From NCBI GenBank assembly GCA_017853315.1, contig JAFMJW010000002.1, positions 8,818 to 72,817 of the forward strand: a stretch of 64,000 nt of DNA, read 5' to 3'. Positions within the stretch are counted from its first letter, which is position 1. Every line of letters begins with the position of its first letter. Made by a program: the position numbers and the translations under genes. Of the stretch, positions 1 to 64,000 are shown piece after piece. Below the pieces are notes generated by a model that saw only the letters and a program-made list of their open reading frames with translations, was not told where the DNA came from and ran no database searches. This DNA is from Alphaproteobacteria bacterium (lineage in GTDB: Bacteria; Desulfobacterota; Binatia; UBA12015).

Positions 1-53
1 TCGCACTCGATCGCGCCGTGAACGCGGGACGCGAGGAAGGGAAGCGGGCATGA
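1..53 (+). CDS. 3' end of an upstream gene cut by the window edge; by position possibly recB
   Basis: Open frame ...ALDRAVNAGREEGKRA* stops at TGA 51-53 and overlaps the recD ATG (50-52) as ATGA. Identity is inferred only from the usual recC-recB-recD order. Confidence 0.3.
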   Translation, partial: ALDRAVNAGREEGKRA

Positions 54-2125
54 GACCGGCCGTCGCACCCATGACGCCCACGCTCGCCCTCGCGGGCGCG
101 CCGAAGTCCTTCGAGCGACTGGCATCGAGCCTCGCCCGCGCCGCCGGGGAGCGCGACGCGGAGTCGATCCAGCTCGCCGTCGAGTTTGCCCGTTTCGTGT
201 CGCGAGTGGCGGGCCCGGAGTGTCCGGTGGACCTCCTCGTGGCCGCCGCGCTCGCGAGCCTGCGCGTGAGCAGCGGCAACTCCTGTGCCGATCTCGGGGA
301 TTTTCTCGAGACGACGCGACCGGCGAGCGAGGAGGACGCGGAGAGGTCGTCGGGCGCCGACGACACCTTGCGCGCCTGCCTCCCCGCGGACGTCTCGGCG
401 CGAACCTGGCGCGAGAGTCTTCTCGAGCATCCGGAGATCGTCTCGGTGCCGCCCGCGAAGGGCGAGAAGCCCCGGACCCCGCTGGTCCTCGATGCAGCGA
501 ACCGGCTCTACCTCGCCCGGTACTGGGCCTACGAGCGCGAAGTGGCGGAGGAGCTCGTCCGGCGCGCGCAGGTGGGCCTCGCGGTCGACGAGCCGGCGCT
601 CGTGGATGCGATCGAGGAGTCGTTCCGACCACGTCCCGGCGAGGGTTCGCCCGCCGAGGTGATCCCCGACCTGCAGCGCGTTGCCGCGGTCGTCGCCGCG
701 ACACGATCGCTCTGCATCCTTTCCGGCGGGCCCGGCACCGGGAAGACGTCGACGGTCGTGCGGATCCTCGCGACGCTGAACCGCCTCCGTCTCCGCGAGG
801 GGAAAGACCCGCTCCGCATCAGGCTCGCGGCGCCGACCGGCAAGGCGGCGGCTCGGATGAAGGAAGCCATCGAGAAGGCGCGAGAAGGGATTCCCGAGGA
901 CTTGCGCGGCTCGGTGCCGGGAGAGGCCGCCACCATCCATCGCCTCCTCGGCTTCAAGTCGGACTCGATCTACTTCCGTCACGACCGCGGTCACCAGCTC
1001 CAGGAAGACGTCCTCGTGGTCGACGAGGCGTCGATGGTCGACCTCCCTCTCATGGCGAAACTGCTCCGCGCCTTGCGCCCGGATGCACGACTCGTGCTCG
1101 TGGGCGACAAGGACCAGCTGGCCTCGGTCGAGGCAGGCTCCGTCCTCGGCGACGTCTGCTCGGAGCAAGCGACGCCGTCCGGGGCGGAGGGAGCGACCGG
1201 GACCGCCTCTGGATTCGGGCGCGAGGCCTGGGAGCGTTACACGCGACTCTCCGGTCAACCGGGCGTGCCGATGCCGGGCACGGAGGGCGACAACCCGCTG
1301 CGGGACGCGATCGTGATCCTCGAACACAACTACCGCTTCTCCCGGGACAGCGGGATCCATCGCCTCGCGGAGAGGGTTCGCCTGCGGGACGCGGACGGCG
1401 CACTCGCGGTTCTCGCGGACGGCCGCTCTCGCGAGACCGCCCCCTTGGACGGAGCGCCGGGCCACACCGTCCTCGTCGAGGTGGAATCGCCGACCGCGCT
1501 CGAGGCGAGACTCGAGGCGACCGTCCCCGGTGCCTTCCGCGACTACCTCGCCCTCGCCGCAAAGGGCACCGAGGAAGGCCTCTTCCGGGAATTCAACCGC
1601 TTCCGCCTCCTCTGCGCCGTCCGCCAGGGCGACTTCGGCGTCGAGCGCGTGAACGAGCTCGTCGCCGACGTGCTCGCCGAGCACAGCGCGCTCACGAAGC
1701 GCGGCGAGTGGTACGCCGGGCGCCCCGTCATGGTGACCCGCAACGACTACTCCCTGAACCTCTTCAACGGCGACGTCGGGATCCTGCTGTCGAAGGACGG
1801 CCGGGACCGGGTGCGCTTCGAGGACGGCGCACGCAAGGGCCAGTCGCTTCCCCCCGCGAGGCTGCCGGCCCACGAGACCGTCTTCGCGATGACGATCCAC
1901 AAGAGCCAGGGCTCGGAGTTCGACCGCGTGGTCGTGATCCTCCCGCCGAAGGAGTCGCGCATCCTGGGCCGCGAACTCCTCTACACCGCGATCACCCGCG
2001 CACGGGAGAGCGTCGAGATCTGGGGGACGAAGGACGCGCTGCGCAAGGCGATCGAGACCCGGCTCGCCCGCTCCTCGGGCCTCGCCGACGCGATCCGCGC
2101 GATCGCCGCGGAGGACACCCGGTGA
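50..2125 (+). CDS. recD: Exodeoxyribonuclease V alpha subunit (RecD, SF1 helicase)
   Basis: 691-aa ORF with SF1 helicase motifs: GGPGTGKTSTV (Walker A), LVVDEASMVD (II), VGDKDQLASVEAG (III), TIHKSQGSEF (V), LLYTAITRARE (VI). It has a RecD-type N-terminal domain. Start and stop overlap the neighbouring genes (ATGA, GTGA). Confidence 0.85.
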   Translation: MRPAVAPMTPTLALAGAPKSFERLASSLARAAGERDAESIQLAVEFARFVSRVAGPECPVDLLVAAALASLRVSSGNSCADLGDFLETTRPASEEDAERSSGADDTLRACLPADVSARTWRESLLEHPEIVSVPPAKGEKPRTPLVLDAANRLYLARYWAYEREVAEELVRRAQVGLAVDEPALVDAIEESFRPRPGEGSPAEVIPDLQRVAAVVAATRSLCILSGGPGTGKTSTVVRILATLNRLRLREGKDPLRIRLAAPTGKAAARMKEAIEKAREGIPEDLRGSVPGEAATIHRLLGFKSDSIYFRHDRGHQLQEDVLVVDEASMVDLPLMAKLLRALRPDARLVLVGDKDQLASVEAGSVLGDVCSEQATPSGAEGATGTASGFGREAWERYTRLSGQPGVPMPGTEGDNPLRDAIVILEHNYRFSRDSGIHRLAERVRLRDADGALAVLADGRSRETAPLDGAPGHTVLVEVESPTALEARLEATVPGAFRDYLALAAKGTEEGLFREFNRFRLLCAVRQGDFGVERVNELVADVLAEHSALTKRGEWYAGRPVMVTRNDYSLNLFNGDVGILLSKDGRDRVRFEDGARKGQSLPPARLPAHETVFAMTIHKSQGSEFDRVVVILPPKESRILGRELLYTAITRARESVEIWGTKDALRKAIETRLARSSGLADAIRAIAAEDTR

Positions 2126-3387
2126 AGATCGTCGTCTGTGCGGACGTCCACCTCGACAGTCGGCTGCGGGGCCTCGACGCCTACGAGGGCGCCCCGGCCG
2201 ACGCGATCCGCGGCGCGAGCCGCCTGGCGCTCGGCAACGTCATCAAGCTCGCCATCGAAGAGAGAGCCGTCGCCCTGCTCGTCCCGGGGGACCTCTTCGA
2301 CGGAGACTGGGCCGACTACGGCACGGGGCTGCACTTCGCCGCCGAGATGAAGCGGCTCGGGAAGGCCGGCATCCGGGCCTTCGTCGCCTGGGGCAACCAC
2401 GACGCCGAGAGCAACGTGTCGCGACGGCTGGCCTGGCCCGACAACGTGCACGTCTTCCCGTCCGACCGGGCCGCGACCGAGCGGTTCGAGGTGGAGGGCC
2501 TGCGGCTCGCGATCCACGGGCGCAGTTTCCCGCGACCGGACGTGACCGAGAACCTCGCGACGACCTACCCGGCGCCGGTCGAGGGATTCCTGAACGTCGG
2601 CATGCTCCACACGGCGCTCGAAGGCGACGCCCTGCATGCGCGCTACGCGCCCTGCAGCCCTGCCGAGCTCGTCGCACGGGGCTACCAGGGCTGGGCTCTC
2701 GGCCACGTGCACCAGCGCAGGAAGGTCGAGGCGGCCTGTCCCATCGTGTACCCGGGCAACCTCCAGGGCCGGCACGTCCGCGAGACCGGCCCCAAGGGCT
2801 GCGCCGTCTTCACCGTCGAGGACCGACGCATCGTCGACGTCGCGTTCCCGCCAGCCGACGTGCTCCGATGGGACGTGGCGGAGGTCGACGTCTCCTCCGC
2901 GACCGACCTCGACGCGGTCGCACGGCTCGCGGCCGACTCCGTCCGCGGACTCCTCGCCGGTGCGGACGGTCTACCGCTGGCGTGCAGGGTTCGCCTGCGA
3001 GGTCGCACGGAACTCCACGACGAGGTGGTCGATCGGCTCCACGAACTCGCGAACTCGATCCGCGCGACGGCCCCGAACGAGGCGTGGATCGAGAAGGTCG
3101 AGGCCAGGACCGCACCCTGCCGCGAAGAAGGCACACCCACGGCGGACCGAACGGACGCGCTCGCCGAGGTCGAGCGAACGCTCCGGGAGATCGAGTCGAA
3201 GCCGGAACTCGTCGCCGAGTTGCTGCCCGATCTCGGAAAGCTCGCCGAGATCCTTCCGGCGGAGCTCCGCAACGACCCCGAGGGGCCGATCCGCCCCGGC
3301 GACCCGGACTGGGTGCAGGCGCGAATCGCGGAGGCCCGGTCGATCCTGACCCGCAGGCTCGCAGCGCGCAGGGAGGAGGACGCGTGA
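2122..3387 (+). CDS. SbcD/Mre11-type metallophosphoesterase nuclease (B. subtilis YhaO/SbcF-like)
   Basis: GTG at 2122 lies in frame within tracked ORF 220..3387. Calcineurin-like phosphoesterase motifs are present: VCADVHLD, PGDLFDG, WGNHDAE, LGHVH. The first 1.9 kb of the tracked ORF is an out-of-frame read-through of recD. Confidence 0.8.
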   Translation: MKIVVCADVHLDSRLRGLDAYEGAPADAIRGASRLALGNVIKLAIEERAVALLVPGDLFDGDWADYGTGLHFAAEMKRLGKAGIRAFVAWGNHDAESNVSRRLAWPDNVHVFPSDRAATERFEVEGLRLAIHGRSFPRPDVTENLATTYPAPVEGFLNVGMLHTALEGDALHARYAPCSPAELVARGYQGWALGHVHQRRKVEAACPIVYPGNLQGRHVRETGPKGCAVFTVEDRRIVDVAFPPADVLRWDVAEVDVSSATDLDAVARLAADSVRGLLAGADGLPLACRVRLRGRTELHDEVVDRLHELANSIRATAPNEAWIEKVEARTAPCREEGTPTADRTDALAEVERTLREIESKPELVAELLPDLGKLAEILPAELRNDPEGPIRPGDPDWVQARIAEARSILTRRLAARREEDA

Positions 3388-6300
3388 GGCTGCTGGAGCT
3401 GCGCATCGAGCGCTACGGGCACTTCTCCTCCATGAGGCTCCCGCTCGACGGGGAGGGCTGTCTCCTGCACGTGATCCTCGGCCCGAACGAAGCCGGCAAG
3501 TCGACCCTGCTCGACGCGATCTCCGACCTGCTGTTCGGATTCCCCGCGAGGTCGCCCTACGGCTTCCGGTTCGAGAACAACCTCCTGCGCGTGGGTGCGG
3601 CGATGGAGCGTTCGGACGGCGAGGGTCTCGAGGTCGTCCGCCGAAAGGGAATGCGCAACACCCTCACGACGCCCGACCAGAAACCCGTCGACGAGGCGGT
3701 CCTCGCTCGGATGCTCGGCGGAGCGACCCGCACGGTGTTCGAAGACCTCTTCGCACTGAACGAGGAGCGGCTGCGCGAAGGAGGCAGGAACTTCGTCGCG
3801 GGCAAGGGCAACGTCGGCGAGGCGCTGTTCTCGGCAAGCGGCCTCGTGGCGGACGTTCGCAAGGTTCTCGACGTACTCGATGCCGAGGCCAGGTCGTTGT
3901 GGGTGCCCACCGCCAGGCAGGCCGAGGTGCCGATCGCGCTCCGGCGCATCGGCGAGCTGGCGAAGGAAAAGGCCAAGGCCCAGCTCTCCGTCGCCACGTG
4001 GCAGAAGGACTCCCACGAGGCGACGAGGGCCGCCGCGGAGTCGGGAAGGGCCGAGGAGAAGCTCCGGGAGCGCCGACGCGAGCTCGGTCGCCTCCAGAGG
4101 ATCCGACGGTGCATCGACACCGTGACCGACCTTCGAGTCTGCGAGCAGACGCTCGCGGAACTCGAAGCCGTGCCGCTCCTGCAGGAGATCCAGCGCGACC
4201 GCCGAGTCCAGACCGAGGACCGCCTGCGCAGGGCGCTCGACAGCCTCGAGAAGGTCAGGGCCGAGTCGAGGGACACCGAGGGCAAGCTGGCCGGGCTCCC
4301 GGGCCGCGCCCCGATCCTGGACCACTCCGTGGCGATCGAACTCCTCCGCGAGAGTCGGTCGGTGACTCGCAAGGGGGTCCTCGACCTTCCCAAGCGCAGG
4401 GAAGAGGCGGCGGCCTGCGAGCACATGATCGAGTCGCTGGCGACGAAGGCGGGGCTTCCGAACCTCCGGCCCGACGGGGCGGGACTGCCCGCGGCCGCCG
4501 TCGTCGAGTCGCTTCGCCGCCTCGCGGCACAGCACTCCGGCGTCGAGAGCACGTGGAAAGCCGGCGAGGCGACCCTGCGACGAGAGAAGTCCGATTTCGA
4601 GGAAAAGCGCGAAGCCGCGGGGCGCCCCCTTCCTCCCGATCCGGCGCCGCTCGAGTCGATCCTCGAGTCCACCGCCAGATCCGCCGATCTCTCCACCCAG
4701 GTCGAGAAGGCGAAGGGCGAAGCCCGGGACACGCGAGACGAAGCCGCGGTTCGCTTCCTGCGACTGAATCCGCGCCCCGCGACCCTCGACGCACTTCGGA
4801 CCGTCGCCGTTCCGCTCGACGACAGCCTCGCCCGGCACGAGAGGACCATCGCCGACTGCGAGCAGGACGTCCGGGCTGCGAAGGCGCGGCTCGACGAAGC
4901 CCGGGACGACCTGGCCGCCCGACACCGGGAACTCTCGGAGGCGGAGGCCGGGACGCTGGCGATCACCGAGGAGGAGCTTCGCGAGGCCCGCGCCCGTCGC
5001 GCGGACGCATGGGCGAGGCTCCGGCGCGACGTCGTCGACCGGGAGGCCGGACCGCCCGCTCGCGAGATCGGCGGGCCGCTCGCCGACGCCTTCGAGATCC
5101 ACGTCGGGGAGGCGGACTCGATCGCCGACGCACGCTACCGGAACGCGACCGCCATCGCGCGCATCGAGTCGCATCGGAAAGAGATCGCCAAGAGCGAGAA
5201 AGCCGTGGGCGACGCGTCGGAGAACGTGCGGCAGGAAGAGACGCGTCACGCCGCCGCCATGGCCGCGTGGACAGAGGCCTGGCACGGCACGGGGATCATG
5301 CCGCTCCCTCCCGCCGAGATGCGCCGCTGGAACGACGAGCGGAAGGAAATCCTGCGACTGCTCGACGGTGCCTCCCGGTCCGAAAAGATCGCCGAGAGCC
5401 TCGAGAGGCAGGAGGCGACCGCGGCGGACGAGGTCCGGCGGGAAATGGTCGCCCTGGGTCTCGAACCTCCCGCCGGGAGTCCGGGTCTCGCCACTCTTCG
5501 CATCCGCGCGCGCACTTCGGTCGACCGGCTCAAGGAAGAGCGCCAGGCGCATGCCACGGCCGCGCAGACCCTCGAAGCCGCGAGGATCACCCTGCGCACC
5601 GCCGAGCGAGCCCACGAGGAGGCGGTCCGAGCCCGGGACGAGTGGCAACGAGCGTGGGACGCAGCGATCGCCCCGCTCGGACGCGACACGGCGATCGATC
5701 CGACCGACGCGGAGTCCGTGCTCGGCCCCATCGAGTCCATCCGGGCCGAAGTGGCCAAGCGCGTGACGCTCGTGCAACGCATCGACGCCATCGGGAGGGA
5801 CCTGGATGCCTTCGGGTCGACGGCACGCGAGCTGGCATGCGCCGTCGGTCTCGCAGCACCTGCGTCGGAGCCCTCCGAACTCGCCGACGCGATCCTCCGT
5901 GAACTCTCCACCGCGACCGAGGTGGAGAGGGACCGCGTGAACCTGGGGGAGGTTCTCGAGAAGAGTCGAAAGGCCGAGCGCGAGACGGAAGCCGGAATCG
6001 AGCGCGATCGAGCCGAACTCGCGGGCCTCGCGAAACTGCTCGCGACCGACGACCTGTCGAACCTCGCCGCGGCCGAGAAGAACGCGGCGGACAAGCGCGA
6101 TGCATCGAACCGCCGCAAGGAGCTGATCGATCGACTTCGGGCGGAGGGCGACCCGGACGAGATCCGCCGGGAGGTCGAGAATGCCGACCTGGACTCCCTC
6201 GACGCGGACGTCGAGGGACTGGGAACCGAGATCGCCGCACTCGAGGCGGACCACAAGGCTCTCGCCGAGAAGACCGGTGCTGCGCGACTCCAGCTGGAGA

Positions 6301-6917
6301 GCCACGAGAGATCCAAGGGCTCGGCGGATCTCGCGCAGGACGAGGAGAACGAGGTCGGTCGCCTGCGCTCCGCGGTCGAGCGATGGGTCCGGCTGCGCGT
6401 CGCGTCCGCCGTCCTCGGACGCGCGCTCGAGAGCTACCGGGAGAAGAACCAGGACCCGCTCGTCTCGATCGCCTCGGAGCGCTTCGCTTCGCTCACCGCG
6501 GGGGCGTTCGAGCGTCTCGCGACCGACCTGGGCGACCACGGCCCGGAACTCCGGGCCGTCCGGGCCCGGGAGCCGGGCGACGCGGGCGAACCCGAGCGAC
6601 TGCTCAGCACCGGCCTGAGCCTCGGCACCGCCGACCAGCTCTTCCTCGCGCTGCGGCTCGCCGCCGTCGAGCGCTACTGCGCGGCGAGCGAGCCCCTGCC
6701 CTTCGTGGCCGACGACCTCCTTCCGTCGTTCGACGACGACCGCACCCGGGCCGCGATCGCGAGCCTCGCGAAACTGGGCGAGACGACCCAGGTGCTGCTC
6801 TTCACGCACCATGCCGCCGTCGCGGACCTCGCACGCGAGTCGCTCGGTCCGGCCGTCCGGATCCACCGGCTGGCGGACCTCCGACGGCAGGATCCGACGA
6901 CGACGAAAGGGGCTTGA
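3384..6917 (+). CDS. SMC/SbcC-like AAA ATPase with long coiled coil (YhaN/SbcE-like)
   Basis: GTG at 3384 lies in frame within ORF 2868..6917 and overlaps the previous stop as GTGA. Walker A is GPNEAGKST. About 900 aa are E/R/A/L-rich coiled coil. The C-terminal signature is LSTGLSLGTADQLFLALRLA and Walker B is LPFVADDLL. I saw no CxxC zinc hook. Confidence 0.8.
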   Translation: MRLLELRIERYGHFSSMRLPLDGEGCLLHVILGPNEAGKSTLLDAISDLLFGFPARSPYGFRFENNLLRVGAAMERSDGEGLEVVRRKGMRNTLTTPDQKPVDEAVLARMLGGATRTVFEDLFALNEERLREGGRNFVAGKGNVGEALFSASGLVADVRKVLDVLDAEARSLWVPTARQAEVPIALRRIGELAKEKAKAQLSVATWQKDSHEATRAAAESGRAEEKLRERRRELGRLQRIRRCIDTVTDLRVCEQTLAELEAVPLLQEIQRDRRVQTEDRLRRALDSLEKVRAESRDTEGKLAGLPGRAPILDHSVAIELLRESRSVTRKGVLDLPKRREEAAACEHMIESLATKAGLPNLRPDGAGLPAAAVVESLRRLAAQHSGVESTWKAGEATLRREKSDFEEKREAAGRPLPPDPAPLESILESTARSADLSTQVEKAKGEARDTRDEAAVRFLRLNPRPATLDALRTVAVPLDDSLARHERTIADCEQDVRAAKARLDEARDDLAARHRELSEAEAGTLAITEEELREARARRADAWARLRRDVVDREAGPPAREIGGPLADAFEIHVGEADSIADARYRNATAIARIESHRKEIAKSEKAVGDASENVRQEETRHAAAMAAWTEAWHGTGIMPLPPAEMRRWNDERKEILRLLDGASRSEKIAESLERQEATAADEVRREMVALGLEPPAGSPGLATLRIRARTSVDRLKEERQAHATAAQTLEAARITLRTAERAHEEAVRARDEWQRAWDAAIAPLGRDTAIDPTDAESVLGPIESIRAEVAKRVTLVQRIDAIGRDLDAFGSTARELACAVGLAAPASEPSELADAILRELSTATEVERDRVNLGEVLEKSRKAERETEAGIERDRAELAGLAKLLATDDLSNLAAAEKNAADKRDASNRRKELIDRLRAEGDPDEIRREVENADLDSLDADVEGLGTEIAALEADHKALAEKTGAARLQLESHERSKGSADLAQDEENEVGRLRSAVERWVRLRVASAVLGRALESYREKNQDPLVSIASERFASLTAGAFERLATDLGDHGPELRAVRAREPGDAGEPERLLSTGLSLGTADQLFLALRLAAVERYCAASEPLPFVADDLLPSFDDDRTRAAIASLAKLGETTQVLLFTHHAAVADLARESLGPAVRIHRLADLRRQDPTTTKGA

Positions 6918-6939
6918 CGCTCTCCCGAGCAACTGACAC

Positions 6940-7673
6940 CTGCCATGTCATGACCTCCGCGCGGGCGGCACCCCTCCGGAGAACGACCTGGGAGACCCGA
7001 GAGACATCCACCCTCCGACGCGGCTCGGCGCCCTCGCCCTCGCCTGCGCCGCGCGCGCCCTCTCCCCGGGCTGCGGCACGGTCGACACCGTCCCGGCCGC
7101 CGTCGAGTCGAGCTCCGCCGAGCCCGCGATCCGCACCACCGCGGCCGGAGTCTCCTTCGCCCGCACGCCCGACGCCTGCTTCGCGGGCCTCGCCGACTTC
7201 CCGTGGGAGCCGAAGTACGTCGAGATCGACGGGCTCCGGCAGGCCTGCGTCGACGAGGGGCCGCCCGACGCCGCGCCCGTCCTGCTGCTCCACGGGGAGC
7301 CCTCCGCGGCCGCCGCCTACGACGCGCCGTTTCCCCGGCGCGAGTCCATGGCGGGCGTGCGGACCTTCCCGTCGCTCATCAACCAGGTCGGCGGGACGAA
7401 CGAACGGGCCTGGGCCGGCCTGAAGGCCTTCCCGCGGCCCTCGTCGCGATCCGGGCCTCCTGCGACCCCGGGAACCTGGGGCGATTCGGGGCCCGGCAGA
7501 GACTGATCGACGAGGTCCGGGGCGCCGCGGGCCAGCCGCACACGCGGCTCGCCGAGGCGAGTCACTTCCTGCAGGACGACCGGGGCGCGAAGATCGCCGC
7601 CCTCCTCGACGACTGGATCGGGGGCACGTCGGCGCCGGCCGACTTCCCCCCGCGAGGCTGCAGCCTGCCCTAG
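6940..7673 (+). pseudogene. Decayed haloalkane dehalogenase (DhlA/DhmA-type alpha/beta hydrolase) relic
   Basis: Frame 1 reads ...[14 protein letters not shown]...[48 protein letters not shown]. This is joined directly to [24 protein letters not shown], so about 150-170 aa of the core fold are missing. A frame change near 7430-7440 leads into [14 protein letters not shown]...GAAGQPHTRLAEASHFLQDDRGAKIAALLDDWI (frame of ORF 7203..7673). The N-terminal frame has no ATG/GTG/TTG start. Confidence 0.55.
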
Positions 7674-9463
7674 GACACCATCTCGACGACCGAGTCGCCC
7701 TCGTGGCGGAGGATGAACTTCTTGTCCTCCACGAGCTTCCGCTTCGCCGCGCGCTCGACGATGAAGTTGCCGAGGTAGAGCACGTCCATCTCGGAGCGCG
7801 TGAACGTGTTGAACGCGTTCAGCGGCGTCTCGACGATCGGCTCGCCCTTCAGGTTGAAGCTCGTGTTGAGCACGACCGGCACGCCGGTCGCCTGGCCGAA
7901 GAGCTCGATCATGCGGTGGTAGCCGGGGTTGGTCTCCTTCATCACCGTCTGCAGCCGGCCCGAGCCGTCGACGTGGGTGATGGCGGGGATGACGTCCCGC
8001 TTGTCCTCCTTCACCGGCACGACGTAGAGCATGAAGCGCGCCGGGTAGTGCGACATCGCGTTCGGGAGTTCGAAGTACTGCTCGCAGGCCTCGCCGAGCA
8101 CGCTCGGGGCGAACGGCCGGAACGCCTCGCGGAACTTGATCTTCGCGTTCACGACGTCCTTCATCTCGGCCCGCCTCGGGTCGGCGATGATGGAGCGGGC
8201 GCCGAGCGCGCGCGGGCCCCACTCGAAGCGGCCGCGGTACCAGCCGCACACCTTGCCCGACGTCAGGTCGTCGACCACGCGCGAGAAGAAGCGGTCGTCG
8301 TCCTCGATGTGCTCGTAGGCGAGGCCGTTCGACTTCAGGAAGTCCGCGACCTGCGAGTCGCTGTACTCGCTGCCGAGGTAGGCGTGGCCGAGCGGCCCCA
8401 CCCGCGGCTTGCCGAGCAGGTGGTGGTAGGCCCACAGCGCGGCGCCGATCGCGCCGCCGTCGTCGCCCGGGCCCGGCGGGATGTAGATCTGCTCGAAGCC
8501 CGCGTCGCGCAGGATCTTCGCGTTCGCGACCGAGTTCAGCGCGACGCCGCCCGAGAGGCAGAGATTCTTCAGGCCCGTCCGCTTCTGCACGGACGAGGCG
8601 AGCTTGATCATGATCTCCTCGGTCACGGCCTGGATCGAGGAGGCGACGTCGCAGTAGAAGGGATCGAGCGACTTGTCGCCGAGCGCCGGATCGCGCGGCG
8701 GCGCGCCCATGACCTCGGAGAACTTGGGCGCGAGCGTGTTGTCGGGCGAGTAGTGGAAGGCGAAGTGGTCGAGGTCGAGCCAGTAGGAGCCGTCGGACCC
8801 GATCTTGATCATCTTCTTGATGCGATCGGTGTAGTTCGGCGTGCCGTAGGGAGCCATGCCCATCAGCTTGTACTCGCCCTCGTTCACCTCGAAGCCGCAG
8901 TAGGCGGTGAACGCCGAGTAGAGGAGCCCGAGCGAGTGCGGGAAGCGGCTCTCCTGCTCGAGCTCGATCTTCGTGCCGCGTCCGACGCCGACCGTGCCGG
9001 TCGTCCACTCGCCGGCGCCGTCGACCGTGATGATCGCCGACTCCTGGAAGGGCGAGCAGAAGTAGCTCGCGGCGGCGTGCGACATGTGGTGGTCGCAGAA
9101 CAGGATGCGCTTGTTCTCGACGCCCAGCTTCTCGCGGATGAGCGGCTTGATCCAGAGCTTGTCGGTCACCCAGCGGCGCATCGACTCGCGGAAGACCCGG
9201 TGCGAGCGCGGGAAGGTCGCGAACGCCGTCGTCAGCAGGCGCTCGAACTTCACGAAGGGCTTCTCGTAGAAGACGACGTAATCGACGTCGTGGATGGTGA
9301 TGCCGCCCTTGGCGAGCACGAAGTCGACCGCGAGGCTCGGGAAGCGGTTGTCGTGCTTCACCCGGGAGAAGCGCTCTTCCTCACCGGCCGCCACGACCAC
9401 GCCGTCCTGGACGAGGGCCGCGGCGCTGTCGTGGTAGTAGAAGGACAGGCCGAGGATGTTCAT
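7670..9463 (-). CDS. Carbamoyltransferase (NodU/CmcH/SxtI family)
   Basis: Start reset to ATG 9463 (MNILGLSFYYHDSAAALVQDGVVVAAGEEERFSRVKHD...). The 597 aa are colinear with the family throughout. The 89-aa N-terminal extension in the track is Arg/Pro-rich junk. Confidence 0.9.
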   Translation of the reverse strand: MNILGLSFYYHDSAAALVQDGVVVAAGEEERFSRVKHDNRFPSLAVDFVLAKGGITIHDVDYVVFYEKPFVKFERLLTTAFATFPRSHRVFRESMRRWVTDKLWIKPLIREKLGVENKRILFCDHHMSHAAASYFCSPFQESAIITVDGAGEWTTGTVGVGRGTKIELEQESRFPHSLGLLYSAFTAYCGFEVNEGEYKLMGMAPYGTPNYTDRIKKMIKIGSDGSYWLDLDHFAFHYSPDNTLAPKFSEVMGAPPRDPALGDKSLDPFYCDVASSIQAVTEEIMIKLASSVQKRTGLKNLCLSGGVALNSVANAKILRDAGFEQIYIPPGPGDDGGAIGAALWAYHHLLGKPRVGPLGHAYLGSEYSDSQVADFLKSNGLAYEHIEDDDRFFSRVVDDLTSGKVCGWYRGRFEWGPRALGARSIIADPRRAEMKDVVNAKIKFREAFRPFAPSVLGEACEQYFELPNAMSHYPARFMLYVVPVKEDKRDVIPAITHVDGSGRLQTVMKETNPGYHRMIELFGQATGVPVVLNTSFNLKGEPIVETPLNAFNTFTRSEMDVLYLGNFIVERAAKRKLVEDKKFILRHEGDSVVEMVS

Positions 9464-9728
9464 CGTATGGGGGTCCCCTGGGCCGCTCCGGCGGGGCCGG
9501 GGAGGCCTCTCCACCCGCGGCGAGCGTGCGAATCTCGACGCTACCGAAGGGAAATCGGGGCGACAACCGGCGCCCCGCGAGCATCGGGGGCCCGCGGGGC
9601 GGACCCGTCGCGGTCGCGACGGCCCGCCGAACGCCCGCCCCGACCTCGGCGAGCCTCCGGCGCCGGGCGGCCGGGCTCGGCCGCCCGCCCGGTTGCGCAC
9701 CCCGACGGCCCGCCCGTAAGCGGCACCC

Positions 9729-18290: not shown

Positions 18291-19958
18291 ATGAAGCCGT
18301 GGAACATCGGGACGATCAACGAGGAGCTCGCCGCCGCGTTCCCCGAGCGCGAGATGATGGTGTTCCGGGACCGCCGCCTCACGTGGGGAGAGGTCGCGAG
18401 CCGGACGCGCCGCCTCGCGAACGTGCTGCGCGACGCCGGGCTCGGCTGCCGTCGCGAACGGACAGGCCTCGAGCCGTGGCAGTCCGGCCAGGACCACCTG
18501 GCCCTCTACCTCTACAACGGCAACGAGTACCTCGAGGGCATGCTCGGCGCCTTCAAGGCGCGCGTCGCGCCCTTCAACGTGAACTACCGCTACGTCGCCG
18601 AGGAGTTGCTCTACGTGCTCCGCGACGCCGGCACGCGCGCGATCCTCTACCACGCGTGCTTCGCGCCGCTGCTCCGGGAAGTCCTGCCTCGGCTGTCCGA
18701 CGTGAAGCTTCTGCTGCAGGTGGACGACGGCAGCGGCGAGCCCCTGCTTCCCGGGGCGGTCGACTACGAGCAGGCGCTCGCGGCCGCGAGCGACGCGCCA
18801 CTCGACGTCCGGCTCTCGGGCGACGATCTCTACATCCTCTACACCGGCGGCACGACCGGAATGCCGAAGGGCGTGCTCTGGCGGCAGGAGGACATCTTCT
18901 TCGGCGCGATGGGCGGCCGGGTCATCGGCAGCGCGCAGGCGGTCGAGAGCATCGAGAAGCTGGTCGAGAACGCGCGGACGACCGGGGCGAGCCTGCGGAC
19001 GCTTCCCGCGCCCCCGTTCATGCACGGCGCGGCGCACTGGGCGTCGTTCATGATCCTCCACCAGGGCGGCACCGTCTGCATCCAGGACGAGGTTCGCTCG
19101 CTCGACCCCGACGATGTCTGGCGCACGATCGAGCGCGAGAAGGTCGTCACGCTCTCGATCGTCGGCGACGCCTTCGCACGCCCGCTGCTCGACCAGTTGC
19201 AGCGAGGCACCTACGACGTCTCCTCGCTCAAGGTGATCGGCTCGGGGGGCGCGATCTTCTCGCTCCCGCTCAAGAAGGCGTTCCTGGAGGCGCTTCCGGG
19301 CATGATGATCATCGACGGGTTCGGCTCGTCGGAGACCGGCGCGCAGGGCTCGACCGTCTCGATGGCCGGCATGGAGGGCAAGCAGGGCGCGTTCCGCATG
19401 GACGACCAGACGGTCGTCCTCGACGAGTCGCTCTCGCGCCGCCTCGAGCCCGGCGAGGACGCGCTCGGCTGGGTCGCGCGGAGCGGCTTCGTCCCGCTCG
19501 GCTACCTCGGCGACGAGGCGAAGACGCGGCGCACCTACCCGACCGTCGACGGCGTCCGCTACGCGGTGCCCGGCGACCGGGCGCGGCTCGCGGCCGACGG
19601 CGAGGTCCTCGTGTTCGGTCGCGACTCGGTCTGCATCAACTCCGGCGGCGAGAAGATCTTCGCCGAGGAGGTCGAGCTCGCGCTGAAGCACCATCCCGCC
19701 GTGTACGACACGGTCGTGACCGGCACGCCGAGCGAGCGCTGGGGCGAGCAGGTGACGGCGCTCGTCGTGCTGCGCCCGGGAACCTCGGCCGACGAGGAGG
19801 CTCTCCGCGCCGAGGCCGCGCTCCACGTCGCGCGCTACAAGCTGCCGAAGGCGATCGTCTTCGTCGAGCAGGTCGTGCGCGCGCCGAGCGGCAAACCGGA
19901 CTACCGCTGGGCGAAGCAGGCGGCGACCGCGGCGCTCGCGAAGACCGGGGCCGCCTGA
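18291..19958 (+). CDS. AMP-dependent acyl-CoA synthetase (FadD3/FadD19-like subgroup), paralog 1
   Basis: ATG 18291 is preceded by GAAGGAG and lies in frame within the artefactual 1451-aa ORF 15603..19958. Motifs: LYILYTGGTTGMPKGVLWRQEDIFF, GFGSSETG, PSGKPDYRWAK. Confidence 0.85.
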   Translation: MKPWNIGTINEELAAAFPEREMMVFRDRRLTWGEVASRTRRLANVLRDAGLGCRRERTGLEPWQSGQDHLALYLYNGNEYLEGMLGAFKARVAPFNVNYRYVAEELLYVLRDAGTRAILYHACFAPLLREVLPRLSDVKLLLQVDDGSGEPLLPGAVDYEQALAAASDAPLDVRLSGDDLYILYTGGTTGMPKGVLWRQEDIFFGAMGGRVIGSAQAVESIEKLVENARTTGASLRTLPAPPFMHGAAHWASFMILHQGGTVCIQDEVRSLDPDDVWRTIEREKVVTLSIVGDAFARPLLDQLQRGTYDVSSLKVIGSGGAIFSLPLKKAFLEALPGMMIIDGFGSSETGAQGSTVSMAGMEGKQGAFRMDDQTVVLDESLSRRLEPGEDALGWVARSGFVPLGYLGDEAKTRRTYPTVDGVRYAVPGDRARLAADGEVLVFGRDSVCINSGGEKIFAEEVELALKHHPAVYDTVVTGTPSERWGEQVTALVVLRPGTSADEEALRAEAALHVARYKLPKAIVFVEQVVRAPSGKPDYRWAKQAATAALAKTGAA

Positions 19959-20000
19959 GAGCGCGGCGCCCGGGAGCCGGTCGGACGAACCGCCCGCGAA

Positions 20001-20029
20001 CCGCCGCCGTGCACCGTCCGCGGCGGCGG
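20001..20029. terminator. GC hairpin between convergent genes
   Basis: CCGCCGCCG (20001-20009) pairs with CGGCGGCGG (20021-20029) around an 11-nt loop. No T tract. Confidence 0.25.
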
Positions 20030-20058
20030 AGCGTCGCGGCGCGTCGCCGCGGCCCCGT

Positions 20059-20081
20059 CCCGCGAGCCCGGGACTCGCGGG
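20059..20081. terminator. GC hairpin 8 nt downstream of the propeller-lipoprotein stop
   Basis: CCCGCGAG (20059-20066) pairs with CTCGCGGG (20074-20081) around the loop CCCGGGA. No T tract. Confidence 0.3.
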
Positions 20082-20088
20082 CGTCGCG

Positions 20089-21039
20089 TCAGATCTTGAT
20101 CTTCAGCCAGCTCACCGCGTCGATCGACACGAGGCCGTCGGACGCCGTGCCGACCGTCACGAAGAACCCGTTGCCGTAGGCGATCGACTGCAGGATCTGC
20201 TTCGTCTGCGTCTCCCGGAGCAGCCACTCGCGGGCTTCGATCGAGGTGACCAGCGTGCCCTTCTCGCCGCCGACGACGAAGGTGCCCTGCGCCCAGAAGG
20301 CGGAGACCAGGTTCAACTCGAGGTCGGTGGAGCGGATCTCCCAGGCCTTCCCGTCGTCGCGCGAGACCAGGAGCGTGCCGGCGTCGCCGGCGACGACCAG
20401 CACGGAGTCGCGCGAGGCGATCCCGTTCAGGTTCGCCTCGACGCCGGAGGCGACCCGGGACCAGGTCGCGCCGTCGGCGGAGCGCAGGATCGTGCCCGCG
20501 TCGCCGACCACGAAGAAGGCGTCCCGCGCGCGCACCACACCCTCGAGGGTCGCGTTCGTCCCGCTCGACCGGACCGTCCACGCGCTGCCGTTCGGCGACG
20601 TGAGGATGGTGCCGCCCTCGCCGACCGCGACGAACAGGCCGGCGCCGTGGCCGATCCCGCCGAGCGCGGCCGTCGTCGGCGACGACGGCAGGTCCCAGGT
20701 GACGCCGTCGGCGCTGGTCGCGATCGCGCCGCCGTCGCCGACGGCGACGAAGCGCCCGGCGCCGTGGGCGACCGCGGAAAGACCGTCGGCGACTCCGACG
20801 TCGTAGACGGCCCAGTCCTGGTTCCCGGAGCTCGAGACGTGCGACTGCCCGATGCTCGAGACGGCGACGAAGACGCCGTTGCCGAAGGCGACGCCGCCCA
20901 GGTCCGGCTTCGTGCTCCCGCCGCCGCCCCCGCCGCAGGCCGCGGCGAGCGCAACGCAGGTCGCGACGAGGAGAGCCGCGAAGCGGCCTTGCCGCGGCGA
21001 GCCCTGCAGCCGGCTTCCGGCAGCGGTCGATGATCGCAT
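20089..21039 (-). CDS. Lipoprotein, 7-bladed Asp-box (BNR/Ycf48-like) beta-propeller
   Basis: ATG 21039 is preceded by GAGGAGG. The lipobox is LVATCVALAAAC. Seven roughly 40-aa blades follow the pattern G-x-G-x-F-V-A-V-G...S-x-D-G-x-x-W (SADGVTW, SPNGSAW, SADGATW, SRDDGKAW). Only the last 316 codons of tracked ORF 20089..22635 are real. Confidence 0.75.
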   Translation of the reverse strand: MRSSTAAGSRLQGSPRQGRFAALLVATCVALAAACGGGGGGSTKPDLGGVAFGNGVFVAVSSIGQSHVSSSGNQDWAVYDVGVADGLSAVAHGAGRFVAVGDGGAIATSADGVTWDLPSSPTTAALGGIGHGAGLFVAVGEGGTILTSPNGSAWTVRSSGTNATLEGVVRARDAFFVVGDAGTILRSADGATWSRVASGVEANLNGIASRDSVLVVAGDAGTLLVSRDDGKAWEIRSTDLELNLVSAFWAQGTFVVGGEKGTLVTSIEAREWLLRETQTKQILQSIAYGNGFFVTVGTASDGLVSIDAVSWLKIKI

Positions 21040-21111
21040 GGTCGGGACCTCCTCGTCGCTTTCGCCCGGAGGCGAGGAGCGATAACTACCCGTTCCGCCG
21101 AAAGGACTCCA

Positions 21112-22746
21112 ATGGACTTCAACCTGGCAGAGATCCACGAGGCCATCGCGGCCGCCGTTCCCGACCGGGAATGCCTCGTGTTCCGGGACCGCCGGCTCAC
21201 CTGGGCCGGGATCACCGATCGCACCCGCAGGCTCGCCAACCACTTCCTCGCGAGCGGCCTGCGACTCCGCCGCGAGCGGCCCGGGCTGCACGGCTGGGAG
21301 TCCGGGCAGGACCACCTCGCCGTCTACCTGCACAACGGCAACGAATACCTCGAGAGCATGCTCGCCGCGTTCAAGGCGCGGATCGTGCCCTTCAACGTGA
21401 ACTACCGCTACGTCGCCGAGGAACTCGTCTACCTCCTGCGCGACGCGCAAGCGCGCGGCATCGTCTTCCACTCCGCGTTCGCGCCCCTGCTGGCGGAAGT
21501 GCTGCCCGAGCTGCCCGAGCTCCGGGTGCTGGTGCAGGTGGAGGACGAGTCGGGCCACGCGCTCCTCCCGGGTGCGGTCGAGTACGAGCGCGCGATCGCC
21601 GCGGCCTCGCCCGAGCGGCCCGACCTGCGCTGTTCGCCCGACGACCTGTACTGCATCTACACCGGGGGCACGACCGGGATGCCCAAGGGCGTGCTCTGGC
21701 GGCAGGCGGACGTGCTGGTGACCGCGCTCGGCGGCAAGCGCGCGGACGAGCGCGAGTGGGACTCGCTCGACGCGCTGGTCGCGCAGGCCGCGCGAGGCAA
21801 GGCTCGCGGGCTCCCGGCGCCGCCCTTCATGCACGGCGCCGCGCACTGGAACGCGTTCGCCACCTGGCACGCCGGCGGCACCGTCGTGATCCAGCGCGAG
21901 GTGAAGCGGCTCGACCCCGACGACGTCTGGAGCACGATCGAGCGCGAAAAGGTCGCGTCGATGATCATCGTCGGCGACGCCTTCGCCCGCCCGCTCATCG
22001 ACCAGCTCCGCCGCCGCTCCTACGGGCTGGACTCCTTCCGCCTGCTCATCTCCGGCGGCGCACCGCTGAACCTCGCGATGAAGCGCGAGCTCCACGACCT
22101 GCTCCCCGGGGTCACGCTGCTCGATGCCGTGGGCTCCTCGGAGACCGGGCGGCAGGGCCAGATCGCGAGCACGTCGGCGAAGGAGGCCGTGAGCGGCACC
22201 TTCAACCCGACGCCCGACAACTGCGTCGTCTCCGGGGACCGGACGCGCGTCCTCGCGCCGGGCAGCGAGGAGATCGGCTGGCTCGCCAAGAGCGGCCGGG
22301 TGCCGCTCGGCTACCTCGGCGACCGGGCGAAGACCGAGCAGACGTTCCCCGAGATCGGCGGGACGCGCTACTCGCTGCCCGGCGACCGGGCGCGCCTGCG
22401 CGCCGACGGCACGGTCGAGCTCCTCGGCCGCGACTCGGTCACGATCAACACCGGCGGCGAGAAGGTCTTCGCCGAGGAGGTCGAGCACGCGATCAAGCAC
22501 CACCCCGCGGTCTGGGACGCGGTCGTCGTCGGACGACCGAGCGAGCGCTGGGGACAGGAGGTCGTGGCGCTGGTGAAGCTGCGTGAAGGCGCGAGCGCGA
22601 GCGCGGAGGAACTCGCCGACGAGTGCGCGCACCACCTCGCGCGCTACAAGCTGCCGAAGGCCTGGCTCTTCCTCGAGGAGATCGTCCGCAGCCCGAGCGG
22701 CAAGGCCGACTACCGCTGGGCGAAGGCCCGGGCGATCGAGGGCTGA
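21112..22746 (+). CDS. AMP-dependent acyl-CoA synthetase (FadD3/FadD19-like subgroup), paralog 2
   Basis: 544 aa, colinear with the 18291..19958 product. Compare MDFNLAEIHEAIAAAVPDRECLVFRDRRLTW with MKPWNIGTINEELAAAFPEREMMVFRDRRLTW. Other motifs: IYTGGTTGMPKGVLWRQ, PSGKADYRWAK. Confidence 0.85.
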   Translation: MDFNLAEIHEAIAAAVPDRECLVFRDRRLTWAGITDRTRRLANHFLASGLRLRRERPGLHGWESGQDHLAVYLHNGNEYLESMLAAFKARIVPFNVNYRYVAEELVYLLRDAQARGIVFHSAFAPLLAEVLPELPELRVLVQVEDESGHALLPGAVEYERAIAAASPERPDLRCSPDDLYCIYTGGTTGMPKGVLWRQADVLVTALGGKRADEREWDSLDALVAQAARGKARGLPAPPFMHGAAHWNAFATWHAGGTVVIQREVKRLDPDDVWSTIEREKVASMIIVGDAFARPLIDQLRRRSYGLDSFRLLISGGAPLNLAMKRELHDLLPGVTLLDAVGSSETGRQGQIASTSAKEAVSGTFNPTPDNCVVSGDRTRVLAPGSEEIGWLAKSGRVPLGYLGDRAKTEQTFPEIGGTRYSLPGDRARLRADGTVELLGRDSVTINTGGEKVFAEEVEHAIKHHPAVWDAVVVGRPSERWGQEVVALVKLREGASASAEELADECAHHLARYKLPKAWLFLEEIVRSPSGKADYRWAKARAIEG

Positions 22747-22893
22747 GCCCCGGCCCCGCTCGCGGCCGGCGTGATTCCGCGTCTTCCGGCGAGGCGCGGA
22801 GGCCGGGGCCCAGCCCCGACCGGGAGAGGGCCGCGGGCGGGCGTCCGGAGCGCGCGGCGGAGACGCTCGTGCCGTCCCCGCCGCGGCCTCGAG

Positions 22894-24090
22894 TCAGGAC
22901 AGGTTCGCCTTGCGGTACATCGTCACGACGGCCACGCCGCCCAGGCCCAGGTTGTGCTGGAGCGCGATCTTCGCGTCCTTCACCTGGCGCTTCTCGGCGT
23001 CGCCGCGCAGCTGCCAGTTGAGCTCCGCGCACTGCGCGAGCCCGGTCGCACCGAGCGGGTGGCCCTTGGAGATCAGCCCGCCCGAGGGGTTCACGACGAC
23101 CTGGCCGCCGTAGGTGTTGGCGCCCGAGTCGATGAACTCGCCCGCCTTGCCCTCGGGGCACAGCCCGAGCGCCTCGTAGGTGATGAGCTCGTTCGCCGAG
23201 AAGCAGTCGTGGAGCTCGACCACGTCCACCTTCTCCGGGCCGACCCCCGCCTGGTCGTAGACCTTGCGCGCCGCGGACTTCGTCATGTCGAAGCCGACGA
23301 GCTTGATCGAGCTCTTCTCGTCGAAGGTGCTCTTGAAGTCCGACGCCATCGCCATGCCGACGATCTCGACCGCCTTGCCCTGCAGCCCGTGCTTGCGCAC
23401 GAAGTCCTCGGAGGCGAGGATCGCCGCGCCCGAGCCGTCCGAGGTCGGGCAGCACTGCAGCTTGGTGAGCGGCTCCCAGACCATCGGCGCCGCCTTGATC
23501 TGCTCGAGCGAGTACTCGTCCTGGAACTGCGAGTAGGGGTTGTTCACCGAGTGCCTGTGGTTCTTCCAGCCGATCTTGGCGAAGTGCTCGGCGGTCGTGC
23601 CGTAGCGCTCCATGTGCTCGCGGCCGGCGTTGCCGAAGAACTGCGGGGCGACGGGCGCCGCGCCGACGCCGCGCAGCTCGTTCATCAGCATGAACTGCTT
23701 GTCCATCGGGTTCGTGCGGTCGTCGTACTTCACGCCGAGCGAGCCCTTCTCCATCTTCTCGAAGCCGAGCGCGAGGACGCAGTCGGCGAGCCCGCCCTCG
23801 ATGAACTGCTTGGCCATGAACAGCGCCGACGAGCCCGTCGCGCAGTTGTTGTTCACGTTGTAGATCGGGATGCCGGTGAGGCCGAGCGTGTAGACCGCGC
23901 GCTGGCCGCAGGTCGAGTCGCCGTAGCAGTATCCCACGCAGGCCTGCTCGACGAGGTCGTAGGCGATGCCCGCGTCGGCGAGCGCCTTCTCGCCGGCCTC
24001 TTTTGCCATGTCCGGGTAGTCCCAGTTCTTGGAACCCGGCTTCTCGAACTTCGTCATGCCGACGCCGACGACGTAGACCTTGCGACCCAT
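22894..24090 (-). CDS. SCP-x/nsLTP-type thiolase (lipid-transfer-protein-like 3-ketoacyl-CoA thiolase)
   Basis: 398 aa starting [19 protein letters not shown]. The active-site Cys segment is [11 protein letters not shown]. The C-terminus carries GHPLGATGL and HNLGLGG. AAGGAG lies upstream. Confidence 0.9.
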
Positions 24091-24166
24091 GCTCGACTGC
24101 TCCTTCCGATGACGGTTGGGACGGGGCGCGGACGCACCCCGTCGGACGCGTCGAGATCAGCAGATC

Positions 24167-24214
24167 GCCCCGTCCGGCGCAACGAAACCGGGCACGCCGA
24201 CGGCGCGACGGGGC
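24167..24214 (-). terminator. Extended GC hairpin abutting the MFS stop codon
   Basis: GCCCCGTC (24167-24174) pairs with GACGGGGC (24207-24214), with an inner CGGCG/CGCCG pairing. A second hairpin, GACGGGG/CCCCGTC, lies at 24120-24143. No T tract. Confidence 0.25.
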
Positions 24215-25534
24215 TCAGTGCGCGGCGAGGCTCGCCTCGATCTCCTCGAGCGTGAGCCCCTGGGTCTCGGGGGCGTAGCGCAGCACCGCCAGCGCGCCGA
24301 GGATCGGGCCGATCGACAGGACCGCGACCGCGCTCGGGATGCCGAAGCGGTCGGCGAGAACGCCGATCGCGAGCGGGGTCAGGATCTCCGCGACGCGCCC
24401 GAACAGGTTCGTCGTCCACGAGTACGCGGTGGCCCGGATCTCGGTCGGGAAGAGCTCGGTCGAGTAGACGTTGGTCGCCGCGTTCGCACCGAGGAAGCAG
24501 CTCACCGTGAGCGCCATGAGCGCCATCTGCTTCCACGGCGTGGGATCCGAGGTCACGAAGAGCAGGTAGACCGAGAGCGCGGCGAGCGTGTAGAAGCCCG
24601 CGCACGTCCGCCGGCGGCCGAAGCGGTTCATGGCCCACCCGGCGAGCGGCGAGCCGACGAGGAACCCGACCAGGTAGCCCACCGCGACGACGGAGCCGTA
24701 CTGCGCGGCCCCGTAGCCGAGGTTCCTCGTCGCGTGGATGGTCCAGAAGGTCACGGCCGGCGCCGTCACCAGGTGGTTGCAGTTCCAGATGAGCGTGACG
24801 AGCAGCGTCCGCGCCCGGTAGCGGGGCGAGAAGGGCAGGAGCATCCTTCGGCGCACGTCGTCCCAGCCGACGTGCCCGCGCTGGCTCTTCAGGTGCTCGA
24901 AGCGCCGGGTCTCGCGCATCCCGAGCCGAAAGAAGAAGATCAGCGCGAGCGGCACCAGCCCGAGCAGGTACATCGTGCGCCAGTCCCACCGGGAGAGCAC
25001 CTGTCCGGCGAAGAGGAAGGCCGCGATCGTCCCGACCGCGGAGACGCCCGAGATCGTCGCGATCCCGAACCCCCTCCACGCCGTCGGATACTCCTCGCCG
25101 ATGATGATGAGCGAGAGCGCGAACTCGCTCGCGAGGAAGATGCGCGCGAGCATCTGCCACGCCGTGAAGCTCTCGATCGACTGCGAGAAGGCGGTGAGCC
25201 CGGTGAAGAGCGCGTAGCCGAGGATGGTGAGCGTGATGAGCAGCCGGCGGCCGAAGCGGTCGGCGAAGACCAGCACGAAGAACGAGGCCACGGAGCCCAG
25301 CCGCGCGATCGTGTAGACGAGGCCCCACTGCGCGTCGCTGAGTCCGTACTGCTTCTGGATGACGGGGGCGACGGTCGCGAGGATGGCAGCGTCGAAGCCG
25401 TCGAAGAACGTGGCCGACGCCAGCATGGCGAGCAGCGCCCAGAGGTAGGGCGTCATGCCGTCCGCCTCGACCGTGGACCCCCCGGCGTCCGCCGTGCCGC
25501 GACCGGACCGCTCGACCGGATCGTTGGCCATCAC
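24215..25534 (-). CDS. MFS transporter
   Basis: 439 aa with about 12 hydrophobic helices. MFS loop motifs are FADRFGRRLL and AMNRFGRRRT. The start could also be the internal MTPYLW. Confidence 0.85.
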   Translation of the reverse strand: MMANDPVERSGRGTADAGGSTVEADGMTPYLWALLAMLASATFFDGFDAAILATVAPVIQKQYGLSDAQWGLVYTIARLGSVASFFVLVFADRFGRRLLITLTILGYALFTGLTAFSQSIESFTAWQMLARIFLASEFALSLIIIGEEYPTAWRGFGIATISGVSAVGTIAAFLFAGQVLSRWDWRTMYLLGLVPLALIFFFRLGMRETRRFEHLKSQRGHVGWDDVRRRMLLPFSPRYRARTLLVTLIWNCNHLVTAPAVTFWTIHATRNLGYGAAQYGSVVAVGYLVGFLVGSPLAGWAMNRFGRRRTCAGFYTLAALSVYLLFVTSDPTPWKQMALMALTVSCFLGANAATNVYSTELFPTEIRATAYSWTTNLFGRVAEILTPLAIGVLADRFGIPSAVAVLSIGPILGALAVLRYAPETQGLTLEEIEASLAAH

Positions 25535-25687
25535 GTCGATCTACAGCGCATCCGCCGCGAGCGCACAACATGCTGGTGCGAGCCGACGCACGGGGACGTG
25601 CCCGCCGACGTCCCGAGGCCGTCCGCGGCCCGCTCTCGGATGGCGCCCCGTCGCGGCGCGGCGCCCCACCGTGCTAGGACGCGAACG

Positions 25688-26299
25688 ATGGAGCAGGTGC
25701 GCTGGATCGTCTACTCCGACTACCTCTGCCCCTGGTGCTTCAACGGCATGGTGCGCCTGCGCGCCGTCGAGCGGGAGTTCGAGGGGCGCGTGCACCTCGA
25801 GTGGCGAAGCTTCCTCCTGCGCCCGGAGCCTTCTCCGCGGCGCGACCTCGAGAAGTTCCGCGCCTACACTCGCACCTGGCTTCGCCCCGCCGAGGAGAGC
25901 GACTCCGGCCGGTTCCGCGTCTGGCAGGGCGACGCGGGTCCGCCCTCGCACAGCATCCCGCCCCACCGGGTCGCGAAGGCCGCCGGGTCGATCGGCGACC
26001 ACGCGTTTCGCGCGGTGCAGGAGCGGCTGTTCCATGCCTACTTCGCCGAGAACCGGGACATCACCGCCGCGGAGACGCTCGCGCAGGTCTGGCAGGAGGC
26101 CGGACTACCGCCGCACGAGTTCGCGCGCGCCGAGGATCCGCGCTGGGCGGCGGAGGCGATCGCCGAGCACGAGGAGGCGATCCGCCTCGGCGCGGGCGGC
26201 GTCCCCTCGGTCCGGGTCGAGGGCGGGGACGCCTGCGTGACGGGGGCCTACCCCGTCGACATGTACCGCCGGTGGGCCCGCCGGCTCCTCGGCACCTGA
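25688..26299 (+). CDS. DsbA-family thiol:disulfide oxidoreductase (FrnE-like)
   Basis: ATG 25688 lies in frame within the artefactual ORF 24116..26299. The product starts MEQVRWIVYSDYLCPWCFNG, which contains a CPWC active site. 203 aa. Confidence 0.8.
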   Translation: MEQVRWIVYSDYLCPWCFNGMVRLRAVEREFEGRVHLEWRSFLLRPEPSPRRDLEKFRAYTRTWLRPAEESDSGRFRVWQGDAGPPSHSIPPHRVAKAAGSIGDHAFRAVQERLFHAYFAENRDITAAETLAQVWQEAGLPPHEFARAEDPRWAAEAIAEHEEAIRLGAGGVPSVRVEGGDACVTGAYPVDMYRRWARRLLGT

Positions 26300-26326
26300 G
26301 GACGCGAGGGCCCCGCCGGGGCCGGA

Positions 26327-26352
26327 CTTCCGGCCGGTTTCCCGCCCGGAAG
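26327..26352 (+). terminator. Hairpin downstream of the DsbA-family gene
   Basis: CTTCCGG (26327-26333) pairs with CCGGAAG (26346-26352) around a 12-nt loop. It is preceded by the palindrome GGCCCCGCCGGGGCC. Confidence 0.25.
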
Positions 26353-26411
26353 CGGCCCTGCTAGCATCGGGGCTCGGCCGCGTCGCGATCGTCGGCCGGA
26401 CCAGGCGAGCG

Positions 26412-27389
26412 ATGAGAGTGTCCACGAGGAGCGGCCCGTGTCGCGCCGTCGGCCGCACGACCCCCGGTCGGGCCGCGCGGATCGTGGCGGCGACGGCCCT
26501 GCTGCTTTCGCTCGCCGGCCCCTCGCTCGGCGCTCCCGGCGCGCCGGAAGAGCATCCGCCCGAGGAGCCGCAGGGACAGCAGGAAGTCGTGCGCACCGCC
26601 TCGGGCTTCACCGTGCGGGCGAGCAACGGCAGCCTGCCCGACATCCTCGCCGAGATCGGCGGGGAGGCCGGCTTCGACGTGCTCGATTCCGGGAAGAGCT
26701 ATCCGCCGGTCACGGTCGCGATCGAGGACACGCCGCTCGACTCGCTCCTGCGCCAGCTCCTGCGCGGGGTGAACCACATCATCCACTACAAGCAGGGCGC
26801 CACGCGGGACGCCGGCGCCGACCGGGGCATCGACCGCATCGTGCTGCTGACCTCCGGCGGAGCGGGCGGAGCGGGCACCGCTGCGCCACCGGCGCGCGCG
26901 GGACGCGTGTCGCCGCTCGCGGGGACGAAGACCGGGAAGCCCGCGCCCGGCGCGCCGCAGGCCCCGCCGCAAGGCGGGATGCAGGCCGCGCCGCCGCAGC
27001 CGGCCCAGCCCGACGACGGAACCGCTGCCCTCGCCGCGGCGGCGGCCGCGGCCGGAGACGCGGGCGGCTCGGAGATCCTCCGCCGCCTGCGCGCCGCTCG
27101 CGCCGCCCGGGGCGGGGGCATGGACGCCGGAGGCGACCCGAACTTCGACTCGATGGCCGCGGCTGCCGCGGCGACGATGGCGCAGCACTCGGGGGGGCAG
27201 CTCGATCCTTCCGTGCTCGAGGCCGCGCGCCTGGCCGCGCAACGCGCGATCGAGGCGAACAACGGCGGCGGCTTCGGCAACCAGGGCGGCGGCTTCGGCA
27301 ATCGCGGCTTCGGCAACCAGGGCTTCGGCAACCAGGGCTTCATGCCCGACGCCGGCGCGATGGACGACGCGCAGTACCCCGACGAGTGA
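26412..27389 (+). CDS. Secreted protein: STN-like N-terminal domain plus Ala/Gly/Pro low-complexity region ending in GFGNQ repeats
   Basis: The signal peptide is IVAATALLLSLAGPSLGAPG. FTVRASNGSLPDILAEIGGEAGFDVL...LDSLLRQLLRGVNHIIHY resembles a secretin/TonB short N-terminal (STN) domain. The C-terminus reads GGGFGNQGGGFGNRGFGNQGFGNQGF. Confidence 0.5.
   Translation: MRVSTRSGPCRAVGRTTPGRAARIVAATALLLSLAGPSLGAPGAPEEHPPEEPQGQQEVVRTASGFTVRASNGSLPDILAEIGGEAGFDVLDSGKSYPPVTVAIEDTPLDSLLRQLLRGVNHIIHYKQGATRDAGADRGIDRIVLLTSGGAGGAGTAAPPARAGRVSPLAGTKTGKPAPGAPQAPPQGGMQAAPPQPAQPDDGTAALAAAAAAAGDAGGSEILRRLRAARAARGGGMDAGGDPNFDSMAAAAAATMAQHSGGQLDPSVLEAARLAAQRAIEANNGGGFGNQGGGFGNRGFGNQGFGNQGFMPDAGAMDDAQYPDE
27264..27341 (+). 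repeat. In-frame 15-bp tandem repeat ggcttcggcaaccag (GFGNQ), 4 full or variant copies plus a partial
   Basis: Copies lie at 27270-27284, 27291-27305 (variant ...aatcgc), 27306-27320 and 27321-27335, with a partial copy at 27336-27341. Confidence 0.8.
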
Positions 27390-27413
27390 ACCGCCGGCCG
27401 GCGCGAACGGCCG

Positions 27414-28385
27414 TCAGCCCACGACGTTGACGGGACGCCCGTCGAGGAACGCCTTCACGTTCTCGACGGTGGTCCGCATGAGCCGCTTCCTCGCGGCGAG
27501 GGTCGCCCATGCGTTGTGAGGCGTGACGATGCAGCGCGGGGCGCCGAGCAGGGGATTGTCGGCCCGCATCGGCTCGATCGAGACGACGTCGAGGCCCGCA
27601 CCGGCGATCGTCCCGTCGACGAGCGCGGCCGCAAGCGCAGCCTCGTCGACGAGACCGCCCCGCGCGGTGTTCAGGAGCCAGGCCGTGCGCTTCATGGTCG
27701 CGAGGAGCTCCCGATCCACGAACCGCTGGTTGTCCGGCCCGAGCGCGCAGTGCAGGGACACCACGTCGGCCTCGCGGAAGATCTCCGCGACGCTTCGCCA
27801 CGCGAAGCCCGGCCACGCGGGCGGCTCGCCGGGGCCGGACCGGGACGGGGTGGCGATGACGCGCATGCCGAAGGCGCTGGCGAGCTCGCCGACCCGGCGA
27901 CCGATGCGGCCGAAGCCGACGATCCCGAGCGTGAGACCCGCGAGCTCGACCAGCGGGCGCCGCCAGAACGAGAAGTCGCGGGCGCGGGTCCAGTCGCCGT
28001 GGCGGACCGCCTCGGCGTGTTCGCCGACGCCGATCGCGAGCTCGAGGAGGAGGCCGATCGCGTGCTGGGCGACGGAGTCGGTGCCGTAGACCGGGACGTT
28101 CGACACGAGGATCCCGCGTGCGCGGGTCGCGGCGAGATCGACGACGTTCACCCCGGTCGCGGTGACCGCCACGAAGCGAAGCTCCGGGAGCGCGGACACG
28201 ACCGCGGCGTCGATCGCGACCTTGTTCGTCACCAGGACCCCCGCTCCCCGCGAGCGCGGAACGACCTCCTCCGGCGCGCTGTGCCCGTGGACGACGAGCT
28301 CGCCCAGCGCGGAGAGCTCGTCCCAGGGGTTGTCCCCGGGGTCGAGCGTCGCCCCGTCGAGCACGACGATGCGGGGCGCGCTCAC
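27414..28385 (-). CDS. D-isomer-specific 2-hydroxyacid dehydrogenase (glycerate dehydrogenase/hydroxypyruvate reductase-like)
   Basis: 323 aa. The NAD motif is LGIVGFGRIGRRVGELA. Other motifs: LLNTARGGLVDEAAL, GLDVVSIEP and the catalytic His in IVTPHNAW. Confidence 0.9.
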   Translation of the reverse strand: MSAPRIVVLDGATLDPGDNPWDELSALGELVVHGHSAPEEVVPRSRGAGVLVTNKVAIDAAVVSALPELRFVAVTATGVNVVDLAATRARGILVSNVPVYGTDSVAQHAIGLLLELAIGVGEHAEAVRHGDWTRARDFSFWRRPLVELAGLTLGIVGFGRIGRRVGELASAFGMRVIATPSRSGPGEPPAWPGFAWRSVAEIFREADVVSLHCALGPDNQRFVDRELLATMKRTAWLLNTARGGLVDEAALAAALVDGTIAGAGLDVVSIEPMRADNPLLGAPRCIVTPHNAWATLAARKRLMRTTVENVKAFLDGRPVNVVG

Positions 28386-28425
28386 GCGCCGCCCCGTGAC
28401 GGACCCGGGGCGCTCCCCGCCGGCT

Positions 28426-28860
28426 TCAGGCGCGGGCGCGCGCAGAGCGCCGCGACCAGCGACGGGCCCAGGGGACGAGCGGCTTCACGAAGCCCACGAG
28501 ATCCAGGCCGTCCGGCGCGAGGCCGTAGCGACGGTCGGCCCGCGGCTGGACGAGAGCGGCTCCACCGAGTTCGGCGAGGCGCTGGTTCAGCACGCTCGGG
28601 GACATCGCGTCGCACCGAGCCTGGATCTCGGTGAAGCGCAGCGGTCCGGCCGACAGCTCCCAGAGGATGCGCAGCGCCCACCTGCGTCCGAGCAGGTCCA
28701 GGAGATCCAGCATCGACGACCGCTGCGAGGCGGCCCGGGCGCCGCGGTCGGCCGTGCTCGGCCCCGCCGGGGCGGAGCGGACCGCACGCATTCCGCGGCT
28801 TCCGGGGGCAGGGCCCGGGGTCGGGCGAATGCGGCGAATCGTTCGAGCGGAGGATGCCAT
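28426..28860 (-). CDS. HxlR-family winged-helix transcriptional regulator
   Basis: The core is LDLLGRRWALRILWELSAGPLRFTEIQARCDAMSPSVLNQRLAELGGAALV. The N-terminal roughly 45 aa are doubtful, and the true start may be an internal Met. Confidence 0.7.
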   Translation of the reverse strand: MASSARTIRRIRPTPGPAPGSRGMRAVRSAPAGPSTADRGARAASQRSSMLDLLDLLGRRWALRILWELSAGPLRFTEIQARCDAMSPSVLNQRLAELGGAALVQPRADRRYGLAPDGLDLVGFVKPLVPWARRWSRRSARARA

Positions 28861-28959
28861 GGGGACCTACTTTCGGAAGTGGACTTGAAGAGCCTCGGAG
28901 CGTGTCGATCATTTTCCAGTCCAGAGCAAATCCCCGGCCGACCTCCGGTCGACCCGCGG

Positions 28960-31374
28960 TCAGTCGATGATCCCCGCCCGCCGCGCCTGGCCGATCGACT
29001 CGATGACCTCGATCCGGCGCATGACCCCGTCGACCTCGGAGGCGAACCGGCGACGGCCCTCCGCGAGCCGCTCCCCGGACACGCCCTCGGCGAGCAGCCC
29101 CTTGTTCCGCGCCAGCGCGAGGCCGTTCTGGAAGGTGACCTTCGAGACCGACTCCGGGCTGCTGATCCGCCTCTGCAATTCGTACTGGCGCCCGAGGGCG
29201 ACGCACGACGAGAGGAAGGCCGCCTCGTCGAACGAGGCCCCCGGCGGCTCCGCGACCAGGCGCTCGGCGACCACCCGGTAGCCCTCGAAGAACGGCCGGA
29301 GCACGCGGTGAGCGAGCAGCGGACGCAATCGCAGCGCGGCCGCCCGGATCTCCGCGGGCCCCGCCTGCAGGAGCTGCTGCCAGTCCGGCGCCCGCACCGC
29401 GACCTCCTCCGCGATCTCGCCGCGGAACTCGTCCTTGGGCGCGAAGAAGAAGTCGAACTTCAGCAGGTCGCGCAGGCGGAGCGCTTCCTCGAAGAACGCC
29501 TCGCGCGGGTTGGCCACCCCCTCCTCGCCGGCGCCGAGCAGGGCGAGCTCCACGATCGAGGCGTTCACGAAGAAGTGGATGATCGTGTTGCGGTAGTAGG
29601 CGGCCGTCAGGCACTGGTCGGGGACGATCGCGTAGACCGGCTCGAGCGCCTCCCGGAAGCAGGTGACGACGCCGTTCTCGATCAGCCCGTCGATCGTGCG
29701 CTCGATCCCCTCGCGGGTGCGCAGCACCCACGGCGACTCGGTCACCGGGAGCCCGCGGCCCACGACGTAGTCGACGAGGGTTCCCGTCGAGCGCTCGATC
29801 TCGGCCATCGTCACGCCGCGCTGGCCGGCGCCGAGCAGGGCGAGCGTCAGAAGCGAGGTCGGCGTGACCGGCGTGACGCGGTTGATCCGGTGCGCGACCT
29901 CGAAGGCGAGCTTCTGGACGTGGATCGCCTCCTCGTCCGGGTCGGCGTCGTGCCCCGCGTGCGGCGGGCCCAGCGCCTCGCGCAGCGAGACCGGTTCGCC
30001 GAAGTTGATGTGGATGTGACCGAGCCGCCGGCGCAGCGAGCGCACGACGTGCACGAACCAGCCGAAGCTCTCCTTCTGCTTCTTGCCGCCGCGCTGCTCG
30101 GCGACGTAGTCGCTCACGTCCTGGATCTGGTCGTAGGCGATCGAGACCGGGACGAGGAAGACGTCCTCGGCGAGTCCGCGACGATAGGCGTCGGCGACGT
30201 AGGCGAGCAGGCCGAGCCGCGGCGGCAGGAGCTTGCCCGACCGGGAGCGTCCGCCCTCGACGTACCACTCGAGCGTGAAGCGCTTCTCGACCAGGTAGTC
30301 GACGTACTGGCGCAGCACGAACTTGTAGACGGGGTTGTCCTTGAACGTTCGGCGGATGAAGAACACCCCGCTGCGCCGCACCAGCGGGCCGACGGGGAAG
30401 AAGTTCATGTTGATCCCGCCGGCCGTGTGGTTCGGCGGGTGACCGTTCTCGTGGAGCGCGTACTGCAGCACGAGGTGGTCGAGGTTCGACTTGTGCGAGG
30501 GCAGGAAGACGACCGGGTGGCGCTGCCCGAGCGTGAAGATCCGCCGGAGGCGCTCGCGGTCGTACTCGAGCGCCTCCCCGTAGCCCTGCTTGTAGAGCGA
30601 GTGGATCAGGTGCGCGGAGAGGTCGATCACGTGCGGGTCGTGGGTCGCCGCGATCTCCTTCAGGTCGTGCTCGGCGCGGCGCGCGACCGACTCCTCGGAT
30701 TCGCCGGTCTCGCGGGCGAGCCGCGCGATCCCCGCGCGGAACGCGGGGCGCGAGAGGATGTCCTCCCGGACGAGCCGCGGGACCTTGTACCTCGCGCCGC
30801 GCAGACCCCTCTCGGCGCGCTCGAGCGCGAGCGTGGCCTGCCGGGAGACGAAGTCGGCGAGGCCGATCGTCTGGCCCGCGTCCCCGCTGCAGGCGCCGTG
30901 CCAGCGCGCTCGAAGGTCCGAGAGGTGGGCGGGCTTCCCGATCACGATGCGACAGAGGTGGGGGGCCCTGCGAAGCACCCACTCCTGGCGGAGACGCCCG
31001 GGGTCGCGCGGGTCGCCGATCGTGAGCAGCTCCCGCAGCGGGTTCTCGCGCCTCCCCTCCACCTTCTCGCGTTCCCAGGCCACGCGCAGCGGCACGAGCA
31101 GCGGGTCGCCGGACGGCGCGACCAGCGACGCCTCGAGTCGGCCGCCGATCCTCCTGCGACGCCCCGGACGACGCGACGGCGGGATCGACACGGTCTCCCA
31201 CGACGACCGATCGCCTCCCGCGGGCTGGTGACGCACGATCCAGCCCTCGAGGATGCGCCGCTCGAGGTCGCTCGAGGCGTCGAGCAGGAAGACGGCGCGC
31301 TGTCCGTCGCGCGCCGGCCACTCCGGCTCGTCCGGCAGCGGCCGATCGGCCGGGTGGGGAGCGGTCGGCGTCAT
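28960..31374 (-). CDS. plsB: Glycerol-3-phosphate 1-O-acyltransferase
   Basis: Start reset to ATG 31374 (MTPTAPHP...). The 804 aa are close to the 807 aa of E. coli PlsB. Motifs: HX4D in FLPSHKSNLDHLV, GVFFIRR, YVEGGRSRSGKLLPP. The tracked 1261-aa ORF has a spurious N-terminus. Confidence 0.9.
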   Translation of the reverse strand: MTPTAPHPADRPLPDEPEWPARDGQRAVFLLDASSDLERRILEGWIVRHQPAGGDRSSWETVSIPPSRRPGRRRRIGGRLEASLVAPSGDPLLVPLRVAWEREKVEGRRENPLRELLTIGDPRDPGRLRQEWVLRRAPHLCRIVIGKPAHLSDLRARWHGACSGDAGQTIGLADFVSRQATLALERAERGLRGARYKVPRLVREDILSRPAFRAGIARLARETGESEESVARRAEHDLKEIAATHDPHVIDLSAHLIHSLYKQGYGEALEYDRERLRRIFTLGQRHPVVFLPSHKSNLDHLVLQYALHENGHPPNHTAGGINMNFFPVGPLVRRSGVFFIRRTFKDNPVYKFVLRQYVDYLVEKRFTLEWYVEGGRSRSGKLLPPRLGLLAYVADAYRRGLAEDVFLVPVSIAYDQIQDVSDYVAEQRGGKKQKESFGWFVHVVRSLRRRLGHIHINFGEPVSLREALGPPHAGHDADPDEEAIHVQKLAFEVAHRINRVTPVTPTSLLTLALLGAGQRGVTMAEIERSTGTLVDYVVGRGLPVTESPWVLRTREGIERTIDGLIENGVVTCFREALEPVYAIVPDQCLTAAYYRNTIIHFFVNASIVELALLGAGEEGVANPREAFFEEALRLRDLLKFDFFFAPKDEFRGEIAEEVAVRAPDWQQLLQAGPAEIRAAALRLRPLLAHRVLRPFFEGYRVVAERLVAEPPGASFDEAAFLSSCVALGRQYELQRRISSPESVSKVTFQNGLALARNKGLLAEGVSGERLAEGRRRFASEVDGVMRRIEVIESIGQARRAGIID

Positions 31375-31560
31375 GGGGAGCCCGCACGCTTCTAGGGCTC
31401 TCCGCGCGGGAGCGTCAAACGCGAAGATCCGCCCTCGGCGGACGGCCCGGGGCGACCGGTGCGGGCGCCTCGCCGATGGCGAGCCTGCCACCGGTGGCGC
31501 GGCCGGCGGGGCGACGATAGGATCGCCGCGGCCGAGCGCTCCGGCGCAGCCTCCTCCCCG

Positions 31561-33030
31561 ATGTCGAACTTCCCGTCGCTCACGCGCGAGATCGACGAGA
31601 GCCCCCCGGGACCCTCGACCGCGGCCTTCTTCGACCTCGACCGCACGCTCATCGCGGGCTTCTCGGCCTTCAACTTCGTCTACGACGGGATCCGAAGCGG
31701 CAGGCTGGGCGGCCCGGCGATCGTCGAGATGCTCGCCGCCGCGGCGAGCTTCCAGCTCGGCACGATCGGCTTCTCCTCGTTCCTGACCGGCACGGCGCGG
31801 ACCCTGCGCGGGCTCTCGGAGAAGGAGTTCGCGGCGATCGGCCAGAACGTCTTCGAGGGCGAGCTCGCCGCCGAGATCTACCCCGAGGCGCGCGCGATCG
31901 TCGACGCCCACCGTCGGCGCGGCCACCAGGTCTGCGTGGTCTCGTCCGCGACGCCCTACCAGGTCGAGCCGATCGCCCGCGAACTCGGGATCGAGCACGT
32001 GATGGCCTCGCGGCTCGAGGTCCGCGACGGGCTGCTCACCGGCGAGGTCGTGAGCCCGACCTGCTACGGCGACGGCAAGGCGTACTATGCCCGGCGCTTC
32101 GCCGAGGGCCACGGCGTCGACCTCGCGAAGAGCTTCTTCTACACCGACAGCCACGAGGACCTGCCGCTGCTCGACGTCGTCGGCAAGCCGCGGCCGGTGA
32201 ACCCGAACAAGAAACTCGCCGAGATCGCGGCCCGCCGCGGCTGGCCGGCGCGCCGGTTCTCGAACCGCGGGCTGCCGAGCGTCGCGGAGGTCGCGCGCAC
32301 CGGCCTCGCGATCGGGAGCATGGTGCCGTCGCTGCTCATGGGCGTGCCGGCCGCGGTCTTCACCGGCAACTGGCAGCGCGCGGTCAACCTCGCCGCCTCG
32401 ACCTGGGGCGAGCTCGCGACCGCGCTCGCCGGCGTCGAGGTCCGCGTCACCGGCGAGGAGAACCTCTGGTCGAACCGCCCCGCGGTGTTCATCTTCAACC
32501 ACCAGAGCGGGCTGGACATGCTGCTGGTCTGCAAGCTGCTGCGGCGCGACTTCGTGGGCATCGCCAAGAGCGAGCTGCGCTCGAACCCGGTCTTCGGGCC
32601 GGTCATGTCGCTCGCGGGGACGGTCTTCGTGGACCGCTTCAACCACGAGCGCGCGGTCGAGGCGCTCGCGCCCGCGATCGAAGCGCTCCGCGCCGGGCTC
32701 TCGCTCGCGATCGCGCCCGAGGGCACGCGCAGCCGGACGATGCACCCGGGCCGCTTCAAGAAGGGCGCGTTCTTCATGGCGATGGCGGCGGGGGTCCCGA
32801 TCGTGCCGATCGTCGTGCGCAACTCGCTCGACGCGTTGCCGAAGAACTGGGTGGTGGTCCGGCCTGCGACCGTCGACGTGGTGGTGCTCCCGCCGATCCC
32901 GACGACCGGCTGGACCAGGGAGAACCTCGGCGAGAGGATCGCCGAGATCGAGCGGCTCTACGTCGAGACGATCTCCCGGCCGTCGGCGAGCCCGTCCGAG
33001 GGCACGCCGGCGCGGCCGGCCGACGTCTGA
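31561..33030 (+). CDS. HAD-IB phosphatase domain fused to a lysophospholipid (1-acyl-G3P, PlsC-type) acyltransferase domain
   Basis: ATG 31561. HAD motifs are FFDLDRTL (DxDxT), VVSSAT and FYTDSHEDLPLL. A TM segment follows. The acyltransferase motifs are FNHQSGLDMLL (HX4D) and IAPEGTRS. Confidence 0.85.
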   Translation: MSNFPSLTREIDESPPGPSTAAFFDLDRTLIAGFSAFNFVYDGIRSGRLGGPAIVEMLAAAASFQLGTIGFSSFLTGTARTLRGLSEKEFAAIGQNVFEGELAAEIYPEARAIVDAHRRRGHQVCVVSSATPYQVEPIARELGIEHVMASRLEVRDGLLTGEVVSPTCYGDGKAYYARRFAEGHGVDLAKSFFYTDSHEDLPLLDVVGKPRPVNPNKKLAEIAARRGWPARRFSNRGLPSVAEVARTGLAIGSMVPSLLMGVPAAVFTGNWQRAVNLAASTWGELATALAGVEVRVTGEENLWSNRPAVFIFNHQSGLDMLLVCKLLRRDFVGIAKSELRSNPVFGPVMSLAGTVFVDRFNHERAVEALAPAIEALRAGLSLAIAPEGTRSRTMHPGRFKKGAFFMAMAAGVPIVPIVVRNSLDALPKNWVVVRPATVDVVVLPPIPTTGWTRENLGERIAEIERLYVETISRPSASPSEGTPARPADV

Positions 33031-33036
33031 CGCCCC

Positions 33037-33060
33037 GGGCGCGAGAGGCGCGACGCGCCC
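33037..33060. terminator. GC hairpin between convergent genes
   Basis: GGGCGCG (33037-33043) pairs with CGCGCCC (33054-33060) around a 10-nt loop. Confidence 0.25.
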
Positions 33061-33073
33061 GCGACGGCCGTCG

Positions 33074-33301
33074 TCACTCGCCGGGGAAGTCGACCTCGAC
33101 GATCCCGCTCGCCTCGGCGTCGACGATCGTGACGAGCTCGTGCCCCTCGCCGTCGCCGCAGCGCTCGTCGTAGGGATTGATCGCGCGGCAGCGCAGGCAG
33201 ACGAGCGCCTCGAAGTCGACCAGCCGGTCGTACTGCGACTCGCTGAGCCGCACCGGGGCCGGCGACTCCGCGCCCGCCCCCGGATTCTTCCCGCCGGCCA
33301 T
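33074..33301 (-). CDS. Small hypothetical protein (75 aa) with a CxxC...C...H cluster
   Basis: The ATG at 33301 shares one nt with the enoyl-CoA hydratase stop (TGATG). The product is MAGGKNPGAG...LVCLRCRAINPYDERCGDGEGHELV.... I recognise no family. Confidence 0.4.
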   Translation of the reverse strand: MAGGKNPGAGAESPAPVRLSESQYDRLVDFEALVCLRCRAINPYDERCGDGEGHELVTIVDAEASGIVEVDFPGE

Positions 33302-34101
33302 CAGCGCCCCTCGAAGCGCGGCTCCCGCTTCTCGACGAAGGCCATGACGCCTTCCTTGAAGTCGTTCGAGCGGAACAGCGCCATGAGCTGCACGAGGACG
33401 TGGTGGGAGTGCGCCTCGAAGTCCTCGCCGAGCCCGTGGCGGTAGAGGCGCTTCATCGCCTTCACCGCGAGCGGCGCGTTGGACGCGATCTTCGCCGCCC
33501 AGCGCGAGGTCTCCTCGATCAGCCGGTCGGCCGGGACGACCACGTTCACGAGGCCGAGTTCCGCCGAGCGTGCCGGGTCGAGGTCGTCGCCGAGGAAGCC
33601 GATCTCGCAGGCCTTCGCCCAGCCGACGAGCCGCGGCAGGTACCAGGTTCCCCCGCTCTCGGGCAGGACGCCGCGGCGAGCGAAGCCCGGCAGGAGCTTC
33701 GCCGCGTCGCTCATGAGCCGGATGTCGCAGCCGAGCGCCAGGTCGAGGCCGTAGCCCGCGGCGGCGCCGTTGATCGCGCACAGGACCGGCGTGTCGAGCT
33801 GGTGGAGGACGACCGTGGGCAGCTCGCGGGTTCCGATGTGGGCGACCCCACTGCCCTCGCCGCCGAGGGCGTCGCCGCCGATCCCCTTGCCCGCGGCCGC
33901 ATCCTTCAGGTCGAGACCGCTGCAGAAGCCGCGGCCGGCCCCGGTCAGGACGATCGCCCGGACCTCGCGGTCGCGCTCGGACTCGAGCAGTGACGACGTG
34001 AGTTCCTCGAGCATCGCGACGCTGATCGCGTTTCGCCTCTCCGGTCGGTTGAGCGTGACCCAGGCGACACGCTCCTTCTTCTCGAACAGGACGTCGGGCA
34101 T
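33301..34101 (-). CDS. Enoyl-CoA hydratase/isomerase (crotonase family)
   Basis: ATG 34101 is preceded by GGAGGAG. The product starts MPDVLFEKKERVAWVTLNRPERRNA. The oxyanion-hole segment is LTGAGRGFCSGLDLK. 266 aa. Confidence 0.9.
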   Translation of the reverse strand: MPDVLFEKKERVAWVTLNRPERRNAISVAMLEELTSSLLESERDREVRAIVLTGAGRGFCSGLDLKDAAAGKGIGGDALGGEGSGVAHIGTRELPTVVLHQLDTPVLCAINGAAAGYGLDLALGCDIRLMSDAAKLLPGFARRGVLPESGGTWYLPRLVGWAKACEIGFLGDDLDPARSAELGLVNVVVPADRLIEETSRWAAKIASNAPLAVKAMKRLYRHGLGEDFEAHSHHVLVQLMALFRSNDFKEGVMAFVEKREPRFEGR

Positions 34102-34208
34102 CGTCGCTCCTCCGGGCCGGCGCCGCGACCGGCGGCTCGGGGCGTCCTTGACACGCGGGGGCGGGCGACGCCACATGTCGACACCACCGACCTGCCCGGA
34201 GGAAAGCC

Positions 34209-35156
34209 ATGCCGCTCGACCCGAAGTGCAAGATCCTGCTCGACGTCCTCTCGCCGCCGGGCGCGCGTCGGCTCGAGGAGTCCTCGGTCGCCGAGGCGCG
34301 CGAAATGATGGACCGTCTCGCCGCCATGCGCGCGGGCGGCGAGGTCCCGGCCTACCCGGGCACGATCCGGGACCGGCAAATCCCGGGGCCCCACGGGCCG
34401 ATCCCCGTCCGGATCTACGCCCCGGAATCGAAGGGGCCGCACCCGCTGCTCGCCTTCTTCCACGGCGGCGGCTGGGTGCTCGGCTCGGTCGCGACCGCCG
34501 ACGTCGCCTGCCGCGCGCTTGCCGCCGCGACCGGCTGCGTTCTCGTCTCGGTCGACTACCGGCTCGCCCCCGAGCACGAGTTCCCGGTCCCGCTCGACGA
34601 CTGCACGGCCGCCGTGCGCTGGCTCGCCGAGCACGCGGCCGAGGTCGACGCCGACCCGGCCCGCATCGCGGTCGGCGGCGACAGCGCCGGCGGCAACCTC
34701 TCCGCCGCGGTCGCCCTGCGCCTGCGCGACGAGGGAGGCCCTCGCCTCGCCCACCAGATGCTCGTCTACCCGGTGACCGACGCCTCCTTCGAGACCCGGT
34801 CGTACCGCGAGAACGGCGAGGGCTACTTCCTGACGCGCGCCGGCATGGAGTGGTTCTGGAACCACTACCTGCCGGGGCCGGCGGACGCGGCGAACCCGCT
34901 CGCCTCGCCGCTGCGGGCGCCCGACCTGCGCGGCCTTCCCCCCGCGACGGTCATCACCGCGGAGTTCGACCCGCTCCGCGACGAGGGCGAGGCCTACGCG
35001 GAGCGACTGCGCGAGGCCGGCGTGCCGGTGCGACTCACGCGCTACGACGGCGTGATCCACGGTTTCTTCGGCATGGTCGACACGCTCGACCAGGCCGACG
35101 AGGCGATCCGCGAGGCGGCCGCGGCCTTGCGGGCGTCGTTCGGCACCGCCGCCTGA
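34209..35156 (+). CDS. Alpha/beta hydrolase, hormone-sensitive-lipase-like esterase
   Basis: 315 aa with HGGGW, the nucleophile elbow GDSAGGNL, DPLRDEG and a C-terminal HGF. Confidence 0.9.
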   Translation: MPLDPKCKILLDVLSPPGARRLEESSVAEAREMMDRLAAMRAGGEVPAYPGTIRDRQIPGPHGPIPVRIYAPESKGPHPLLAFFHGGGWVLGSVATADVACRALAAATGCVLVSVDYRLAPEHEFPVPLDDCTAAVRWLAEHAAEVDADPARIAVGGDSAGGNLSAAVALRLRDEGGPRLAHQMLVYPVTDASFETRSYRENGEGYFLTRAGMEWFWNHYLPGPADAANPLASPLRAPDLRGLPPATVITAEFDPLRDEGEAYAERLREAGVPVRLTRYDGVIHGFFGMVDTLDQADEAIREAAAALRASFGTAA

Positions 35157-35162
35157 GACGAC

Positions 35163-35194
35163 GGAGCCGGAGCGGCCACGGCCGTGCCGGCTCC
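35163..35194. terminator. GC hairpin between convergent genes
   Basis: GGAGCCGG (35163-35170) pairs with CCGGCTCC (35187-35194) around a 16-nt loop. Confidence 0.25.
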
Positions 35195-35220
35195 CGCGCG
35201 AGCGACCCGCTCCCGCCGAA

Positions 35221-35673
35221 TCAGTGCGAAGCGGGGGCCGCGGGAATCTGCTTCGCCGCCGCGACGACCTCCGCGGCGGTCTTGCCGTCGAGCACCTTCT
35301 TCACCGCGACCCGCGCCCGCTGCGGATCGAGGCGGTTCTCGGCCTGTCCGACGTCGAGTTCCTTGCGCACGAGCGCGAGCGTCGCCTGGTTGAACTCGTT
35401 CAGTTGCTGCGGCGTGAGCGACTTCTGCAGGCGCTCCATCGTGCGCGCCGCGGACTCCTCGCTCGACATGTCGATGCGGGGCGTGTCGGCATCGACGCGC
35501 GGCGCACCGGTGCAACCGCCGAGGCCGGGAGCCGCCAGCAGCAGGAAGGCGAGCGAGGCGCCGCCGACCCGGCTGCGGGACTGGCCGAGCCGGAAGAACG
35601 ATCCCCCGATCTCGCGGGACGGCTGCCGGTCGTCCCTCCGATCCGTCCGGTCGTCGTCTCCACCCGCGCTCAT
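35221..35673 (-). CDS. Small lipoprotein of unknown function
   Basis: ATG 35673 is preceded by AAGGAGAGG and overlaps the upstream stop as ATGA. The lipobox is LAFLLLAAPGLGGC. The C-terminus is helical (LTPQQLNEFNQATLALVRKEL...). Confidence 0.6.
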   Translation of the reverse strand: MSAGGDDDRTDRRDDRQPSREIGGSFFRLGQSRSRVGGASLAFLLLAAPGLGGCTGAPRVDADTPRIDMSSEESAARTMERLQKSLTPQQLNEFNQATLALVRKELDVGQAENRLDPQRARVAVKKVLDGKTAAEVVAAAKQIPAAPASH

Positions 35674-36344
35674 GCCGTCCTCTCCTTCAACCCACGCTGC
35701 TGCATGCGCCAGACGAGGAGCTCCAGCCGATCCTGGCCGAAGAAGGGCTCGCCTTCGAAGGCCATGGTCGGCACGCCCCAGTGGCCGGCCGTCTCGAGGT
35801 CGCGCTGGTTCTGCTCGATGATCGCGTGCAGACGCTCGCCCTCGCGCTCGACGACCGCGTCCATCTCCGCGAGATCGCAGCCGGCGCGCGCCGCCGCGTC
35901 GGCGAGGTGCGAGCCCTCGTGCCATCCGACGACCTGGCCGTTCCAGATGATCTTCGACACCTCGTCGACGAAGGCGAGGCCCTTCCCCCGCTCGGCGGCG
36001 AGTTGTCCGAGTCGCGTCAGCCGGTGGATGTGGGGCTGCTCGTCGGCGACCTTGCGCGTCATGAAGTCCTGCACGATCGGGTCGGGCCGCGGCCAGCCGA
36101 AGTCGATCCCGTGGAACTCGGCGATCCGCATGCAGTCGCGCAGCAGGTAGGGCGGCCAGAGCGGGTTCACCTGCTCGAAGAAGCCGGGGATCCGTACGGC
36201 GATCGGGAGCACCGGACGGACGCGAAGGTCGACGTCGTAGCGGCGCTGGATCCCGACCAGGCGGCCGGTCGCGAGGTAGGAGTAGGGACTGCGAAACGAC
36301 CAGAAGACGTCGCAGGCGAGGGTGCTGCCGGTAGCCGAGGTCAT
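35670..36344 (-). CDS. 2-hydroxychromene-2-carboxylate isomerase-family (DsbA-fold) protein
   Basis: ATG 36344 overlaps the upstream stop as ATGA. FWSFRSPYSYLA is the family N-terminal motif, with no CxxC. The C-terminus reads GHWGVPTMAFEGEPFFGQDRLELL. 224 aa. Confidence 0.8.
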   Translation of the reverse strand: MTSATGSTLACDVFWSFRSPYSYLATGRLVGIQRRYDVDLRVRPVLPIAVRIPGFFEQVNPLWPPYLLRDCMRIAEFHGIDFGWPRPDPIVQDFMTRKVADEQPHIHRLTRLGQLAAERGKGLAFVDEVSKIIWNGQVVGWHEGSHLADAAARAGCDLAEMDAVVEREGERLHAIIEQNQRDLETAGHWGVPTMAFEGEPFFGQDRLELLVWRMQQRGLKERTA

Positions 36345-37489
36345 CGGGGGGACCCTAGCAGAGGTCCGCCGTGCCGAGGAACCGATTTTCGAGGCGGTTC
36401 GACCGAAGCGGGCCGGGCCGGGTCTCGCGGATGCGCCGGGAGCCCGTCGAGCAGCCCGCGCTCGTCCAGGAAGCGATCGACCCGCGAGGCCAGCCAGCGG
36501 TTTCCCTCCGGCGCCAGGTGGATGTCGCGCTCGAAGAAGAGGCCGCGTCCGGCCGCGGGGTCGGCCGGCGGCCGGATCTCGCGGCCCGCGTCGAGGACCG
36601 CGACGCCCGCCTGCTCGAGGCGGCGGAGCAGGTCGGCCCACAGCGCGGCCGAGTCGCCCCGGAGATCCTCCTTGCACGGCATGACCACCGCGGCCCTGCG
36701 CGGGTCGCCGGGGATCGGCTCGCGCGCCAGTGCTGCGACGATCTTGTCGCGCTGCCACGCGGTCGTCCCGGCCCAGTCGAGGGGCGGCAGCTGGCCGAAG
36801 GGGTCACGGTGTCGCACCGAGCCGGCGAGCGCTCGCCAGAGGCGCAGCCCGCGCAGCAGGTCCGGCGTCGCGGCCTTCAGGCGCACCTGGAGCGCGATCC
36901 AGTTGCGCGACGGGTCGAGCGGCACGAGCCGTCCGTCGCGCAGGTCCCACAGCGGCACGTCCCAGTCCGAGGCGACGTCGGTGCAGTGCAGCCCGAAGAG
37001 CACGAGGTCGGGCGCGAGCCGCGCCGACCACTTCTGCGCCGCGCGAAATCCCTGGTCGAAGCCGTACCCGGGCACGCCCGCGTTCAGCACCTCGACGGGG
37101 CGTCCGTCCGCAGCGCGCCTCGCGGCGAGCACCGACTCCCAGGCCTGGTCGTCGTCGACGCCGGTGCCGAAGGTGAACGAGTCGCCCGTGGCGAGGATCC
37201 GCGGACGGTCCCGCGACTCGACGGGATCCCCGCCGCGCAGCCCGCTCGAGCCGACGTGCACGTGCTCGTCGAACTCGTCGGTGCTGCGGCTCACGTCGAT
37301 GCCGGGGCGAAGGCTCCAGACCGTGTCCGGGTCGGGCCGGCAGCAGGTGCGCGACCGCACCGCGTAGTGGATGCGGTCGTCGACGTCGGGGGCGAGGAAG
37401 CCGACGAGCCCCTCCGCGAGCGCGATCCCGACCGCGAGCGAGAGCAACGAGAGGAGGACGCGGGCGGCGCGCGAGCCGGACCTCGTCAC
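36341..37489 (-). CDS. Membrane-anchored SGNH/GDSL-type esterase or acyltransferase, paralog C
   Basis: GTG 37489 overlaps the upstream stop as GTGA. The anchor is VLLSLLSLAVGIALAEGLVGF. Motifs: ILATGDSFTFGTG, NAGVPGYG, FERDIHLAPEGNRWLASRV. Only the last 382 codons of tracked ORF 36341..41356 are real. Confidence 0.7.
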   Translation of the reverse strand: MTRSGSRAARVLLSLLSLAVGIALAEGLVGFLAPDVDDRIHYAVRSRTCCRPDPDTVWSLRPGIDVSRSTDEFDEHVHVGSSGLRGGDPVESRDRPRILATGDSFTFGTGVDDDQAWESVLAARRAADGRPVEVLNAGVPGYGFDQGFRAAQKWSARLAPDLVLFGLHCTDVASDWDVPLWDLRDGRLVPLDPSRNWIALQVRLKAATPDLLRGLRLWRALAGSVRHRDPFGQLPPLDWAGTTAWQRDKIVAALAREPIPGDPRRAAVVMPCKEDLRGDSAALWADLLRRLEQAGVAVLDAGREIRPPADPAAGRGLFFERDIHLAPEGNRWLASRVDRFLDERGLLDGLPAHPRDPARPASVEPPRKSVPRHGGPLLGSPR

Positions 37490-39690
37490 GGGCCGTCCAC
37501 GCCCCCCGCGGGCCCGTCGCCCGGCGGCGGCGCTTCGTCGCGGGAGTCGCGCACCGCCGCGTCGCGCGTGCCGACGTCCGTCGGCGACGGCGCCGCGTCG
37601 CCGGAAGCGTCGGCGGCCGGCACGACGGCCTCCGGCGAGGCGGCCGCCGACGGCATCGGTACCGGTGTCGGTGTCGCCTCGGCCGGGAAGCACTCGGCGG
37701 CGGTCGGCACCTGCCCGGCCCGGATCCGCACGAGCCGGTCGCGGAACGCGCGCGAACCCGCGAGTTCGGCCGGGCTCGCGCGTCCCTCGCGAAGTCGCCG
37801 CAGCTCGGCGGGGCCGCCGTCGTAGAGCGCCTCGATCTCCGCCGCCTCGCGGAGCGCTCCGTCCGCCCCCTCGGCCGACGGAGACGGCGCGGCTTCCTCG
37901 CCCGTCGAGCGAAGGCCGGGGCTCGCGAGCCGCGCCGCGATCTCCGCGCCGGCCCGCGCGTTGTAGCCGGGATCGCCGCGCAGCAGCGACGGGTCGAAGA
38001 AGCCGCGCCACACGCGCGGGTCGACGCCGAGCCAGCCCACGCCGCCCGCGGGCGAGGCGAACGACACGACCTGCTCCCCGCGCACGAGCCAGAAGCGCCA
38101 GCAGGAGCGCTGCCAGGCGAGAGCCGGGACGATCGTGGCCAGCGAGGGAGGCGAACCGGGCGACGATGCGGCGACCTCGGTGACCGCGACCGCGAGGCCG
38201 TCGCGCGCGGTCGCGAGGTAGGCGTCGGCGTCCGCAGCGGTCGGGACCCAGCGAGCGAGCCGCGCGAGCGGGTCGGGAGTCGGGGCCGCGGTCGGCTCGG
38301 ACGTCGGCTCCGTCACCCCGGGGTCGCCCGTTGCGCCGACGCCCGCGGGGGACGGCGCCGCCTCGGCCGGCGTCGGCTGCGGGCGCGGATCGGAGGCGCG
38401 CACCGCGGTCGGCGCGAGCGGCGCACCGAACCCGAAGAGCGTCCGCAGCCGGGGATCGACCTCGGTGCCCGCCGCGAGCGGGTCGCGCTCGACGTCGGGT
38501 GCGAGCAGCCGCGCGAGCGCGGCGAGCCCGTCGGGGGTCGCCTCGAAGGGCGAGTTCGCGCCGATCCCGGCGATCGCGCGGAGCGCGTCTCCCGCGGCGA
38601 GGAACGAGTCGTAGCGACCGCGCGCCTCGGGCGGGAGGTCCGCCGCCGCCCGTCGCACAGCGCCGGAGAGCGCGGGCCAGGTCCCGGCGAAGACGTCGCG
38701 CGCGGGCGCGGTCGGGTCCGCGGGCGCGGGTGCGGCGAGTTCCGCCGCCATCGCGTGCCGCTCCTCGAGCAGGACGGCGAACAGGGCCTCGCGCGCGGTG
38801 CGCGACGACGTCTCGTCCGCGGTGCTCTCCGCGACGAAGGTCGTGAACGCGTCGAGCCGCGCGAGCGAGTCGACGGAGACGGCCGCGCGCGCGGCGCCGT
38901 CCATGCCTTCGAAACGTGCGGCGGGAGCGGCCGCGTCGACGTCGAAGCGAATGCCGAGGTCGAGGCCGTCGGCAGCCACGGCGACCCGGTCGAAGCCGAT
39001 CGACTCGACCATGTGGCGGGCGACCTCCGCATCGTCGAGCGGCCCCGGCGCGAACTCGGGCAGGATCCGGTCGAGACCCGGCACGAGGTCGCCCGGCGAG
39101 AGCCGCAGGTCGGCGAAGCGAGGCTCGACGCGGTCGCGGAGCCATTCCCGCAGGGCGCCCTCGACCGGCTGCGCGCGCCCCGACGGGTCTTCGGCCGTCG
39201 CGGAGCGGACCTCGAACCCGAGCCGCCCCGACTCCCTCTCCGCGACCGGCTCGAGTCCGAGCGCGAAGGCGCCCGTCCAGTCGAACGGGAAGCTGCACCA
39301 CGAGCCGACCTGCCAGGACTTGCGGCCCTCCCCGCGCATGCGGACGACGACCGTCTCCCCGGAGACGCGGACCTCGGGATCGGAGAGGGTCAGGTGGTTG
39401 CACCCGGTCTCGTCGTCCCAGGCGCGTGCCGTGTCGGCGCCGTCGCGGAAGACGTGCTCGACGAGCACGCGGCGCAGGCGGGCGAGTTCGACGTGCGCGT
39501 CGAAGGGGATCCGTTCCGTCGCGGCGTGCGCGATCCCGAGGCCGCGGCCGGGGCCGGCGAGAGCGAGTGCGAGAGCCACGACGGCGGCGACGCTGCGCGC
39601 GCGCACGTTCGCGCGGAGCGCGGCGACGATCCGGGCCCGGGACGAACCCCGGGGCCCCGGGGCGCCATGCGCCGCTTCGCGAGCCTGCAT
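37486..39690 (-). CDS. Large secreted protein of unknown function with Pro/Ala-rich linkers and a possible degenerate SLT-like segment
   Basis: The start is proposed at ATG 39690, giving MQAREAAH...[24 protein letters not shown] as the signal peptide. The protein has 734 aa. See the findings for the SLT-like stretch. The start is uncertain. Confidence 0.55.
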
Positions 39691-39871
39691 GTCGAGAGCG
39701 TCCACGAGGCCTCCGAGGATAGCGGGCGCGGGCCGCGCTGGGGAGCGCGCGGCCGGGCGCCTCGCCCGGCCGCGGCCGCTTCGGCCGCCCGCAGCCGCTC
39801 GAGGCCGCAGGGCGCGGCTTGGCAGCCCGGGGCCGCCTGTCGTAACGAGGGCCACGGGGAGGGTGGCGCCG

Positions 39872-41893
39872 ATGATGCGATGGCTTGGATGGGGGGCGGT
39901 GGCGGCGATCGGCGCCACGGCGGTGGGCGTGCTCGCCCTCTCCCGGGGCGAGACGATCGACGCGACCTGGTTCGTGGTCGCGGCCGTCGCGACCTACGCG
40001 ATCGCCTACCGCTGGTACAGCGCGTTTCTCGCCGTGAAGGTCTTCGCCCTCGACCACGACAACGAGACCCCGGCCCATCGCCTGTCCGACGGACGCGACT
40101 ACGTGCCGACGAACCGCTGGGTCGTCTTCGGCCACCACTTCGCCGCGATCGCAGGCCCCGGCCCGCTGATCGGCCCGACGCTCGCCGCGCAGTTCGGCTA
40201 CCTGCCGGGCACGCTCTGGATCCTCTTCGGGGTCGTGCTCGGCGGGGCCGTGCAGGACTTCTGCGTGCTCTGCGGCAGCCTGCGCAGCGACGGCCGCTCG
40301 CTCGGGCAGATGGCGAAGGACGAGATCGGTCCGGTGGGCGGCTTCGCGGCGATGGTCGGCGTGTTCTCGATCATGGTGATCCTGATCGCGGTGCTGGCGC
40401 TCGTCGTCGTGAACGCGCTGAACCACAGCCCCTGGGGCACGGTCACCGTCGGGCTCACGATCCCGATCGCGATGGTCATGGGCGCGTGGATGCGCTGGAT
40501 CCGCCCGCACGACGTGACGGGCGGCACGATCCTGGGCCTCGTCCTGCTGGCCCTCGCACTCGTCGCCGGGCGGTGGGTCGGCGAGCACCCCGTCCTCGGG
40601 CCGATGTTCACGCTGCGCTCGACCACGCTCGCCTGGTCGATCATCGCCTACGGCTTCGCCGCCTCGGTCGTGCCGGTCTGGCTGCTGCTCGCGCCGCGCG
40701 ACTATCTCTCCACCTTCGTCAAGCTCGGCACGATCGCCCTGCTGGCGGTCGGGATCGTCGCGATCCGTCCCGAGATCCGGTTGCCCGCGCTCACACGCTT
40801 CACCGACGGCAACGGGCCGATCTTCGCGGGCACGATCTTCCCGTTCTGCTTCATCACGATCGCCTGCGGGGCGATCTCGGGCTTCCACTCGCTCATCTCG
40901 TCGGGCACGACGCCCAAGTTGCTCGGCGACGAGACCGACGCGCCGATGATCGGCTACGGCGCGATGCTGCTCGAGTCGTTCGTCGCGATCATGGCGATGA
41001 TCGCCGCGGCGGCGCTCGACCCGGGCGTCTACTTCGCGATCAACAGCCCGGCCGGCGCGGTCGGCGCCGACCCCGCGACGGCGGCCGCGACGATCAGCGG
41101 CTGGGGATTCCCGGTCACGCCCGAGTCGATGCAGGACCTCGCGACCGCGATCGGGGAGAGCACGCTCTTCGCGCGCACCGGCGGCGCCCCGAGCCTCGCG
41201 GTCGGCATGGCCGCGATCTTCGGCCGCTGGCTCGGCGGAGCGGCACTCGCCTTCTGGTACCACTTCGCGATCATGTTCGAGGCCCTGTTCATCCTGACGA
41301 CGCTGGACGCGGGCACCCGGGTGGGCCGCATGATGCTGCAGGACCTGCTCGGCCACTTCTGGGAGCCGCTCGGCCGAGGCGACTGGTGGCCGGCGGTCGT
41401 GGTCTCGAGCGCGATCGTCGTCTCGGCCTGGGGCTACTTCCTCTACCAGGGCGTGATCGACCCGCTCGGCGGCATCAACATCCTGTGGCCGCTGTTCGGC
41501 ATCGCGAACCAGCTGCTGGCCGCGATCGCGCTCGTCGTCGCGACGAGCTTCATCATCCGCAACGGCAAGTCGCGCTACGCGTGGACGACGCTCGTGCCGC
41601 TCGGCTGGCTGCTCGCGGTGACGATGACCGCGGGCTGGCTCAAGATCGCCTCGCCCGACCCGAAGCTGGGCTTCCTCTCGGGGGCCTCGAAGATCGCGGC
41701 CGGGCTCGCGGACGCCGCGCCCGAGAAGCTCGCGACGATGCGTGCGCAGGTGTTCAACCTGCGCCTCGACGCGGTCCTCACCGGCTGTTTCATGGCGCTC
41801 GTGCTGCTGATCCTGGCCGAAGCGGTGCGCGCCTGGCGGCGCGAACTCGCCCGGCTGCGCACGCCCCCGCCCCGCCTCGGCGCCGCCGCCTGA
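39872..41893 (+). CDS. cstA: Carbon starvation protein A (peptide/pyruvate transporter family)
   Basis: ATG 39872 lies in frame within ORF 38798..41893. Family segments: [61 protein letters not shown]. 673 aa and polytopic. Confidence 0.92.
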
Positions 41894-41900
41894 GCCGGTC

Positions 41901-42494
41901 TCAGCCGGCGCCGGCCAGCCGGGCGCCGATCGCGGCCGTGAACGCGGCGGCGGGCACCATCGCGATCGCCGTGCACCAGAGGAGCCTCGCGTAGGGCACG
42001 CCGAGTGCGCCGGCCGCGAGATTCACGAGCGAGCTCGAGACCGGGATCCAGTGCCCGACGATCAGGACCGCCGGGTGGCCGAGCGGCAGGCGCCGCAGCC
42101 AGGCCGGGAGCCGCTCGCTCTCGGCCGCGAGACCGAAGTCGCTTCCCGTGCGGCGCCCGATCGCGAACTCGATCGAAGCGGTGAGCATCCAGGTCGCCCA
42201 GCTCACGGCCGCGCCGGACGCGAATCCGAAGAACGTCCCGTTCAGGACGGCGCACGGCACGAAGTCGCTCGCCGGCGAGAGCGTCACGAGCAGCTGCAGC
42301 GGGAGCCATGCCGCGATCCACGCCGAGCCCCATCGGGCCTGCAACGCGGTCGGCCCGCCTTGCGCCCGAATCCAGAGGATCGCCGCTCCGCCCAGCAGGA
42401 GCGCGGTGACGAGGGCCGCGGGCCCCCGCCAGCGGGCCGCACCCGTCGCGACGCGGGCCGCGGTCGCGGCCGACGCGCCGGCCGGCGGGCTCAC
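41901..42494 (-). CDS. DedA/TVP38-TMEM64 (VTT-domain) family membrane protein
   Basis: GTG 42494 overlaps the regulator's stop as GTGA. The 197 aa contain 4-5 TM helices. The family segment is NGTFFGFASGAAVSWATWMLTASIEFAIGRRTG. Confidence 0.65.
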   Translation of the reverse strand: MSPPAGASAATAARVATGAARWRGPAALVTALLLGGAAILWIRAQGGPTALQARWGSAWIAAWLPLQLLVTLSPASDFVPCAVLNGTFFGFASGAAVSWATWMLTASIEFAIGRRTGSDFGLAAESERLPAWLRRLPLGHPAVLIVGHWIPVSSSLVNLAAGALGVPYARLLWCTAIAMVPAAAFTAAIGARLAGAG

Positions 42495-43183
42495 TTGCTC
42501 GCCGGCGCCCCGTTCGGCTGGCTGCGGACCCAGTCGGCGGCGTGACGCAGCAGCGAAGCCGCGTCCGCGAGGCCGAGCTTCCGCTTGATGTTCTCGCGGT
42601 GGCTCTCGATGGTCTTGAAGCTCACCCCGAGCTTCGTCGCGATCTTGCGGGTGCTGAGCCCACCCCCGAGCAGCGAGAAGACCTGGAGCTCGCGGTCCGA
42701 GAGGCTCGCCACGTCCCCGTGCTGGGAGTTGGTCGGCTGCTCGAGCAGCTTGTGCAGGACGAGCACCGCCATCTTGCGGGTGACGTAGAGCTCGCCCTTC
42801 AGGACCGTGCGGATCGCGGAGAGGACCTCCTCGGCCGCCTCCTCCTTCATGAGGTAGCCGCTGCCGCCCGCGCGCAGCACGCGCTCGGCGTAGACGGTCT
42901 CGTCGAACTGCGAGATCGCGAGCATCGGCATGTCCGGGTAGTCGGACTTGACGGCCTTGATCAGGTCGAGACCGTCCTCGTTCGCGAGCCGCATGTCGAC
43001 CAGGATCAGGTCCGGCTTGCTCTCGGGGATCGACTTCAGCGTCGACTTCAAGTCCTCGGCCTCGCCGCAGCAGAGCATGTCGTCCTGCCCGTCGATCAGC
43101 TGCCCGATCCCCTGCCGGAAGATCGGGTGGTCGTCGACGATCAGGATGCGGAACTTCTTGTCGGTCTGGTTCTCGCCGCTCAT
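42491..43183 (-). CDS. NarL/FixJ-type response regulator (REC + LuxR HTH)
   Basis: The product starts MSGENQTDKKFRILIVDDHPIF. The acceptor Asp lies in DLILVDMRL. The HTH is LSDRELQVFSLLGGGLSTRKIATKLGVSFKTIESHRENIKRKLG. The start overlaps the kinase stop as ATGA. Confidence 0.92.
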   Translation of the reverse strand: MSGENQTDKKFRILIVDDHPIFRQGIGQLIDGQDDMLCCGEAEDLKSTLKSIPESKPDLILVDMRLANEDGLDLIKAVKSDYPDMPMLAISQFDETVYAERVLRAGGSGYLMKEEAAEEVLSAIRTVLKGELYVTRKMAVLVLHKLLEQPTNSQHGDVASLSDRELQVFSLLGGGLSTRKIATKLGVSFKTIESHRENIKRKLGLADAASLLRHAADWVRSQPNGAPASK

Positions 43184-45180
43184 GACGGGTTCGCTCCTGC
43201 CCGCTCGATCTCGGGGGCTGCACTCGTGGCCGGGCACACGACGCGGATCTCCGTTCCGCGACCCGGCTCCGAGTCGATGTAGACGTCTCCGCCCACGGTG
43301 TGGGCCCGGTAGCGCATGATGCGCAGCCCCATCCCGGAGGACTCCGAGGACGGGGAGGAGTTCGTGGCGAAGGGCTCGGTGTGCCGGAAGCCCTTGCCGT
43401 CGTCCTTCACGACCAGCTGGACGGTCTCGGCATCGGCCTCGAGGCGGACGTCCACGTTCTTCGCCTGTCCGTGGCGGATCGCGTTGTGGATGGCCTCCTG
43501 CGCGATGCGGTAGGTCTCGCGCGCGACCGCGAGGTCGACGTCCGGCTCGGCCGGCCGCGAGGCGAAGTCGCAGCGGATCCCGTAGGACTCGACCGTGTCG
43601 GAGGCGAGCTTCTCGAGCGCCTTGGAGAGCCCGAAGCGCTCGACGTCGACCGGGTCGAGGCCGCGGGCGAGCCGGCGCACCTGGCTCATCGCGCCCGCGA
43701 GCAGCTTCACGATCTCCGCGGCCTGCCCGGCGAGCGGCCCGGAGTCGACCTTGCCGAGGCCCTGCTCGAGGGCCTTCGCCTTGAAGGCGACGCCGCCCAG
43801 GTAGGAGCCGAGTCCGTCGTGGAGGTCGTGTCCGATGCGGTGCTGCTCGTGGGCGGCCGCCTCGATGACGGCGGCCTCGAGCCGCTTGCGCTCGCTGATG
43901 TCGTGGAACCAGCCGAAGACGAATCCTTGCCCGGCGTGGTCCACGTAGTTGAGCGAGATCTCGACCGGGACGAGCCGCCCGTCGGCGGTGCGCACGCGCG
44001 TCTCGAAGACGCGGGGGCGTCCGTCGTGGCGGATGTCCTCGAACACCCGGTCGAAGCTGCTCTGCTCGAAGTCGGGCGCCACGTCGCCGACGTCCATGCC
44101 GATCAGCTGCCCGAGCGAGCGGCCGAGGAACGTGCACGCCGCGTCGTTCAGGAAGGTGAAGCGATAACCCTCGTCGGGGACGATCATGTAGAGCGGGTCC
44201 CAACTCACCTTCGCGCACTTGCGGAACAGCGCCGCGATCTCCTGGCTCTCCTTGCGCGCGGTGATGTCGGTCTCGATCGCCATGTAGTTGACGACCTCGC
44301 CGTTCTCGTCGTGGATCGGCTGGGCCTCGATCGCGAGCCAGTAGCGCCGCCCGTACTTGCTGTAGTTCACGACCTCGACGTTGAAGCCCTCGCCCTCGGC
44401 GAGTCGGCTCCGCATGTAGGCGACGGTCGTCGGGTCGGTATCGGGCCCCTGGAGCAGCCGGCCGGGGACGGTCCCCTTCACCTCCTCGAGCGTGTAGCCC
44501 GTGATCCGCTCGAAGCCGTCGTTCACCCACTCCACCCGGACCTGCGAGTCCGTCAGGATCACGGCGTTGTCGGTGCGCGACGCGATGAGCGCGAGCTTGC
44601 GCGCCTCCGCTTCCTGGGCCCGGATCTGCTCGTGGGCCGCCTGCAGGGACGAGTTGCGCTCGGCAAGGCTCTCGTTCGCCGTTCGCAGCTCCGAGCGCTG
44701 CTCGGTGAGCGTCGCGGCCATGCGCTTCAGGTCGTCGTAGGCGGCCTTCTGGGCCTGCACCAGGTGGACCAGGTCGACGATCGGGTCGTGGATCGCGAAG
44801 TCCGAGAGGAGGAGCCCGAGCTTCCCGATCTGCTCGGGGTCGGTGATCCAGGGCGAGCCCAGGAACAGCATCAGCTCCTGCCCGTCCTCCCAGAGCATCT
44901 GCCCGCGCAGCACGACGTCGGTTCCGAGCGGCGCGAGCAGGAAGAGATTGCGCTGGTTGCGGATGAAACCCGCGAGGTCGGCGACGCCCTCCGGCCGCAG
45001 GACGCGGAACACGTCCCCGAAGCCCTGCCCGGGCACGGCGGAAGGGAGCATCTTCGCGAGCGTCGACCCGACGCCGACGATGCGGAGATCGCGATCGAAC
45101 GCGACGTGGAAGGGAAAGACGCGATCGAGATCGCCCAGCGCCATCCGGGGCGGGGTCGAGCTTGCCGAGGCGACCTTCAT
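43180..45180 (-). CDS. Sensor histidine kinase: H-NOX-associated (HNOBA) domain, coiled coil, PAS, PAS, HisKA_3, HATPase
   Basis: ATG 45180 overlaps the H-NOX stop as ATGA. HNOBA segments are FPFHVAFDRDLRIVGVG, LRGQMLWEDGQELMLFLGSPWI and LSDFAIHDPIVDLVHLV. There are two PAS domains. The H-box is HEQHRIGHDLHDGLGSYL, with N-, G1- and G2-boxes EAIHNAIRHG, DDGKGF and GMGLRIM. 666 aa. Confidence 0.9.
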   Translation of the reverse strand: MKVASASSTPPRMALGDLDRVFPFHVAFDRDLRIVGVGSTLAKMLPSAVPGQGFGDVFRVLRPEGVADLAGFIRNQRNLFLLAPLGTDVVLRGQMLWEDGQELMLFLGSPWITDPEQIGKLGLLLSDFAIHDPIVDLVHLVQAQKAAYDDLKRMAATLTEQRSELRTANESLAERNSSLQAAHEQIRAQEAEARKLALIASRTDNAVILTDSQVRVEWVNDGFERITGYTLEEVKGTVPGRLLQGPDTDPTTVAYMRSRLAEGEGFNVEVVNYSKYGRRYWLAIEAQPIHDENGEVVNYMAIETDITARKESQEIAALFRKCAKVSWDPLYMIVPDEGYRFTFLNDAACTFLGRSLGQLIGMDVGDVAPDFEQSSFDRVFEDIRHDGRPRVFETRVRTADGRLVPVEISLNYVDHAGQGFVFGWFHDISERKRLEAAVIEAAAHEQHRIGHDLHDGLGSYLGGVAFKAKALEQGLGKVDSGPLAGQAAEIVKLLAGAMSQVRRLARGLDPVDVERFGLSKALEKLASDTVESYGIRCDFASRPAEPDVDLAVARETYRIAQEAIHNAIRHGQAKNVDVRLEADAETVQLVVKDDGKGFRHTEPFATNSSPSSESSGMGLRIMRYRAHTVGGDVYIDSEPGRGTEIRVVCPATSAAPEIERAGANPS

Positions 45181-45737
45181 CCCGCGGCCCCGGGACCCCA
45201 CGTGACGCGAAAGACGTCGTGGTCCGCGCCCTTCTCGCGATCCTGCACCTGTTCGACCCGCACCGGAGTGTCGAAGCGCTTTCCGAGCCCGATGACGAGC
45301 CCCTTCACCATCGGGCCGAGCCCCGGCCGCTCCGTGTGGTGGTGGAGCAGCATCGAGTTCTCGGTGACCTCGCCGCACTCGAAGCGAGGCGGCTTCAGGT
45401 TCGGGAAGATCATCCCGACCCGGGTGTGCATCTGGTTCAGGTTCATCAGGAACTCGGGCAGCGAGCCGCCCGCCGCGTCGAGGATCGCGCCGTAGCCGTC
45501 GGGGGCGGTGTGGAGGACCCAGTGGACCCCGAACGCCTCGAGGATGTCGGCCGCCGACGCACCCAGGACTTCGCTCGCCGCTCCGACCAGGGCGTAGGTC
45601 ATCTCGTCGGGATAGCCCTCGGTGCTGACGAAGACTTCGACGTCGATGCCGGCACGCTCCTTGATCCGTCGCCAGGTCTCGCCGCCGTGGTTCATGCGGA
45701 CGAGGTCCTCGACGGCCTTGTTCACCATGCCGTACAC
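45177..45737 (-). CDS. Stand-alone H-NOX (heme nitric oxide/oxygen binding) sensor protein
   Basis: Proposed GTG start at 45737 gives xYGMVNKAVEDLV, matching the family start MYG[FLM]VN. The alignment with sGC beta1 H-NOX is colinear (YPDEMTYALVGAASEVLG, PEFLMNLNQMH with the proximal His at residue 104, LLHHHTERPGL). 186 aa. An alternative ATG lies at 45728. Confidence 0.85.
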   Translation of the reverse strand: MYGMVNKAVEDLVRMNHGGETWRRIKERAGIDVEVFVSTEGYPDEMTYALVGAASEVLGASAADILEAFGVHWVLHTAPDGYGAILDAAGGSLPEFLMNLNQMHTRVGMIFPNLKPPRFECGEVTENSMLLHHHTERPGLGPMVKGLVIGLGKRFDTPVRVEQVQDREKGADHDVFRVTWGPGAAG

Positions 45738-45913
45738 GGGGCACCCCCATTCGTCGGCCGCAGCCCCTCGGGCCGAGGCGCCACACTGACCGACAGTATG
45801 TATCGGCAGGGTTCCGATTCGCGCAAGCATCGAGTCCGGGCCCCCGAGGCGCACCCCGGGGCGGCTGCGCCGGGCCTTCCGGCCGAACCCCGGGGCGAGG
45901 GCGACGGTCCGCA

Positions 45914-47581
45914 TTGACCCCGGCGGGGGGCTCGAGCAAGACAGCCGCGGTGCCCTTCCCCGACTTCGAGCCGACGATCCCGGAGCTGCTGCGCCGGGCC
46001 GCGACCGCCCACGGCCGCCGGACGCTGGTCGTGCTGGGCGACCGCCGCCTCGATTACGCCGAAGCGGAGAGCCGCTCCGCGAGCCTCGCCCGGGGACTCC
46101 TCCTGGCGGGAGCGGGCAAGGGGACCCACGTCGCGCTGCTGATGCCCAACGGTCCGGACTGGATCGTCGCCTTCCTCGCCGCCGCGCGGATCGGCGCCGT
46201 CGTCGTCCCGGTGAACACCTTCTTCCGCGCGCGCGAGCTCGGGTGGTTGCTGCGCCACTCGGACACGGCCTTCCTGCTCGCCACCCGCTCGTTCCGCGGC
46301 CACGACTACGCGGCCCGCCTGCTGGAGGTGGCGCCCGACCTCGCCGGGGCCGCGCCCGGCGGACTGCGGCCGAACGCGCTGCCGCAGCTGCGCTCGGTGT
46401 TCCTCGACGACGCCGAGGGGCTCGCGTGGGCCGGCTCGATCGACGAGCTCTCGCGCCTCGGCGACGCGGGCGCGGAGTCGGGACCCGACCGCCTGCGCGC
46501 TGCCGAGGACGACGTGACCCCGGCCGATCGCGCGGTCGTCATCTACACCTCGGGCAGCACCGCCGAGCCGCGCGGCGCGATCCACACCCAGGGCACGATC
46601 GTGCGCCACGCCTTCAACGTGAACGCGTGCGCCGGGCGAGGACTCGGGCCCGAGGACCGCGTCTGGTCGCCGATGCCCTTCTTCTGGGTCGGCGGGCTCG
46701 TCGTCTCGTTCCTCGGCGCGATGCACGCGGGCGCCTGCCTGCTGTGCGAGGAGGCGTTCGACGCCGAACGTACCCTCGACCTGCTCGAGCGCGAGCGGGC
46801 GACGCTCGCCGCGGGCTGGCCGCACTACGGCAAGGCGATGGCCGCGCACCCGAGCTTCGCGCGCCGCGACCTCTCCTCGCTGCGCGCGGGCATGGTCGAG
46901 ATCCTGCCGCCGGAGCGCAGGCCGGCCGACCCCTCGCTGCGCACGAACTCGCTCGGCATGACCGAGACCTGCGGCCCGCACACCTTCGGGCGCGAGGGCG
47001 ATCCCCCCGAGACGTTGCGCGGCAGCTTCGGCCGCGCGCTCGACGGCGTCGAGCACAAGGTGATCGACCCCGAGTCCGGGGAAACGCTCCCGCCCGGCGT
47101 CGAGGGCGAGATCTGCGTGCGCGGCTACAGCCTGATGCAGGGCTTCTGGAAGGTCGAGCGCGAGCGGACCTTCGAGCCCGACGGCTTCTACCGCACCGGC
47201 GACGGCGGACGAATCGACGCGGACGGCTTCCTCTGGTTCACCGGCCGACTCGGCGACATGATCAAGACCGCGGGCGCGAACGTCGCGCCGAGCGAGGTCG
47301 AGCAGGTGCTCGCGGGCTTCCCCGGGATCAAGGAGGCGCACGTGGTCGGGGTGCCCGACCCGGCGCGCGGCCAGAACGTCGCCGCGGCGGTCGTGCTCGA
47401 GCCGGGATGTTCCCTCGACGCGTCGTCGCTGCGGGAGAGGCTGCGGGGCGAGCTCGCGGCCTACAAGGTGCCGCGCGAGGTCGTCTTCCTCGAGTCGCGC
47501 GAACTCCCGTTCACCGACAGCGGGAAGATCGACAAGCGCCGACTGCGCGCGGTGCTCGTCGAGCGACTTTCGGCCGCCTGA
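45914..47581 (+). CDS. AMP-dependent acyl-CoA synthetase/ligase
   Basis: 555 aa. Motifs: VIYTSGSTAEPRGAIHTQ, GMTETCG, YRTGDGG and a C-terminal SGKIDKRRL. The tracked start is TTG 45914, with an alternative GTG at 45950. Confidence 0.8.
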   Translation: MTPAGGSSKTAAVPFPDFEPTIPELLRRAATAHGRRTLVVLGDRRLDYAEAESRSASLARGLLLAGAGKGTHVALLMPNGPDWIVAFLAAARIGAVVVPVNTFFRARELGWLLRHSDTAFLLATRSFRGHDYAARLLEVAPDLAGAAPGGLRPNALPQLRSVFLDDAEGLAWAGSIDELSRLGDAGAESGPDRLRAAEDDVTPADRAVVIYTSGSTAEPRGAIHTQGTIVRHAFNVNACAGRGLGPEDRVWSPMPFFWVGGLVVSFLGAMHAGACLLCEEAFDAERTLDLLERERATLAAGWPHYGKAMAAHPSFARRDLSSLRAGMVEILPPERRPADPSLRTNSLGMTETCGPHTFGREGDPPETLRGSFGRALDGVEHKVIDPESGETLPPGVEGEICVRGYSLMQGFWKVERERTFEPDGFYRTGDGGRIDADGFLWFTGRLGDMIKTAGANVAPSEVEQVLAGFPGIKEAHVVGVPDPARGQNVAAAVVLEPGCSLDASSLRERLRGELAAYKVPREVVFLESRELPFTDSGKIDKRRLRAVLVERLSAA

Positions 47582-47616
47582 GCGCCTCGCGGGCGCGCGC
47601 CGGGGCCGGGGCCGCG

Positions 47617-47654
47617 GCGCGGCCCGGCAACGGTGTTCCGCCCCCGGGCCGCGC
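47617..47654. terminator. Strong GC hairpin between convergent genes (candidate bidirectional terminator)
   Basis: A perfect 11-bp stem, GCGCGGCCCGG (47617-47627) with CCGGGCCGCGC (47644-47654), encloses a 16-nt loop. A nested 7-bp hairpin lies at 47609-47625. No T tract. Confidence 0.35.
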
Positions 47655-47663
47655 GCTCTCCGC

Positions 47664-48569
47664 TCAGGTGTTCGGCTTGTCGCCGCTCGCCGCCGCCTTG
47701 CGCATCGCCTCGAGGCGGTCGATCAGCCCCATCCGCTCGACACCGACGGTCGAGGGCAGGCGCTGCTCGATCTCCTCGGGCGTCCAGCGGCCGTCCTTGA
47801 ACATCGCGCGGACCTCGACCGGCTGGTTCCAGACCGCGATCTTGCCGCCCGAGCAGGTGTAGACCTGCCCGGTGATCGACCGCGCCTTGTCCGACAGCAG
47901 GAACACGACCATCGGCGCGATGTCCTCGGCCTCGCCGATCCCCTGGATCTCCATCGGCACGTTCGCGCTCATGCGCGTCTTCGCGACCGGCGCGATGCAG
48001 TTCGCGGTCACGCCGTAGCGATGCATGCCGGCCGCGGCGCTGCGCACGAGCGAGACGATGCCGCCCTTCGCGGACGCGTAGTTCGCCTGCGCGACCGAGC
48101 CGGCGAAGGCGCCGGAGGTGAAGCCGATCAGCGTGCCGCTCTTCTGCTCGCGCATGGCCGCCGCCGCCGCGCGGAACACCGTGAACGTGCCCTTCAAGTG
48201 GGTCGCGAGCACCGGGTCCCAGTCCTCCTCGCCCATGTTGAAGAGCATGCGCTCGCGCAGGATGCCGGCGACGCAGACCACGCCGTCGATGCGACCGAAG
48301 GCGTCGATCGCCGACTTCACGATGCTCGCCCCGCCGTCCATCGTCGCGACCGAGTTCGCGTTGGCGACGGCCTCGCCGCCCATCTTGCGGATCTCCTCGA
48401 CGACGGAGTTGGCGACGTCGCTGGTCGGCTCCTTGCCGTCCATCGAGACGCCGTAGTCGTTGACGACCACCTTCGCGCCCTCGGCGGCGCAGGCGAGCGC
48501 GACCGCCCGCCCGATGCCCCGGCCGGAGCCGGTCACGGCGATGGATTTGCCCTCGAGATACTTGCCCAC
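47664..48569 (-). CDS. Short-chain dehydrogenase/reductase with C-terminal extension
   Basis: GTG 48569 is preceded by AGGAGGAG. Motifs: IAVTGSGRGIGRAVA and YASAKGG (YxxxK). 301 aa. The tracked N-terminal 152 aa are spurious. Confidence 0.85.
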   Translation of the reverse strand: MGKYLEGKSIAVTGSGRGIGRAVALACAAEGAKVVVNDYGVSMDGKEPTSDVANSVVEEIRKMGGEAVANANSVATMDGGASIVKSAIDAFGRIDGVVCVAGILRERMLFNMGEEDWDPVLATHLKGTFTVFRAAAAAMREQKSGTLIGFTSGAFAGSVAQANYASAKGGIVSLVRSAAAGMHRYGVTANCIAPVAKTRMSANVPMEIQGIGEAEDIAPMVVFLLSDKARSITGQVYTCSGGKIAVWNQPVEVRAMFKDGRWTPEEIEQRLPSTVGVERMGLIDRLEAMRKAAASGDKPNT

Positions 48570-48673
48570 GCTTGCTCTCCTCCTGGGGTTCCGTCGTGCG
48601 GGTCGAGCGGCGCGGGAGGCGCCGCCGGCGGGACCATAGGACGCAGGGTCGGCCGCGACAAACGACGGCGCGG

Positions 48674-49069
48674 TCAGCGCCGCGGCCGGCGAACCGGCTC
48701 CCGCGGCGCGATCTCCGCGATCCGGGCGATCGCGACACGGCAGACGACGAGGTAGGGAAGGGCGATCGCCGGCACGCCGAAGCCCACCCGGCAGGCGTCC
48801 TCGCCGGTCGACTCGACCCGGTGGCCCGTCGCCGGAACTCCGGCGACCGACCACGACCACGACCGGCCGGGCTCGAAGCTCGTCACCTCGAACGGGAGGT
48901 CGAAGCCGAGCGCGGTCGTGACCAGCCCGCGAGTACCGTCGCCGAAGCGCTCCGAGAGGAGGCGTGCCGAACGCACCGAGGGGCCCCACTCGGGCCAGCG
49001 CTCGACGTCGACGAGGAGGTTCCACGCGACCTCGGCGGGAGCCGCGACGTCACCCCACGTCCACAGCAC
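48674..49069 (-). CDS. SRPBCC (START/polyketide cyclase-like) family protein
   Basis: 131 aa with the typical N-terminus VAAPAEVAWNLLVDVERWPEWGPSV. Confidence 0.65.
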   Translation of the reverse strand: MLWTWGDVAAPAEVAWNLLVDVERWPEWGPSVRSARLLSERFGDGTRGLVTTALGFDLPFEVTSFEPGRSWSWSVAGVPATGHRVESTGEDACRVGFGVPAIALPYLVVCRVAIARIAEIAPREPVRRPRR

Positions 49070-49168
49070 GCGCGCCTCTCGACCGGGGCGGCCGGATCGC
49101 CCGGCCGAAGCCGCGCGTCGACCCGGCGACGAAACGAAGAGGCGGCCCCGTCCGGGACCCGCGCCTCG

Positions 49169-49672
49169 TCAGGGAACGCGACGGATCGTCTCGCAGCTCG
49201 TGCTCGCGGTGTCCTCGAGCGTCTGGCCGCCGTTGCAGCGGTCGTCGCTGCCGCCACCGCCGAAGATTTCGTCGGCGCCGAAGCTGCCCTTCAGGACGTC
49301 GTTCTTCGGCCCGCCCTCGAGGTGGTCGTCGCCCTTGCCGCCGCGGATCAGGTCGGGGCCGTCGCCGCCGAACAGCCGATCGTGGCCGTTGCCGCCGAGG
49401 ATCGTGTCGGCGCCCTTGCCGCCGCAGATCGTGTCGTCCCCGCCGCCGCCCTTGATGTAGTCGTCGCCCTCCGCGCCGTAGATCACGTCCGCCTTGCTGG
49501 TGCCGACGATCGTGTCGTCGCCGGGGGTCCCGCAGATCGTCGGCTGCTTGCCGTCGCAGGTGGGCTCCGTGCCGTTGCACGGGTAGGGAGGCAGGTCGGC
49601 ACGGGCCGCCGTCGCGCAGGCGAGCAGGCCGGCTGCGGCGAGCAGAGCCGCGCGGGTGGGCCAGGGCTTCAT
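49169..49672 (-). CDS. Small secreted protein with hemolysin-type (RTX-like) calcium-binding repeats
   Basis: ATG 49672 is preceded by GGAGAA. The signal peptide is MKPWPTRAALLAAAGLLACATAARA. GGxGxD nonapeptide runs are present (GAEGDDYIKGGGGDDTICGGKGADTILGGNGHDRLFGGDGPDLIRGGKGDDHLEGG). Cys-containing caps flank the repeats. 167 aa. Confidence 0.75.
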   Translation of the reverse strand: MKPWPTRAALLAAAGLLACATAARADLPPYPCNGTEPTCDGKQPTICGTPGDDTIVGTSKADVIYGAEGDDYIKGGGGDDTICGGKGADTILGGNGHDRLFGGDGPDLIRGGKGDDHLEGGPKNDVLKGSFGADEIFGGGGSDDRCNGGQTLEDTASTSCETIRRVP

Positions 49673-49803
49673 GTCGTTCTCCATGTTCGACGGGACGGCG
49701 GCCCGAGGCTCCCGGGCCGGGTGTCGACCCCGCCGAGGAAACCATCCTCGCCAGCGGCGGTCAACCCGTGAAACTCGCCCGAAAAGCAGGCAGGCGCGGA
49801 GAA

Positions 49804-50610
49804 TCACTGCCAGCGCGTCATGAGCAGGGCCATTCCGACGCCGACCGCCACGATCGCCCGGCGCACCCAGCTCCGGGGCACGGCCCGGACCAGCGAGGCC
49901 CCGCCGAAGCCGCCGACCACCTGTCCGACGGTCATGATCGCGGCGACCGGCCAGTCGACCGCCCCGCCGCGGACGAACCAGGCGGCCGCGATGCCGTTGA
50001 TCACGGTCGCGAGACAGGTCCGCACCGCCATGCGCCGGTGGAGATCGCGCAGTCCCAGGATCCCGAGCGACGCGAGCATCATGATCCCGATGCCCGCCCC
50101 GAAGTAGCCGCCGTAGAGCGCGATCGGAAGCTGGAGAGCCGCGGCCCGCCACGGCGACCGCGGCGGCGGCTCGTCGACGCCGAGCGGCGACGGCGGCCGT
50201 GCTCCGTCGGAGAGGTGCACGAGGATCTCCTGGGCGGCGAACACTCCCGTCGCGAACAGGATGAGCGCGGGCACGAGCCGCACGAAGACCTTCTCCGGCG
50301 TCGCGAGCAGCAGGAACGCTCCGGCGAGGCCGCCCGCGAGCGACGGCAGCAGGAGCGCGCGCAACCAGGTGCGCGAGCGATCGATCTCGCCGCGGAACGG
50401 GACCATCGCCGCGATCGAGCCGGGAAAGATCGAGATCGTGTTGGTGCCGTTCGCGACGATCGGAGGCAGCCCCGCCCACACGAGCGCCGGAAAGGTGAGC
50501 AGCGAGCCGCCGCCGGCGAGCGCGTTGGTCGCACCGGCAGCGACGGCGACGAGAAAGAGCGCGACCGCGCGCGCCGCGGTCACGGACGCGACCCTTCCGA
50601 GGCGAGGCAC
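49804..50610 (-). CDS. TauE/SafE-family anion (sulfite-type) exporter
   Basis: 268 aa with 7-8 TM helices. Family segments: ATNALAGGGSLLTFPAL and GGYFGAGIGIMMLA. The exact start is uncertain. Confidence 0.8.
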   Translation of the reverse strand: MPRLGRVASVTAARAVALFLVAVAAGATNALAGGGSLLTFPALVWAGLPPIVANGTNTISIFPGSIAAMVPFRGEIDRSRTWLRALLLPSLAGGLAGAFLLLATPEKVFVRLVPALILFATGVFAAQEILVHLSDGARPPSPLGVDEPPPRSPWRAAALQLPIALYGGYFGAGIGIMMLASLGILGLRDLHRRMAVRTCLATVINGIAAAWFVRGGAVDWPVAAIMTVGQVVGGFGGASLVRAVPRSWVRRAIVAVGVGMALLMTRWQ

Positions 50611-50656
50611 GGCCGCGCCGCCGGCGGCAGGGCGCGAGGATCGTCTTCGCGAGCGC

Positions 50657-51121
50657 TCAGCGCACGAGCTCCCATACCGGCAGCACGACGCGCTCGGTGA
50701 GCGGCTTGAACACGACGCGCACGCGCTTGCCGATCGCGACCTCGTCGGGCGTGCAGCCGACCATGTAGCCGACCAGCCGCGGCCCCTCGTCGAGCTCGAC
50801 CACCACCATCGCGAGCGGCAGCAGATCCTTGAACGCAGGCAGGAAGGGCTCGCGGCCGAGCACCCAGGTGTAGATCGTGCCGGTGCCCTTCGCGTCGACC
50901 CACTCGAGGCGGCCCCCGCCCTTCCAGGTCGCGGGCTTGGGCGGCCAGTGGAAGGCGCCGGTCTCGCGGTCGCGCTGGACGCGGAGACGCCGCTCGCGGC
51001 AGCCGTCCCAGAAGGGACGGGTGACCGGGTGGTCGACGTCGGGCAGCGGGTAGTCGGGGTGCAGGTCGCCGATCGGCCGATCGGGCCCGCCGCCGCTCTC
51101 GGGACGCCTCACCTCGCTCAT
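50657..51121 (-). CDS. DUF35 OB-fold protein (thiolase partner)
   Basis: 154 aa. The family start is PFWDGCRERRLRVQRD. The rubredoxin-like Cys residues are largely replaced. The OB-fold segment is GTIYTWVLG...MVVVELDEGPRLVGYMV. It lies 8 nt downstream of the thiolase-like gene. Confidence 0.8.
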   Translation of the reverse strand: MSEVRRPESGGGPDRPIGDLHPDYPLPDVDHPVTRPFWDGCRERRLRVQRDRETGAFHWPPKPATWKGGGRLEWVDAKGTGTIYTWVLGREPFLPAFKDLLPLAMVVVELDEGPRLVGYMVGCTPDEVAIGKRVRVVFKPLTERVVLPVWELVR

Positions 51122-51128
51122 CGCGCCC

Positions 51129-52319
51129 TCACTCCCCGCGCACGATCATCGCGCTGGTCGCGACGCCCGACGCCCCGGTGACGAGCACGTTGCGGCAGCC
51201 GGGGACCTGCGCGGTCGAGTCGCCCCGCACCTGGCGCACGGCCTCGAGGATCAGGTTGAAGCCGTGCACGTAGGCCTCCGAGAGACCGCCGCCCGAGGTG
51301 AGCGTCGGCAGCTCGCCGCCGAGCTCGAGGCGTCCGCCCTCGGTGAAGGGCCCGCCCTCGCCGGGCTTGCAGAAGCCGTAGTCCTCGAGGCCCATGATCA
51401 CGAGCGGCGTGAACGCGTCGTAGATCTGTGCGCAGTCGATGTCGGCGGGCTTCATCTCGGCGCGCGACCAGAGCTGCTGCGCACACGGCACCGCGGTCGT
51501 CTGCAGGTCGGGCGTGTTGTAGTTCGCGAGGTGCACCGGGTTCGGGCCCGACGCCTGCGCGACCGAGTGCACGAGCACGGGCTTGCGGCGCAGGTCGCGC
51601 GCGCGCTCGACCGAGGTGACGACGCAGGCGAGCGCGCCGTCGGTCTCGAGGCAGCAGTCGTAGAGCGTGAGCGGGTCGCTCACCGCGCGGCCGGCGAGGT
51701 AGGTCGCCATGTCGAGCGGACGGCCGTGCATCATCGCGCCCGGGTTGCGATTCGCATGCTTGCGCGCGGCGATCGCGACGTTGCCGAGCTGCTCGCGCGT
51801 GGTCCCGAAGCGGTGCATGTGGCGCTGCGCCCACATGCCGATCACGTCGACGGGCCGGATGAGCCCCCACGGCACGTGCAGCGCCTTGTCGTCGGCGACG
51901 AGCTCGCGCTCCTGCGCCCAGGGGCGCGACGCCTTCGATCCGCGGTTGCGGGCGCGGTGGCAGACCACCACCTCGGCGAGGCCGGTCGCGATCGCGGCGG
52001 CCGCGTGCATGATCGTCGCGCAGGAGGCGCCGCCGCCGTAGGAGATCTTGTCCCACCAGCGCAGGTTCCGGACGCCGAGACCGCGGGCGATCGTCACCTC
52101 GTGGGTGTGCTCCATCTCGAACATCGACATGCCGTCGACGTCCTCGGTCTCGAGCCCGGCGTCCTCGACCGCGAGCCGGATCGCGTCGATCGCGGTGTCG
52201 GAGATCGGACGCCCGATGTCCTTCGCAAACGGCAGCTGCCCGATGCCGACGATCGCGACGCGGTCGCGGATGCGACGGAAGAGGTCGCGGTCGATCGCGT
52301 CGGCGGCCATGCGACGCAC
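51129..52319 (-). CDS. Thiolase-like (Ltp/SCP-x-related) protein
   Basis: 396 aa. Family segments: VAIVGIGQLPFAKD and GGGASCATIMHAAAAIATG. It has the gene pairing with DUF35 typical of this family. The start may instead be the Met three codons downstream (52310). Confidence 0.85.
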   Translation of the reverse strand: MRRMAADAIDRDLFRRIRDRVAIVGIGQLPFAKDIGRPISDTAIDAIRLAVEDAGLETEDVDGMSMFEMEHTHEVTIARGLGVRNLRWWDKISYGGGASCATIMHAAAAIATGLAEVVVCHRARNRGSKASRPWAQERELVADDKALHVPWGLIRPVDVIGMWAQRHMHRFGTTREQLGNVAIAARKHANRNPGAMMHGRPLDMATYLAGRAVSDPLTLYDCCLETDGALACVVTSVERARDLRRKPVLVHSVAQASGPNPVHLANYNTPDLQTTAVPCAQQLWSRAEMKPADIDCAQIYDAFTPLVIMGLEDYGFCKPGEGGPFTEGGRLELGGELPTLTSGGGLSEAYVHGFNLILEAVRQVRGDSTAQVPGCRNVLVTGASGVATSAMIVRGE

Positions 52320-52532
52320 CTAGCGGATCGGGGTCCGGGGCGGTAGGCGCCGGCGGCCCGGAGCCGGGGGACGGCGACCGTGACGTCTTCGAGGGTCTCG
52401 GTCCGACCCGGCGAGGGGCACCGCCGCCCGGTCTCGACCTCCGGGACCTCGAAGGGGCCGGAGACGGGGCGGTGCCAGCGCGGAGCGATTCGGGCATTGT
52501 ACCCGGGGGGAGCCGGCGGTATTCCTGCCAAA

Positions 52533-55500
52533 GTGCGAACGAGGCCCGGCCTTCTCGCTTCCGTCGCCACGGCCTTCGCCGTCGCGATCCTCGCATCGGC
52601 GACCGCCCGCGCGGACGGGATCGACGACCTGAACGCGAGCTGGGTGGGCCGCGCGTTGCGCGCCCAGCGGCGCATCGACCTCGACACCCCGATCAGCGAC
52701 ACGAGTCTCGTCGGCGCGCACAACAGCTTCAACTCGGAGGCCTACGCGTCGGGCATCCGCTACCTCGACCCCAACCAGCGTCACTCGACCTTCGACCAGC
52801 TCCGCATGGGAGCCCGCGCGATCGAGTTCGACGTCCACTGGACGACGAAGAGGGACGGCCTGTCGTTCTCGAACCGACTCCTTCTCTGCCACGGCACGGC
52901 GAGCCACCTCGGCTGCGGACTCGACGACCGGACCTTCGAGGAGGGCCTCGACGAGATCGTCGCCTGGCTCGGGACCGCCGACTCGATCGGGCAGGTCCTG
53001 ATCCTGCACGTCGAGGACCACGTGGAGGGCCGGCACGGGGAGGCCTTCGCACGCGTCGCCGAGCGCCTGGGCGACCGCATCTGGGCAAGCGGCGGCTGCT
53101 CCGACATCCCCGCGAACCTGACGAAGTCCCAGGTGCTCGCCGCCGGCAAGCAGGTCATCGTCTGGAACGAGGGCGGCTGCAGCGGCGACGGCAACTGGAA
53201 CTCGATGGTGTTCACCGGCCTCGGTTCGATCACCCGGGTGTGGGAGGACTCGACCACGCTCGGCGGCGGCTCGGTCCCGCCGATCGGTTCCGGCGAGATC
53301 GCGAGTCTCCACGCATCCGGGATCAACCTGGTCGACCTCGACCAGCTCGATCCGGGCGACGGCCGGTGGGCGGCGGCCGTGTGGAGTTGGGCGGCGGGCG
53401 AGCCCAACGACCTCGGCGGCGAGGACTGTGCCGCCCAGCAGGCGGACGGCCGCTGGAACGACGTCGACTGCCGGCTCGAAAAGGCGTTCGCCTGCGAGAA
53501 CCTCGCGACCGGAGGCTGGGCGGTCACCTCGGAACAGGGCTCCTTCGGCCGTGGCGCGCTCGCCTGCCGGCGGCTCGGCCCCGACTTCCGCTTCGCCGTA
53601 CCCACCAACGCACAGGACAACCAGCTGCTCGCCGCAGCGCGCGCGGCGGCCGGCCGCTCCTCGGCGTGGCTCGCGCACGACGACCGGGACGTCGAGGGGG
53701 ACTGGCGGATCCGCAGCGGCGACGACCTCTTCTGGGACCGGGGCGGGCTGGTCCTCGATGCGGGCGCGTCCGTGCGAGGCGCGAGCCGCATGCTGCGCAT
53801 GGAGCCGAACTGCAACCTCGTGCTCTACTCGCTCGACGGAGACGAGGTCGGCCGCGGGCTTTGGACGAGCGGCACGGCGAACCTCGGCGTGAACTGCCGC
53901 GCGGAGTTCGGATCCGACGGCATCCTCGCGGTCCGCGACGGTGCGGGCCGCGCGCTCTGGAACTCGGGTGCGGGCGGAACCGAACTCGTCCTGCAGTCCG
54001 ACGGCAACCTGGTCCTCTACGACGACGGCCGGGTCGCCCGCTGGTCGACGTTCACGAACGCGGGCGACGAGGCGACCTTCGAGGCAGGCCGGTTCACGCT
54101 CACCCCGGGGCAACGCGTCGGGACCCGGAGTCTCGAACTCGCGCTGACCGTCGACGGCAACCTCGTCGTCTCCAGCGTCGACAACGGTTTCGTCGGCGGC
54201 GTTCTCTGGCGCAGCGGCACGACGGGCCCGGGGGGGCGCGCGGAGTTCCAGTCCGACGGCAACCTCGTCGTCTACGACGGCGCGGGCCGGGCGCTCTGGG
54301 CCGCGGGGACGTCCGGGACCGCGAACGCGACGCTTCGACTGCAATCGGACGGCAACGTCGCGATCTACAACGGCGCCGGAGAGCCCCTCTGGTCGACGAT
54401 GACGAACACGCCCGCGCAGGCGGTCCTTCGCGCCGGGCAGTTCGCCCTCGACCGAGGGGACTGGGTCCAGACCCGCAGCCGGAAGCTCGAACTGACCGCG
54501 ACCTGCGACCTCGTGCTGTCGAGCGTCGACAACGCGGTGGTCGGCGGCGCGCTCTGGCGCAGCGGCACCTCGGCCTCGAGCTGCCGCGCCGACTTCCAGG
54601 CCGACGGGAACTTCGTCCTCTACGACGGCGAGGGGCACGCGCTCTGGGCCGCGGGAACCTCCGGCACGGCCAACGCCGAGCTCCGCATCCAGCCGGACGG
54701 CAACGTCGTCGTCTACAACGGCGCGGGCGAGCCGCTCTGGACGACGCAGACCCGCCTGCCGACCGAGTCCTCGTTCCTCGCGGGACGGTTCGCGCTCACG
54801 CCCGGGCAGTTCGTCCTGCAGGCGAATCGTTTCCTCGAGCTGCGCGACGACTGCCAGCTGGTCCTCCACTCGCTCGTGAACGGCGCGCGCGGGCTCCGGG
54901 TGTGGGACTCGAACACCGCGGGAGCCGGCACGAACTGCCGGCTCGACTTCCAGTCCGACGGCAACCTCGTCCTCTACGACGGGTCCGGACGATCGCTCTG
55001 GGCGGCCGGCACCTCGGGGACGACGGGCGCGGTGTTCCGCATCCAGTCCGACGGGAACATGGTGATCTACAACGGCGCGGGCGAGCCCCTGTGGACGAGC
55101 CAGACCCCCGGGAACTTCTCGGAGGTCGCCGTGTGCGGGGATGCGACGTGCAACGGGTCCGAGGCCTGCGGCTCCTGCGCATCCGATTGCGGTGCGTGCC
55201 CGCCGTCCTGCGACTGCGGCGACGGCGTGGTCGAACCGTCGTGCGGCGAGCAGTGCGACGACGCAGCCGCGCCCGGCGGCTGCTGCTCCGCCGACTGCCG
55301 GATCGAGCCGGCCGGGACCGCGTGCAGGGCCGCGGCCGGCGACTGCGACGTCGCGGAAGCCTGCGACGGGACCTCGGCCACCTGCCCGCAGGACCGCGTG
55401 GCGGGCGCGGGGTTCCCGTGTCGGCCGGCGGACGGTGCCTGCGACCTCGTGGAGAGCTGCGACGGAGCGTCGACCGCCTGCCCGCAGGACCGGGTCGCGG

Positions 55501-56327
55501 GCGCCGGGGTTGCCTGTCGGCCCGCGCAGGACGCCTGCGACGCGGCCGAGAACTGCGACGGCTCGGGCAAGGGCTGCCCGGCGGACGCTCCCGCGCCCGA
55601 CGGCACGCCGTGCGACGACGGGCAGGCCTGCACGATCCTCGACGCGTGCTCCGGCGGATCCTGCGGCGGCGACCCGATCACCTGCGGCGACGGAAGCCTG
55701 CAGGCCGCGTGCGGGGAGCAGTGCGACGACGGCGGACGCGAGCCCGGGGACGGCTGCGACGCGTCCTGCCGGGTCGAGATCTGCCCGGCGAGCCCGCGCA
55801 CGGATTGCGTCGAGGCCGCGCGGGTCAAGTTCCAGTTCCTCGAGCGGAGTGCCGGCCGGGAGCAGATGAAGGTCGAGTGGAAGGGCTTCTCGGACGACAC
55901 GACGGCCGCCGGGTTCGGCGATCCCGTCTCGGGCGCGAACTCGGTGGCCCTCTGCCTCTACGGCGATGCCGGCGAGCTCGTGCAGCGACTGGAAGTCGAC
56001 CGCGGCGGCGAGCGTTGCGCCGGGGCTCCGTGCTGGCAGGGACTCGGCTCGAGCGGCTTCCGGTACAAGGACGGCAGCGCGAGCGCGTCGGGCGTGCAGC
56101 AGCTCGACTTCGTCGCGGGCGACGCCGGTCGCGGCAAGGCCTCCGCCAAGGGCCGCAACGATGCCGGCAAGGGGATGACGTCGCTGCCGACCGGCGTCGC
56201 CTTCCGGCTCTACGGCGAGTCCCACCCGACCCTGCAGCTCGCGACCGAGCACGGGTTCTGCCTGTCCGCGAAGGTCACGACGATCCTGCTGGCCGACAAG
56301 AAGCAGTACAAGGCCGAGCGCCGCTGA
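52533..56327 (+). CDS. Secreted multidomain protein: PLC-like phosphodiesterase, C-type lectin module, 4 bulb-type (B-) lectin domains, Cys-rich/disintegrin-like repeats, C-terminal beta domain
   Basis: The preferred start is GTG 52533 (xRTRPGLLASVATAFAVAILASATARA/DG); TTG 52497 and GTG 52380 are alternatives. Domain evidence: LVGAHNSFN; WAAGEPNDLGGEDCAAQQADGRWNDVDC..FACE; seven Q-x-D-x-N-x-V/A-x-Y motifs; CGDGVVEPSCGEQCDD; 3 CRxxxGxCDxxExCDGxSxxCPxD units. Confidence 0.8.
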   Translation: MRTRPGLLASVATAFAVAILASATARADGIDDLNASWVGRALRAQRRIDLDTPISDTSLVGAHNSFNSEAYASGIRYLDPNQRHSTFDQLRMGARAIEFDVHWTTKRDGLSFSNRLLLCHGTASHLGCGLDDRTFEEGLDEIVAWLGTADSIGQVLILHVEDHVEGRHGEAFARVAERLGDRIWASGGCSDIPANLTKSQVLAAGKQVIVWNEGGCSGDGNWNSMVFTGLGSITRVWEDSTTLGGGSVPPIGSGEIASLHASGINLVDLDQLDPGDGRWAAAVWSWAAGEPNDLGGEDCAAQQADGRWNDVDCRLEKAFACENLATGGWAVTSEQGSFGRGALACRRLGPDFRFAVPTNAQDNQLLAAARAAAGRSSAWLAHDDRDVEGDWRIRSGDDLFWDRGGLVLDAGASVRGASRMLRMEPNCNLVLYSLDGDEVGRGLWTSGTANLGVNCRAEFGSDGILAVRDGAGRALWNSGAGGTELVLQSDGNLVLYDDGRVARWSTFTNAGDEATFEAGRFTLTPGQRVGTRSLELALTVDGNLVVSSVDNGFVGGVLWRSGTTGPGGRAEFQSDGNLVVYDGAGRALWAAGTSGTANATLRLQSDGNVAIYNGAGEPLWSTMTNTPAQAVLRAGQFALDRGDWVQTRSRKLELTATCDLVLSSVDNAVVGGALWRSGTSASSCRADFQADGNFVLYDGEGHALWAAGTSGTANAELRIQPDGNVVVYNGAGEPLWTTQTRLPTESSFLAGRFALTPGQFVLQANRFLELRDDCQLVLHSLVNGARGLRVWDSNTAGAGTNCRLDFQSDGNLVLYDGSGRSLWAAGTSGTTGAVFRIQSDGNMVIYNGAGEPLWTSQTPGNFSEVAVCGDATCNGSEACGSCASDCGACPPSCDCGDGVVEPSCGEQCDDAAAPGGCCSADCRIEPAGTACRAAAGDCDVAEACDGTSATCPQDRVAGAGFPCRPADGACDLVESCDGASTACPQDRVAGAGVACRPAQDACDAAENCDGSGKGCPADAPAPDGTPCDDGQACTILDACSGGSCGGDPITCGDGSLQAACGEQCDDGGREPGDGCDASCRVEICPASPRTDCVEAARVKFQFLERSAGREQMKVEWKGFSDDTTAAGFGDPVSGANSVALCLYGDAGELVQRLEVDRGGERCAGAPCWQGLGSSGFRYKDGSASASGVQQLDFVAGDAGRGKASAKGRNDAGKGMTSLPTGVAFRLYGESHPTLQLATEHGFCLSAKVTTILLADKKQYKAERR
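53721..55105 (+). repeat. Four tandem ~115-aa bulb-type lectin modules (protein-level repeat inside the CDS)
   Basis: Each module has three subrepeats. Examples: ..NCNLVLYS / ..SDGILAVRD / LQSDGNLVLYD; LTVDGNLVVSS / FQSDGNLVVYD / LQSDGNVAIYN; LTATCDLVLSS / FQADGNFVLYD / IQPDGNVVVYN; LRDDCQLVLHS / FQSDGNLVLYD / IQSDGNMVIYN. Confidence 0.8.
55323..55610 (+). repeat. 3 x 96-bp in-frame tandem repeat (32-aa disintegrin-like Cys unit)
   Basis: The three units are CRAAAGDCDVAEACDGTSATCPQDRVAGAGFP, CRPADGACDLVESCDGASTACPQDRVAGAGVA and CRPAQDACDAAENCDGSGKGCPADAPAPDGTP. Confidence 0.8.
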
Positions 56328-56412
56328 GTCCCGGGAGCGTCGGAACGGGGCCCCGCGCGCCCCACGCATTCAGGCATTGACCGGCCGCGTCCGGCCCGGG
56401 TAAAGCCGCGCG

Positions 56413-59220
56413 ATGGTCGAGGCGCGCCTGGAGAAGACGTCGGGCAACGGTTCGGTCCCGGGCCGGGTCGTCCGCGCGGTCGTGGCGGCGGCGCTGGCAC
56501 TCGCGATGGCGGTCGCGCCGCGCGAGGCTCGGGCCGCAGTCGTGTTCCAGGACTCGACCGGCACCGTCACGAACCAGAACAACACGATCGGCGGCAGCTC
56601 CTACAGCTCCGACTGGTTCGTGCCGTCGACCCCCGCGCTCGGCTTCATGCTGATGGAGCACGGCTTCTCGCGCGGCTGCGGCAACATCCGGGACACCGGG
56701 CTCGCGATCATGCGGCAGGGGCTCGTCGTCCTCTGCATCAACGCGAGCATGCAGGGTGGCAACCCGTCCTTCGGCGTCACGGTCGGCGACGCGATCGCGG
56801 ACGGAGCCCTCGTCCCGCCGGCCGGAACGGTCGTCCCGGCCGCGACGATCGTCGGCGGCCACTCGGCGGGAGGTCACTTCGCGACCGAGGTCGGCAAGCG
56901 CCTCGTCCAGCGCGGCTTCGCGACGCTGAAGGGCGCGATCCTGTTCGACCCGGTCTCGGCGAGCGGCTTCTCCGAGAACGTCGTCGCGATCTCCGCGGGC
57001 GCGACGCGCCCCGTCCTCTCGGTGACCGCGAACTCGTCGGCTTGCAATTCGTCCAACAACAGCGCGCCGGCGCTCGCCGGTCTCCCGAACTCGTTCGTCG
57101 GCCTGAAGCTCACCAACGGCAGCCTTCACACCGACGTCGAGGGCACCAACTCCGACTTCCTCGGGACGCTCGCCTGCGGCACCCCGCAGGCCGCGAACAC
57201 GACCGCGCTGCGGACCCTCGCCGCGGCCTGGGCCGGCGACATCGTGCGCGGGACGCGGACGAGCGCCTACTACGAGTACGGCACCTACACGAGCGGCCTG
57301 ATCTCCCAGAACCGCGCGACCCCGATCAAGGCACTGCCGGATTGCGGCAACGGCAGCCTGGACGCGGGCGAGGCCTGCGACCTCGGTGCCGCGAGCAACG
57401 GTGCCGACGGCGCGTGCTGCGCGATCGATTGCAGCTTCGCAGCCGCGGCGACGGTCTGCCGCGCTGCGGCGGGAGCCTGCGACGTCGCCGAGGCCTGCAC
57501 CGGTGCGTCCGACGCCTGTCCGGCCGACGGGTTCGCCGATGCGGGCACGACCTGCCGCATCGCGAACGGCGCGTGCGACGTCGCCGAGGCCTGCAACGGA
57601 ACGTCCGCCGCCTGCCCCACGGACGGGTTCGTCGCCGCGGGTACCACCTGCCGCACCGCGAACGGCGACTGCGACGCCGCCGAGGCGTGCAACGGAACGT
57701 CCGCCGCCTGCCCCGCGGACGTGTTCCTCGCCGCGGGCACGACCTGCCGGGTCGCGAGCGACGCATGCGACGCACCGGAGGCCTGTACCGGGACCTCCGC
57801 GGGTTGTCCGGTCGACCAGTTCGTCGCCGCGGGCACGTCGTGCCGGGCGGCGACCGCCGCCTGCGACGTCGCCGAGGCCTGCACCGGCTCTTCCGCCGCC
57901 TGCCCCGCCGACGGCGTCGCAGGCGCAGGCACCGCGTGCCGTGCCGCGAGCGGCACCTGCGACGCGGCCGAGATCTGCGACGGCTCGGGCAAGGACTGCC
58001 CCGCAAACGGCTTCGCGGCGGCGGGCACCGTCTGCCGCGCGGCGACCGGTCCCTGCGACGTCGCCGAGGTGTGCTCGGGTGCGAGCAACACCTGCCCCGC
58101 CGACGGACTCGCGACCTCCGGGACCACCTGTCGCGCGGCCGCCGGCCCCTGCGACCTCGCCGAGGCCTGCACCGGCTCGTCGGCGGCCTGCCCGGGCGAC
58201 GTCCGACAGCCGGCCGGCGTGACCTGTCGTCCGGCGTCCGACGCCTGCGACATCGCCGAGTCCTGCACCGGCTCCTCGGCCGCGTGCCCCGCCGACGTCT
58301 ACCGTCCGGCGGGAACGCCCTGCCGTCCGGCCGCGGGCGTCTGCGACGCGATCGACGCGTGCACCGGCTCGTCCGCGGCCTGCCCCGCCGACGGAAAGAA
58401 GACCTCGGTCTGCCGCACGGCGAGCGACGTCTGCGACGCACCCGAGTCCTGCGACGGGGTCGCGGACGACTGCCCGACCGACCTGGTCGCGAGCGCGGGC
58501 GCGGTGTGCCGCGAGGTCGGCGACGCCTGCGACGTCGCCGAGTCCTGCGACGGGTCGTCGAAGGCCTGCCCGACCGACACCGGACTCCCCGATGCCGACC
58601 AGGACGGCACCTGCGACGCCGAGGACACGTGCCCCGCTTCGGCCGATCCGCTCCAGGCCGACGCCGACGGCGACGGGCGAGGCGACGCCTGCGACGAGTG
58701 CACCGTGATGCCCGGCGGGGCGATCGCCAAGACGGCCCTGAAACTGTCGGGCTTCGGCACGCCCGCGGGCGACGACAAGGTCACGTTCAAGGGCGAGGCG
58801 TTCATGCCGACGAACCCGGCGCTCGATCCCGCGACCCACGGCGTCCGGGTCCTCGTGTACGACGAGACGGCGCACCTGTGGGGCTCGGCGGCCATCGCCG
58901 ACCTGTCGGTGCCGTCGGGAGCATGGTCCGCAGCGACCGGCTCGGGCTGGGTCGCCTCGACCTCGGGCTGGACCTGGAAGGCGCCGCGCCTGCCGACCGG
59001 CAAGACCGGCGTCGCGAAGGTGAGCCTGCGGCGGATCGCGGCCGGACGCTGGTCGTTCTCGATCACGACCAAGGACTCGAGCTTCGACCTCCCCGCGACC
59101 GGCGGCCCGCTCGTCGCGGCGGTCGTGTTCGCGCCCCCGGGTGCGGCCGTCGGCTCGTGCGCGGAGATCCGTCCCGCCTGCAAGTGGGACACGCTGCTGC
59201 GCTCCGTGTCCTGCCGCTGA
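56413..59220 (+). CDS. Secreted multidomain protein: alpha/beta hydrolase (lipase/cutinase/chlorophyllase-like), 12 disintegrin-like Cys repeats, TSP3-like Ca-binding repeats, C-terminal beta domain
   Basis: 935 aa. The signal peptide is [23 protein letters not shown]. The nucleophile elbow is [25 protein letters not shown] segment precedes the 12 units of CRxxxxxCDxAExCxGxSxxCPxD. The TSP3-like stretch is [15 protein letters not shown]...[14 protein letters not shown]. Confidence 0.8.
57457..58602 (+). repeat. 12 x ~96-bp in-frame tandem repeat (32-aa disintegrin-like Cys unit; unit 10 is 30 aa)
   Basis: The units begin at TGC 57457 and recur every 96 bp. Examples are [32 protein letters not shown] and [32 protein letters not shown]. 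The last unit ([24 protein letters not shown]) begins at 58507. Confidence 0.85.
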
Positions 59221-59268
59221 CGCCCGAAGGGCTCGCGTCGCGGCGAGCCTTCGCGTAGGACCGCGTCC

Positions 59269-60039
59269 GTGCCGTCCGGGATTCTCGACCGCTTCCGGCT
59301 CGACGGCCGGACGGCGCTCGTCACGGGCGCGAGCCGCAACATCGGCGCCGCGATCGCGCGCGCGATGGCCGAGGCGGGCGCGCGCGTGGTCGTGAACGCG
59401 CGCGGCGCCGACGCGCTCGGGGCGTTCGCGGAGCGCCTGCGACGCGACACCGGCGCGGACGTGATCGCCGTGCCCGGGGACCTGGGCGACGCGGCCGACG
59501 TCGATCGCGTCGCCCGCGTCGTTCTCGATCGGGTCGGCGGGGCCGACGTCCTGGTGAACAACGCGACCTCGATCGGACACGCGCGTCCGGCGACCTCGCT
59601 CGACGCGACGCCCGCGGACCACGCGCTCGCGATGCAGGTGAACCTGCAGGCCCCGCTCGCGTTCGTGCGCGCGTTCGCCCCGGCGATGCGCGCGCGCGGC
59701 GGCGGCTCGGTGGTGAACGTGCTCAGCACCGCCGGGTTCGACGTCGTGCCGCCGATGCTCGCCTACGCCTGCGCGAAGCAGGCGCTGTGGACCGCGACCC
59801 GCTTCCTCGCCCGCGAGCTCGCGCCCGCGATCCGCGTGAACGCGGTCTGCCCGGGGACGGTGAACGAGGGCGGCGAGCTCAAGGTGCCGACCTGGGAGAG
59901 GCTGCTCCCGCTGAACGCGATCCCGCGCGTGGGGCTCCCCGAAGAGGTGGCCGGCGCGGTCCTCTTCCTCGCCTCCGAGGCTTCCAGCTACACGACCGGG
60001 CAGGTCGTGTTCTGCGACGGCGGGCGGGTCTCGACGTGA
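59269..60039 (+). CDS. Short-chain dehydrogenase/reductase
   Basis: 256 aa. Motifs: ALVTGASRNIGAAIA, NNAT and YACAKQA (YxxxK). Confidence 0.85.
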   Translation: MPSGILDRFRLDGRTALVTGASRNIGAAIARAMAEAGARVVVNARGADALGAFAERLRRDTGADVIAVPGDLGDAADVDRVARVVLDRVGGADVLVNNATSIGHARPATSLDATPADHALAMQVNLQAPLAFVRAFAPAMRARGGGSVVNVLSTAGFDVVPPMLAYACAKQALWTATRFLARELAPAIRVNAVCPGTVNEGGELKVPTWERLLPLNAIPRVGLPEEVAGAVLFLASEASSYTTGQVVFCDGGRVST

Positions 60040-60055
60040 CGGCCGGGCGCGCGCG

Positions 60056-61297
60056 ATGAGCGCCCCGGGAGGACGCCCCGCGCACATCCTCGCGGTGAGC
60101 GAGGCGCCGATCCCGTCGGCGGTGCTCGGCGTGCACGCGCCCTTCGAGCACCTCGGTCGCACGACCGGGCGCTGCGAGCTCCGCACCGCATCCTCGATCG
60201 ACCTCGACCCCGCCGACGTCGCCTGGGCCGACTCGATCGTGCTCGTGCGCGGCGCGTCGCCGGCCGAGCGCAGGCTGCTCGACGAGGCCCGTCGGCTCGG
60301 CCGGCGCGTCGCCACCTACATGGACGACGACCTGGAACGCGTGCCCGGGGAGGCGCGCAGCGGCTACTTCTTCACCTCGCCGACCGTGCGCGCGAACGTC
60401 GCCGCGATCGTGCGCGGTTCCGACCTGCTGCTCGTCACGAACGAGCGGCTCGGCGACGAACTGTCGCGACGGCACGGGCGCCTGGCGACCCTGCTCCGCC
60501 AGCCGCGACCGGCGCGCATGGCTCGGGCAGGCATCGCGGGCGCGCACGGGCACGCAGCCCGCGGCGCGACCGACATCGCGACCGCGGTCGGGGCGACGGG
60601 TGGACACGACGCACCGGTGCGGATCGGCTTCCTCGGCAGCGTCGACCACGCGGGATTCGTCGAGCGCCTGCTCGGGGGGCCGATCTCGCGGGTCGCGGCC
60701 GAGCGCGGCGACGCGGTCGAGTGGACGTTCTGCGGCGCGATCCCCGCCTTCGCCCGCTCGCTCGGCGCGCGCTGCGAGCCCTTCGACCCCGACTTCGGCT
60801 CGTGGTGCCGCACCGCGGCCTCGCTGCGGCTCGACGTGGCACTCGCGCCGCTCGAGGACTCGGCGTTCCACGCCTGCAAGTACTTCAACAAGTACCTCGA
60901 GTACGGCTCGCTCGGGGCGGCGGGGATCTACTCGGAGGTGCCGCCGTTCGTCGACGCCGTGCGCGACGGCGGGACCGGGCTGCTCGTGCCGAACCGACCC
61001 GGCGACTGGCTCGCGGCGATCGACTCGCTGGTCGACGACGCCGGACTGCGCCGGCGCATCGCCGCCGCTGCCGCGGCCGACGTCGAGGCGCGCTTCTCGG
61101 AGCGGGCGCTCGAGGCCTCGTGGATCGAGGGGCTCGCCCCGCTGCTCGACCACCGCGCCCGCCCGGTCGAGCCGCACGACGTGCGCCTGCCGCGCGGCCG
61201 CGCACGATGGGCGCTCGACCGGCTCGCGGTCTACGGTCCCCTGCGCTTCGCCGAGAGGCTGGCGGGGCGGCTCACGGGCCGGCTGCGCCCGGGATGA
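60056..61297 (+). CDS. Glycosyltransferase-like protein (GT-B, GT4-like C-terminal half)
   Basis: 413 aa. LAPLEDSAFHACKYFNKYLEYGSLGAAGIYSEVPPFVDAVRDGGTGLLV resembles the GT-B C-terminal nucleotide-sugar-binding region. The N-terminal half is not diagnostic. Confidence 0.5.
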   Translation: MSAPGGRPAHILAVSEAPIPSAVLGVHAPFEHLGRTTGRCELRTASSIDLDPADVAWADSIVLVRGASPAERRLLDEARRLGRRVATYMDDDLERVPGEARSGYFFTSPTVRANVAAIVRGSDLLLVTNERLGDELSRRHGRLATLLRQPRPARMARAGIAGAHGHAARGATDIATAVGATGGHDAPVRIGFLGSVDHAGFVERLLGGPISRVAAERGDAVEWTFCGAIPAFARSLGARCEPFDPDFGSWCRTAASLRLDVALAPLEDSAFHACKYFNKYLEYGSLGAAGIYSEVPPFVDAVRDGGTGLLVPNRPGDWLAAIDSLVDDAGLRRRIAAAAAADVEARFSERALEASWIEGLAPLLDHRARPVEPHDVRLPRGRARWALDRLAVYGPLRFAERLAGRLTGRLRPG

Positions 61298-61313
61298 GAA
61301 GGAGGACTTCGCC

Positions 61314-62126
61314 GTGTCGAACTTCGATCGCTGCGTCCTGACGGGCGCCGGAAGCGGCCTCGGCCGCGCGCTCGCGCTGCGGCTCGCGCGCCCGGGCGCG
61401 GTGCTGCTGCTCGCCGACCTCGATCGCGCGTCCTGCGAGGAGACCGCGACGCTCGCCGAACGGCGGGGAGCCGCGGCGCACGCGCGGGTCGTCGACGTCT
61501 CGGATGCCGGGGCGGTCGAAGCGCTCGCGGCCGAGGCCGACGCCCTGCTCGACCGGCGCATCGACCTCGTCGTGAACAACGCGGGCGTCGCGGTGGCCGG
61601 GGCGGTCGGCGAGACGCCGATCGAGGACTGGCGCTGGATCGTCGGTGCGAACCTCTTCGGCGTCGTCCACGGCTGCCACGTCTTCGTGCCGCGTCTCGTC
61701 GCCCGCGGTCGCGGCGCGGTCCTGAACGTCGCCTCGATGGCCGGGCTCGTGAGCGTGCCGACGATGAGCGCCTACAACGCGACCAAGGCCGCGGTCGTGG
61801 CGCTCAGCGAAACGCTCGCGGCCGAGGTGGGCTCGAAGGGCGTGAAGGTCACCGTGCTGTGCCCGTCGTTCTTCGACACCCACCTGCTCGACCAGGGCCG
61901 CTTCGCGGCCCCGGACCTCGAGCGTGCCGCCCGCCGGGCCTTCGCGCGCGCGCGGATGACCGCCGACGACGTGGCGGCCGTCGCGCTCCGCGACGTCGCC
62001 GCAGGTCGCCTGCACAGCGTGCCGATGCTCGACGGACGCCTCGCCTGGATCGCGAAGCGCGTGGCGCCCGGCCTGTTCACGCGCATGCTCGCGAGCCCGC
62101 GCGTGCAGCAGCTCGCGCGGGGTTGA
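61314..62126 (+). CDS. Short-chain dehydrogenase/reductase
   Basis: GTG 61314 is preceded by GAAGGAGGA and lies in frame within ORF 60600..62126. Motifs: CVLTGAGSGLGRALA, NNAGV and YNATKAA. 270 aa. Confidence 0.85.
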   Translation: MSNFDRCVLTGAGSGLGRALALRLARPGAVLLLADLDRASCEETATLAERRGAAAHARVVDVSDAGAVEALAAEADALLDRRIDLVVNNAGVAVAGAVGETPIEDWRWIVGANLFGVVHGCHVFVPRLVARGRGAVLNVASMAGLVSVPTMSAYNATKAAVVALSETLAAEVGSKGVKVTVLCPSFFDTHLLDQGRFAAPDLERAARRAFARARMTADDVAAVALRDVAAGRLHSVPMLDGRLAWIAKRVAPGLFTRMLASPRVQQLARG

Positions 62127-62243
62127 TCCCGCGCGGCGGTCGCGATCGCCGCGACCCGGGCGGACGCCCGCGGACCGGAGGACGGGCCGCGCGGGTGCGG
62201 CCCTCCCGAGCCGGGCCTCTCGGCGCCCGGCCGGGACGCAGCC

Positions 62244-62969
62244 TCAGCCGGCGAACTCCGAGTAGGCCGCGATCACGTCGTCGACCGGCCCGTCCATCTT
62301 GAGCCGCCCCTGGTCGAGCCAGAGAGCGCGGCGACACATCTGCCGCACGGTGTCCATCGAGTGGCTCACCAGGACGAGGATCGAGGCGCGGTCGACCATG
62401 TCGGCGAGCCGTCGCTGCGCCTTCTCCTGGAAGCGCATGTCGCCCGAGGCGATCACCTCGTCGAGCAGCAGCACGTCGGGCGAGATCGCGGTCGAGACCG
62501 CGAAGCCGAGCCGGACGAACATGCCCATCGAGTAGGTCTTCACGGGCCGGTCGAGCGCGTCGCCGAGCTCGGTGAAGTCCGCGATGTCGCGCATGCGGTC
62601 GCGGATCTCGGCCGGCGAGAGTCCGAGCAGGAGACCGCGCGTGCGGATGTTGTCCCAGCCGGTCGCCTCCATCTCGAAGCCGGTCGCGAGCTCGAACAGG
62701 CAGGCGACGTCGCCCTCGACGACGACCGACCCCTGCGTGGGAGCGTAGATGCCGCACATGACCTTGAGCAGCGTCGTCTTGCCGGCGCCGTTCAGCCCGA
62801 TGATGCCGACCCGGTCGCCGGGCGGCACCAGCAGCTCGAGGTCGTGCAGGGCGGTGACCGCGCCCGCCTCGTGGACCGCAGCGCCGCCCCGCAGGCGATT
62901 CAGCCGCTCGCGGATGCTGCGCGCGCGCGGCGGCGGGAAGGTGAGGGAGACGTCGCGCAGCTCGATCAC
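62244..62969 (-). CDS. ABC transporter ATP-binding protein, polysaccharide/teichoic-acid export type (Wzt/TagH/KpsT-like)
   Basis: 241 aa. Walker A is GLNGAGKTTLL, the signature is YSMGMFVRLGFA, Walker B is VLLLDEV and the H-loop is VSHS. Confidence 0.9.
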   Translation of the reverse strand: MIELRDVSLTFPPPRARSIRERLNRLRGGAAVHEAGAVTALHDLELLVPPGDRVGIIGLNGAGKTTLLKVMCGIYAPTQGSVVVEGDVACLFELATGFEMEATGWDNIRTRGLLLGLSPAEIRDRMRDIADFTELGDALDRPVKTYSMGMFVRLGFAVSTAISPDVLLLDEVIASGDMRFQEKAQRRLADMVDRASILVLVSHSMDTVRQMCRRALWLDQGRLKMDGPVDDVIAAYSEFAG

Positions 62970-63024
62970 GGCCGCGCCTCCCGGGCGACCGCGCGCGCGG
63001 CGCGGGAAACGTGCGTCGCCGGCG

Positions 63025-63894
63025 TCACAGCCAGAACACCAGGCGGCGGCGCACGAAGCGCAGGCCGACGAACGCGAGCCCCAGCAGGAGCACGAGCGAG
63101 AGGGCGACCGCGACGTAGTGCTCGACCGGCGGGCGATTCCCGAACAGAAGCGGCACCTGGACGATGATGAGCAGGTGGTAGAGCGGGTTCCAGGTGAGCA
63201 GCGGCTGGAGCCCGTGGGCGACGAGCAGGCTCGACGGGAACATGATCGGCGTCGCGTAGAAGAGCGCCTGCACGGCGACCGTCTGGATGTAGCTCAGGTC
63301 GCGCATCCAGGTGTTCGCGATCCCCGAGATCGTGGCGAGGGCGACTCCGAAGAAGAACCAGGCCGCGAGCCCCGGCAGCACCCACGCCCAGCCGGGCGTC
63401 GGGCGTCCGCCGAACAGGACCACCACCAGCACGACCGCGAGGAGACCGAGCAGGAGGGTGACGAACGCCGCCATGACCATCCGCAGCGGGTAGGCGAGCA
63501 GCGGCACCCGGGCGATCTGCTTGATGTAGCCCTCGGCCGCGATGAACGAGATCGCCCCGCCGTCGAGGCAGGCGACGAAGAACGCCCAGAAGGTGAGGTT
63601 CAGGAAGAGGTAGGGCAGGAAGGTCTTCAGCTCGACCTGGAAGAGCTTGCCGAACACGGTTCCGATGATCGCCGCCATGCAGAGCGGCGACAGAATCGCC
63701 CAGAGCATGCCGAGCATGGTCGAGGTGTAGCGGCGAAGCAGGTCGAGCCGCGCGAGCTGCCAGGCGATCGAGAAGGCGTGCAGGTGGGCCTGGCGCTGGC
63801 CGAGGCGCGCGAGCACGCCGCCGCGCGCCGGGCCGGCCGCCCTCCCGGCGGCCGGGGCGACCGGGGCCGCGGTGGTCGCGCCGGGCTCGCTCAC
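63025..63894 (-). CDS. ABC-2 type transporter permease (Wzm/TagG/KpsM-like)
   Basis: Six TM helices. The family start is LARLDLLRRYTSTMLGMLWAILSPL. The proposed GTG start at 63894 overlaps the stop of an upstream ORF as GTGA. The tracked start at 63975 is possible. Confidence 0.8.
   Translation of the reverse strand: MSEPGATTAAPVAPAAGRAAGPARGGVLARLGQRQAHLHAFSIAWQLARLDLLRRYTSTMLGMLWAILSPLCMAAIIGTVFGKLFQVELKTFLPYLFLNLTFWAFFVACLDGGAISFIAAEGYIKQIARVPLLAYPLRMVMAAFVTLLLGLLAVVLVVVLFGGRPTPGWAWVLPGLAAWFFFGVALATISGIANTWMRDLSYIQTVAVQALFYATPIMFPSSLLVAHGLQPLLTWNPLYHLLIIVQVPLLFGNRPPVEHYVAVALSLVLLLGLAFVGLRFVRRRLVFWL

Positions 63895-64000: not shown

Follow-up and report, generated by a model that had tools for sequence, protein, structure and literature searches.

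The closest solved relatives of the system described here are the Nostoc H-NOX (Alr2278 / Np H-NOX) and the N. punctiforme "STHK" kinase (PDB 2P04/2P08). The Nostoc H-NOX is a receptor for NO and CO and is not known to bind O2. As at our locus, the gene for a soluble kinase with an N-terminal H-NOXA (HNOBA) domain and a signalling helix is immediately preceded by a stand-alone H-NOX gene, and every Nostoc locus examined shows this order. However, the Nostoc kinase has the architecture HNOBA-HisKA-HATPase (482 aa in L045), with HisKA where our kinase has HisKA_3 and without PAS domains. At its locus, neither a response regulator nor a VTT gene is adjacent, and an FtsW/RodA/SpoVE gene follows instead; the Nostoc H-NOX carries the canonical Y-x-S-x-R motif rather than the H-x-T-x-R found here. 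Animal sGC (beta1/alpha1) shows the same order of H-NOX, HNOBA (PAS) and coiled coil, but there a single polypeptide contains all of them and the output is a class III cyclase, whereas here a separate H-NOX accompanies a PAS-PAS-HisKA_3 kinase directed to a DNA-binding regulator. In the H-NOX/HnoK systems of Shewanella, Vibrio and others, a soluble kinase likewise shares its operon with a stand-alone H-NOX, whose NO-bound form controls kinase autophosphorylation in trans (cf. PMC6759604). The H-NOX proteins of this type are far more distant from ours (PDB 4U99/2KII, E about 1e-6). HnoK-type kinases are not known to carry an HNOBA domain, and their regulators are orphans that feed c-di-GMP or quorum-sensing circuits. 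The functions of bacterial H-NOX proteins have been called "not firmly established" (PMC10411614).

On the output side, kinase core and regulator are of the NarX/NarL class and match the MctS/MctR, NarL, UhpB and LiaS models, but with NCBIfam scores far below the equivalog cut-offs (e.g., 141 bits versus 300 for MctR) and with a cytoplasmic, predicted haem-protein-dependent sensor instead of a periplasmic or transmembrane one. The fourth protein resembles COG0398 (E. coli YdjX/YdjZ; eukaryotic TVP38/TMEM41B/VMP1), likewise small multi-helix membrane proteins with a VTT domain, which are proposed to be phospholipid scramblases rather than UndP flippases (PMC10127716). It is shorter (197 aa), and this branch is the only one seen in our analysis fused into a signalling operon.

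The locus studied here is a four-gene operon at 41901-45737 on the minus strand of the window (the whole 64-kb stretch of DNA analysed), from an uncultivated lineage with ∼72% G+C that is possibly related to Binatia. It encodes, in order, an H-NOX, a kinase, a NarL-type regulator and a VTT membrane protein; the four reading frames called in the earlier note were all confirmed as real, strand and coordinates included. We consider it likely (probability about 0.7) that this translationally coupled operon represents the cytoplasmic sensory half of a "split" sGC wired to a two-component output, a mechanism that we infer from domain identities, gene order, overlaps and conservation. The features are as follows.

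45738-45949, no strand assigned: divergent intergenic region between the H-NOX gene and a plus-strand gene for an AMP-binding acyl-CoA ligase (sequence, orthologue alignment)
45177-45737, minus strand: gene for the stand-alone H-NOX haem sensor, 186 aa (begins with GTG, ends with the stop codon TGA at 45179-45177)
43180-45180, minus strand: soluble sensor histidine kinase, 666 aa (Pfam, NCBIfam, PDB 2P04, hydropathy scan)
44806-45153, minus strand: H-NOXA (HNOBA) PAS-like core, kinase residues 10-125 (2P04, Pfam HNOBA)
44596-44805, minus strand: signalling-helix/coiled-coil linker, residues ∼126-195 (C-terminal half of the Pfam HNOBA profile)
44239-44586, minus strand: PAS1, LOV-like (TIGR00229, residues 193-314; Chloroflexus LOV 6Y7U, E = 1e-19)
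43870-44193, minus strand: PAS2, residues ∼330-437 (second Pfam PAS stretch; NCBIfam partial matches 336-437)
43228-43848, minus strand: kinase core, HisKA_3 (445-511; Pfam 4.5e-09) and HATPase_c (554-651; 3e-18)
42491-43183, minus strand: NarL/LuxR-type response regulator, 230 aa (Pfam Response_reg 6e-25, GerE 1e-14)
41901-42494, minus strand: VTT-domain membrane protein, 197 aa, GTG start (Pfam VTT_dom 4.9e-15)

The genes are joined by 4-nt stop/start overlaps, which were read at all three junctions just as they had been claimed: ATGA between H-NOX and kinase (45180-45177), ATGA between kinase and regulator (43183-43180) and GTGA between regulator and VTT gene (42494-42491), all on the minus strand. 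These overlapping codons suggest that the four genes are co-translated. The overlaps are kept among orthologous loci, and purifying selection acts on each of the four genes (dN/dS of 0.12 to 0.24 for the closest orthologue pair). There are zero insertions inside the four-gene block among L002, L003 and L013, while in the same three loci a CoA-transferase gene is inserted between the VTT gene and CstA; the conserved block stops exactly after the VTT gene. A scan of the operon interior found no promoter-like or terminator-like sites, which is weak evidence in high-GC DNA.

The 186-aa product matches the full Pfam HNOB profile (1-163, E = 2.4e-46, above the gathering score). Its proposed colinearity with the H-NOX domain of sGC beta1 was borne out by PDB 5MNW/6JT0_B, with residues 1-178 aligned against 1-181 (E about 1e-30), and it is ∼58% identical to the Nostoc Alr2278 H-NOX (PDB 2O09, E about 1e-62). 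The HMM search proposed in the earlier note returned strong matches for both HNOB and HNOBA. The protein begins M-Y-G-M-V-N from a GTG at 45737, which we take as the start because the codon position of M-Y-G is conserved across orthologues (ATG in L013/L002/L007, GTG in L001/L015, TTG in L003); public gene calls give a longer protein of 245 aa from an ATG at 45914, which is probably too long.

The proximal His104 (codon 45428-45426, minus strand), through which the H-NOX would bind haem b, and the Arg of the haem motif are invariant in 88 H-NOX sequences. Given that the distal pocket has the apolar character of Nostoc and sGC, the ligand would be NO (or CO) rather than O2. In the motif itself, H-x-T-x-R replaces Y-x-S-x-R (residues 133-137, 45341-45327, minus strand), a variant essentially unique to this clade among the 150 closest cluster representatives, and the change of Tyr to His in a haem-propionate motif could alter haem affinity or chemistry. 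This peculiarity leaves room for an H-NOX whose signal is CO, O2, oxidants or the redox state of the haem instead of NO or that, at the extreme, binds haem poorly and senses haem availability. A different bacterial H-NOX has been described as activated by oxidation (PMC12329717), an association with aerobic metabolism is reported for COG0398 DedA proteins (PMC10127716), and there are no NO-metabolism genes within the 64-kb window, which counts against our preferred explanation. Still, the proximal His and motif Arg are retained, identity to the Nostoc H-NOX is high, the new His would still be able to hydrogen-bond a haem propionate, and the replacement of Ser by Thr is a conservative one, making a non-NO sensor unlikely in our view.

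The claim that the kinase begins with an H-NOXA domain is supported by residues 10-125, which match the Nostoc punctiforme kinase (PDB 2P04, E = 1.7e-18) and Pfam HNOBA (6.4e-26), and the peptide motifs quoted earlier for this domain are found in the sequence. The full domain order is HNOBA, S-helix, PAS, PAS, HisKA_3, HATPase_c, with no hydrophobic segment. Over the linker, the best HNOBA stretch aligns kinase residues 89-176 with profile positions 114-197, and the helical/coiled-coil character of this region is predicted from the family. The two PAS domains (PAS_9, 7e-30) and HisKA_3 expected after H-NOXA likewise match Pfam above gathering scores. Although LOV-like, PAS1 is without the photoactive cysteine, having GTVPGRLLQ where LOV has GRNCRFLQ in the 6Y7U alignment; the NCRFLQ motif occurs in none of 90 HNOBA proteins. 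The HisKA_3 domain has an HDLHD H-box, and the N, G1 and G2 boxes are readable in HATPase_c.

The pairing of this kinase with a NarL-type regulator was upheld by Response_reg and GerE matches above gathering scores. The REC domain contains DD17-18, Asp63 and a Lys and is followed by the GerE helix-turn-helix, while NCBIfam NarL-family matches are all below equivalog cut-offs. In the region upstream of the operon, we noted a weak candidate promoter-like element on the minus strand (TTGCGC at 45826-45821, 17 nt, ATACAT at 45803-45798), which fails a consensus scan. The same element is present in L001 and L015 and occurs as TTGCGT-N17-ATAACT in L013 and L002, but cannot be clearly recognized in L003 or L007. 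A search upstream of the operon for conserved operator-like repeats found none.

To place these associations, we surveyed 90 loci encoding HNOBA proteins. In 82 of them (spanning cyanobacteria, Verrucomicrobia, Proteobacteria, Planctomycetes, Acidobacteria and Myxococcota), the gene immediately upstream encodes an H-NOX and has the same orientation, which argues for a conserved partnership of H-NOX with HNOBA. This pairing is thus common, and it has long been known.

The fourth gene is a different case. Its product scores 56.5 bits against VTT_dom (cut-off 33.9), and profile comparison gives probabilities of 95.5% for YdjZ (E = 1.6e-8), 87.7% for YdjX and 0.7% for DedA; homologues carry the JGI names YdjX/TVP38 family. 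The earlier label of DedA/VTT protein therefore stands for the superfamily but not for DedA proper: by its profile matches, the protein is assigned to the YdjX/YdjZ-TVP38 (COG0398) branch and not to the undecaprenyl-phosphate-flippase branch. Its dN/dS of 0.18 against the nearest orthologue, the same as for H-NOX, and an AlphaFold model from 17 homologues (mean pLDDT 83, pTM 0.78) indicate a real gene. It forms its own tight family (∼20 word-index matches, 18 metagenome loci), and no solved structure was found for comparison.

The neighborhood survey for DedA suggested in the earlier note gave a divided answer. A VTT gene with the same 4-nt overlap is present in every orthologous locus found (kinase identity 56 to 86%) but within 6 kb of none of the 79 more distant HNOBA-kinase loci, and VTT relatives at 35 to 53% identity occur as isolated genes in differing surroundings. 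The association with a VTT gene is limited to one clade, and it may be historical rather than functional. Since the flanking AMP-binding gene and CstA are syntenic throughout the clade too, conserved order is expected from relatedness and does not by itself prove a functional link. The signalling could then work as described while the VTT gene is a co-transcribed passenger, captured at the operon 3' end in the clade ancestor, without a role in the H-NOX pathway and without being specifically targeted by it. We regard this as possible, though short of even odds: the GTGA overlap persists in all orthologues, even at 56% kinase identity, despite the downstream CoA-transferase rearrangement, the VTT gene has an evolutionary rate close to those of H-NOX and kinase, and a separate promoter-like site of its own was not found in the interior scan.

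Hydropathy predicts several membrane segments in the VTT protein and none in the other three products. As the sole membrane protein of the four, it could alternatively be an accessory sensor component that tethers or modulates the soluble H-NOX and kinase at the membrane, or that reports membrane or lipid state via PAS. With translational coupling it would be made in a set ratio to the signalling proteins, and neither PAS domain has an assigned ligand. We consider this role quite improbable, given that most HNOBA kinases work without such a partner and that no DedA-superfamily kinase accessory is known. No link between H-NOX and DedA was found in the literature searched, and the top-ranked papers on DedA/two-component operons describe no kinase-accessory role.

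Under the preferred reading, a split sGC-like sensor with two-component output, the H-NOX would dock in trans on the HNOBA domain and signalling helix of a dimeric kinase, through contacts like those that H-NOX, PAS and coiled coil make intramolecularly in sGC. Ligand binding would change autophosphorylation of the HisKA_3 core; in the bacterial H-NOX/kinase pairs studied, NO inhibits the kinase. The phosphoryl group would pass to Asp63 of the regulator, which would then alter transcription, probably acting on the shared divergent promoter region and so making the operon autoregulated. Additional signals may enter through the two PAS domains. The simplest reading of the VTT protein, a putative lipid-scramblase-type membrane protein and the only non-signalling product of what would be the same mRNA, is that it serves as the response's first cargo or effector.

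Three features set this clade apart: a kinase of the HisKA_3 type with a NarL-type regulator next to it, the VTT gene that overlaps the regulator gene, and the H-x-T-x-R haem motif. The unusual parts of the system are the output regulator and the co-encoded membrane protein, the latter found in one lineage only.

Four consecutive reading frames occupy the minus strand at 41901-45737 of the window, in which G+C content is ∼72% throughout. The Pfam assignments of all four encoded proteins lie far above the curated cut-offs (E values in parentheses).

45738-45949, divergent region upstream of the H-NOX gene
45177-45737 (-), protein 1, stand-alone H-NOX, 186 aa: HNOB over the whole profile (2.4e-46)
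45327-45341 (-), haem-propionate motif of the H-NOX protein
43180-45180 (-), protein 2, sensor kinase, 666 aa: HNOBA (6.4e-26), two PAS domains, HisKA_3 (4.5e-09), HATPase_c (3e-18)
44239-44586 (-), PAS1, the first PAS domain of the kinase
42491-43183 (-), protein 3, NarL-type regulator, 230 aa: Response_reg (6e-25), GerE (1e-14)
41901-42494 (-), protein 4, VTT membrane protein of the DedA superfamily, 197 aa: VTT_dom (4.9e-15)

Together with the junction sequences, these assignments bear out the earlier note, which had annotated the four-gene locus from sequence as a split gas-sensor operon resembling soluble guanylate cyclase (sGC) and had placed start/stop overlaps where we find them (ATGA at 45180-45177, ATGA at 43183-43180, and GTGA at 42494-42491). 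The genes lie on one strand without intergenic gaps and keep their order and overlaps in orthologues, as expected of a single operon, and no promoter-like or terminator-like sites were detected inside it. A consensus promoter and terminator scan of both strands of 41500-46200 returned zero matches, which is weak evidence at 72% G+C, and Rfam (at gathering thresholds) and ARAGORN found neither RNA genes nor tRNAs in the window. On its upstream side, 212 bp of divergent sequence separate the operon from an AMP-binding acyl-CoA ligase gene; this region holds a weak TTGCGC-N17-ATACAT element also present in close relatives. When five orthologous loci were searched upstream of H-NOX for a conserved inverted repeat that could act as an operator, only nonconserved GC-rich palindromes were found. 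Downstream, the boundary is a convergent CstA gene (+), whose stop lies 7 nt from that of VTT (41893-41901) with no terminator-like structure, so that the two transcripts probably overlap.

When translated from GTG 45737, the H-NOX protein has the N terminus M-Y-G-x-V-N typical of the family; of the orthologous loci compared, three have ATG at this position, two GTG, and one TTG. Public gene calls start at ATG 45914 instead, giving a product of 245 aa that almost touches the divergent AMP-binding gene; since the position of the start codon is kept across orthologues, this call is probably overextended. The two most divergent orthologous loci carry an open reading frame (ORF) of 53-63 aa with no Pfam match between the AMP-binding gene and H-NOX (L003 1956-2147, L007 1949-2110), of which no counterpart is evident in the window. 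Relative to the closest orthologue (L001), dN/dS was 0.18 for both H-NOX and VTT, 0.24 for the kinase, and 0.12 for the regulator, so that the same purifying selection acts on the VTT gene as on the signalling genes. Several hydrophobic segments are found in the VTT protein and none in the other three.

The H-NOX protein scored 158 bits against HNOB (PF07700; cut-off, 25.5), spanning profile positions 1-163 of 163. It is ∼58% identical to the H-NOX protein Alr2278 of Nostoc sp. (2O09 and related PDB entries; E about 1e-62) and, as the earlier note had proposed, colinear with human and insect sGC beta1 (5MNW, 6JT0_B, and 6PAS_B; E about 1e-30), with Shewanella-type H-NOX proteins far more distant (E about 1e-6). 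Its His104 aligns with the proximal haem-ligating histidine (His105 of sGC beta1), which is present in 88/88 H-NOX sequences derived from the surveyed loci and in 148 of the 151 aligned sequences of a representative set, made up of the window protein and its 150 best matches among 1.84 billion cluster representatives, which were searched exhaustively. The haem-propionate motif departs from the Y-x-S-x-R of the family, reading H133-H-T135-E-R137. The arginine is kept, and the replacements of Tyr by His and of Ser by Thr (H-x-T-x-R) are shared by 12/12 H-NOX proteins of the clade, by which we mean the orthologous loci. Outside the clade, HNOBA-linked H-NOX proteins have Y-x-[ST]-x-R in 76/76 cases, with the proximal His and the Arg invariant. 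Tyrosine also occupies the motif in 144 of the 150 best representatives, His being confined to the query and a single aberrant sequence. Because H-x-T-x-R is a conservative variant, we kept the assignment to the HNOB family and flagged the deviation; this natural Tyr-to-His exchange offers a ready-made case for haem binding in an sGC-type pocket.

The kinase opens with HNOBA (PF07701; 91.6 bits against a cut-off of 23.4), and its start overlaps the H-NOX stop, so that the two domains are encoded side by side. The H-NOXA structure mentioned in the earlier note, from a Nostoc punctiforme "signal transduction histidine kinase," is 2P04, which does match the kinase over residues 10-125 (E=1.7e-18). 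The catalytic part comprises HisKA_3 (37.2 bits versus 24) and HATPase_c (66.7 versus 26.4), with the HDLHD H-box and N, G1, and G2 motifs; the regulator, linked to the kinase by the ATGA overlap, combines REC and GerE domains and retains the acidic pocket (DD17-18) and the phosphoacceptor Asp (D63). Comparison with named equivalogs of the NarL family (MctS/MctR, NarX/NarL, UhpB/UhpA, and LiaS/LiaR) gave only scores below the NCBIfam cut-offs, the best being 140.8 bits versus 300 for MctR and 110 versus 700 for MctS. PAS1, which follows the signalling helix, is LOV related (Chloroflexus LOV, 6Y7U; E=1e-19). In the 6Y7U alignment it has GTVPGRLLQ where LOV has GRNCRFLQ, with the Asn of the WN motif replaced by Leu and the I-beta Gln by Glu. 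Having lost the photoactive Cys and two flavin contacts, PAS1 was rejected as a LOV photoreceptor and, judged from this alignment, is a degenerate LOV fold; the NCRFLQ motif was found in 0/90 HNOBA proteins.

Searched against 5.8 billion proteins, the kinase retrieved hundreds of sensor proteins with N-terminal HNOBA, most of them hybrid kinases of the HisKA type from Verrucomicrobia, Acidobacteria, and others. We also scanned one genome per GTDB species with a 9-sequence HNOBA alignment (A2; the 24-sequence alignment A1 was too diverse), which confirmed 246 relatives, of which the best 80 loci were kept. An H-NOX ORF lies directly upstream on the same strand in 82 of the 90 HNOBA loci examined (including the best 80 of 246), showing that the split sGC-like arrangement is the rule rather than a novelty. 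The core of H-NOX and HNOBA kinase is thus of a known and widespread kind, and the pairing has reportedly been recognized since Iyer, Anantharaman, and Aravind defined the HNOB and HNOBA domains in 2003. Their paper is reference [30] of PMC1592074. The Nostoc system (L045) differs from the one described here in that its H-NOX is paired with an HNOBA-HisKA-HATPase kinase of 482 aa that lacks PAS domains and has no adjoining regulator. The Nostoc pair is followed by a conserved multi-TM gene of ∼410 aa (L045 8397-12909 and ∼45 further loci, e.g., L018-L087, near 11700-13000). In L045, the only locus in which this gene was Pfam scanned, it is FtsW/RodA/SpoVE, on the same strand and about 240 nt downstream, and a Haem_oxygenas_2-family gene lies upstream of the pair. 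Downstream of the pair, this other lineage therefore encodes a different membrane protein.

Three features set the clade apart: the NarL-class output, the coencoded VTT protein of group COG0398, and the unusual haem-propionate motif. Among the best 120 kinase matches, HNOBA is combined with HisKA_3 in the ten closest alone (56-100% identity), and among the 90 HNOBA loci only those ten closest have an adjoining NarL-type regulator. The order H-NOX, kinase, regulator, VTT was found in loci L001/L015, L002, L003-6, L007-8, L013-14, L095-96, and L098, with L097 partial, and the GTGA overlap between regulator and VTT is kept in every orthologous locus recovered. In the literature searched, no paper ties H-NOX to DedA proteins or to a NarL-type output.

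The VTT protein scored 56.5 bits against VTT_dom (PF09335; cut-off, 33.9), and its AlphaFold model is confident and all-helical (pLDDT, 83; pTM, 0.78). Pairwise BLASTP against YdjX and YdjZ gave matches too weak to settle its branch, so we compared profiles against YdjZ, YdjX, and DedA. With the VTT family alignment (A4), hhalign gave probabilities of 95.5% for YdjZ (E=1.6e-8), 87.7% for YdjX (E=3.4e-6), and 0.7% for E. coli DedA (E=0.079), placing the protein with the COG0398 (YdjX/YdjZ/TVP38) branch. Several homologues are named "YdjX (TVP38/TMEM64 family)" by JGI. Members of COG0398 have been described as putative phospholipid scramblases with an association to aerobic metabolism and distinguished from the undecaprenyl-phosphate flippases of COG0586 (Todor et al. 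2023, PMC10127716). An UndP flippase of the UptA/DedA/YqjA type was rejected as an identity for the VTT protein on profile similarity, given the 0.7% against E. coli DedA. No PDB relatives were found by sequence, and by fold the best Foldseek match had an E value of 0.94. In E. coli K-12 the two COG0398 relatives of the VTT protein lie in the cluster ydjX-ydjY-ydjZ-ynjA (L115 7402-10064), which also encodes 4Fe-4S ferredoxin-type and AhpD-like proteins, a redox-flavoured setting that echoes the link to a gas/redox sensor here.

Co-occurrence of HNOBA kinases with DedA proteins, which the earlier note had suggested surveying, holds within the clade and stops there: VTT is present in every orthologous locus recovered, but a family-specific VTT HMM detected no VTT gene near the 79 nonclade HNOBA loci at E≤1. 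Of the membrane-like ORFs lying up to 6 kb from those kinases, most were the conserved ∼410-aa Nostoc gene; when ten of the others, not of FtsW/RodA type, were Pfam scanned, 0/10 matched VTT. VTT homologues with at least 66% identity were always inside the operon, while those with 35-53% identity were solitary, with unrelated neighbours and no upstream regulator (P0134, P0139, and 16 metagenome loci), suggesting that VTT stood alone until the ancestor of the clade recruited it, in a single event.

Whether this recruitment was functional is judged from gene order. The VTT gene could be a passenger rather than an effector or cargo of the pathway, and this is a live alternative: the flanking AMP-binding and CstA genes are likewise syntenic in the clade, so that conservation of VTT alone is weak evidence. 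Yet in three sublineages VTT and CstA are now separated by an inserted CoA-transferase gene while the four genes stayed overlapped, and an insertion that falls outside the overlapped block mildly favours a selected unit. That VTT is an effector or cargo of the H-NOX pathway is equally a live alternative. In its specific form, with VTT as a functional partner, either an effector under NO or redox control through which lipid scrambling or asymmetry would be switched or a membrane subunit feeding back on the kinase, we consider this reading tentative, at a probability of roughly one in four.

Genes of acyl-CoA and lipid metabolism abound in the window (at 1-35000 and 47000-64000), including three AMP-binding ligases, thiolases, a thioesterase, SDRs, GDSL/SGNH hydrolases (GDSL lipases), DUF1329, and a HAD-acyltransferase fusion; genes of NO metabolism were not found within the 64 kb. 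A 1,326-aa ORF at 52347-56327 (+) matches B_lectin (E=7e-24) and a disintegrin-like domain (E=6e-9) and is kept beside the same gene block in L001 and L095. An 810-aa ORF with no Pfam match lies at 37486-39918 (-), and local G+C peaks at 0.776 at 38-40 kb; by position, it can be likened to a ∼720-aa gene, also with no Pfam match, that follows CstA in L013/L014 and precedes a GDSL-lipase gene. The metagenome-assembled genomes (MAGs) with orthologues are labelled inconsistently ("Alphaproteobacteria," "Deltaproteobacteria," and "bacterium"), and the relatives of CstA with 76-78% identity come mostly from MAGs labelled Candidatus Binatia or Deltaproteobacteria. These CstA relatives give a hint of a Binatia-like lineage, which fits the gene content.

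The components, their order and overlaps, and the conservation of this arrangement are directly observed, and a mechanism can be proposed by analogy. From what is known of the family, haem-bound H-NOX would sense NO (or CO) and might dock in trans on the HNOBA/signalling-helix region of the dimeric kinase, as the fused domains of sGC do. Ligand binding would then alter HisKA_3 autophosphorylation and the passage of the phosphoryl group to Asp63 of the regulator. The regulator may in turn act on promoters, probably including the divergent region 45738-45949, and the VTT protein would be made from the same message as the signalling proteins.

If VTT is indeed a functional partner, this would be the first defined physiological output for any bacterial HNOBA kinase and the first known regulatory input to a bacterial DedA protein of the TVP38/YdjX type, and the H-x-T-x-R haem pocket would be tuned to a ligand or redox signal of membrane or aerobic physiology. 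Bacterial H-NOX proteins of the Nostoc, sGC-like type serve widely as structural substitutes for the human NO receptor, yet have no signalling output assigned to them, since the Nostoc kinases are orphans. What such H-NOX proteins do physiologically has been called "not firmly established" (PMC10411614). The locus does not overturn current understanding and will not surprise specialists. It places a group of the DedA superfamily without an established bacterial function, COG0398, under a plausible gas/redox sensor. The clade offers a compact, self-contained set of sensor, HNOBA kinase, cognate DNA-binding regulator, and one putatively cotranscribed cargo gene, which opens the output of an HNOBA kinase to direct testing and makes the locus a good experimental handle on what these kinases control.

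Follow-up and report, generated by a model that had tools for sequence, protein, structure and literature searches.

A single open reading frame of the 64,000-nucleotide window, the whole stretch of DNA analysed here, encodes a 1264-residue protein, predicted to be secreted (positions 52533–56327, + strand). In it, a PI-PLC-type phosphodiesterase barrel is followed by a C-type lectin-like domain (CTLD) which, on profile alignment and predicted structure, is complete but circularly permuted, with its EPN/WND half leading. Four B-lectin domains, a Cys-rich stalk and a C-terminal all-beta domain make up the remainder. Its most likely role is that of a glycan-targeted phosphodiesterase that depends on Ca2+ and cleaves either glycosylated inositol-phospholipids or polymers of sugar phosphates, a substrate class that we infer.

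The gene and its phosphodiesterase barrel

The reading frame is a genuine coding gene; its GC3 of 0.93 is typical of coding sequence in a window of 72% GC. It begins with a GTG start codon and a Sec-type signal peptide (52533..52613, + strand; aa 1–27, VRTRPGLLASVATAFAVAILASATARA, with cleavage before DG), assigned by reading the sequence and by comparison with orthologues. The mature sequence is conserved from ‘ADGIDD’ onward, after the A-x-A site, in all orthologues. In 27 of 27 the conserved region opens with A/G-D-G/E-I-D-D after a hydrophobic stretch and A-x-A, in agreement with the signal peptide claimed in a first-pass annotation of the sequence. An alternative, longer GTG start at 52380 (database entry P0001) would add 51 residues, which are unconserved. 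An extracellular location is suggested by the signal peptide together with the abundance of Cys: two conserved pairs lie in the barrel and 35 residues in the stalk.

The first module (52614..53378, + strand; aa 28–282) is a PLC-like (PI-PLC X-type) TIM-barrel phosphodiesterase domain. As a single sequence it falls below the threshold of the PI-PLC-X model PF00388 (E = 0.07; 13.2 bits against 23.1), but the PLC-like barrel proposed in the first-pass annotation is upheld on other grounds. A profile built from 29 family sequences matches the Listeria PI-PLC 1aod (E = 2.6e-6, 30 bits), pairing GTHN with GTHD and LLLCHG with LNIYHG/IVLHHG, and PF00388 itself is matched by 48 of 89 representatives of the wider family (best 4e-9). 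An AlphaFold model of the barrel and CTLD was obtained with a pLDDT of 81.9 and a pTM of 0.82; a Foldseek search of the PDB gave 43 significant matches, all of them PI-PLCs, among them PLC-beta3 (4.8e-7), B. cereus 1t6m (1.9e-6) and the Ca2+-dependent Pseudomonas enzyme 5fyr (1.3e-5). On these profile and model comparisons, the PI-PLC type of the barrel can be taken as established.

H63 and H120 are put forward as the catalytic residues, with N64, E98, D100 and E161 as putative Ca2+ ligands; four further conserved residues, C119, C128, C189 and C216, make up the two Cys pairs. When aligned by hhalign with rat PLC-delta1, the sequence of which was verified beforehand, the HN pair corresponds to H311/N312, the ExD motif to E341/D343 and E161 to E390. 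Of 29 diverse relatives, all keep H63, N64, D100 and H120, 28 keep E98 and 26 keep E161. This conservation argues that the active site is live and under selection.

A circularly permuted C-type lectin domain

The CTLD (53379..53747, + strand; aa 283–405) consists of two halves in exchanged positions. The C-terminal half, WSWAAGEPND..EDC..GRWNDVDC..FACE, is placed first (53379–53498, + strand; aa 283–322), and the N-terminal half, comprising beta1, alpha1, alpha2 and the ‘WLAHDD’ beta2, is placed second (53499–53747, + strand; aa 323–405). The Lectin_C model PF00059 (cutoff 22.6) scores 22.1 bits over the full protein and 29.7 once the piece is excised, matching at model positions 71–106 only. 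The first-pass annotation had reported a C-type-lectin long-loop region carrying EPN-type ligands; the ligands stand, whereas the long-loop region proves to be part of a whole domain in permuted order. Residues 83–122 of collectin-11/SP-D align with positions 262–301 of the family profile and residues 15–74 with positions 312–373, reversing their order. When the halves were re-joined in silico, Lectin_C matched end-to-end (positions 4–106 of 107, 35–36 bits), against positions 73–106 only and 29 bits in the native order; re-joined P0028 matched nearly end-to-end (positions 5–106) and re-joined P0007 at positions 22–106. The AlphaFold model shows the order beta3-beta4-beta5-beta1-alpha1-alpha2-beta2, with a pLDDT for this block of mostly 83–96. 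No circularly permuted CTLD was found in the literature searched.

All five ligands of Ca2+ site 2 (E290, N292, E297, N309 and D310) and all four canonical Cys are retained. EPN or QPD, together with xND, is the pattern of sugar-binding CTLDs. The EPN, E and WND elements are invariant or nearly so across the 28-member subfamily; in the wider family EPN occurs in 52 of 140 members, co-occurring with xND, and QPD in seven. The EPN/WND ligands have been lost from many wider-family members, mostly those of 440–520 aa, and sugar binding by the CTLD is therefore dispensable to the family.

Accessory modules and the wider family

Four tandem B-lectin (bulb-type/MMBL, beta-prism II) domains follow (53748..55112, + strand; approximately aa 406–512, 513–627, 628–743 and 744–860), scoring 85.3 bits against PF01453 (cutoff 32.4). 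Seven of their 12 subsites had been credited with mannose-binding motifs; six carry an exact QxDxNxVxY (aa 488, 573, 689, 720, 807 and 838) and the seventh, at aa 604, the near-exact QxDxNxAxY, with V replaced by A. Sequence matches in the PDB include the SCAfet lectin 1dlp (4.5e-20), putidacin L1 3m7h (5.7e-18) and the snowdrop and garlic lectins.

The Cys-rich stalk (55113..55778, + strand; aa 861–1082) contains the unit CGDxxCNGxExCxxCxxDCGxC, two myxo-type cysteine-rich acidic repeats (approximately aa 893–925 and 1050–1082) and three disintegrin-loop-like repeats (approximately aa 926–1020). The Myxococcus-type and disintegrin-like repeats reported earlier both exceed their cutoffs: TIGR02232 (myxo_disulf_rpt) gives 28.1 bits against 20.8 at aa 1050–1082, and Disintegrin PF00200 (cutoff 35.1) gives 37.7 bits over the full protein and 47.8 once the piece is excised, as three stretches that each cover model positions 47–75 only. 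PDB sequence matches of the stalk are to ADAM and snake-venom disintegrin-like domains (9.5e-6 to 4e-4). All four module assignments of the first-pass annotation are therefore supported by profile searches, the AlphaFold model and Foldseek, although in the Pfam/TIGR02232 scan PI-PLC-X stayed below its cutoff and Lectin_C passed on the excised piece only, while B_lectin, Disintegrin and TIGR02232 passed theirs; the annotated junctions at about 53.35, 53.72 and 55.1 kb agree with the domain borders derived here (53379, 53748 and 55113).

The C-terminal domain, with the stop codon, occupies 55779..56327 (+ strand; aa 1083–1264). It is predicted by AlphaFold as an all-beta fold of 14 strands (pLDDT 95.6, pTM 0.90), with no match in Pfam or NCBIfam and none in the PDB by Foldseek at E<=0.001 (best E = 0.033, TM-scores of 0.35 or lower). 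It is kept in P0004–P0008 and also ends the otherwise different proteins P0035–P0043, always at the extreme C-terminus and with Y-K-A-x-K/R-K/R as its last residues. Most orthologues terminate instead in ‘VPxLS + hydrophobic helix + basic’, a PEP-CTERM-like transmembrane anchor recognised by eye, with one weak NCBIfam match (E = 0.006). In P0002, which is 81% identical, the tail is that of the neighbouring gene (37% identity, 6e-54). Comparison of the orthologues thus indicates that tails are swapped between them as modules.

Approximately 28 orthologue clusters were found, from MAGs mostly labelled Myxococcota. The core of PLC barrel and permuted CTLD is common to more than 800 representative protein clusters and is found in Microbulbifer, Shewanella, Chitinimonas and Actinomycetota. 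Core-only relatives of approximately 410–520 aa consist of a signal peptide, the barrel and the permuted CTLD; many of them, 410–480 aa in length, stop directly past the ‘VWLNY..EG.W’ strand. The core is thus an ancient, fixed two-domain unit and not an ad hoc fusion. Accessory modules among 89 representatives were Ricin_B (11), B_lectin (5), Jacalin (4), F5/8C (2) and Tectonin (2). The core is already labelled in Pfam: precomputed annotation assigns PF26178 (Rv2075c_cat)/PF26146 (PI-PLC_X) to the close orthologues P0018, P0022, P0024, P0025 and P0027, to the core-only P0099 and to many of 191 matches. Through these accessions of its relatives, the protein is placed in a large uncharacterised bacterial family that includes Rv2075c of Mycobacterium tuberculosis, on which the literature found is in silico work only. 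The relatives found carry no functional annotation, all being ‘hypothetical’ or named by domain; the earlier statement that the architecture matches no characterised protein holds in this respect, but the existence of so many orthologue clusters shows that it is not unique.

Proposed role and relation to known systems

In the account that we favour, with moderate confidence, the protein is an exported, disulfide-rich enzyme of the PI-PLC superfamily, of a ‘Rv2075c-like’ family, in which the CTLD guides cleavage of a glycosylated head group and the B-lectins supply avidity. After Sec export, the TIM barrel would act through the acid/base pair H63/H120 and a Ca2+ cage of N64, E98, D100 and E161. 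The permuted CTLD, its EPN/WND Ca2+-sugar site intact, would read the sugar adjoining the scissile bond, and the core would cut a phosphodiester beside a free hydroxyl by the usual intramolecular attack of PLCs, yielding a cyclic phosphate. Glycosyl-inositol-phospholipids would be the likeliest substrates, with GPI anchors, phosphatidylinositol mannosides and (M)IPC/GIPC sphingolipids as examples. The four B-lectins, with their seven mannose-type sites, may provide multivalent avidity for mannose-rich surfaces, while the stalk and C-terminal beta domain would form a spacer and localisation module. Since the tails of orthologues are replaced by a transmembrane PEP-CTERM-like anchor, the enzyme probably stays on or close to the surface of its producer and there attacks foreign glycoconjugates, either to feed or to prey; the anchors speak for an enzyme of the cell surface and against a toxin set free. 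With the catalytic residues intact and lectin sites present, the membrane-attacking exoprotein directed at prey, fungal or host surfaces that was first suggested would be plausible.

The recurrent fusion of carbohydrate-binding modules across the family speaks for a glycan-targeted enzyme, and it also fits a possible, though distinctly less probable, account in which the barrel is no lipase and cuts diester bridges formed by sugar or polyol phosphates, in polymers of the wall or in soluble ones (phosphomannans, teichoic-acid-like polymers, phosphorylated capsular or algal polysaccharides), for nutrient scavenging. All the lectin modules would then serve as CBMs do in CAZymes; modules of CBM type recur in the family as jacalin, ricin B, B-lectin and F5/8 type C. 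Among the PLC-like superfamily are GDPD enzymes, whose glycerophosphodiester substrates are not lipids, and the family's marine genera Microbulbifer, Chitinimonas and Shewanella are polysaccharide-degrading. P0007 has a sulfatase on one side and a GH5 cellulase on the other, and the vicinity of P0028 includes GH2, GH4 and a sugar transporter; these neighbourhoods fit glycan scavenging as well as predation, and they point to polysaccharide use over lipid attack, counting against a lipid substrate. However, no neighbourhood was found to be conserved across genera, the nearest relatives, by structure and by sequence, are without exception PI-PLCs that act on lipids rather than GDPDs, and no phosphoglycan-specific feature was identified in the protein.

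The B-lectins could also be taken to indicate an antibacterial lectin-like bacteriocin that binds the LPS sugars and BamA of competitors, as LlpA and pyocin L1 do, with the PLC as its killing module. Putidacin L1, pyocin L1 and pyocin L2 are among the PDB matches (5.7e-18 to 2.6e-11), and the NCBIfam LLB_putidacin (LlpA) model scores 234 bits over seven stretches; this is below its cutoff of 275, however, and generic MMBL homology suffices to explain it. LlpAs do without an immunity gene (PMC6465234), and none is evident adjoining this gene. LlpA consists of two B-lectin domains and a short C-terminal extension (PMC6240691), whereas the four B-lectins here lie inside a 1264-aa protein with 400 residues beyond them, so that no LlpA-type C-terminal peptide is free. 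Orthologues are, moreover, mostly membrane-anchored, and the B-lectins are accessory to the conserved PLC and CTLD core, making a bacteriocin improbable. About as improbable is a non-catalytic adhesin that displays lectins in an array at the surface, with the PLC-like barrel as a degenerate scaffold: eight potential sugar-binding sites, the stalk-like region and the anchor-type tails would suit it, and Rv2075c has been treated simply as a lectin (PMC6334816), but retention of the six catalytic and Ca2+ residues in 26–29 of 29 diverse relatives is unexpected in a dead scaffold. An assembly chimera or frameshift artefact joining unrelated genes has only the unusual length and domain mix in its favour, and its probability is negligible. 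It is refuted by end-to-end orthologues in independent MAGs (L006, 80% identical over aa 8–1264; L009, 49% over aa 3–1264; P0004, P0006, P0007 and P0008, 51–59% identity at 98–100% query coverage), and neither GC nor GC3 changes at the junctions.

The favoured enzyme shares its TIM barrel with the eukaryotic PLC X-box (rat PLC-delta1, PDB 1qas/1djx), and its HN...ExD...HG...E order is that of PLC-delta1 (H311/N312, E341/D343, H356, E390), but the PH, EF and C2 domains of eukaryotic PLC are absent. Its fold is also that of the bacterial Ca2+-dependent PI-PLCs (Pseudomonas sp. 5fyr and Streptomyces antibioticus 3h4w; PF00388, PF16670). The Ca2+-independent PI-PLCs of Bacillus and Listeria have Arg where this barrel has acidic residues, and Ca2+ dependence is therefore to be expected here. 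Sequence similarity to known PI-PLCs is marginal; unlike them, the barrel is short (approximately 255 aa), carries an additional beta-hairpin after the ExD strand and before the second His, contains two conserved disulfide pairs and is always followed by the permuted CTLD.

With CRDs of the collectin/DC-SIGN type (PF00059, EPN mannose/GlcNAc type), the CTLD shares EPN...E...WND, the four canonical Cys and a WIGL-like beta2. It differs in being permuted, with new termini within a long-loop region that is partly truncated, and in its fusion to an enzyme barrel. Tandem beta-prism II MMBL domains with QxDxNxVxY are common to this protein, LlpA/putidacin L1, pyocin L1 and the plant bulb-type (GNA) lectins, and it has been remarked in a general way that bacterial MMBL domains may be fused to other domains (PMC6240691). 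LlpA-type bacteriocins, however, have two such domains and a C-terminal extension, whereas this protein has four, embedded in a much larger enzyme, and lacks the extension. In Rv2075c, only a 36-aa stretch (aa 393–428 of 487) has been recognised as C-type lectin (PMC6334816), the same partial match signature as is seen here; beyond the core of the Rv2075c family, the present protein adds four B-lectins, a Cys-rich stalk and a novel beta domain.

The gene and its phospholipase C-like barrel

The reading frame ending at position 56327 on the forward strand has a GC3 of 0.93, as expected of a real gene in the window; GC content around the locus is 70–77%, and there is no compositional break across the frame. 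The longest ORF call starts at a GTG at 52380 and yields 1315 aa, while a start at the GTG at 52533 yields a 1264-aa product with a signal peptide-like N-terminus (basic, hydrophobic, A-x-A). The start at 52533 is preferred, because the conserved sequence of all orthologues opens at ‘ADGIDD’ directly after such a peptide. A scan for promoters and terminators at the locus found none, which is uninformative at 72% GC. HMM scans, a fold model and family profiles bore out and sharpened the domain observations of the first-pass annotation; the HMM scans confirmed outright three of its four module types (C-type lectin, B-lectin and the disintegrin-like and myxo-type Cys repeats).

The PLC-like barrel (aa 28–282) is identified by structure and by family profiles. 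Its sequence does not reach the gathering score of the Pfam PI-PLC-X model PF00388 (13.2 bits for the N-terminal 255 aa, against a cutoff of 23.1; E=0.07). Neither this single-sequence search nor a 14-sequence profile run against PDB sequences (E=0.29) is strong enough as stand-alone evidence. Relatives from the wider family reach PF00388 at E=4e-9. An AlphaFold model of aa 27–412, built with 28 orthologues as input (pLDDT 81.9, pTM 0.82), gave 43 Foldseek matches in the PDB at E ≤ 0.001. All are PI-PLCs with the distorted TIM-barrel, each at probability 1.00, and they span eukaryotic enzymes (PLC-beta, -epsilon and -zeta) and bacterial ones (Bacillus, Staphylococcus, Listeria and the Ca2+-dependent Pseudomonas enzyme). 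A broader profile of 29 diverse relatives matches Listeria PI-PLC at E=2.6e-6; it places ‘GTHN’ on the catalytic ‘GTHD’ and ‘LLLCHG’, which carries the second catalytic histidine, on ‘LNIYHG’ of Listeria and ‘IVLHHG’ of B. cereus. In an hhalign comparison with the X-box of rat PLC-delta1, H63/N64 fall on H311/N312, E98/D100 on E341/D343, and E161 on E390, the positions of the general base and Ca2+ ligands of the rat enzyme. The rat sequence used was checked against 1qas. The second histidine is left unaligned in this comparison owing to a hairpin insert, and is placed by the 29-sequence profile alignments. Since the fold model with its Foldseek matches, the 29-sequence profile and the alignment to PLC-delta1 are three independent lines, the PLC assignment is regarded as settled.

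The two predicted catalytic histidines, H63 and H120 (general base and general acid), are invariant in all 29 relatives. The predicted Ca2+ ligands N64, E98, D100 and E161 are kept in 26–29 of the 29, as are four cysteines of the barrel. Because of this conservation the domain looks like a live, Ca2+-dependent and disulfide-stabilised enzyme, and therefore an extracellular one. As judged from sequence, the core of the family is a PI-PLC-type enzyme with a complete set of predicted catalytic and Ca2+-binding residues.

A circularly permuted C-type lectin-like domain

The segment following the barrel (aa 283–405) matches the Lectin_C model PF00059 over only the last third of the model, with 22.1 bits in the whole protein and 29.7 bits as an excised piece (cutoff 22.6). 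This ‘partial’ match is in fact a whole C-type lectin-like domain (CTLD) in circularly permuted order. Against PDB sequences, the family profile matched collectin-11, SP-D, DC-SIGN and tetranectin in two pieces whose order is swapped: profile positions 262–301 correspond to the last third of a CTLD (EPN...WND...FxCE), and positions 312–373 to its N-terminal half (beta1, alpha1, alpha2 and the WIGL-type beta2). The permutation was tested by placing aa 323–402 in silico before aa 283/290–322 and scoring the product against Lectin_C. The re-ordered sequence covers positions 4–106 of the 107 in the model at 35–36 bits (cutoff 22.6), whereas the native order covers positions 73–106 only, at 29 bits. 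Two orthologues re-joined likewise behave similarly, P0028 matching almost end to end (positions 5–106) and P0007 over most of the model (positions 22–106). The order of secondary structure elements in the AlphaFold model (beta3, beta4, beta5, beta1, alpha1, beta, alpha2, beta2) is predicted with high confidence and agrees with the permutation. It is only as a circular permutant that the segment forms a full-length CTLD with the four canonical cysteines, all of which lie within aa 283–405.

The five predicted ligands of Ca2+ site 2 are all present (E290-P-N292, E297, W308-N-D310), and the E, P, N, E, W and D of this putative site are invariant in the 28-sequence subfamily. Among 140 aligned representatives of the wider family, the tripeptide reads EPN in 52, usually with xND, and QPD, the galactose-type motif, in seven; the others are degenerate at this position (EPS, EPG, QPA and others) and lack ND. 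By this distribution, some lineages seem to have diversified the predicted sugar specificity of the CTLD and others to have lost it. No account of a permuted CTLD turned up in a search of the literature; the domain is a clear case of circular permutation in nature, in a lectin fold that ranks among the best studied.

Lectin array, tail and gene neighbourhood

Four B-lectin domains (approximately aa 406–860) follow the CTLD, matching PF01453 at 85.3 bits (cutoff 32.4). The first-pass count of seven mannose-binding motifs among their twelve subsites was reproduced by a regular expression, as six exact QxDxNxVxY motifs and one with V replaced by A. The Cys-rich stalk (aa 861–1082) scores above the cutoff of 35.1 for the disintegrin model PF00200, with 37.7 bits in the whole protein and 47.8 bits as an excised piece. 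Each of its three matching stretches spans only positions 47–75 of the 75 in the model, so these are disintegrin-loop repeats and not whole domains. Beside the three copies lie two myxo-type cysteine-rich acidic repeats, one of which (aa 1050–1082) matches TIGR02232 at 28.1 bits against a cutoff of 20.8.

The last 182 residues (55779–56324, forward strand) form an all-beta domain, modelled at a pLDDT of 95.6 and ending in YKAxKK. It has no match in Pfam or NCBIfam, no fold match in the PDB by Foldseek (best E 0.03) and no homology detectable by hhalign with the tail of the adjacent downstream gene (probability 0.3%). Wherever it recurs, it sits at the very C-terminal end of secreted proteins that otherwise differ and are Cys-rich or contain PKD (P0035–P0043); it may represent a sorting or anchoring module that has so far escaped recognition. 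Tails are interchangeable among the orthologues and take three forms. In most members (P0009–P0028) the protein ends in ‘VP-x-L-S/T’, about 20 hydrophobic residues and an Arg/Lys-rich terminus, which by inspection looks like a PEP-CTERM/exosortase sorting signal; NCBIfam models returned a single weak match on these anchors (midcut_by_XrtH, E=0.006). Five members share the beta domain of the window protein. The third form is found in P0002, an orthologue of 1231 aa that is 81% identical to the window protein through the enzyme and lectin part and has a different tail, homologous to that of the neighbouring gene (58300–59217; 37% identity, E=6e-54). At the level of sequence similarity, the P0002 tail argues that secreted proteins exchange their C-terminal tails in the manner of cassettes. 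The tail would thus be a localisation or display cassette and not a part of the catalytic machinery.

That neighbouring gene (56413–59220, forward strand) lies 86 bp downstream and encodes a secreted-looking protein of 935 aa. Its N-terminus is alpha/beta-hydrolase-like, with a GHSAGG motif and a weak Abhydrolase_3 match (E=4e-4), and behind it come 12 disintegrin-like repeats (247 bits), an Asp-rich stretch resembling thrombospondin type 3, and a C-terminal domain of its own. It shares with the window protein the design of enzyme, Cys-rich stalk and tail. The remaining neighbourhood is one of ordinary metabolism (thiolase, ChsH2-like OB-fold, TauE, SDR, acyl-CoA ligases). Immediately upstream on the reverse strand (50657–52319) lies a divergently oriented pair, made up of a thiolase-like protein (Thiolase_C_1, 124 bits) and a ChsH2-type OB-fold/zinc-ribbon protein. 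It resembles a pair for the degradation of steroid or lipid side chains and seems to have no connection with the lectin-bearing protein. Approximately 2.5 kb upstream, also on the reverse strand (49169–49990), a small secreted-looking protein carries RTX-type Ca2+-binding nonapeptide repeats (HemolysinCabind, 90.6 bits). An all-against-all comparison of ORFs at 39 loci found no conserved neighbour common to different genera. On the 192-kb metagenomic contig L001 (7500–15310), P0007 has a sulfatase gene on its upstream side and a GH5 cellulase-family gene on its downstream side, the three sharing one strand; this setting, absent from the window, is a hint of polysaccharide utilisation.

Proposed function and relation to known proteins

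The first-pass annotation proposed a glycan-targeted, membrane-attacking exoprotein, a reading which is reasonable but unproven. We count as established at the level of sequence a predicted secretion signal, an intact set of PLC catalytic and Ca2+ residues, an intact EPN-type CTLD site in a fixed place beside the barrel, seven B-lectin sites of the mannose type, and a tail of modular make-up. The enzyme would act at or near the surface of its producer, where multivalent lectin binding may enrich it on foreign surfaces or polymers that are rich in mannose. The core would then cleave, by a PLC mechanism, a phosphodiester adjoining a glycosylated head group. Glycosyl-inositol-phospholipids (GPI anchors, inositol-phosphoceramides and PIMs) are the favoured candidate substrates, because every structural relative is a PI-PLC. 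If the substrate is a lipid of the GPI, GIPC or PIM type, the family would bear on predation among microbes, on the turnover of marine glycolipids and on the biology of the mycobacterial envelope.

The main rival to a lipid substrate is a non-lipid phosphoglycan. It is favoured by the CBM-like decoration of family members, by the polysaccharide-degrading habit of their hosts and by two CAZyme-rich neighbourhoods, neighbourhoods being otherwise unconserved; the exclusively PI-PLC relatives of the barrel point to the glycosyl-inositol-phospholipids. Three further readings are unlikely. The B-lectin domains are similar to those of plant bulb lectins and of LlpA-type bacteriocins, and the protein could be taken for such a bacteriocin; its score against the NCBIfam LlpA model NF033557, 234.4 bits, is below the cutoff of 275. 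Its architecture also differs from that of LlpA as defined in PMC6240691, in that four domains have 405 residues on their N-terminal side and 404 on their C-terminal side. A pure adhesin would make use of the lectin sites, and the barrel beside them retains its predicted catalytic residues. A chimera produced by misassembly is excluded, since two independent MAG contigs encode end-to-end orthologues (80% identity over aa 8–1264 and 49% over aa 3–1264).

Within the glycosyl-inositol-phospholipid reading, a bolder version seems to us rather improbable. Here, barrel and permuted CTLD would form one composite active site, in which the lectin Ca2+/EPN site holds the sugar on the inositol or phosphate while the barrel cuts the adjacent phosphodiester. 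The family would then constitute a new class of phospholipase C, one that reads glycans and is specific for glyco-inositol-phospholipids. Rv2075c of M. tuberculosis would act on PIM/LM/LAM; for the Myxococcota enzymes the targets would be the GPI or GIPC lipids of prey, either eukaryotic or actinobacterial. The CTLD would also be the first case in nature of a circular permutant of its fold.

The architecture had seemed to be without counterpart, a claim that fails on the breadth of the family. A word-indexed search found approximately 28 orthologue clusters at 50–85% identity, several covering 98–100% of the query; they come from metagenomes and MAGs mostly labelled Myxococcota, and all are annotated as ‘hypothetical’. 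With the PLC domain alone, an exhaustive HMMER search retrieved 842 representative clusters at E ≤ 1e-3, 177 of them at E ≤ 1e-30. The family thus exceeds 800 clusters at 50% identity, from Proteobacteria, Actinomycetota, Myxococcota and others. The consensus of the 140 aligned representatives includes the permuted CTLD, and many family proteins of 410–480 aa stop exactly at the last strand of this domain. This core occurs in cultured Microbulbifer, Marinomonas, Shewanella, Bacterioplanes, Chitinimonas, Pseudomonas and Leptospira as well as in Actinomycetota MAGs. Scanning 89 representatives identified PI-PLC-X in 48 and Lectin_C in 33, together with Ricin_B (11), B_lectin (5), Jacalin (4), FRG1/fascin (4), Tectonin (2) and F5/8C (2); sugar-binding modules have been added to the core again and again. 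What was a vague annotation of the family becomes a testable hypothesis of a glycan-directed phosphodiesterase, with concrete mutants and candidate substrates. The most interesting findings of the analysis are the permutation of the CTLD and the fixed PLC–CTLD core.

Precomputed annotation assigns PF26178 ‘Rv2075c_cat’ and PF26146 ‘PI-PLC_X’ to orthologues 51–53% identical to the window protein and to relatives of the core; the database entry of the window protein itself (P0001) is without them. The literature searched yielded no paper on a bacterial PI-PLC fused to a C-type lectin and, in its open part, no functional study of Rv2075c, which is discussed there only as a putative ‘C-type lectin’. 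The family, on which that literature reports no experimental work, is very large, and the window protein is an elaborate representative of it. In silico, only aa 393–428 of Rv2075c matched a CTLD (PMC6334816); judged by this published range, it is the same partial signature that permutation explains in the window protein. The locus is therefore a new architectural variant of a widespread, database-recognised and experimentally untouched PLC–lectin family, to which Rv2075c has lent its name.

Follow-up and report, generated by a model that had tools for sequence, protein, structure and literature searches.

A gene at positions 56,413 to 59,220 of the window, the 64,000-nucleotide stretch of DNA that was analysed, encodes an alpha/beta hydrolase fused to 12 tandem units that are homologous to the D (disintegrin-like) domain of ADAMs. 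Two properties of this array had been missed by the original prediction: each unit is, by its residue pattern, exactly the ADAM structural Ca2+-site-III motif, and the array is part of a widespread cassette with a new C-terminal domain. We regard it as reasonably probable that the protein is an exported, modular one in which the array forms a rigid Ca2+/disulfide spacer between the hydrolase and the C-terminal domain, and is not an integrin binder. Of what enters into this reading, the homology of the units to the ADAM D domain, their Ca-site motifs, the variation in unit number, the make-up of the cassette and the fold of the hydrolase are established here.

A modular protein with an N-terminal hydrolase

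The 935-aa protein is arranged, in order, as signal peptide, alpha/beta hydrolase, disintegrin-like head, 12 units, one thrombospondin type-3-like (TSP3) repeat and C-terminal beta-sandwich, and its mature form carries 64 cysteines. The features of this gene and of its upstream neighbour are as follows.

52380..56327, + strand: neighbour gene, 1,315 aa; gene order kept in L081 and L082
55215..55610, + strand: head-like segment (aa 946-981) and 3 units (aa 982-1077) of the neighbour; PF00200, site III, alignment
56413..59220, + strand: complete gene, ATG to TGA, 935 aa plus stop
56413..56535, + strand: probable Sec signal peptide (aa 1-41), read from sequence alone
56536..57327, + strand: alpha/beta hydrolase domain (aa 42-305); homologues, invariant triad, profile against PDB
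57328..57456, + strand: disintegrin-like head (aa 306-348), counterpart of the Ds shoulder subdomain; alignment to 3k7n, site II match, PF00200
57457..58602, + strand: array of 12 units, each of 32 aa except for one of 30 aa, corresponding to the ADAM Da arm module; motif scan, aa 349-722
58588..58707, + strand: one thrombospondin type-3-like repeat (aa 726-765); matches to TSP-2, COMP and TSP-1
58702..59217, + strand: C-terminal all-beta domain (aa 764-935); AlphaFold model; no known family

An orthologue, P0001, is 95% identical and agrees with the window protein in start and length. The putative signal peptide runs from basic residues through a 14-residue hydrophobic stretch to A-R-A and a likely cleavage site, and the consensus N-terminus of stand-alone hydrolase homologues is comparable.

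The GHSAGG motif, from which a serine hydrolase had been proposed, is present at aa 149-154, and that proposal was borne out at the profile level. The oxyanion-hole motif HGF (83-85), the nucleophile elbow GHSAG (149-153, with Ser151), Asp179 and His239 follow the canonical order and are all invariant in 28 sequences, and the domain is 45-55% identical to stand-alone proteins of ~300 aa. Searched against PDB, the family profile finds esterase 6aae (E 1e-6), to whose GDSAGG the nucleophile elbow aligns, and also monoacylglycerol lipases and chlorophyllase. Of the 28 family members, 27 match Pfam Abhydrolase_3 with E no higher than 0.1 (best 1.7e-5). The domain of the 935-aa protein itself, at 18.7-20.8 bits, does not reach the 25-bit cut-off. 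On these comparisons the assignment to the alpha/beta hydrolase fold holds, whereas membership of family IV is not supported by the curated cut-off.

The array

Twelve head-to-tail units of 32 aa had been placed at 57457-58602, and the motif scan returned exactly these coordinates, with the conserved core of the last unit stopping at 58578. The units follow the pattern C-R-x5-C-D-x2-[ED]-x-C-x-G-x4-C-P-x-[DN]. When they are aligned, the positions C, R, C, D, C, G, C and P are invariant, plus E and D, and A, S, T or G occupy the variable ones. The loop between the first two cysteines, C1 and C2, has five residues, mostly A, S, G, N, T or D, with no conserved motif. Over the whole array, large hydrophobic or aromatic residues account for 3.7% and D or E for 13%. 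In a six-frame search of the window, CD..[ED].C.G....C..[DN] occurred 12 times in the ORF at 56413..59220, three times in the ORF at 52380..56327 and nowhere else; it did not occur in any of 2,000 residue shuffles of the 935-aa protein.

At the DNA level, Tandem Repeats Finder detects 9.8 copies of a 96-bp repeat at 57456-58394, with 73% matches. The units are on average 73% identical to one another (57-92%), the longest exact word common to two of them is 29 nt, and identity is 65% at codon position 3 versus 76-77% at positions 1 and 2.

Head and units are homologous to the ADAM D domain

The units had been compared with the disintegrin-like segment of ADAMs and P-III snake-venom metalloproteinases, a likeness that is confirmed by family models, by alignment and by predicted fold. 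The Pfam model Disintegrin (PF00200) matches the 935-aa protein in 12 stretches with 247.4 bits, against a cut-off of 35.1. Its coverage is full in the first copy only, where aa 319-372 span model positions 22-75 of 75, and units 2-12 therefore correspond to the C-terminal ~40% of the domain, the Da part. Using phmmer against PDB, we found that aa 297-402 align to P-III venom metalloproteinases (E 4e-10), and that the alignment is collinear for ~105 residues, through the head, unit 1 and unit 2, with just two one-residue gaps. We also looked at whether the unit scores nowhere in disintegrin or ADAM models, and found that it does score there.

Two structural Ca2+ sites of ADAMs have published consensus patterns: site II, XCGN(X)3EXGEXCD, in the Ds subdomain, and site III, CD(X)2(E/D)XCXG(X)4C(X)2(D/N), in the Da subdomain (PMC4885070). 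The head, which has five cysteines, contains a 13-residue segment from aa 311 that fits the site II consensus, with Asp in place of Glu as first acidic ligand. The site III consensus fits all 12 units here and all three in the product of the neighbouring gene. In ADAM22, the site III Ca2+ is buried in the rigid arm and is not removable by EDTA, and in ADAMs the cysteine equivalent to C2 of the unit is disulfide-bonded into the next subdomain (PMC4885070).

An AlphaFold model of the head and four units (pLDDT 93.5, pTM 0.70) has strands at an exact 32-residue period and very few predicted secondary-structure elements. In a Foldseek comparison with PDB, all 50 matches listed are ADAM, SVMP or disintegrin structures; the best among these 50 is VAP2 (E 2e-4), and their probabilities are mostly 0.9-1.0. 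The top TMq, 0.45, belongs to the K-like proteinase 3k7n, which is short and I-shaped. Global TM-scores of 0.3-0.45 are low because a five-module rod was the query and the targets are single-copy.

Other parts of ADAMs were not found: Reprolysin (M12B) and ADAM_CR have no match in the 935-aa protein at E up to 1, and the precomputed Pfam domains of the best 120 relatives include neither reprolysin nor the ADAM cysteine-rich domain. The long, mobile RGD/KGD-type loop is not present between the first two unit cysteines, where the five-residue loop stands instead. The distinction originally drawn between a serial array here and a single copy in animal proteins is correct.

One TSP3 repeat and an undescribed C-terminal domain

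An Asp-rich, TSP3-like segment had also been recognized. It is present (aa 727-763; TSP-2 E 2e-18, COMP 9e-17, TSP-1 3e-10), as one repeat and not as the several originally proposed. The repeat has two DxDxDG motifs and four cysteines, and a profile of its family matches COMP with E 5e-32. Pfam TSP_3 (PF02412) is not reported for the 935-aa protein at E up to 1, as its model is short and a single repeat yields few bits; the relatives P0300, P0307 and P0007 do match it. The protein's only RGD (aa 756-758) sits in this repeat, at the variable position of the consensus G-x-G-D, where relatives show L, I, V, A or R. NCBIfam Omp28_seleno, a weak sub-threshold match to the segment, was rejected.

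The C-terminal domain is modelled by AlphaFold with 12 strands (pLDDT 83 overall). It has three invariant cysteines, ends the protein with the residues C-R, and is 99% identical in P0001. No significant fold match was found in PDB (best E 0.012), nor any sequence match in PDB or any match in Pfam or NCBIfam. This modelled beta-sandwich represents a novel, so far undescribed family. An exhaustive profile search with a limit of E 1e-3 found it in ~2,100 cluster representatives, at the C-terminus or within a few residues of it. It also occurs alone after a signal peptide, in P0298 and P0355.

A cassette carried by many exported proteins

The head, n units, one TSP3 repeat and the C-terminal beta-sandwich together make up a cassette that is carried by many unrelated secreted enzymes, mainly of Candidatus Binatia and Myxococcota. 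What stands N-terminal to it varies among secreted enzymes and binding domains that are unrelated to one another, and P0023 has its array with a legume lectin on one side and a pAdhesive_15 adhesive domain on the other. DUF4215 co-occurs with the units in relatives. Cysteines are kept with great constancy: the head has five in 57 of 59 proteins and the tail seven in 52 of 59, both odd numbers, and 2,006 of 2,043 units in relatives have all four. When co-loss of cysteines was used to look for disulfide partners, real losses in degenerate units numbered ~6 among the 2,043, too few for statistics.

Around the cassette genes, 18 loci and the window showed no conserved partner gene; other array genes and generic SDRs recur. 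No sortase-like system, known sorting signal or known anchor domain was found in Pfam, NCBIfam or the loci, and nothing in the cassette loci points to a dedicated secretion system. NCBIfam holds no model naming the cassette proteins, and no description of this bacterial array or cassette was found in the literature searched.

The array changes by whole units

The window protein and P0001-P0004 have 12, 12, 11, 8 and 9 units, with the end domains kept, and the indels among them are of exactly 32, 64 or 96 aa. Unit counts in related genomes, a comparison suggested at the outset, differ by whole units. Among proteins with the same C-terminal domain the number runs from 0 to 23, with 38 in one truncated ORF, and complete cassette proteins with 0, 1 or 2 units exist that have the same end domains. 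Copy-number change by slippage or recombination had been envisaged; the whole-unit indels among orthologues support change in number, whereas rapid slippage or length switching is unlikely because the units are only ~73% identical at the DNA level.

Tandem repeats in metagenome-type sequence of 72% G+C are a known source of misassembly, and a collapsed or expanded repeat, or a pseudogene, was accordingly considered. We give this explanation hardly any credence. The independent MAG contig L082 (GCA_018970825.1) is collinear with the window at 96.9% DNA identity over 3,346 nt, without gaps, and likewise has 12 units, which answers the concern that the array length might be an assembly artefact. 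Two units share no exact word longer than 29 nt. The frame is intact, third codon positions are the most diverged (65% versus 76-77%) and every cysteine is kept.

The upstream neighbour shares head and units

As predicted, the neighbouring gene carries three more units, at 55323-55610. From N- to C-terminus, its product has an unassigned domain, a weak C-type lectin match and 4-8 B-lectin (putidacin-L1-like) repeats, followed by a head, the three units, a TIGR02232 repeat and a different C-terminal domain. PF00200 matches it in three stretches with 37.2 bits (cut-off 35.1), the best unit covering model positions 47-75, and TIGR02232 scores 28.0 bits against the NCBIfam cut-off of 20.8. That the two genes share a module set is right for head and units; it does not extend to their C-terminal domains, between which no similarity was detectable (E 0.22).

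A proposed spacer between hydrolase and C-terminal domain

We propose that a hydrolase of the serine esterase/lipase type, with Ser151, Asp179 and His239 as its putative triad, stands at the N-terminus of a rod, which would be built from a shortened ADAM-type head with site II, 12 arm modules and one TSP3 repeat. Going by the motif and by the homology to ADAMs and P-III enzymes, each unit would bind one buried structural Ca2+. Every arm copy has the Ca2+-site-III ligands and four cysteines, whose disulfides probably tie the unit to its neighbours; the likely register pairs C1 with C4 inside a unit, and C2 with C3 of the unit that follows. The odd cysteine counts in head (5) and tail (7) count, as indirect evidence, for such chained disulfides. 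The outcome would be a spacer that is acidic, featureless and presumably stiff, whose length would be set by the number of units and altered by whole units during evolution, and which would keep the working domain at the N-terminus a fixed distance away from the C-terminal domain. In favour of a structural role are the pattern of invariant positions, the composition of the variable ones, the short C1-C2 loop and the constancy of the four cysteines; in favour of a spacer are the whole-unit indels, the wide range of unit numbers beside one kind of C-terminal domain and the unrelated N-terminal partners.

Since the C-terminal domain is common to many different exported proteins, its most likely role is to give them all the same attachment or location. 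Counting against a role as anchor, the stand-alone C-terminal domains of P0298 and P0355 fit a free binding protein at least equally well. Export would be expected to reach beyond the periplasm; the 32 potential disulfides in the protein count against export across the outer membrane.

Three other accounts of the array deserve to be set against a spacer. If it were a multivalent adhesin, each unit would be a binding site, whether for a surface, a polysaccharide, a mineral or a receptor on host or prey, much as integrins are bound by venom disintegrins, and repetition would raise avidity and not set length. Disintegrins are classic binding modules, the array of P0023 is flanked by a legume lectin and pAdhesive_15, the neighbouring gene is rich in lectin domains, and there is an RGD at aa 756. 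However, the equivalent of the disintegrin loop is five small residues without a conserved motif, and this loop lies buried, unavailable for binding, in the ADAMs and P-III enzymes with a site III (PMC4885070). Conservation is limited to structural residues, the RGD falls at a position of the TSP3 repeat where relatives have L, I, V, A or R, and the hosts are soil and sediment bacteria. We consider an adhesin unlikely. Still less likely, in our estimate, is an RTX-like device for Ca2+-driven folding and secretion, or a Ca2+ store, in which length would be incidental; such a device would remain unfolded up to its encounter with Ca2+ and an oxidising environment beyond the cytoplasm, and so give export a direction. 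One chain does hold ~13 predicted site II/III Ca2+ sites in addition to the TSP3 Ca2+ motifs, together with a putative Sec-type signal peptide, and the paucity of predicted secondary-structure elements suggests a fold dependent on Ca2+ and disulfides. Against this, complete cassette proteins with 0, 1 or 2 units keep the same end domains, so that the array is not needed for cassette export, and the loci show no dedicated secretion system.

The likeness to ADAMs might itself be convergent: the unit would then belong with generic Cys-rich repeats of bacteria such as TIGR02232/DUF4215, and would have a Ca2+-binding spacing in common with ADAMs by chance. In favour of this are the shortness of the motif, the presence of TIGR02232 in the neighbouring gene and of DUF4215 in relatives, and global TM-scores that are low (0.3-0.45). 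Convergence nonetheless seems very improbable to us, given a P-III alignment that stays collinear for ~105 residues with two one-residue gaps, both Ca-site consensus patterns matching in the right order, a PF00200 score seven times the Pfam cut-off, and no other fold among the 50 matches listed (probabilities mostly 0.9-1.0). TIGR02232, moreover, has no match in the 935-aa protein at E up to 1.

A spacer made of arm modules would bear on several questions. A disintegrin domain is usually regarded as characteristic of animal ADAMs and of snake venoms; here the Ca2+-binding arm module would be the repeating brick of a long bacterial spacer. At least ~2,000 relatives share the array; they come from soil and sediment bacteria that are uncultured, and almost all of them are annotated as hypothetical. 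For this large unannotated block of sequence a structure can now be proposed, in which every 32 residues would hold one buried Ca2+ and two disulfides. The cassette and its new C-terminal family tag a set of exported enzymes and offer a handle on how extracellular enzymes are organised in these little-known bacteria. The many natural variants are material for asking where the ADAM D domain came from, and a compact, stiff spacer of programmable length could interest protein engineers. More speculatively, the ADAM arm module may be one copy of an ancient bacterial rod repeat, with the D/Cw arm as its ~1.5-unit remnant or its donor, and rod, TSP3 joint and beta-sandwich may together serve Binatia and Myxococcota as a general cassette for displaying or targeting the enzymes that they export. 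We hold this wider idea only tentatively and think it somewhat doubtful; if true, it would make the origin of the disintegrin domain open to testing and add a new class to the stalks known from bacteria.

Comparison with known systems

Variable-length repeat stalks are known from bacterial surface proteins, namely the periscope proteins and fibrillar-adhesin stalks, with SHIRT domains as one example (PMC8201768). As proposed here, their tandem repeats hold a working domain away from the other end, and they too differ by whole numbers of units. The periscope repeat, however, is a beta-sandwich of ~80-100 aa, whereas the unit described here is a 32-aa Ca2+/disulfide knot; periscope DNA repeats are near-identical, whereas these are diverged (mean 73%). 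The hosts here are diderm, and no known cell-wall or membrane anchor was found in Pfam or NCBIfam.

Thrombospondin/COMP and the bacterial TSP3 OmpA-family proteins (PDB 5wtl) share with the joint the Ca2+-binding motif DxDxDGxxDxxD...DxDxDGxGDxCDxC with its cysteines. In thrombospondin/COMP ~7 repeats are wrapped around a lectin-like domain, whereas here a single repeat joins the array to the C-terminal domain. The Myxococcus cysteine-rich repeat, TIGR02232/DUF4215, contains CG[DN]G...GE.CDDG, which is the ADAM Ca2+ site II consensus. The neighbouring gene and many relatives have this repeat alongside the units; its counterpart is the Ds-like head and not the repeated unit. Two other candidates were rejected: the cysteine-rich repeats of a 2026 preprint, described as HGT markers, have a different spacing (Cx6-9Cx5-7Cx8-11Cx7-8CC) and are not this module, and the DUF4215/Myxococcus repeats of a paper on diatom trail proteins have the head-type motif and not the unit.

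Venom disintegrins such as trimestatin, echistatin and rhodostomin, which are RGD/KGD integrin antagonists, belong to the same Pfam family as the window's units and are among the weaker fold matches of its model. They have lost the structural Ca2+ sites and have a long, mobile integrin-binding loop (PMC4885070), whereas the window's units keep the Ca2+ ligands and have a five-residue loop without RGD.

The closest likeness is to the D domain found in ADAMs and P-III enzymes, with which the window protein shares the order of a CGN...GE.CD site II head followed by a CR-x5-CD-x2-E-x-C-x-G-x4-C-x2-D site III arm, and also cysteine spacing, Pfam family and predicted fold. Like the K-like proteinase, its head lacks a segment of ~17 residues at the Ds/Da junction, although the K-like head has seven cysteines and this one five. 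The window protein differs from ADAM and P-III enzymes in its bacterial host, in being without the reprolysin (M12B) and cysteine-rich (Ch/HVR) domains, and in the arm itself, which they have once, the window protein 12 times and relatives 0 to at least 38 times. The ADAM wrist (Cw) aligns to the first half of the second unit, which suggests that the ADAM arm is equivalent to ~1.5 units of the rod.

Organization of the gene and reality of its repeats

The protein under study comprises an N-terminal hydrolase, a disintegrin-like head, 12 disintegrin-like units, a thrombospondin type-3 (TSP3) repeat and a C-terminal domain. It lies downstream of a gene that carries units of the same kind:

52380-56327, + strand: neighbour gene, a multi-lectin protein of 1,315 aa (Pfam/NCBIfam scans)
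55323-55610, + strand: three units within the neighbour ORF (unit pattern scan)
56413-59220, + strand: target gene, ATG to TGA, 935 aa
57457-58602, + strand: 12-unit array including linkers, aa 349-722 (motif scan; 32-aa spacing, one of 30)

The motif scan placed the 12 units exactly where the original prediction had them, and the three additional units that it had claimed for the neighbour gene were also found. Outside these two ORFs, the unit pattern is absent from all six frames of the window, and it did not occur once in 2,000 shuffles of the target protein. Tandem Repeats Finder detects a 96-bp period at 57456-58394 (9.8 copies, 73% matches). The concern that the array length could be an assembly artefact is excluded by an independent MAG contig (GCA_018970825.1), in which 3,346 nt are collinear with the target locus at 96.9% identity and the units again number 12; moreover, the longest run of identical bases common to any two units is 29.

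The unit corresponds to the Ca2+-site-III arm module of ADAMs

The original prediction proposed that the units are disintegrin-like. Consistent with this, the Pfam Disintegrin model (PF00200, cut-off 35.1 bits) scores 247.4 bits over 12 stretches of the target protein and 37.2 bits on the neighbour ORF. Compared with PDB sequences, aa 297-402 align to the disintegrin (D) domain of P-III snake-venom metalloproteinases and ADAM22, with the K-like proteinase 3k7n as best match (E 4e-10, two one-residue gaps only). As this alignment begins at the CGN..GE.CD segment ahead of unit 1, aa 306-372 form one complete but shortened disintegrin-like domain. The D domain of ADAMs contains buried structural Ca2+ sites, among them site II in the shoulder (Ds), with the consensus XCGN(X)3EXGEXCD, and site III in the arm (Da), with the consensus CD(X)2(E/D)XCXG(X)4C(X)2(D/N) (PMC4885070). 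All 12 target units and all three neighbour units match the site III consensus exactly, while the head, [13 protein letters not shown], fits that of site II with the first Glu replaced by Asp. Judged by these matches, the repeated unit is the site III arm module of ADAMs.

In an AlphaFold model of the head and four units (mean pLDDT 93.5, pTM 0.70), short strands recur at an exact 32-residue period. When this model was compared to the PDB using Foldseek, all 50 matches listed were ADAM or P-III D domains or venom disintegrins (best E 2e-4, probabilities mostly 0.9-1.0). The highest query TM-score among them was 0.45, to a short 'I-shaped' K-like proteinase, global scores being low because a five-module rod is compared with single-copy targets. 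It is unlikely that the resemblance to ADAMs arose by convergence, given that some 105 residues align collinearly to the P-III/ADAM D domain, that both Ca2+-site patterns are present in the correct order, and that the listed fold matches are exclusively of ADAM type.

Domains on either side of the array

Residues 1-41 look like a Sec signal peptide. Residues 1-307 share 45-55% identity with a family of stand-alone proteins of ~300 aa, a few of which are named 'alpha/beta hydrolase' and most of which have no Pfam match. HGF 83-85, G-H-S151-A-G, D179 and H239 are invariant in 28 family members, and the family profile matches the PDB esterase 6aae (E 1e-6), with the elbow aligned to GDSAGG, as well as monoacylglycerol lipases and chlorophyllase. 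Pfam Abhydrolase_3 scores this domain below its cut-off (18.7-20.8 bits vs 25). The predicted serine hydrolase is thus supported by sequence comparison as to fold and triad (S151/D179/H239), and not as to subfamily or substrate.

After the array, the predicted likeness to TSP3 was confirmed, but for one repeat rather than several: a 46-aa segment matches the type-3 repeats of thrombospondin-2 (E 2e-18), and also COMP and TSP-1. The profile of the linker family matches COMP at E 5e-32; a Pfam TSP_3 scan of the target protein did not report the repeat. An RGD tripeptide (58678-58686, aa 756-758) lies inside it, in [10 protein letters not shown], and thrombospondin-1 likewise has an RGD in its last type-3 repeat. 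As this TSP3 consensus position is L, I, V, A or R in relatives, the RGD is probably incidental. The last ~170 residues are modelled as an all-beta sandwich (pLDDT 83), with no significant fold match in the PDB and no sequence match in PDB, Pfam or NCBIfam.

The cassette is shared by many unrelated exported proteins

Among 8,000 candidates scored, at least 1,959 were relatives of the whole protein. Nearly all are named 'hypothetical protein' and are already tagged PF00200 by Pfam; their hosts are Candidatus Binatia, Myxococcota (Sorangium, Archangium, Polyangiaceae) and 'Deltaproteobacteria' MAGs. The best 120 relatives have 4-23 units (median 14) spaced by 32 or 30 residues, and in 63 of them the array is followed by a TSP3 repeat and a C-terminal domain like the target's. 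Their N-terminal partners include metallophosphoesterase, FG-GAP/ASPIC and unknown beta-rich domains, and the target's hydrolase; elsewhere we found a GHL15 glycosidase-like domain, BNR/sortilin and DUF5122 propellers, a beta-helix, another alpha/beta hydrolase and an S8 subtilase with a P-domain.

A profile of the C-terminal domain, used in an exhaustive search, retrieved 2,100 cluster representatives at E <=1e-3 (1,460 at E <=1e-10); of the 150 best, nearly all have the domain at the C-terminal end of the protein or a few residues from it. A word-indexed search with aa 764-935 missed an orthologue 99% identical over the domain, so negatives of that kind are untrustworthy for this compositionally biased sequence. 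Complete proteins with the domain carry 0 to 13 units: P0298 and P0355 consist of a signal peptide and the C-terminal domain only, and P0279 of a signal peptide, head, TSP3 repeat and C-terminal domain, with zero units. Across species-representative genomes, most occurrences of the full cassette come from Binatia MAGs, where a genome has several paralogues; the unit and TSP3 alone also occur in Planctomycetota, Acidobacteriota and others.

Array genes tend to cluster in tandem, and in 18 loci and the window no recurrent partner gene was found beside cassette or array genes, other array genes and generic SDRs apart. On Candidatus Binatia MAG contig CAYSOF010000003.1, a truncated ORF already holding 38 units (1-4419) is back to back with an array gene of 11 units plus the C-terminal cassette (4423-7026); the genes for relatives P0075 and P0102 bear consecutive locus tags. 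Myxococcota relatives P0087, P0091, P0099, P0107 and P0120 have no beta-sandwich cassette and end in Arg-rich tails (e.g. ...SRRRRA, ...MRRRRA) that look like MYXO-CTERM/PEP-CTERM-type sorting tags, an NCBIfam model for which was not reported in the three scanned (P0087, P0099, P0120; E <=1e-3). P0023, from a EukProt eukaryotic transcriptome, combines a legume lectin, head, ~20 units and a pAdhesive_15 (choice-of-anchor A) domain, a type reported in diatom adhesive 'Trailins' as a bacterial acquisition; P0023 may come from a protist or from contaminating bacteria.

Neighbour gene and flanks

The neighbour contains 4-8 repeats of the B-lectin (monocot mannose-binding) type, matches a C-type lectin weakly, and also carries a head, the three units, a TIGR02232 repeat and a C-terminal domain of its own, which by eye resembles the C-terminal region of relative P0083. 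The B-lectin repeats score 246.9 bits with the putidacin L1 lectin-like bacteriocin model, whose cut-off is 275. The protein may be a very large relative of such bacteriocins or a glycan-binding surface protein. Its N-terminal ~250 residues (52605-53450, + strand, aa ~76-357) have no Pfam or PDB sequence match; their motifs GAHNSFN and EFDVHW presumably recall PLC-like phosphodiesterase TIM barrels. The flanks (45914-52319 and 59269-63975) are ordinary, with an acyl-CoA (AMP-binding) ligase, SDRs, and a thiolase-like protein with a ChsH2-type OB/zinc-ribbon partner (lipid or steroid side-chain type metabolism). A 413-aa ORF at 60056-61297 has no Pfam match. The flanks also include an exporter pair:

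62244-62969: ABC-2 type exporter, ATPase
63025-63975: ABC-2 type exporter, permease

Age and exchange of modules

Pairs of units average 63% identity at the protein level and 73% at the DNA level, with third codon positions less conserved (65%) than first and second (76-77%), which indicates old copies under selection. Adjacent units 2 and 3 (57553-57744), at 92% DNA identity compared to ~72% on average for other pairs, suggest one recent single-unit tandem duplication. The copy-number change that the original prediction considered possible is, on this evidence, one of occasional in-register recombination and not of rapid slippage.

The locus is also a mosaic when compared with a syntenic metagenome contig (56370-57420 against L081, 3925-5000). 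The mature hydrolase block (~56520-57270) is 97-99% identical, the upstream gene ~91%, the sequence from the head onward 72-85% and the downstream SDR gene 75-88%. As both edges of the near-identical block coincide with domain borders, the comparison suggests that the enzyme module alone was recently exchanged by recombination.

Proposed function of the array

Conservation within units is confined to structural positions (four Cys, Arg, three acidic Ca2+ ligands, Gly and Pro); elsewhere the units have A, S, T or G. Large hydrophobic or aromatic residues make up 3.7% of the array and Asp plus Glu 13%, and all four Cys are kept in 2,006 of 2,043 units of relatives. Orthologues that share their end domains have 12, 11, 8 and 9 units, differing by indels of exactly 32, 64 or 96 residues. 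We propose that the array is a spacer rod, stiff and acidic, in which every unit would contribute about one Ca2+ and two disulfides and whose length would set how far the N-terminal enzyme stands from the C-terminal domain. The disulfides may be chained, C1-C4 inside a unit and C2(n)-C3(n+1) across units, as suggested by the odd number of Cys in the head (57 of 59 proteins have 5) and in the tail (52 of 59 have 7) and by the ADAM bond from the C2-equivalent cysteine to the next subdomain. Since the C-terminal domain is common to many unrelated exported proteins, it most likely provides a common attachment or location; since some proteins consist of just a signal peptide and this domain, it could equally well bind as a free protein. 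Overall, we consider it moderately probable that the enzyme is held on a Ca2+/disulfide spacer rod ending in a shared C-terminal domain.

The alternative that the array is a multivalent adhesin is weakened by a unit loop of only 5, featureless residues and by the buried loop of the ADAM precedent; the sole RGD (aa 756) occupies a variable TSP3 consensus residue. A device for Ca2+-driven folding or export is possible but not required, as cassette proteins without units exist. The site III Ca2+ of ADAMs and P-III enzymes is buried, and EDTA failed to remove it from ADAM22; their arm is rigid, with the 'disintegrin loop' packed away and inaccessible to ligands (PMC4885070).

Relation to known proteins

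The family assignment is not new, as databases already tag these proteins PF00200. In the literature searched (full text), we found no paper that describes disintegrin-like repeats from bacteria or other prokaryotes; a genome paper on Minicystis that gives a Pfam count is the only trace, and the cysteine-rich repeats treated in two further papers are different modules. What appears undescribed is the use of the arm module to build a tandem rod, the cassette, and the family of the C-terminal domain. In the PDB sequence alignment, the cysteines of the ADAM 'wrist' align with C1-C3 of the second unit, and thus the ADAM arm looks like about 1.5 units of the bacterial array.
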